The notes under the pieces are model-generated. The model ran no database searches. It was given only the letters and a program-made list of their open reading frames with translations, and was not told the DNA's origin. A DNA stretch of 20,115 nucleotides from an uncultured Acidobacteriota bacterium. GTDB taxonomy: Bacteria > Acidobacteriota > Thermoanaerobaculia > Multivoradales > JAHEKO01. A program made the position numbers and the translations under genes. The DNA lies in contig CAVQNG010000015.1 of NCBI GenBank assembly GCA_963713825.1, forward strand, positions 1 through 20,115. Direction: 5' to 3'. This document shows, piece by piece, positions 1-20,115 of the stretch (positions are counted from its first letter, which is position 1; each line of letters opens with the position of its first letter).

Positions 1-1523
1 CGGGAGCGGGCCACATGGCCACTATCACCGATTCCGTCATCGAGACCGATCCGGCGGTGGCCGACATCATGGCGGACTTCAGCTCGCAGGGGCCCAACGA
101 GTCATTCGATGTCTTGAAACCGGATGTGACCAACCCGGGAGTGAGCATCTACGCAGCCGTCAATGACCATCCCGAACTGCCTCCCGGGACCGAATTCGCC
201 GAAATCGGTGGCACCTCCATGTCGAGCCCCCACACAGCCGGTTCGGCAGCACTGATCAAGGCAGTTCGCCCGGATTGGTCGCCGGCTGAGATCAAGTCGG
301 CCCTTATGATGACCTCGAAAACAGAAGACGTCTTCAAAGTAGGTGGCACTGAGGATGCCGACCCGTTTGACAGGGGATCCGGCCGAGTGGACCTGACCAA
401 AGCCGCGGAGGCCGGTCTGATTCTCGATGAGATCTTTGCGAACTTTCAGGCGGCTGATCAAGCCCTTGGCGGCAAACCCGAGGAGCTCAATCTGGCCGGT
501 CTGCAGCAGAGTGTTTGCGTCCTGGATTGCGAGTGGACGAGAACCTTCTCCAGCACGCAGAGCTCTACCGTCAACTGGAGTATGAGCTTCACGGCCCCTC
601 TGGGTGCTTCCATGTCGGCCAACCCCAGCTCCTTCGCGGTCGCCGCGGGCGCGGACGAGACTGTAGAGTTCTCCATGGAAGCCTCGGGGATACCTTTCCA
701 CACTTGGACCTTTGCCCACGTCACCCTTACCCCAGACGACGGAAGTCCGGAGCTTCACCTTCCGGTAGCCGCCAAATTCCCGAGCACAATTTCCCGGCAA
801 GTATCGTGTTTGAAACTCACGATACGTTCGGTTCGGACAGTCTCGAGGGTTTCCAGTACCTCGAACCCATCACCGACCTCACCATCGTGAAATACGGTTT
901 AGCTCAAGGAACACAGATCGACTTCAGTCTCTTCGAGGACCCCACCTGGAACTCCCCCTACGACGATCTGTCGCAGGTCTATTTCAAAACGGTGACTGTG
1001 CCGCCGGGCGCCCAAAGCCTCGTGGCCATGACCGAGTCGGATGAGGCACCCGACGTGGATCTGTTAGTAGGCACCGGGTCGGTTCCGAGCGCGGGCACAC
1101 AGGTCTGCGTGTCCTGGACTCTTACAGCCTCTGAGATATGCGAGATTGCCAGTCCGGTGCCGGCACCTGGTGGATTCTGGTTCAGAACTGGCTCCGGCTC
1201 AATGAATCAACCCGATCTCATCAGCCTGTTCGACGCCGTCGATGTCGAGTTCGGATCCAGGCAACATGGCGATCACCGGGCCTGCCGCGGTCCCGGCCGG
1301 TGATCCCTTCGAATTGACGGTTTCCTGGAATCTGGCGAGCTTTTAGGTCGCCCGAGGCTCTGCCTCCCAACGAGCATTGGTTCGGAGCTTTCAGCGTGGC
1401 AGCAGACAGCGCCATTCAGCCGATCGAGACGATCCTCTTGCGTCTCGAGTCGTTCCGGATGTCTTCTTCGCCGACGGCTTCGAGTCTGGCGACTGCTCCG
1501 CGTGGACCAGCGAATACCCCTAG
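1..1523 (+). CDS. S8 (subtilisin-like) serine peptidase, 3' part; 5' end outside window, frameshifted; ends in DGFESGD tail
   Basis: ORF 15..890 has KPDVTNPGVSI, the catalytic-Ser motif GGTSMSSPHTAG and WSPAEIKSALM. Coding continues in the frame of ORF 515..1303 (DVDLLVG, PPC-like). Bases 1458-1523 read DVFFADGFESGDCSAWTSEYP-TAG. Confidence 0.85.
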
Positions 1524-4505
1524 GGGGCCATCTGCCGCCAGTCCCCGGTCGCCACGAAGCCGGCCCGAGTAGAAAGATGGGTGCTCAACCCCGCCTCGCG
1601 GCGGGCTTGGAGCAGGTCGAGACTTGCTTGGTGTACCGATTCGATGTGGAGAGGCCGTCGACAAATCGGTGCTCAATTCAAGAGCCTCATCCACTCTCGA
1701 GTGGGCTCGTCTTCCACCTGCCATAGGCTCATGATCAGACTCCTGGCACCCGCCAGTGCGAAGGCCCGGCGCAGACCAAAGACCCCTTCCCCGGTGCGCA
1801 CTTCGCCAAGACCTGTCTTGCAGGCCGAGAGCAAAGCCCATTCCACTCCTTGGAGATCGAGAGCGGCGATCTCCTCGGCAGTCAGGATCCCGTCATCTTC
1901 ATCGGAAGCCGCGGCCTCTCGATGGTTGGCTCCTGCCATGACGAGACCCAGAGCAAGAGAGGGTTCTCCCGCGATGACGTCTGCTCCAACAGCCTCAGTT
2001 GCCGCCGACCCCGGAGCCGATCGGCAGTTCTCGCCTAGAAAAAAGCCGTGGGTTGCCAAGGCGGAGCACACTTCACCAGGCGCCGATCGCTTGAACTCGG
2101 TCTCGCTCGCTGCCGCACGGTCAAGGCGTACAACGTCGATTAGCGGCGCTCTAGCGCCACTCAATCGTCTTGGATCAGCCGACGAACCACCGCGGGTAGC
2201 CCACACGGACAGCACCTCGTCCAACTCGCTCGCCGTCGCCGGTAGCGGCTCGAAGCTCATCGCTTGAAAGCTCTCGCAACCCGATCGGGAACCCCTGAAC
2301 ACTACTTGATCCTCGATCTCTGAGGACACGTGGCTACAACCATCTCCGACCCTGGCACCAGCGCCGCAAAGAAGGCGGGTTCGTCGAAATCCGGATCTCC
2401 CAAAGCCAGCATGCCCTCAGCCATGGGGGCTCTAACCTCCAGGAGAAGATCTCGCTCTGCAGAGAGGTAATGAATTCTCGGCCCCGATTCGATCAAGTAC
2501 CTGGATGGGGACGCGGGCAACGCCGCCAGGCTGACCAGGTTGAGCGTCCCGTCCGGCACCACGAAGATGGTCTCCAGACCCTGTGGTACGACTCCAGGTG
2601 GAGACCAGATCACCCGCCGAAGGTTGTCGCTAATCCGGCGGTAGACGTTCTCCGCCCATCTAGCCGATTGTCCCGGATCGGCGGCGATCTGCGACAGGTG
2701 CTGCTGAACTCCCAGCACCAGTTCGTCGATTTCCTGGGCCGGACCGAGCGGAACCACAACTGGCACACCACCCCCACTTCGAATCAAGAACGCCAAATAG
2801 GAGAATGTCGGAATAGACGGACCCGGCGGAGTACCTTCCCTCAGCCGTGAATGATCGTACCTCGCGAGTGAGCCCGGCCGCTACCCGGCGGGAGGGCAGC
2901 TATGACTTCTTCAAGACCTGCCTGCGTACTGGTCTGGTGCCGACGAAACGCGGCGCTTACTCGTCCCAGAGTCCTTTCTGCCGCCTCCTTGTCTGCCGCG
3001 AGCGACCGCGAGCTGTTCCCGGAAGACCTCCTGAGGATGCACAGCCGGACCACCTACCACGAGCTTGGCAAGACGCTCGCGAGATGAGACAAGATCTTGA
3101 TATGCGGCGGCGACTCGAGGATCCTGGATACCCTGAACGTCTCGATGCCGACCCGCCATCTCATCGAGGACCTGCGTCCGCGATTTGACCAGGGCATCAA
3201 AGACGGCCGTGGTCGACTCTGCATCTTCGCCTCTGGCAGCCAGCGCAAGCGCGAGATCGAGAGGGTCTCGGATATATGCGGCGTAGAGCGATCACCCCGC
3301 TCTGAGAGCGTGCGAGCAGCAATTCCATCCGCTCTCTGACATCCGCCGCACACCGGAGTAAGACCGCAGACTCCTCTACGAGATCGAGGTTCGCGAGCAC
3401 TTCACCCAGGGAAAGCAGACTGTCCGCCACATCCGGATGAGAGGGGCCGTGGGACTTGAGTCGCATCTCAAGCGCCCACTCGTGGAGAGGTCTCGCCTCG
3501 GCATAATGGCTCGTGTCGTTGAGGAACTTCGCCAAGCCGTAGTAGTCGTAGGCCAGCGATGGGTGATCAGGGCCCACTTCTTTCTCTCGGACCTCCACGG
3601 CCCGAATGAAGAGCGGCTTCGCTGCTTCATAGTTGCCCTCCATACGGTACTGGATGCCCAGATTGAGAAGACTGTTTGCCACATGGGGATGGTCGGGCCC
3701 TGGAGCCTTCTCCCGGATGGCGAGCCCACGCTCATAGAGCGGTTTTGGATCTCTGGGGCCGTGACTGTCACTCAGCGCGTTCGCCAGATTGGTCAAGCTC
3801 GATGCCACGTCTGGATGCTCGGGCCCCAACGCCTCCTCTCGAATCGCGAGTGCTCTCTCGTAGAGTCGGATCGCCTCTGGATAGTCGCCCTTCTCCAGGC
3901 GAGACCCGCTAGGGAGTTCAAGGTCTCCGCCGCCTGAGGGTCTTGGGGACCCAGTGCGCTCTCCCGGATCTCGAGAGCTCGAGAATGGGCCTCGCTCCAA
4001 CGTAGTCCGCCTGGCGGTAGAGTGCGAGTCCCAGGCACTGCAGACTCTCAGCCACCAGAGGGTGCTCTGGCCCAAGAGAGTTCTCTCGAATCTCCAGGCT
4101 CCGCCTGCAAATAGATTCGCCCTCAGCGTAGTCGCATACGCGCGCAAAGATGATCAGGGTGGTTGCCACTTCGGGATGATCTGGGCCGTAGACCGCTTCC
4201 TTGATGGCTATCGCTCGCTCGGCTAGCGGGCGCGTTTCGGGTTCCGCAGCCCTTCCGTTGCGGGTCTTCGCCTGCACCAGAAGATCGAGAGCACGAGCAA
4301 CCTCAATGGACTCTCCTCCTTCGGTCTCCTTGGTTTGGCTCAGAAGAAGCTGCGCTTCTAGCTCCGCCTCCGGGTAATGACCAGTCGCGATGAGTTGGGA
4401 AACGATCTCGAAGGAACCCTCACCGGCCGTGACAGGTCTAGCATCGAGCCCCGCTAGGCTCAAGCAGACGCCAAAACAACCGGCGACCCACAGCCGTTGT
4501 CGCAT
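1520..4505 (-). CDS. Secreted TPR-repeat + CHAT (caspase-like, clan CD) protease; multiple frameshifts
   Basis: Signal-peptide-like N-terminus MRQRLWVAGCFGVCLSLAG. Kinesin-light-chain-type TPRs (ALAIREEALGPEHPDVASSLTNLA). CHAT motifs VVPDGTLNLVSLAALP, LATHG, LSACKTGLG, EGVFGLRRAF, SLWQVED and GFVATGDW. Pieced together from ORFs 3918..4505, 3197..4147, 2302..2796 and 1673..2329; stop at 1522-1520. Confidence 0.85.
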
Positions 4506-4539
4506 GGCACTCCTCCCCCCCTTGAAACGGAGAGCGGTG

Positions 4540-5276
4540 CTAATTCGATGCCCTGCTGCCCTCCGATATCTGGTCTAACAACTCGACGGCAGTCGCCTTC
4601 AGGTCTCCATCTAGGGCGATGATCCGCTGGAGCTCCTGCTCGGCAAGGGACTTTTCGCCAAGCCTGCGAGATAGGCTTTGCCAAGATAAAACCGGGCACG
4701 CTCTTCCATCAATGGACTCTGCGTCGCCTCGAGAAGAATCTCTACCGCCGGCTCCGGCTGATCCGTCAAAAGGTAACTGACCCCCAGGTAGAAGTGGCCG
4801 ATCCATGACTCGGGATCCAATTCAACGAAGGTATCGAGTCGCCGAATTGCCTCGGGGTAGTCTCCCTCTTGATACGGCAACATGGCCTTGTGGAATTGCT
4901 CTTCCCCTTCACTCGCCGAGCTTCGGAGTGTCTTCGGTTGGTATGGTGCCGGTCCGATGGCAGAGAGTCGAACCAATTCTGCGTCATGGACTTTGACTGG
5001 ACCCTGACTCCAAAGCCACAGGCCAAGTCCGATTCCCACGAGAACCACGGCGACAGTCCACGCCCATCCCCACCGCACCCCAGCAGAAGGGGTTTCTGCC
5101 CGTACCGCCCAGCGATCGTCTGCCAGTTCGGAGCGCAACGCTGAGTACTCCTCCAAGGCCTCGAAGCACTCGTTGCAGGAAAAGTAGTGCTTCTCGAGCT
5201 GGTGAGCCTCCTCCTCGCTCAACTCTCCGAGCAGGTATTTCTCGATGTGCTCGCTCTGGATGTCGGCGCAATTCAC
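4540..5276 (-). CDS. Zinc-finger (ZAS/zf-HC2) anti-sigma factor with TM helix and extracytoplasmic TPR; one frameshift near the C-terminus
   Basis: HYFSCNEC (HxxxCxxC), a TM segment WGWAWTVAVVLVGIGLGLWLW, then TPR-like helices. The C-terminus continues in the frame of ORF 4540..4806. Directly follows an ECF sigma gene. Confidence 0.85.
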
Positions 5277-5294
5277 AGCTGCTCTCCGTGAATT

Positions 5295-5321
5295 AGTGTC
5301 TCCAGCATCAGCTTCGTGACG
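5295..5321 (-). promoter_or_regulatory. Candidate ECF promoter overlapping the sigma gene's 3' end, upstream of the anti-sigma gene
   Basis: Minus strand CGTCAC(5321-5316)-N15-GACACT(5300-5295). Same spacing and similar boxes as the array promoters. Confidence 0.55.
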
Positions 5322-5904
5322 TCTTTCTCCGGATTTCCTGCCGCGCTCGTCGCACGGCCCTCGATTTGCGCTTCCGGACCAGTTCGGTTTTCAGCCCTAG
5401 TTGCGCCGCAATTTCACCCGGTTTCAGACCTTCTGTGAGCGTGAGACGAAGGATATTACGGTCGGTGGAGTTCAGCCGCTCGATCGCATACAAGGCCTGC
5501 CGTCGGCGCTCCGCTTCTCCGAAGCTCTTCTCAGGATCAATCGGTACCGGACTTGAAGGCGAACGCGACTCCGTGGAAGACCTGAGCTTGCGCTTCCGAA
5601 AGAAGTGATTGATTTGATTCCTGGCGGTGCCGCAGATGTAGCCGGCTAGACCGTCCTGATTGCGCAGCCTACCCTCGCGCAGGCCGCAAAGCACCGCCAG
5701 CATGATCTCCTGAGCTAGATCCCGAGCCGTCTCGCAGTCCTTGGTTCTGACCAGGGCCATGGCGTAGACCCTGCGATAGAAGTGGTCCACCAAGGCCGCC
5801 TCAGCTGACCGCTCCCCATTACGGATCCGCTCCGCCAGGTCCACTGTCGGGCTGACCGTTGCCATGCTGTCGCCAATCTTATTCTGACCGTTATTGTCAT
5901 GCAA
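5308..5904 (-). CDS. ECF-type RNA polymerase sigma factor (start may be ATG at 5865)
   Basis: Region 2: ARDLAQEIML...GYICGTARNQINHFFR. Region 4: LNSTDRNILRLTLTEGLKPGEIAAQLG...VRKRKSRA. Adjacent to a ZAS anti-sigma gene. Confidence 0.92.
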   Translation of the reverse strand: MHDNNGQNKIGDSMATVSPTVDLAERIRNGERSAEAALVDHFYRRVYAMALVRTKDCETARDLAQEIMLAVLCGLREGRLRNQDGLAGYICGTARNQINHFFRKRKLRSSTESRSPSSPVPIDPEKSFGEAERRRQALYAIERLNSTDRNILRLTLTEGLKPGEIAAQLGLKTELVRKRKSRAVRRARQEIRRKTSRS

Positions 5905-5956
5905 AGTGAGCGCCGACAGATCTTCATTCGGTTTCGCCCAGACGATTCAGTGTCGC

Positions 5957-5983
5957 CGTCACGTTTTCCTCTCCGAAGCAACT
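5957..5983 (+). promoter_or_regulatory. Candidate ECF promoter (array copy 1)
   Basis: CGTCAC-N15-GCAACT; the flanking sequence resembles 9797-9830. Confidence 0.55.
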
Positions 5984-6000
5984 CAATAACTAGACAGAAA

Positions 6001-6031
6001 CGCCTCGACAAAGGCACACCTGGGAAAACCT
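6001..6031 (+). ncRNA. Truncated 5' half of a c-di-GMP-I riboswitch
   Basis: CGCCTCGACAAAGGCACACCTGGGAAAACC is identical to 9851-9880, then runs directly into AGGAG and the ATG at 6046. P3 and the 3' strand are absent. Confidence 0.7.
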
Positions 6032-6045
6032 GAAAGGAGACCGCT

Positions 6046-7437
6046 ATGGGACGAACCTCGAGACGAGTCAGCCTGGTGGCAATGTTGATCGTGCTGTTCG
6101 GCACTGTGGCAAGCAGCGCCAACCTGATCAGCTATACCACGTGGTCAGCCAACCGTGATCGAGTCATGGTCATGGACGACACAGGGGCCAATCCCCTCGA
6201 AATCTTCCCAGGCTGGAAGTTCTCACCTTATGGGCTGAATCACACAATCTCTCCCCAACGGTCAGACGGAACCTGGGTCGCCTTTTGGGACAGCGAGCTC
6301 TATAAGGTCAAGGCCGACGGGTCTGGCTTCACCAAGGTGCTCTGCAGCAGCTACGACGGTGAGAGCGGAGTCCCTTACAGCTACCCTTCTGCTCCGCGGT
6401 GGTCACCCGATGGCCGGTGGATAGCTGTCGGGACGTTCGAGGGTATTGCTCTGCTTCCGTCTGATTTCGAGGTTGGCTTGGGCGCGGAGGGTGATGCCTG
6501 CGCAGCACCACTCCAATTCGTCTTTCTAGAATCTGAAGATCCGAATTGGGACCTCGACTCACGGGTGGCGTGGAATCACGACGGGACGCAGATGGCGTTC
6601 ATCGAGATCTTCTACCCAAGAGACCCCGAGAACGAGCAAATTCGGATTGTGATTCTCAAACGCCAAGAGGACGGGTGGGTACGGGTGCACGAGGTGTCGA
6701 CCGATGTCGAGCTCTTCGGCAAGTGGCCGTGGTCTCTCGATTGGCAGCGCGGCGGGAATCTCCTGGTGATCCACACCCTTGAAGGCAGCGGACCGCAAGG
6801 AGTGTTCTGGATCAACTGGATCGATATCACCAACGGACAGTGGGGATATGTCACTGAAGGCACAAGCCCGAGTTGGTCCCCGGACAACTCCCATCTACTC
6901 ATCGTTGACGAAAGGGGCACGATCATCAAGTGGCGCTACCCGGAAGGGCCAGGGGAGGTCTTGGGCTCGGGAGAGTCCCCTGAGTGGCAGAGAGACGAGC
7001 TGTCTTTCACCTGCGAGATTGATGCAGACTGCGATGATGGCAATCTGTGCACGGACGACAAGTGCGATTCTGGCGAATGCAGCAACTCTCCCAACTCCCT
7101 GGTGTGTGACGATGGCAACGAGTGCACGGGCTTCGATGGCTGTAGTGAGGGTCTCTGTGTTGGACAGCCCATCTCCGACGGTACCCCTTGCGACGCTGGG
7201 TATTGCTGCGGTGTGATGTGTGTCGAGTTGGCTTGTGACATCGACAGCGACTGCGACGATGAAGATGCCTGTACGATCGACACTTGCGTCTTCGAGACGG
7301 TCAATCCCTGCGCAACGCATTGCGAGTACGCACCCGATCCCGTTTGCCCAAGCTGCTTGCCGAAGGGTACACCGTGCGACCCGGAGATACCTTGCTGTTC
7401 GGGGATGTGTCACCCTGTCAAGGGAACGTGCAAGTAG
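6046..7437 (+). CDS. Secreted protein: TolB/PD40-like beta-propeller, Cys-rich repeats and a C-terminal knottin-like motif
   Basis: Signal peptide; PRWSPDG, AWNHDG and PSWSPD motifs; CDDGNxCT repeats; terminal CLPKGTPCDPEIPCCSGMCHPVKGTCK; RBS AGGAG upstream. Confidence 0.85.
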   Translation: MGRTSRRVSLVAMLIVLFGTVASSANLISYTTWSANRDRVMVMDDTGANPLEIFPGWKFSPYGLNHTISPQRSDGTWVAFWDSELYKVKADGSGFTKVLCSSYDGESGVPYSYPSAPRWSPDGRWIAVGTFEGIALLPSDFEVGLGAEGDACAAPLQFVFLESEDPNWDLDSRVAWNHDGTQMAFIEIFYPRDPENEQIRIVILKRQEDGWVRVHEVSTDVELFGKWPWSLDWQRGGNLLVIHTLEGSGPQGVFWINWIDITNGQWGYVTEGTSPSWSPDNSHLLIVDERGTIIKWRYPEGPGEVLGSGESPEWQRDELSFTCEIDADCDDGNLCTDDKCDSGECSNSPNSLVCDDGNECTGFDGCSEGLCVGQPISDGTPCDAGYCCGVMCVELACDIDSDCDDEDACTIDTCVFETVNPCATHCEYAPDPVCPSCLPKGTPCDPEIPCCSGMCHPVKGTCK

Positions 7438-7459
7438 TAGTTCCGAAGCGCCAGAACTC

Positions 7460-7490
7460 GGGCCGGGCCTCGCGCCCGGCCCTTCTTCTC
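7460..7490 (+). terminator. Probable intrinsic terminator
   Basis: 9-bp stem GGGCCGGGC/GCCCGGCCC with a 5-nt loop, followed by TTCTTCTC, ~20 nt after the stop codon. Confidence 0.6.
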
Positions 7491-7496
7491 TCGCAC

Positions 7497-7525
7497 TTGA
7501 AATCTCAGTTGGGCAGGAGTACCGT
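7497..7525 (+). promoter_or_regulatory. Candidate sigma70-type promoter
   Basis: TTGAAA-N17-TACCGT; the implied +1 (~7532) falls at the riboswitch 5' end. Confidence 0.5.
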
Positions 7526-7532
7526 CTGACCT

Positions 7533-7620
7533 ACCTCGACAACGGTAAACCTGGTCAAAGCCAGGGACACAAAGCCACGGGTCTTACCTCATCGAGAAGA
7601 CCGCCGGGCTGCCGAAGGGT
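7533..7620 (+). ncRNA. c-di-GMP-I (GEMM) riboswitch
   Basis: GGTAAACC-TGGTCAAAGCCA-GGGACACAAAGCCACGGGTC...GACCGCCGGGCTGCCGA matches the GEMM-I consensus; 40 nt upstream of the ATG. Confidence 0.9.
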
Positions 7621-7660
7621 GGAACGTCACGTTGACCGCAACCGCAGGAGGGAGGGTCCA

Positions 7661-8824
7661 ATGAAACATCTGCTTCCCGCAGCGCCGATCGTTCTGGCCT
7701 TGGTGATCATGGTGCCTACTCTGACCTACGCAATCGGGCCAACCCTCGACATTATCTTTGCAAATCAGGGGCAGAGGAACCGCGTCTGTCTGGGCGACGG
7801 GACCGTAGACTTTACCTGCAGTGACGTCAGTGCCAATACAGACTCGTCGTGGGGCGTGGCGCTGGGCCACGTCGATGGAGATCTCACTTTGGACTCCGTC
7901 TTTGCGAATTTCTCGTCGACGCCGAACCGCGTCTGTCTAGGTGACGGAATCGGGGGCTTCACTTGCGGTGACGTCAGTGCCGACGCGAACGATACCAGAT
8001 ACGTAGCGCTCGGCTACGTGGACGCCGATGAGTCGCTTGACGCCGTGTTTGCAAACAGTGACGGGGTAAATCGAGTGTGTCTTGGAGACGGCGTCGGGGG
8101 CTTCACCTGCAAAGATGTGAGCGCGGAGACGAACACTTCATACGCTGTGGCGTTGGGTTTCGTAGATGGCGACCAGAAGCTCGACGCCGTCTTCTCGAAT
8201 CAGGGTAGGAACCGCGTCTGCCTAGGTGACGGAACTGGGGGCTTTACTTGTAGCAACATCAACACCGACGGGTATTGGTCTCAGGGTGTGGCGCTCGGCT
8301 TCGTGGATGGCGATCAGAACCTCGACGCCGTGTTCGCAAATATGTTTGGCCCGAAGAATCGTGTCTGCCTAGGTGACGGAACTGGGGGCTTTACTTGTAG
8401 CGATGTCGGAGGTGACGTGAACGACTCGAGGTATCTGGCGCTCGGTTACGTGGACGGCAGTCAGACGCTTGATGTGGTCTTCGCGAACGGCGGTGCTCGT
8501 GACCGAGTATGCCTTGGTGACGGTGCAGGAGACTTTACCTGCAGCGACGTCAGCACCGACACATTCGCGGGTGAGACGGTGGCTCTCGGCTTCATCGACG
8601 GGGACCAAGCTCTCGACGCTGTATTCGGTAATGCTGGCCGGAACCGCGTTTGTCTCGGAGACGGGAACGGCGGCTTCACCTGCAGCGATGTCAGTGCCGA
8701 TGAAAACTACTCCTATGGCGTGGCACTCGGCTACATAGACGACGAGGTCTGGATCTTCACCGACGGCTTCGAGTCTGGTGACACCTCGGCCTGGTCGGAT
8801 TCTGTGCCAAGGAGATCACCTTAG
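7661..8824 (+). CDS. Secreted FG-GAP/VCBS-like 7-repeat beta-propeller with DGFESGD tail
   Basis: ATG 7661 after GGAGG; signal peptide MKHLLPAAPIVLALVIMVPTLTYA; seven ~49-aa repeats (VALGxVDGDxxLDAVFAN...NRVCLGDGxGGFTC); tail IFTDGFESGDTSAWSDSVP. Confidence 0.9.
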   Translation: MKHLLPAAPIVLALVIMVPTLTYAIGPTLDIIFANQGQRNRVCLGDGTVDFTCSDVSANTDSSWGVALGHVDGDLTLDSVFANFSSTPNRVCLGDGIGGFTCGDVSADANDTRYVALGYVDADESLDAVFANSDGVNRVCLGDGVGGFTCKDVSAETNTSYAVALGFVDGDQKLDAVFSNQGRNRVCLGDGTGGFTCSNINTDGYWSQGVALGFVDGDQNLDAVFANMFGPKNRVCLGDGTGGFTCSDVGGDVNDSRYLALGYVDGSQTLDVVFANGGARDRVCLGDGAGDFTCSDVSTDTFAGETVALGFIDGDQALDAVFGNAGRNRVCLGDGNGGFTCSDVSADENYSYGVALGYIDDEVWIFTDGFESGDTSAWSDSVPRRSP

Positions 8825-8834
8825 ACGGAAGGGT

Positions 8835-8861
8835 TGTCACGTTTGTGTTCGTGCAGCTACT
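8835..8861 (+). promoter_or_regulatory. Candidate ECF promoter
   Basis: TGTCAC-N15-GCTACT, ~20 nt upstream of the aptamer. Confidence 0.6.
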
Positions 8862-8879
8862 AGTAGAGGGAATCGGAAG

Positions 8880-8990
8880 CGCCACGCAAAGGCACGCCTG
8901 GGAAAACCCAGGGCCGCAAAGCCACGGGTCCTCGTCTCCTTCGCGACGGAACCCCGCCACGAAGGACCGAAGACCGCCGAGCTGCCAAGG
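8880..8990 (+). ncRNA. c-di-GMP-I riboswitch with extended P3
   Basis: AAAGGCACGCCTGGGAAAACCCAGGGCCGCAAAGCCACGGGTC...AAGACCGCCGAGCTGCC. Confidence 0.85.
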
Positions 8991-9030
8991 GAGGACAGGT
9001 CTAGTGCTTATAGGAGGGGGATCAAGAGCA

Positions 9031-9591
9031 ATGAGAATAATAACGACATTCTTTATCGGATTGACCTCTTCGCTAGTGTCATCGCTCTCAGCCCAACCAG
9101 TATTTTTCTATCAAGGAGATGGTGCCACCGGAAATGCCTACGAACACATCGAAGCGGTAGCGATCCCGTGGCAGGATGCCCTTTTGGCTGCCGCAGACTA
9201 TCGGTACTGCGGGTACAGTCACTTAGCGACGATTCACTCTTCTCAAGAGAATAGCTTCGTGCTCTCACTCCTTGCCGCAGGAACGATGGATGCTTGGCTA
9301 GGTGCCTATCAACCCGACCCGTCTGAGCCGCCCTTAGACGGCTGGGAGTGGATTACAGGGGAGCCCTGGAACTACGTCAACTGGGCACCAGGCGAGCCCA
9401 ATGATGGAGGGCCTGACGGTGAAGATAAGCTCACAATGTGGGGCGATAGCGGTTTCGGACCTCCGGGGACCTGGAACGATGGAGGCTCCGGGCCTGTTCA
9501 TGGCTATGTGGTCGAATGGGAATGTGAGATTCTGCTCTTGGACGGCTTCGAGTCCGGCGACACCACTGCCTGGTCCAGCACTGTCGAGTAG
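9031..9591 (+). CDS. Secreted C-type-lectin-like domain protein with DGFESGD tail
   Basis: Signal peptide from ATG 9031; HLATIHSSQEN, AWLG, WEWITGEPWNYVNWAPGEPND, WND and GYVVE; tail LLLDGFESGDTTAWSSTVE. Confidence 0.9.
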   Translation: MRIITTFFIGLTSSLVSSLSAQPVFFYQGDGATGNAYEHIEAVAIPWQDALLAAADYRYCGYSHLATIHSSQENSFVLSLLAAGTMDAWLGAYQPDPSEPPLDGWEWITGEPWNYVNWAPGEPNDGGPDGEDKLTMWGDSGFGPPGTWNDGGSGPVHGYVVEWECEILLLDGFESGDTTAWSSTVE

Positions 9592-9603
9592 CCCCCCCGG
9601 GGC

Positions 9604-9624
9604 GGCCCCAGCCTCGCTGGGGCC
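9604..9624. other. GC-rich hairpin just downstream of the stop codon
   Basis: GGCCCCAGC-CTC-GCTGGGGCC, with no U-tract. Confidence 0.5.
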
Positions 9625-9803
9625 CTGTGGGGCTGGAGCAAGTCCCGGGATATAAGCACCTCCCCCTCGCCCGTCAACCTCACCTGTCCCAGCGAGTACC
9701 AAGGCAACATCTCCTCTCACCAAGGGTCTATGCCTTCCAGACCGAGATCTCGCCTCAGTACAGCCTGAGACAGGCTGGGACAGGAACAAATTCCAATGTC
9801 GCC

Positions 9804-9830
9804 TGTCACGTTTGTGTCCGTGTAGCTACT
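9804..9830 (+). promoter_or_regulatory. Candidate ECF promoter
   Basis: TGTCAC-N15-GCTACT. Confidence 0.6.
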
Positions 9831-9852
9831 CATAGATATGGAAGTAGAAGCG

Positions 9853-9947
9853 CCTCGACAAAGGCACACCTGGGAAAACCCAGGGCCGCAAAGCTACGGG
9901 TCCTCATCTCCGCATTCGGACCTAAAGACCGCCGGGCTGCCGAAGGG
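9853..9947 (+). ncRNA. c-di-GMP-I riboswitch
   Basis: CCTCGACAAAGGCACACCTGGGAAAACCCAGGGCCGCAAAGCTACGGGTC...AAGACCGCCGGGCTGCCGAAGG. Confidence 0.9.
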
Positions 9948-9989
9948 TAGGAGAGATCCATCTCCGCCGATACTTAGGGGGGATTTGCG

Positions 9990-10847
9990 ATGAAGATGGT
10001 TTGTGGGGTTGCGGCAATCGCCCTACTCGCACTGGCGCTCGGGGGACCAGCGTTCTCGGGTTCGAGCAAGGTTCAGGTTTGTCATATGCCACCCGGCAAT
10101 CCGAACGCTGGTGGCAACTTGGAGATTCGACCCCTGGCGCTTGGGCCGGAGGTCACCTTTGATGACGTGACTTTGACGAGTGCCAATTGTGCGCCTGCCA
10201 ACCTAGTCGCCTTCTGGCCTTCGGACGGAACCGCGCAGGACGTGGCCGGGATCTACGACGGTACCCTCGACGGTGACGCCACTTTTTCCAGCGGCAAGGT
10301 AGGTCAGGCATTCAGCTTCGACGGGAACCAAGCACAGGTGACGCTTGCCACTTTCCCCACAGCCAGCACCTTTTCCATCGAAGGCTGGATCTACTACCTG
10401 GGAAGCAGCACGCCACCCTGGACCACCATTTACGCCGACGGCAACCACGGTTTCTTCCTCAATGACCTGCGGCTCAGTTGGTGGGATTGGGGAGAGCGTT
10501 TTGCCGGAGGCTCCCAGATCTCGGTGGCGGAGTGGCATCACGTCGCAATAACCTACGATGCTAGCCTCAGCATGTTCAGCGGCTACGTCGACGGTGTACC
10601 TGACGGCACATCCATCTTTGCCGGAGCAGCCTTGCCTCCTGGGGAGCCAGTGGTGAGCATCGGTGGCCACGATTCTGGTGTCGATGTCCTCGAGGGGATG
10701 ATCGACGAACTAGCCGTCTACGATCGCGTTCTCTCCGCAGCGGAGATCCTCGCGATCTACAGCCTCGACAGTGTTGGCAAATGCATGATGTTCAAGGGAC
10801 ACTTCGAGACTGGAGATACCTCGCGCTGGTCGGACTCTGTGCCATAG
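9990..10847 (+). CDS. Secreted LamG/concanavalin-A-like jelly-roll protein with a variant tail
   Basis: Signal peptide; LVAFWPSDG, GKVGQAFSFDG, FSIEGWI, WHHVAITYD and GMIDELAVYDRVLSAAEI; tail MFKGHFETGDTSRWSDSVP. Confidence 0.9.
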   Translation: MKMVCGVAAIALLALALGGPAFSGSSKVQVCHMPPGNPNAGGNLEIRPLALGPEVTFDDVTLTSANCAPANLVAFWPSDGTAQDVAGIYDGTLDGDATFSSGKVGQAFSFDGNQAQVTLATFPTASTFSIEGWIYYLGSSTPPWTTIYADGNHGFFLNDLRLSWWDWGERFAGGSQISVAEWHHVAITYDASLSMFSGYVDGVPDGTSIFAGAALPPGEPVVSIGGHDSGVDVLEGMIDELAVYDRVLSAAEILAIYSLDSVGKCMMFKGHFETGDTSRWSDSVP

Positions 10848-10870
10848 GAGATCACCTCAGGCGGAAGGGT

Positions 10871-10897
10871 TGTCACGTTTGTGTCCGTGTAGCTACT
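10871..10897 (+). promoter_or_regulatory. Candidate ECF promoter
   Basis: TGTCAC-N15-GCTACT. Confidence 0.6.
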
Positions 10898-10915
10898 AGG
10901 CGAGGGAATCGGAAG

Positions 10916-11029
10916 CGCCACGCAAAGGCACACCAGGGAAAACCCAGGGCCGCAAAGCCACGGTTCCTCGTCTCCTTCGCGACGGAACCCCGCCACGAAG
11001 GACCCAAGACCGCCGGGCTGCCGAAGGGT
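10916..11029 (+). ncRNA. c-di-GMP-I riboswitch with extended P3
   Basis: AAAGGCACACCAGGGAAAACCCAGGGCCGCAAAGCCACGGTTC...AAGACCGCCGGGCTGCCGAAGG. Confidence 0.85.
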
Positions 11030-11064
11030 GAATGGTGGCCCTGTCTATGGAAAAGGAGTTTGGT

Positions 11065-12414
11065 GTGAGGTTGGCAGCGATGTCCCTTGGAATGAGCGTG
11101 CTGATCGCCGGCTCGATGAGCGCCCAAGGCCCTGTTCCGGTAGGTGAAGAGTTCCAGGTCAACACCTACACAACGAGTGATCAACGTTTCCCAGCGGTTG
11201 CCGTAGAGCCCGATGGCGACTTCGTGGTGGTGTGGTGGAGCCGTGGATCTTCAGGAACGGACTCGTCTTGGACCAGCATCCAGGGGCAGCGCTACGATTC
11301 CGATGGCTTCCCTGTGGGGGGCGAGTTCCAGGTCAACACCTATACTACGAATGGGCAAACAGCGCATTGCGTAGCTGTCGACCAGCATGGTGACTTCGTC
11401 GTGGTGTGGCAAAGCAATAGCGCCAGTTCATCTGGGACGGATACAAGCTCATACAGCACCCAGGGGCAGCGTTACGATTCCGATGGGCTTCCTGTGGGGG
11501 GTGAGTTCCAGATCAACACATATACAACGAATTTTCAGGGTCAACCATCTGTTTCCGTCGACCAGGATGGTCGCTTTGTCGTGGTATGGCTGAGCGAAGG
11601 ATCGTCTGGCACAGACACCGACGTGATGAGCATCCAGGGTCAGCGTTACGACTCCAATGGCCTTCCACTGGGCGGCGAGTTCCAGGTCAATACCTATACG
11701 ACAGCAGACCAGAAATGGCCAGCGGTTGCCGTAGAGCCTGATGGAGACTTCGTGGTTGTGTGGACCAGCGAAGGCTCGTTCGAAACGGACACCGATAGCT
11801 ACAGCATCCAGGGACAGCGCTACGATTCCGATGGCTCCCCTCTGGGGGGTGAGTTCCAGGTCAACACTTACACAACGTCGGATCAACATGACACATCTGT
11901 TGCCGTCGACCAGGATGGTGACTTCGTGGTTGTGTGGAGGAGCCGTGGTTCGTTGGGAACGGATACAGACGGTAGCAGTATCCAGGGGCAGCGCTACGAT
12001 TCCGATGGCTTCCCTGTGGGGGGCGAGTTCCAGGTCAATACCTATACGACCAGTTTCCAGAGTCAACCATCCGTTTCAATCGATCAGGATGGTGGCTTCG
12101 TTGTGGTGTGGAGGAACTTGGGAAGATCAGGAACGGATACAGACGGCGTCAGCATCCAGGGGCAGCGCTACGATTCTGATGGTCTCCCAGTGGGAGGCGA
12201 GTTCCAGGTCAACACCTACACTACGAGCTATCAATATGAACCAGAGGTTGCCGCAGGCCCCAATGGAGGCTTTGTGGTGGTGTGGGCCAGCGACGGCTCA
12301 TACGGCACGGATACCGATTACTTCAGCGTCCAGGGGCAGCGTTACACGCTACCGGTCTTCCAAGACGGCTTCGAGTCCGGCGACACCTCAGCATGGTCGG
12401 ATTCTGTGCCATAG
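11065..12414 (+). CDS. Secreted 7-repeat (probable beta-propeller) protein with DGFESGD tail
   Basis: Likely GTG start at 11065 after AGGAG (ORF is open from 11032). Seven ~59-aa repeats GEFQVNTYTTxxQxxPxVAVDxDGxFVVVW...SIQGQRYDSDG; tail VFQDGFESGDTSAWSDSVP. Confidence 0.88.
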   Translation: MRLAAMSLGMSVLIAGSMSAQGPVPVGEEFQVNTYTTSDQRFPAVAVEPDGDFVVVWWSRGSSGTDSSWTSIQGQRYDSDGFPVGGEFQVNTYTTNGQTAHCVAVDQHGDFVVVWQSNSASSSGTDTSSYSTQGQRYDSDGLPVGGEFQINTYTTNFQGQPSVSVDQDGRFVVVWLSEGSSGTDTDVMSIQGQRYDSNGLPLGGEFQVNTYTTADQKWPAVAVEPDGDFVVVWTSEGSFETDTDSYSIQGQRYDSDGSPLGGEFQVNTYTTSDQHDTSVAVDQDGDFVVVWRSRGSLGTDTDGSSIQGQRYDSDGFPVGGEFQVNTYTTSFQSQPSVSIDQDGGFVVVWRNLGRSGTDTDGVSIQGQRYDSDGLPVGGEFQVNTYTTSYQYEPEVAAGPNGGFVVVWASDGSYGTDTDYFSVQGQRYTLPVFQDGFESGDTSAWSDSVP

Positions 12415-12437
12415 GAGATCACCTCAGACGGAAGGGT

Positions 12438-12464
12438 TGTCACGTTTGTGTCCGTGGAGCTACG
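12438..12464 (+). promoter_or_regulatory. Candidate ECF promoter
   Basis: TGTCAC-N15-GCTACG. Confidence 0.55.
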
Positions 12465-12483
12465 ATAGAAGGAAGAAGACGCG

Positions 12484-12597
12484 CCTCGACAAAGGCACAC
12501 CTGGGAAAACCCAGGGCCGCAAAGCCACGGGTCCTCGTCTCCTACGTGACGGACGCCCGCCACGAAGGACCCCAAGACCGCCGGGCCGCCGAAGGGT
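12484..12597 (+). ncRNA. c-di-GMP-I riboswitch with extended P3
   Basis: CCTCGACAAAGGCACACCTGGGAAAACCCAGGGCCGCAAAGCCACGGGTC...AAGACCGCCGGGCCGCCGAAGG. Confidence 0.88.
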
Positions 12598-12642
12598 GAA
12601 AGGGAAACTCTGTTTCTGAAAAGGCATGAGGAGAACGGTGCG

Positions 12643-14555
12643 ATGAAGAAGCTGAAGAACGAGCTCGCGGTTATGACGGCGATGATCCTGTTGAGTGGCT
12701 CGACCCTTCTGGGCGCCGAGGGTCCCTGGGAGCCGACTGGCCTCCAGGGCAACCACATTTGGGCACTCGAGACCAGCTCCACCGGGGTGATGTTGGCGGG
12801 TTCTGCCCTTGCGCCCAGCAACAAGATCTTTCGCAGTCCCGATTACGGCCTCACTTGGACCGAAGCCACTGGACTGCCCGGGCTAGATCTGGGGTATCGG
12901 GTTTGATCTGTCGACGAATCGATCGCCGATTCCCCGCTGAACGGCGCCGGCGTGAACAGGAGCCTGGACGGCGGCGCGAAGCCGGTCCTGGTCGACCCCC
13001 AACGGGAGAACTGCAGATCGCCGTCTCGCCAACTCATTCCAACGTCCTGTACGTCGCGAGCCAGACGGGAGGCGTGTACAAGAGTGAAGATGCCGGCGAT
13101 ACTTGGCTCCTTCAGGATCTTGGTACGGCCGACAACGCCACTGCGATTGCCGTGCACCCGACAAATCCCGATACAGCCTTGGCCGGCACGCCGTTTGAGG
13201 GAGTCTTCAAAACGACCAATGGCGGGTTGACCTGGTTCGAGGTCAACTCCGGGCTCGAGCTCAACTCCCTCCAGATTGCGGACATCAGGAGTCTTCTCAT
13301 TGATCCGTTGAATCCGATGACAGTTTACGCCGGGGAATTCTGGAACGGCGTCTTCAAAAGTCTGGATGGCGGCATTACCTGGTTCAAGCCTGACCCGAGC
13401 CTCTTTGCGACGGTCCTTTCGATCGAGTTGTCAGGCTTCGATCTTTACATCATCAATACCTTTGACGATGACGGCAATCCCGCCTATCGCAGTAGCGATG
13501 CCGGAGTCACCTGGGAACCGCTACCCAGACAGCCAGAGCTCCCGGGGAAGAATCTGGCCCCGATCTCTGTCGGTGATTCCGGGTGCAGTGCTCATCGGCA
13601 CCGATCCTTCTCCGAATGAAGGCGGCATCTACAGTTGGCAGCTGGGTGACTCCGATGTCGACGGTGTACTGGACGATATCGACAACTGCCCGGACACACC
13701 CAATCCGGCCCAAATCGACTCAGACGGTGACCGCAAGGCGATCTCTGCGATGCCTGTCCAGGGGATCCCGCACAGCTGTGTAATCCAGGGGGATCCACGG
13801 CCGCCGAGATTCCAGCGGATGAAGGGGGTTCGCTCCAGACGCCGGATGGCGCCGTGACGCTCGACATCGACCCCGGCGATCTCACCGAGGACAGCACCTT
13901 ATCGATCACGGAGGTGACCCCGACCGATCCGACAGCGGATCTGGTCCTGGATGACGGCAACGCCAGCGGCCAGCCACTGGCCACCTATGTTTTTGAACCG
14001 GATGGTCTCGAATTCAGCGGCCCGGTCACTCTCGAAGTCATAGCCGACGTCTCGAATCTGAACCGTGGTCAGAGAGCGCGAATCGATCTCTATCTGTACT
14101 CGGATACCGAAGGGGACGGAGTCGAGGACAGCTACGTCAGCCTGGGCGCAACCTGTACGGTGGTCGAGGCCCCGTCCGAAACCTTCACAGCCACGTGCAC
14201 CGCCGAACTCGTCCACCTGTCGGTCTATTCGCTGATCGCCCCACTCGATAGCGACGGTGACGAGGTACCAGATCAGTTCGGTTCCGTGACGGACTTCTGT
14301 CCAGGAACCGCAATTCCAGAAGGGGTACCGCTGGTCTATTTGGGTGTCAATCGATTTGCACTGGTCGATGCAGACGCGGTGTTTGACACGACAGCCCCCC
14401 CCGGGGCTAGACAGTCCTTTACCTATTCGACTGATGACACTGCCGGTTGCTCGTGCGAGCAGATCATCGATGTTCTCGAGTTAGGCATCGGGCAGTGGCG
14501 ATTCGGATGTAGCAACGGCGTCATGAAGGAATGGCTGACCGAGTTGAGCGAGTAG
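12643..14555 (+). CDS. Secreted BNR/Asp-box (VPS10/YCF48-like) propeller, thrombospondin type-3 repeat, ZU5-like and Cys-containing C-terminal domain; frameshifted
   Basis: Signal peptide (12643..); Asp-boxes SEDAGDTW, TTNGGLTW, SLDGGITW and SSDAGVTW; DSDVDGVLDDIDNCPDTPNPAQIDSDGD; FEPDGLEFSGPVTL. Joined from ORFs 12643..12906, 12759..13619, 13366..13857 and 13854..14555. Confidence 0.75.
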
Positions 14556-14774
14556 CAGGCCCATTCGCGGCCACCTAAACTCAGGCTTGGTCTCACGGCC
14601 TTTTCTTCTCGAGACGCACTACGGGACACCGCCGTTGGATGCAGGCAACCCTGCTACCCATAGCAGAGGCCTCCGACTCATAGCCTTTCAGCTATTTTTC
14701 CTACCCCTAAGATAGGAGTGCGGCTACCTCTCAGGGTGTGTCGGTCCTGTCAGAACTCTGATAACAGAGCGAAA

Positions 14775-14860
14775 AGGAGAAGGGGCAAACCTGCCGAAAG
14801 GCAGGGGCGCAAAGCCACGGGTCCTCGGCCGAGCATCCCAGGATCGCCGGGCTGCCGCGA
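14775..14860 (+). ncRNA. c-di-GMP-I riboswitch upstream of an ECF sigma operon
   Basis: GGGCAAACC-TGCCGAAAGGCA-GGGGCGCAAAGCCACGGGTCC...GGATCGCCGGGCTGCCG, canonical with a GAAA tetraloop. Confidence 0.92.
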
Positions 14861-14913
14861 GCGTCGCAGACTGCTGGAGCCGAGTGGCTCCACAGAGGCA
14901 GGGGAGCGTCCCG

Positions 14914-15747
14914 ATGGGTGTGACCTCGAGGCTCATCGAGTGGGTTCCGGGCCTTCCGGCGAAGGAGGTAGAGGAGGCCTGGGATCAATTCCTCAGCGAG
15001 TATGCCGCGGTCATCCTCCAGGTCGTTCACCTGTTCGAGCGAGATCAGGACCGGGTCGACGATTGCTTCCTCTTCGTCTGCGAGCAGCTGAAGAGAGATC
15101 GCCTCAGGAGACTCCGTCGATTCAGGGGACGGGGCGGCGTCGTTTCCCACCTGGTCGCGCAGTTGCCGCAACCTCTGCCTCGATTGGCGCCGTAAGCGAT
15201 TCGGTCGCCCCCGGATCTTTCGCTCCATCGCTCGCCTCCCGGAAGTGGATCAGGAGGTCTTCCGCTGCATCTACTTTCGGAAGCTGAGTGAGAACGAGAC
15301 GCTCCACACGGTCAGGGCGCTCTACCCGACCCTGGACCGAGAAGGGCTCGCCGCGAGCCTGGTGCGCATTCGCAGCTAGTCTCAGCCCCCCCACCAGTCG
15401 TGGCTTCTGGTCTCGCGCAATCCTTACGTGGAATCGCTTTCAGTGGAACGCGCGCTCCAGCAACCGACGATCGGGAAAGGGAGCTGCCTGATCCCGATCC
15501 GGATCCCGAGAGCGAGGCGGCCAGGCGCGAGTTCCTCGGCGCCCTCCGTCGAGGCCATCGCAAAGCCTTCCCGCAGGGGGATCGGCTGCTCCTGCGGCTT
15601 CGCTTCGAGCAGGGGTTGTCCCTGGAGGAGATCGCGGAGCTGATGCAGCTCGGCAGTCCAAGCAAGGCCCAGCGAACCTTGCAGCAGGCACTTTCCAGGA
15701 CGCGAGAGACGAGCTCCAGATGCAGGGAATCGCGTCCTTGTCCGTGA
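14914..15747 (+). CDS. ECF-type sigma factor; frameshifted
   Basis: EEAWDQFLSEYAAVILQVV...DDCFLFVCEQL (region 2) and DRLLLRLRFEQGLSLEEIAELMQL (region 4); followed by a ZAS anti-sigma gene. Confidence 0.8.
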
Positions 15748-15794
15748 AAGAACCATAGCCGGTTGGGAATTCACCTGGGCCGGGTACTGACGAA

Positions 15795-16554
15795 ATGATC
15801 GAAGAATCGGACATCGCCCAGCAGATTCCGCTGGTGGCTGAGGCGGCTACCCCGCGACAGAGGGTTCGCTGTCCGCTTCCAGCGCAGCTCGCGGCCTATG
15901 TCGACAGCAGCCTGGATCCGAGCGCCAGATCTCAGGTGGAGGAGCACCTGGCCGACTGCACCCACTGCCTCGGGCAGGTCGGGTTCCTGGTTCGCGAGTC
16001 GCGAGAAACGGAGGCAACACCGCTACCTTTTTCGCGCCTGGTCGAAGGGTGCTGCTCGCGACAGACTCACCCTTCGGTTCACTCTCGTGCCAGTGCCGGC
16101 CGTGGCGGCCATGGCGGCGACGGCCCTTCTGTTGGCTGTCGGGGTCGCCCTGGCAGCCGGACCGTGGCCTGACACCCTTCAGCCCGGCCCATCCGGGTTC
16201 CGGCAGCACAGGCCAGACCTCCTCGGGAGCACCGATGGATCGGACGCTCCGCAATGGTGCCGTAACAGTGGCCCCGCCTCGGATTTTGCAGCCAGGCGAC
16301 GAAGAGATCGTTGGCCGGCTGCCTTTGGAGATCCGCTGGTCGACCTCCCCCGGGCTCTGCAGTACTCGGTCCAGGTGCTGAGCCTAGCGGGTGATCTGGT
16401 ATGGCAGGGCCGGAGCGCTGGGGAAGAGACCATAGTTCCTCCGCAAGTGGCGCTCGAGCCTGGACAGAGGTACTACGTGTGGGTGGAAGCGCGGCTTCCA
16501 TCCGGCGCTGTCTCGAGGTCCGATGCCGTGGCCTTTCGCGTCGCTCCCGATTGA
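15795..16554 (+). CDS. Zinc-finger (zf-HC2) anti-sigma factor with TM helix and Ig-like extracytoplasmic domain; frameshifted
   Basis: CPLPAQLAAYVD...VEEHLADCTHC; TM segment VPAVAAMAATALLLAVGVAL; C-terminal YSVQVLSLAGDLVWQ...LEPGQRYYVWVEA. Confidence 0.8.
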
Positions 16555-16582
16555 CGGGGGCAGCGTTCAAACGGGGAAGATA

Positions 16583-19558
16583 ATGGCTCCCCAGTTCACT
16601 TCTTGGTTGTCTGCTGGACCGCGCTGGCGCTGATGCTGGCGCCGGGCGGTCTGCCTTTGGCTCACGGAGCCGGGACCGGCCGATGGGCTGCTGGCGCAGG
16701 CCCGTGAGCTCTATGTGCAGGAGGGGCCAGCGGAGGCACTGCCCGTCTACGAGCAGGCTCTCGATAAGTCTTTCGCACAGGAGCGAGACCGTCTGGGCGA
16801 AGCGATCACCCTCGGCCTGATCGGCAACTGCCACAAGCGCCTCGGGGACTACGACCGGGCCGGCGAGCTGCTGGAACAGGCGCTCGCCATGAAGCGCCAG
16901 CTCGGCGACCGACTTGAGGAGGGCAAGACCCTGAGTCATCTGGGTCTGCTCGCCTGGGAGCAGGCCGAGTACGACGCGGCGATCCAATATTTCGAGGATG
17001 CGATCGCTCTCGGCGAGGAGCTCGGCGACGCGCAGCTCGAGGGCTCGGCCCTCAATAATCTGAGCCTGGTCTACGACGAGCTGGGCGACTACGAGCGCAG
17101 CCTGGAGCAGTACCGCCAGGCCCTGGAGCTTTATGGCCGCACCGACTTTCCACGCGGCGAGAGCGACACGCTCGGCAACATTGGCGGCGTCTACTACCTG
17201 CTGGGACGCTACCGAGAAGCCATGGGCTACTACGAGCAGGCCCTGGCGCGCGCCATCAGCGAGCGGCTCGAGTCGAAGCCTTCCATGAGCCAGGACCTCG
17301 GCAACCTCGCCCTTTGTCATCTCGGCCTGGGTGAGATCTCGGAAGCCCTGGAGCGATTCGACCAGAGCTTTCCTGCTGGCCCGTGAGGCCGGGCTCGACA
17401 AGGAGACCGCGGACTGGCTCAAGGGCAAGGGCGACGTCTACCACGACATCGGGCGCCACAGCGAGGGCCTGGAGCTCTACCGTCAGGCCCTGGAAGCCTA
17501 CGAAGTCCGCCGGACTCAAGCGGGAGCTGGTCGAAGCCCTCAACGAGCTGGCGACGATTCACCTGCGCCTGGCTGACCTGGCCTCGGCCGAGGCGTACCA
17601 ACGACGATCGCTCGAGCTGGCACGCTCCATCGAATTCACGCGAGGAGCCGTGGCAAGTCTGGTCTCGCTGGGCGAGTTGGAATGGCGCCGCGAGCGCTAC
17701 GAGGAGGCCGCGGCCTTCCTCCGAGAGGCTCTCGCCGAGGCCCTGGAGCTCGAAGATCCGAACCTCGCCTCCTCCTGCAGAACGCAGCTCGTGCTCACCC
17801 TGCGGGATCGGGGGAAGCTGGAGGAGGCGCTCGAGCTCGCCGCTTCGGGGGCCGAGGTCGCTGGGGGGCTCGAATCGAAGTTGCACGCTGCCGGAGCGCT
17901 TGATCGTCTCGGCCGACCCTCCAGCTGCGCAGAAGCGGCGAAGGGACGCCGTCCGTTGGAGATTTCCAAGCAAGGTCGGGTCTGCTCGCAGCCCTCGGTG
18001 ACGTGGATATCGCCGGGCAGCGGGCCTACGGTCCGGAACGCCCTTGGAGGCATGGGGTCGGGACGAGAAGCTGTCGGCGCCTACCACTGCAGGCGCGCGT
18101 CTTACGTCACCGAAACCCCCGCAAGTCGGCCGCGCCAGGAAGCGCTTCCGGTCCGGGTATGTGGAGGACAAGTACGAGACTTACGTGGACCTGTCGCGCC
18201 TGCTACTACGGATGGATCGGCCCGAAGAGGCCTTCTCCTATGCCGAGAAGCTGAGAGCGCGCAGTTACCTCGACCTTCTCTCCAGGGAGCCGATGCCCCG
18301 GCTCACCCAGGAGCAGAAGCGTCGAGAACAGGAGCTTCGCCAGCGCATTCGCGGGTTGCAACGGAGTCTCGGTGAAGAGGCTGAATCCGAATTCGAGCCC
18401 CGACTCCGGGCGATGGAGGCCTTCGCCGCCGAGCTGCAGCAGGCCGAGCGAGAGTACGAGGACTTCGTCTCCGACTTGAGGAGTGTCGACCCGGATCTGG
18501 CGGCCACCTGGTCGTTGTCGGTGCCCGCAGCGGCGGCGATTCGCCAGGCGTTGCCGGCAGAGACAGCCCTGGTGGAGTTCGTGGCTGGCGGGGAGCAGGT
18601 GCTGGTATTCGTGCTCCGCTCCGATCGGCTCGAAACCCTGGTCGCGCCGCTGAGCCGGAAGGACCTCCAAGCCAAGGTCGAGCTGACGCGACAGTTGATC
18701 CAGAGGCGCGGAAGCACCGACTGGAGGTACCCGGCTGCCAGTCTCGCCTCGGCGCTGATCGAGCCCCTCGAAGCCGAGGGGTGGTTAGAGGGGGTCCGCA
18801 GCCTCTACTTGGTACCTCACGACAGTCTGCATTATCTGCCCTTCGCGGTGTTGCCACGGGGCGACGGGGGGCGGCTGCTCGTCCAGGACTACCGGCTCGC
18901 CTACCTGCCCGCGGCGGGAACGCTGGTGCTCGGAAGAGAGGGCGGTCGAGGCGAGAAGGACCTTCTGGCCCTGGCGCCCAAGAGCAGTCGTCTTCGCCAT
19001 ACCGAGACCGAGGTGCGAGCCGTAGCCGAGGCCTTTCCGGAGAGCCACAGGGTGCTGGTCGGAGAGCAGGCCACCGAGCGCTCCTTCAAGATTCTCTCCA
19101 GGGACTTCAGGGTCTTGCATCTGGCCACCCACAGCATCTGGAATCGAATGAATCCGCTGCTCTCCGCGCTGCAACTGGAGGCAGGCGAAGGCGAAGACGG
19201 CCGGCTCGAAGTGAACGAGATCCTGGATCTGTCGCTGGGCGCCGATCTGGTGACCCTGAGTGCCTGCGAGACCGCCCTGGGCAGTGGCTACTTCGGACAG
19301 ACGCCCGTCGGTGACGATTTCGTCGGTCTGACCCGAGCCTTCCTGCATGCGGGGAGCCGCACCGTGCTGGCCAGCCTGTGGGAGGTCGATGACCGCTCGA
19401 CGCTGGAGCTCATGCAGAGCTTCTATCAATACCGGGATTCTCAGGGCCCGGCACGAGCGCTGGCCGAGGTCCAGCGCTCGAGGCTCGAGGGCTCGGCCTC
19501 GGCCTCGGCAGACCCCTACCAGTGGGCCGCTTTCGTCGTCGTGGGGCCGTCGCCATGA
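16583..19558 (+). CDS. Secreted TPR-repeat + CHAT protease; frameshifted
   Basis: ATG 16583 with a hydrophobic leader; TPRs (EGSALNNLSLVYDELGDYERSLEQYRQAL); CHAT motifs LYLVPHDSLHYLPFAVL, HLATHS, VTLSACETALG, GLTRAFLHAG, ASLWEVDD and PYQWAAFVVVG. Confidence 0.88.
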
Positions 19559-19656
19559 GAGCAGAAATGAAGATCCGGTGGCGCGTGTCCGTGCAAGGTA
19601 CTCAGGAAGTCGAAATTCCATCCAGAGAGGAACGCTGATCCGAAGGAGGTCACGAC

Positions 19657-20115
19657 ATGACACGGAGAGACTCGACACTCTACTTGTTCCCTAAGGCTCT
19701 ACTTCTTCTGATCGGCGTGCTCCTGCTGAGCTCGCCGACTTTCGCTCAGGACCCGATACCGACTTCGGCCGATCCTTCCTCGGCCGAGCAGGAGACTCTC
19801 GATCTCGAAGTCACCGTCACAGGTGACAACTTCGGTAAGGACTCGGAGGTCAAGTTCCTGGTGACAGGCACCACGGAGGAAGGAGGCATCAGGGTCAAGA
19901 ACGTCAAGTCGCTGGGTCCCCAGAAACTGAAGGTCACAGTCGATGTCGATGCCGACGCCGTGGTCGATGACTTCGACATCGAGGTCATGAGCCGCGGCCG
20001 CACCGGTAAGGGAACGGAGCTCTTCCGCGTGCTGGAGAAGGAGCATCCGAACGAGGACACGACCCCGCCCGGAGCCGTGACCGTCGAGTATCTCGGAACG
20101 GAATACAACGAGGTC
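19657..20115 (+). CDS. Secreted protein with Ig/IPT-like N-terminal domain; partial, runs off the window
   Basis: Not in the ORF track because it has no stop. RBS AAGGAGGT at 19643-19650, ATG 19657, open to the end: MTRRDSTLYLFPKALLLLIGVLLLSSPTFAQDPIPTSADP...VTVTGDNFG...DFDIEV...DTTPPGAV. Confidence 0.8.
   Translation, partial: MTRRDSTLYLFPKALLLLIGVLLLSSPTFAQDPIPTSADPSSAEQETLDLEVTVTGDNFGKDSEVKFLVTGTTEEGGIRVKNVKSLGPQKLKVTVDVDADAVVDDFDIEVMSRGRTGKGTELFRVLEKEHPNEDTTPPGAVTVEYLGTEYNEV

Follow-up and report, generated by a model that had tools for sequence, protein, structure and literature searches.

How could a row of unrelated secreted-protein genes, most of which end in one common short tail, come to stand behind near-identical c-di-GMP riboswitch leaders? 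The question is raised by a stretch of 20,115 nucleotides (the window) of an uncultured Acidobacteriota bacterium from sediment. The window is contig C15 of a 5.4 Mb assembly, of which C13, C14 and C16 are other contigs. A sequence-only reading had proposed an array of cassettes joined by a repeat, at which recombination would swap cargo. Here, cassette denotes an expression platform together with the signal peptide, domain and tail that follow it.

Organisation of the locus

The cassette row is bracketed by mutually divergent modules, each consisting of ECF sigma, anti-sigma and TPR-CHAT genes. On the left, an ECF-type sigma factor gene (5308–5904, minus strand; Pfam Sigma70_r2/r4) diverges from the array and is accompanied by its anti-sigma gene (4611–5276; zf-HC2) and by TPR (3197–4505) and CHAT (1535–2796) genes, both assigned by Pfam and both frame-broken according to tblastn.

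The cargo genes, all on the plus strand, had been called mutually unrelated, and Pfam bears this out. They encode a PD40/TolB-like beta-propeller with a Cys-rich C-terminal region and no tail (6046–7437), an FG-GAP repeat protein (FG-GAP_3; 7658–8824) and a C-type lectin-domain protein (Lectin_C; 9031–9591) that both end in the tail, a LamG/concanavalin-like protein with the variant tail HFETGDTSRWSDSVP (Laminin_G_3; 9990–10847), a tail-ending protein of seven repeats (11032–12414), and a BNR/Asp-box (sortilin-like) protein with TSP3 but no tail (BNR/Sortilin and TSP3; 12643–14555). The repeats, previously given as 59 residues long, have a measured period of 174 nt, or 58 aa. Judged by eye, the N-termini resemble signal peptides, and the Pfam domains are of extracellular type. 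In the FG-GAP gene a deletion of 1 nt removes the usual stop, so that 4 extra codons are read. The Asp-box gene is divided into four ORF pieces in C15, with 8 one- or two-base indels relative to an intact 638-aa copy on C14.

c-di-GMP-I aptamers

Six complete aptamers of the c-di-GMP-I clan are present on the plus strand, at 7535–7617, 8881–8989, 9854–9945, 10917–11025, 12485–12594 and 14775–14860 (Rfam clan CL00126, RF01051 / RF03167; gathering-score cut-offs 35 or 59 bits). They score 44.0–69.9 bits, span model positions 1–80 or 1–87, and sit on the coding strand, 1–50 nt 5' of a start codon in one count and 6–53 nt in another; the ribosome-binding sites of these starts are purine-rich. G20, A47 and C92 (Vc2 numbering), which we take to be the ligand-contacting nucleotides, are matched by G, A and C in all six. 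Four of the six score best against the model for the GGC variant, presumably marked by G at position 47, yet have the canonical A. The aptamers are of the canonical type and are predicted to respond to c-di-GMP.

The claim that every cassette has a riboswitch leader holds for five of the six genes. The exception is the TolB-like gene, whose leader (5951–6045, plus strand) retains the promoter-like motif in degenerate form, CGTCACGTTT, together with what is left of an aptamer (approximately 6003–6031): the sequence breaks off past the P2 loop, where the ribosome-binding site adjoins it. The same remnant is present at C13 5574–5607. A GC hairpin followed by a T-rich stretch resembles a terminator and lies 3' of this gene (7460–7482, plus strand). 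It is followed by the leader of the FG-GAP gene (type B; 7497–7617, plus strand), in which a TTGAAA-17-TACCGT pair ends 9 nt 5' of the aptamer at 7535–7617. The start codon of the 58-aa-repeat gene lies 6 nt past the aptamer at 10917–11025, which places a GAAGGG ribosome-binding site within the P1 3' strand. No intrinsic terminators were found 3' of the aptamers, which makes control of translation the likeliest mode of switching. Fold modelling of the leaders yielded no consistent direction of switching, and the direction of each switch is putative. The whole assembly contains 32 aptamer matches, with 9 of the 32 aptamer-led ORFs bearing the tail, and 13 GGDEF matches.

The gene array had been taken to end at 14555, but the sixth complete aptamer (14775–14860; the seventh switch, plus strand) lies outside this span. 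It heads the right-hand module, which consists of an ECF sigma gene (14914–15750; Pfam) with three frame changes in C15 according to tblastn, a zf-HC2 anti-sigma gene (15795–16554; Pfam) and a TPR-CHAT gene (16715–19558; Pfam), all on the plus strand. An aptamer before an ECF sigma gene is likewise found on C13, C14 and C16 and on the Thermoanaerobaculia MAG contig L018. An RNA switch would in this way link c-di-GMP to an ECF sigma module, an arrangement kept in four locus versions and one independent MAG.

The junction unit

The cassettes are joined by a unit of about 240 bp comprising tail codons, stop, spacer, promoter-like motif and aptamer. Three full copies, 87–92% identical to one another, lie on the plus strand at 8754–8991 (with TTGTCA-18-TACTAG at 8834–8863 and the aptamer at 8881–8989), 10802–11035 (aptamer 10917–11025) and 12356–12603 (TTGTCA-18-TACGAT at 12437–12466, aptamer 12485–12594). 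The repeat positions in the sequence-only reading agree with these within about 10 nt, and the alignments confirm that the unit begins in the tail codons, runs past the stop and carries the aptamer. Partial copies were found at 5997–6030 and at 9804–9945 (plus strand); the latter contains the promoter-like motif and the aptamer at 9854–9945, with about 210 nt of other sequence between it and the lectin tail.

A common spacer of 25 nt occurs at five junctions behind five different upstream genes, namely the three in C15, C13 8562–8802 and the start of C16. To the left of these junctions the tail is the only common sequence. The first unit copy is 94% identical to C13 8562–8802, where the upstream gene is a different one. 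The promoter-like motif has a 14-nt core, TGTCACGTTTGTGT, with exactly 10 occurrences in 5.4 Mb, all of them on C13–C16 and 46–49 nt 5' of an aptamer. The core is invariant in all ten copies and better conserved than parts of the aptamer itself.

Each gene had also been credited with its own promoter. The conserved motif and its conserved distance from the aptamer speak for this, and in 27 of 48 leaders the best sigma-70-like hexamer pair ends 7–12 nt 5' of the aptamer (mean 4.0, maximum 10 in 200 shuffles), a count that overstates the support because related leaders are not independent. However, the sigma-70 consensus score of the leaders is no better than that of shuffled sequences (mean 6.9 vs 6.5), and 2 consensus sites were found where 2.6 were expected. 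The promoters of the leaders are putative. A MITE-like mobile promoter element is ruled against, as terminal inverted repeats were found neither in 8740–9040 nor in 12340–12650.

The C-terminal tail

The tail follows the pattern hF-DGFESGDTSAW-S-x3-P/Q/E-stop, with a conserved, acidic stretch of 22 aa. In the assembly, 59 ORFs terminate in it, 52 of them exactly 5 residues past the W. Comparison of the tail and C-termini with Pfam and NCBIfam models gave no match for this abundant C-terminal tag. The view of the tail as a constant specific to this array had to be abandoned, since it is found order-wide and independently of riboswitches. It is present in 41 of 60 other sampled genomes of the same order, with up to 134 matches per genome, was detected in none of 7 same-class genomes of other orders, and is rare in the remaining phylum sample (1–2 matches in 5 genomes). 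Its spread within the order is patchy, whole families being without it, and this makes a search for partner machinery directly feasible. Genome G015 has 25 matches to the unit DNA, with the tail codons covered among the matches listed, and no aptamers; genome G027 has 84 tail matches against a single aptamer.

The full tail-to-aptamer unit was seen only in this assembly when 30 relatives were searched. Of 18 metagenome loci in which the 41-nt aptamer core recurs, two have a tail upstream, and none of the 11 complete downstream ORFs ends in it. The linkage of tail and aptamer is therefore a local feature and not a general design.

Two known types of C-terminal signal were rejected. A PEP-CTERM, LPXTG or sortase-type signal does not fit a tail that closes in polar residues (S-x-x-V/T-P/Q/E) without a hydrophobic stretch, and a T9SS C-terminal domain is at variance with a conserved stretch of only 22 aa and with C-termini that match no Pfam or NCBIfam model. 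Within the order the tail is a general C-terminal tag, and it is probably a signal for sorting or retention.

Locus versions and breakpoints

The assembly contains the locus in three or four versions (the start of C14, C13, and C15 with C16), which differ in their cassettes and run into the same downstream chromosome. The point homologous to C14:15612 marks the end of both C13 and C16, and over its final 400 nt C15 matches C16 7267–7666 at 99.75% identity. The shared flanks of C13, C15/C16 and the C14 start, which may be strain alleles or paralogs, are 77–92% identical, whereas most of the remaining redundant contigs in the bin reach 92.7–100%. In two genomes of the same genus, G003 and G004, the riboswitch arrays are syntenic but differ in part of their cassettes. 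The variation in cassette content between versions of the locus is in line with the earlier proposal.

A comparison of C15 with C13 shows a mosaic of identities between 74 and 98%: 90% for the TolB-like gene (DNA; C13 5564–7227), 74% for the FG-GAP gene, 97.5% for the 58-aa-repeat gene with its leader (C13 10056–11583) and 80% for the right-hand module. C13 has an extra PD40 cassette between leader B and the FG-GAP gene, is without the lectin and LamG cassettes, and contains other cassettes 3' of its repeat gene. Leader B is near-identical to C13 7084–7221, C15 being equal to C13 up to GCCGAAGGGTG; past this point it continues as the FG-GAP platform, which on C13 follows a type-A aptamer. The spacer and aptamer at 9589–9950 are 86% identical to C13 11661–12028, and the 97.5% tract extends from the promoter-like motif (10867) to within the tail (12398). 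Homology thus breaks at the aptamer 3' end, at the promoter-like motif and in the tail codons.

Discussion

On balance we favour the explanation that the locus is a variable island in a probable Thermoanaerobaculia genome, that its surface proteins are each under separate c-di-GMP control, and that it probably varies from strain to strain and is shuffled by homologous recombination at conserved junctions. In this reading each cassette leader, like that of the right-hand sigma module, has a promoter-like element 5' of a c-di-GMP-I aptamer of the canonical (G20/A47/C92) type. Since each cassette has its own leader, c-di-GMP would tune every surface protein separately. The tail codons, promoter-like motif and aptamer, being nearly identical between cassettes, would act as homology arms, at which ordinary homologous recombination or gene conversion may lead to insertion, deletion and exchange of cassettes between island versions. 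Of the earlier proposal that recombination at the repeats swaps cargo, the differing content and the breakpoints at junction elements have stood; recombination there as an ongoing mechanism is what we infer from them.

A more far-reaching version is less likely than not. It states that the aptamer and tail codons are portable recombination arms of a recombinase-free cassette system, that the tail is an undescribed order-wide sorting signal with its own machinery, and that c-di-GMP enters ECF sigma signalling directly by way of a riboswitch. If this is true, any expression platform and secreted domain could be plugged in behind any near-identical aptamer while regulation and tag are kept, and a c-di-GMP-controlled surface proteome would be diversified among co-existing strains. 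In either version the aptamer would be a case of natural reuse of a riboswitch part, one sensor serving many expression platforms, and regulatory RNA would be a substrate for gene shuffling.

The most serious alternative is an ordinary regulon with local duplication, in which leaders and tail are conserved for their own functions, a few leaders were copied recently, the junction repeat moves nothing, and the versions differ by unrelated indels and horizontal transfer. The independent distribution of tail and aptamer across the order agrees with it, as does the rarity of the tail beside the aptamer core in the 18 metagenome loci. The promoter-like motif and aptamer also occur 3' of genes without the tail (C14, C13), and the DNA identity of the tail is not clearly higher among unit copies (88–94%) than among unrelated genes elsewhere in the genome (81–92%), so that constraint on the protein alone could account for this portion of the repeat. 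However, one spacer joined to five different genes, breakpoints exactly at the aptamer 3' end, motif and tail, and mosaic identity inside one pair of versions are hard to obtain without recombination inside the shared elements. We regard this regulon as rather unlikely, though it retains appreciable weight.

An assembly or binning artefact, in which C13, C15 and C16 are chimeric or derive from related organisms and the shuffling and part of the repeats are unreal, is improbable. The bin is rich in redundant small contigs, and contig ends lie in or near repeats, C16 beginning inside a unit and C14 1.5 kb 5' of an aptamer. The many frame breaks in C15 and C13 make consensus quality or chimerism of small contigs a concern; the Asp-box gene has 8 indels in C15 vs 2 in C16 despite 98.9% identity there. 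On the other hand, the three C15 units differ by 8–13% and are therefore not collapsed copies, the five cassette genes from 6046 to 12414 are intact, and G003 and G004 hold comparable arrays. Four public sequencing runs, which yielded short contigs at a low share, showed no rearrangement at read level; independent public contigs span 9925–10853 (aptamer to tail), 8717–8862 (FG-GAP tail to spacer) and 7459–7623 (terminator to aptamer) with few differences.

An integron-like site-specific system, with a recombinase encoded elsewhere and its site within the junction unit, would suit the co-oriented single-gene cassettes, their conserved separator and the invariant motif core, but is highly improbable: as the sequence-only reading had noted, no recombinase is visible (no such Pfam domain in 97 window ORFs of at least 80 aa; five PF00589 tyrosine-recombinase matches in the assembly, on C3, C25 and C35, and none on C13–C16), an IntI does not adjoin the array, the inverted-repeat search detected only the aptamer stems and no attC-like imperfect palindrome in the units or attC sites between cassettes, the breakpoints fall at several places instead of one, and the motif occupies the position expected of a −35 region.

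Comparison with known systems

Regulons of surface and secreted proteins under c-di-GMP-I (GEMM-I) control include Vc1/gbpA of Vibrio cholerae, adhesin and pilin genes of Clostridioides difficile, and many genes in Geobacter. As in these, the same aptamer family is found here 5' of extracellular or adhesion-type genes and in many copies per genome (32). Unlike in these, up to 6–7 single-gene cassettes follow one another, each with its own aptamer, near-identical aptamers are joined to different expression platforms, one switch heads an ECF sigma/anti-sigma/CHAT module, and the phylum is a different one. Almost no literature was found on c-di-GMP in Acidobacteria or Thermoanaerobaculia, and dense c-di-GMP riboswitch regulation is hereby extended to sediment Acidobacteriota.

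In Bacillus thuringiensis, triple tandem c-di-GMP riboswitches (cited in PMC12452182) place several jointly acting aptamers before one gene. The locus likewise has a number of c-di-GMP-I aptamers at short distances on the same strand, but each serves one gene and is separated from the next by a whole ORF. Genuine tandem pairs were encountered at only two metagenome loci, L033 and L034.

Integrons resemble the island in their co-oriented, unrelated single-gene cassettes, conserved separator and content that varies between locus versions. The island differs in having no integrase and no attC-like palindrome, and in providing each cassette with its own promoter-like element and regulator; its separator overlaps coding sequence, and exchange looks homology-based, with several breakpoints. 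The tail, in turn, is strictly C-terminal, attached to dozens of unrelated secreted proteins and confined to a clade, as are the tags of the PEP-CTERM/exosortase, LPXTG/sortase and T9SS systems. Unlike them, it is acidic, spans only some 22 residues and has no hydrophobic helix, basic end or folded domain of about 80 aa.

Polymorphic toxins (CDI/Rhs) occur in flexible islands and orphan-cassette arrays, in which a conserved coding motif is the point of recombination. The locus is likewise strain-variable and surface-related, and its homology extends into coding sequence and so permits module swaps. Its cargo, however, consists of whole genes with their own regulation and not of toxin tips, and the role of homology arm would fall to a regulatory RNA and a C-terminal tag.

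Organisation of the array and its riboswitches

The assembly comprises 5.42 Mb in 38 contigs (96% complete), and the window is the complete contig C15. Six genes on its forward strand form the array. According to Pfam, they encode a PD40/TolB-like propeller with a Cys-rich end (6046–7437), an FG-GAP repeat protein (7658–8824), a C-type lectin-domain protein (9031–9591), a LamG-like protein (9990–10847) and a BNR/Asp-box protein with TSP3 (12643–14555); the gene at 11032–12414 encodes seven repeats of 58 aa. The six proteins are mutually unrelated by Pfam and all six have N-termini that, judged by eye, resemble signal peptides. At the Rfam gathering threshold, six c-di-GMP-I clan aptamers were found at 7535–7617, 8881–8989, 9854–9945, 10917–11025, 12485–12594 and 14775–14860, all on the forward strand. 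The array of unrelated secreted genes with riboswitch leaders described in the sequence-only reading is thereby confirmed, as is the repeat gene, the period of which is, however, 58 aa (174 nt) and not 59.

The repeat protein carries the motif GGEFQVNTYTT...DGDFVVVW...GTD...SIQGQRYDS. At least 35 database proteins of about the same length belong to its family (P0001–P0035), and its only Pfam matches are weak (PF06788, PF23157). The family member in the related genome G009 is also aptamer-led (locus L008).

A seventh aptamer, truncated behind the P2 loop, stands directly before the TolB-like gene (~6003–6031, forward strand). This is a decayed switch, which leaves the TolB-like gene without c-di-GMP control. 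The same remnant, consisting of the P1 5' strand, G20 and the 5' half of P2, precedes the TolB-like gene in the window (5997–6031) and at the C13 locus (L009, 5574–5607).

In all six complete aptamers G, A and C occupy the model positions matched to G20, A47 and C92, which we take to be equivalent. The 'GGC' variant model scored best for four of the six, yet all four have the canonical A. Because the three positions are canonical, c-di-GMP is the predicted ligand. Of the 32 aptamer matches in the assembly, 17 fall on C13–C16. GGDEF matches number 13, two of them on redundant contigs; per-genome counts of aptamers, tails and GGDEF domains are somewhat inflated, since several strains were co-assembled. 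The GGDEF matches indicate that c-di-GMP synthesis is encoded. Relatives, including the unpublished genome G006, on which no conclusion depends, carry 4–13 aptamers per genome within the genus, 0–8 in other genera of the family and 0–1 in other families of the order.

None of the window aptamers is followed by a terminator-like site; the sole convincing terminator hairpin (7460–7482) stands after the TolB-like gene. Control is therefore probably exerted at the level of translation. In thermodynamic modelling without constraints, the ribosome-binding sites of the lectin and sigma leaders base-pair with the 5' strand of P3, a hint of ON switches. In the repeat-protein leader the start codon lies 6 nt past the aptamer and the GAAGGG site falls within P1, hinting at an OFF switch. 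The fold models of the other three leaders showed no coupling. In two metagenome loci (L033, ~5880–6100; L034, ~1220–1471) aptamers occur in pairs ~75–120 nt apart with no ORF between them, representing either true tandem riboswitches or emptied cassettes.

An ECF sigma gene (14914–15750, forward strand) stands behind the sixth complete aptamer and is followed by zf-HC2 anti-sigma and TPR-CHAT genes. A second sigma/anti-sigma/TPR/CHAT module lies to the left of the array on the reverse strand, from 5904 down to ~1535 (Pfam). The order of aptamer, sigma, anti-sigma and TPR-CHAT module was seen in the window at 14775–19558 and likewise at L009 (17732–23000), L011 (3913–9200), L012 (2398–7600) and L018 (3731–8330). 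Four versions of the locus have kept it, as has one independent Thermoanaerobaculia MAG contig. Among named relatives, the one nearest to the riboswitch-led sigma factor (81% aa) is encoded on a 'Thermoanaerobaculia bacterium' MAG contig, where a c-di-GMP-I aptamer again directly precedes the sigma gene. Such an RNA switch would tie c-di-GMP to ECF sigma signalling.

The junction repeat and the leaders

The cassettes are joined by a repeat unit present in three copies (8754–8991, 10802–11035, 12356–12603) with pairwise identities of 87–92%. As originally proposed, it crosses the end of the upstream gene: tail codons come first, followed by the stop, a 25-nt spacer, the promoter-like motif TTGTCACGTTTGTGTCCGTG-N-AGCTAC and, at its end, the aptamer. 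A partial unit with motif and aptamer is found at 9804–9945, and a degenerate one precedes the TolB-like gene. There are exactly ten copies of the 14-nt core TGTCACGTTTGTGT in the assembly, on C13, C14, C15 or C16, and each lies 46–49 nt 5' of an aptamer.

Alignment of eight junctions (A3) showed that the motif, together with an aptamer with a long P3 insertion, recurs behind any gene; two tail-less genes precede it, encoding a FAD-oxidase-like protein on C14 and a 581-aa protein on C13. At five of the eight junctions the spacer after the stop is near-identical and the upstream genes are all different (FG-GAP, LamG, repeat protein, a PD40 gene on C13 and, where C16 begins, an unknown gene). 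Leftward of this spacer the five have only the tail in common.

In the FG-GAP copy of the unit (8806–8824) a 1-nt deletion abolishes the usual TAG stop behind the tail; four spacer codons (RRSP) are then read up to a new TAG, made by a C-to-T change.

That each gene has its own promoter was not upheld as stated. Sigma-70 consensus scores of the leaders were not above those of shuffles, but position is conserved: the best hexamer pair ends 7–12 nt before the aptamer in 27 of 48 leaders (32 from the assembly and 16 from metagenome loci having 80 nt upstream; related leaders are not independent), against a mean of 4.0 and a maximum of 10 in 200 shuffles. Leaders of type A have TTGTCA-18-TAC(T/G)A(G/T), ending 18–20 nt before the aptamer. 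We regard these as candidate promoters conserved in position. Many aptamers are also preceded, by ~40–55 nt, by a recurrent CCyACCC-N4-GGGTGTTG(T/C)C element, a small hairpin that overlaps a -35-like TTGTC, with a TA(A/G)CCT-like -10 ending 7–12 nt before the aptamer. Examples are found in this assembly (C12:600–672, C30, the sigma leaders) and in metagenome loci L029, L032, L035, L039, L041 and L043.

None of 30 relatives searched had the complete unit in one contiguous piece; it was found in this assembly only. The promoter-like motif had no match in the metagenome collection. The 41-nt aptamer core had 18 matches there, before diverse small secreted proteins; none of the 11 complete downstream ORFs ends in the tail, and a tail lies upstream in two of the 18 loci.

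Other versions of the locus

Contig C13 carries seven aptamers in an overall layout like that of C15: a leftward CHAT-TPR/anti-sigma/sigma module, the TolB-like gene behind the same truncated aptamer, cassettes and a riboswitch-led sigma module. C14 starts with the FAD-oxidase-like gene, followed by an aptamer with an intact 638-aa Asp-box gene and an aptamer with sigma. C16 begins inside a unit and continues with an Asp-box gene and an aptamer with sigma.

Identity between C15 and C13 varies strongly along the locus, being 90% in the TolB-like gene, 74% in FG-GAP, 97.5% in the repeat gene with its leader and 80% in the right-hand module, while the left-hand modules are barely alignable. A PD40 cassette between leader B (7497–7617 in the window) and FG-GAP exists on C13 only, and the lectin and LamG cassettes of C15 are missing from it. 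After the repeat gene, instead of the Asp-box gene, C13 has three cassettes that encode a PKD/FIMAH protein, one of 162 aa and an FG-GAP_2/TSP3 protein.

The breakpoints coincide with conserved elements. Leader B is the same in both contigs as far as GCCGAAGGGTG, the 3' end of the aptamer (A5); past this point C15 continues with the FG-GAP expression platform, which on C13 follows a type-A aptamer. The 97.5% tract begins at the promoter-like motif (10867) and ends within the tail (12398), and the spacer behind the lectin gene on C15 is 86% identical to that behind the repeat gene on C13.

In the same genus, genomes G003 and G004 have syntenic arrays with a kinase, three or four aptamers and a common 510/515-aa tail protein, the remaining cassettes being different. 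Content and order are not the same everywhere, be the versions in this assembly alleles or paralogs. Relatives matched the window's DNA in its repeat-gene family, tails and aptamers only.

Strain variants or paralogs

Eight small contigs (C7, C21, C22, C24, C26, C27, C32, C38) are, from end to end, duplicates of parts of large ones (92.7–100% identity), so the bin contains more than one co-assembled strain. C13 and C16 both stop exactly at the point homologous to C14:15612, beyond which the sequence is single copy, and C15 ends in 400 nt that match C16 7267–7666 at 99.75% identity. Three paths (the C14 start, C13, and C15 continued by C16) thus join one chromosome. They are most simply explained as co-assembled strain variants of one locus. 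They may instead be paralogs: their common parts are only 77–92% identical, and estimated contamination is 0.27%.

Relative to C14, the Asp-box gene has eight small indels in C15 and two in C16, one of them common to both, with 98.9% identity between C15 and C16. Five cassette genes are intact; among many frame breaks elsewhere in C15 are three frame changes in the sigma gene and breaks in the left-hand TPR/CHAT genes and the tail-bearing S8 peptidase. These are either consensus errors or real decay. The peptidase, an S8 subtilase with fn3-like domains (3–1535, forward strand), leads through two frame changes to an apparent C-terminal tail copy, FADGFESGDCSAWTSEYP, with its stop at ~1535.

Public reads were represented by Logan contigs of sediment metagenomes, which are short (shares ≤0.16). 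Some pieces matched with 0 differences, and depth peaks at tail and aptamer were contributed by many organisms. A few pieces bridge junctions, at 7459–7623, 8717–8862 and 9925–10853. The joints listed for the runs have short sides and are not assignable to this organism.

The C-terminal tail

The tail follows the consensus hF-x-DGFESGDTSAW-S-x-x-V/T-P/Q/E before the stop. A loose regular expression matched 93 times in six frames of the assembly; 59 matches, including a few duplicates from redundant contigs, close an ORF of 60 aa or more, at most 15 residues before its stop; in 52 of these exactly five residues follow W. Three clear copies are N-terminal (two ORFs) or internal (one ORF), at C25:332973, C3:1182696 and C35:18128, and the tail may be a small module that is not solely a terminal signal.

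No Pfam or NCBIfam model fits the tail, and a literature search for the motif returned unrelated work only. A word search with the C-terminal 40 residues of the repeat protein gave 35 matches, mostly of 273–682 aa (about repeat-protein length), all 'hypothetical protein' or without a usable name, so that no name for the tail was obtained. In the ESM Atlas the LamG protein's final 30 residues had no usable match. Around a cluster of tail genes (C3, 1826–1866 kb) no obvious processing machinery was seen.

The tail had been proposed as a feature of the array, a view we abandoned. With a profile of 22 columns built from 12 tails (A4), 70 matches were obtained in this assembly, 63 in G004 of the same genus and up to 134 per genome in 41 of 60 other genomes of the order. 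Two families of the order were nearly or wholly devoid of it (f8, 0/6 genomes; f7, 1/6), as were other orders of the class (0/7), and five genomes in the rest of the phylum sample had one or two matches. From this spread, the tail is an order-level C-terminal tag. Across the order it is independent of the riboswitch: G015 has 25 matches to unit DNA (those listed cover tail codons) and no aptamer, and G027 has 84 tail matches and one aptamer. Tail and riboswitch are associated in the present assembly, where nine of 32 aptamer-led ORFs end in the tail.

Discussion

Taken together, the parts form a variable island that probably differs between strains and would encode surface proteins each under its own c-di-GMP control, along with an ECF sigma module behind a riboswitch. 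Tail codons, promoter-like motif and aptamers, all conserved, mark the sites at which cassettes have been exchanged, most likely by homologous recombination. As to the proposed swapping of cassettes at the repeats, content does differ and breakpoints do lie at conserved elements.

Two further readings were rejected. The unit is no MITE, as it has no terminal inverted repeats. An integron is not indicated either: none of the 97 window ORFs of at least 80 aa has a recombinase or transposase Pfam domain, in agreement with the earlier statement that no recombinase is visible.

That secreted proteins without mutual relation carry the tail at a fixed distance from the C-terminus suggests that it is a signal for sorting, retention or processing. 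It differs from sortase-type signals, which have a transmembrane helix and a basic end, in possessing neither, and it is too short for a T9SS domain.

Literature searches (tail motif; c-di-GMP riboswitches; Acidobacteria; gene cassettes and recombination) returned nothing comparable, no work pairing Thermoanaerobaculia with c-di-GMP and, among the papers listed, none tying a c-di-GMP riboswitch to gene cassettes and homologous recombination. The component parts, namely GEMM-I regulons, hypervariable surface islands and C-terminal tags, are already known in kind.
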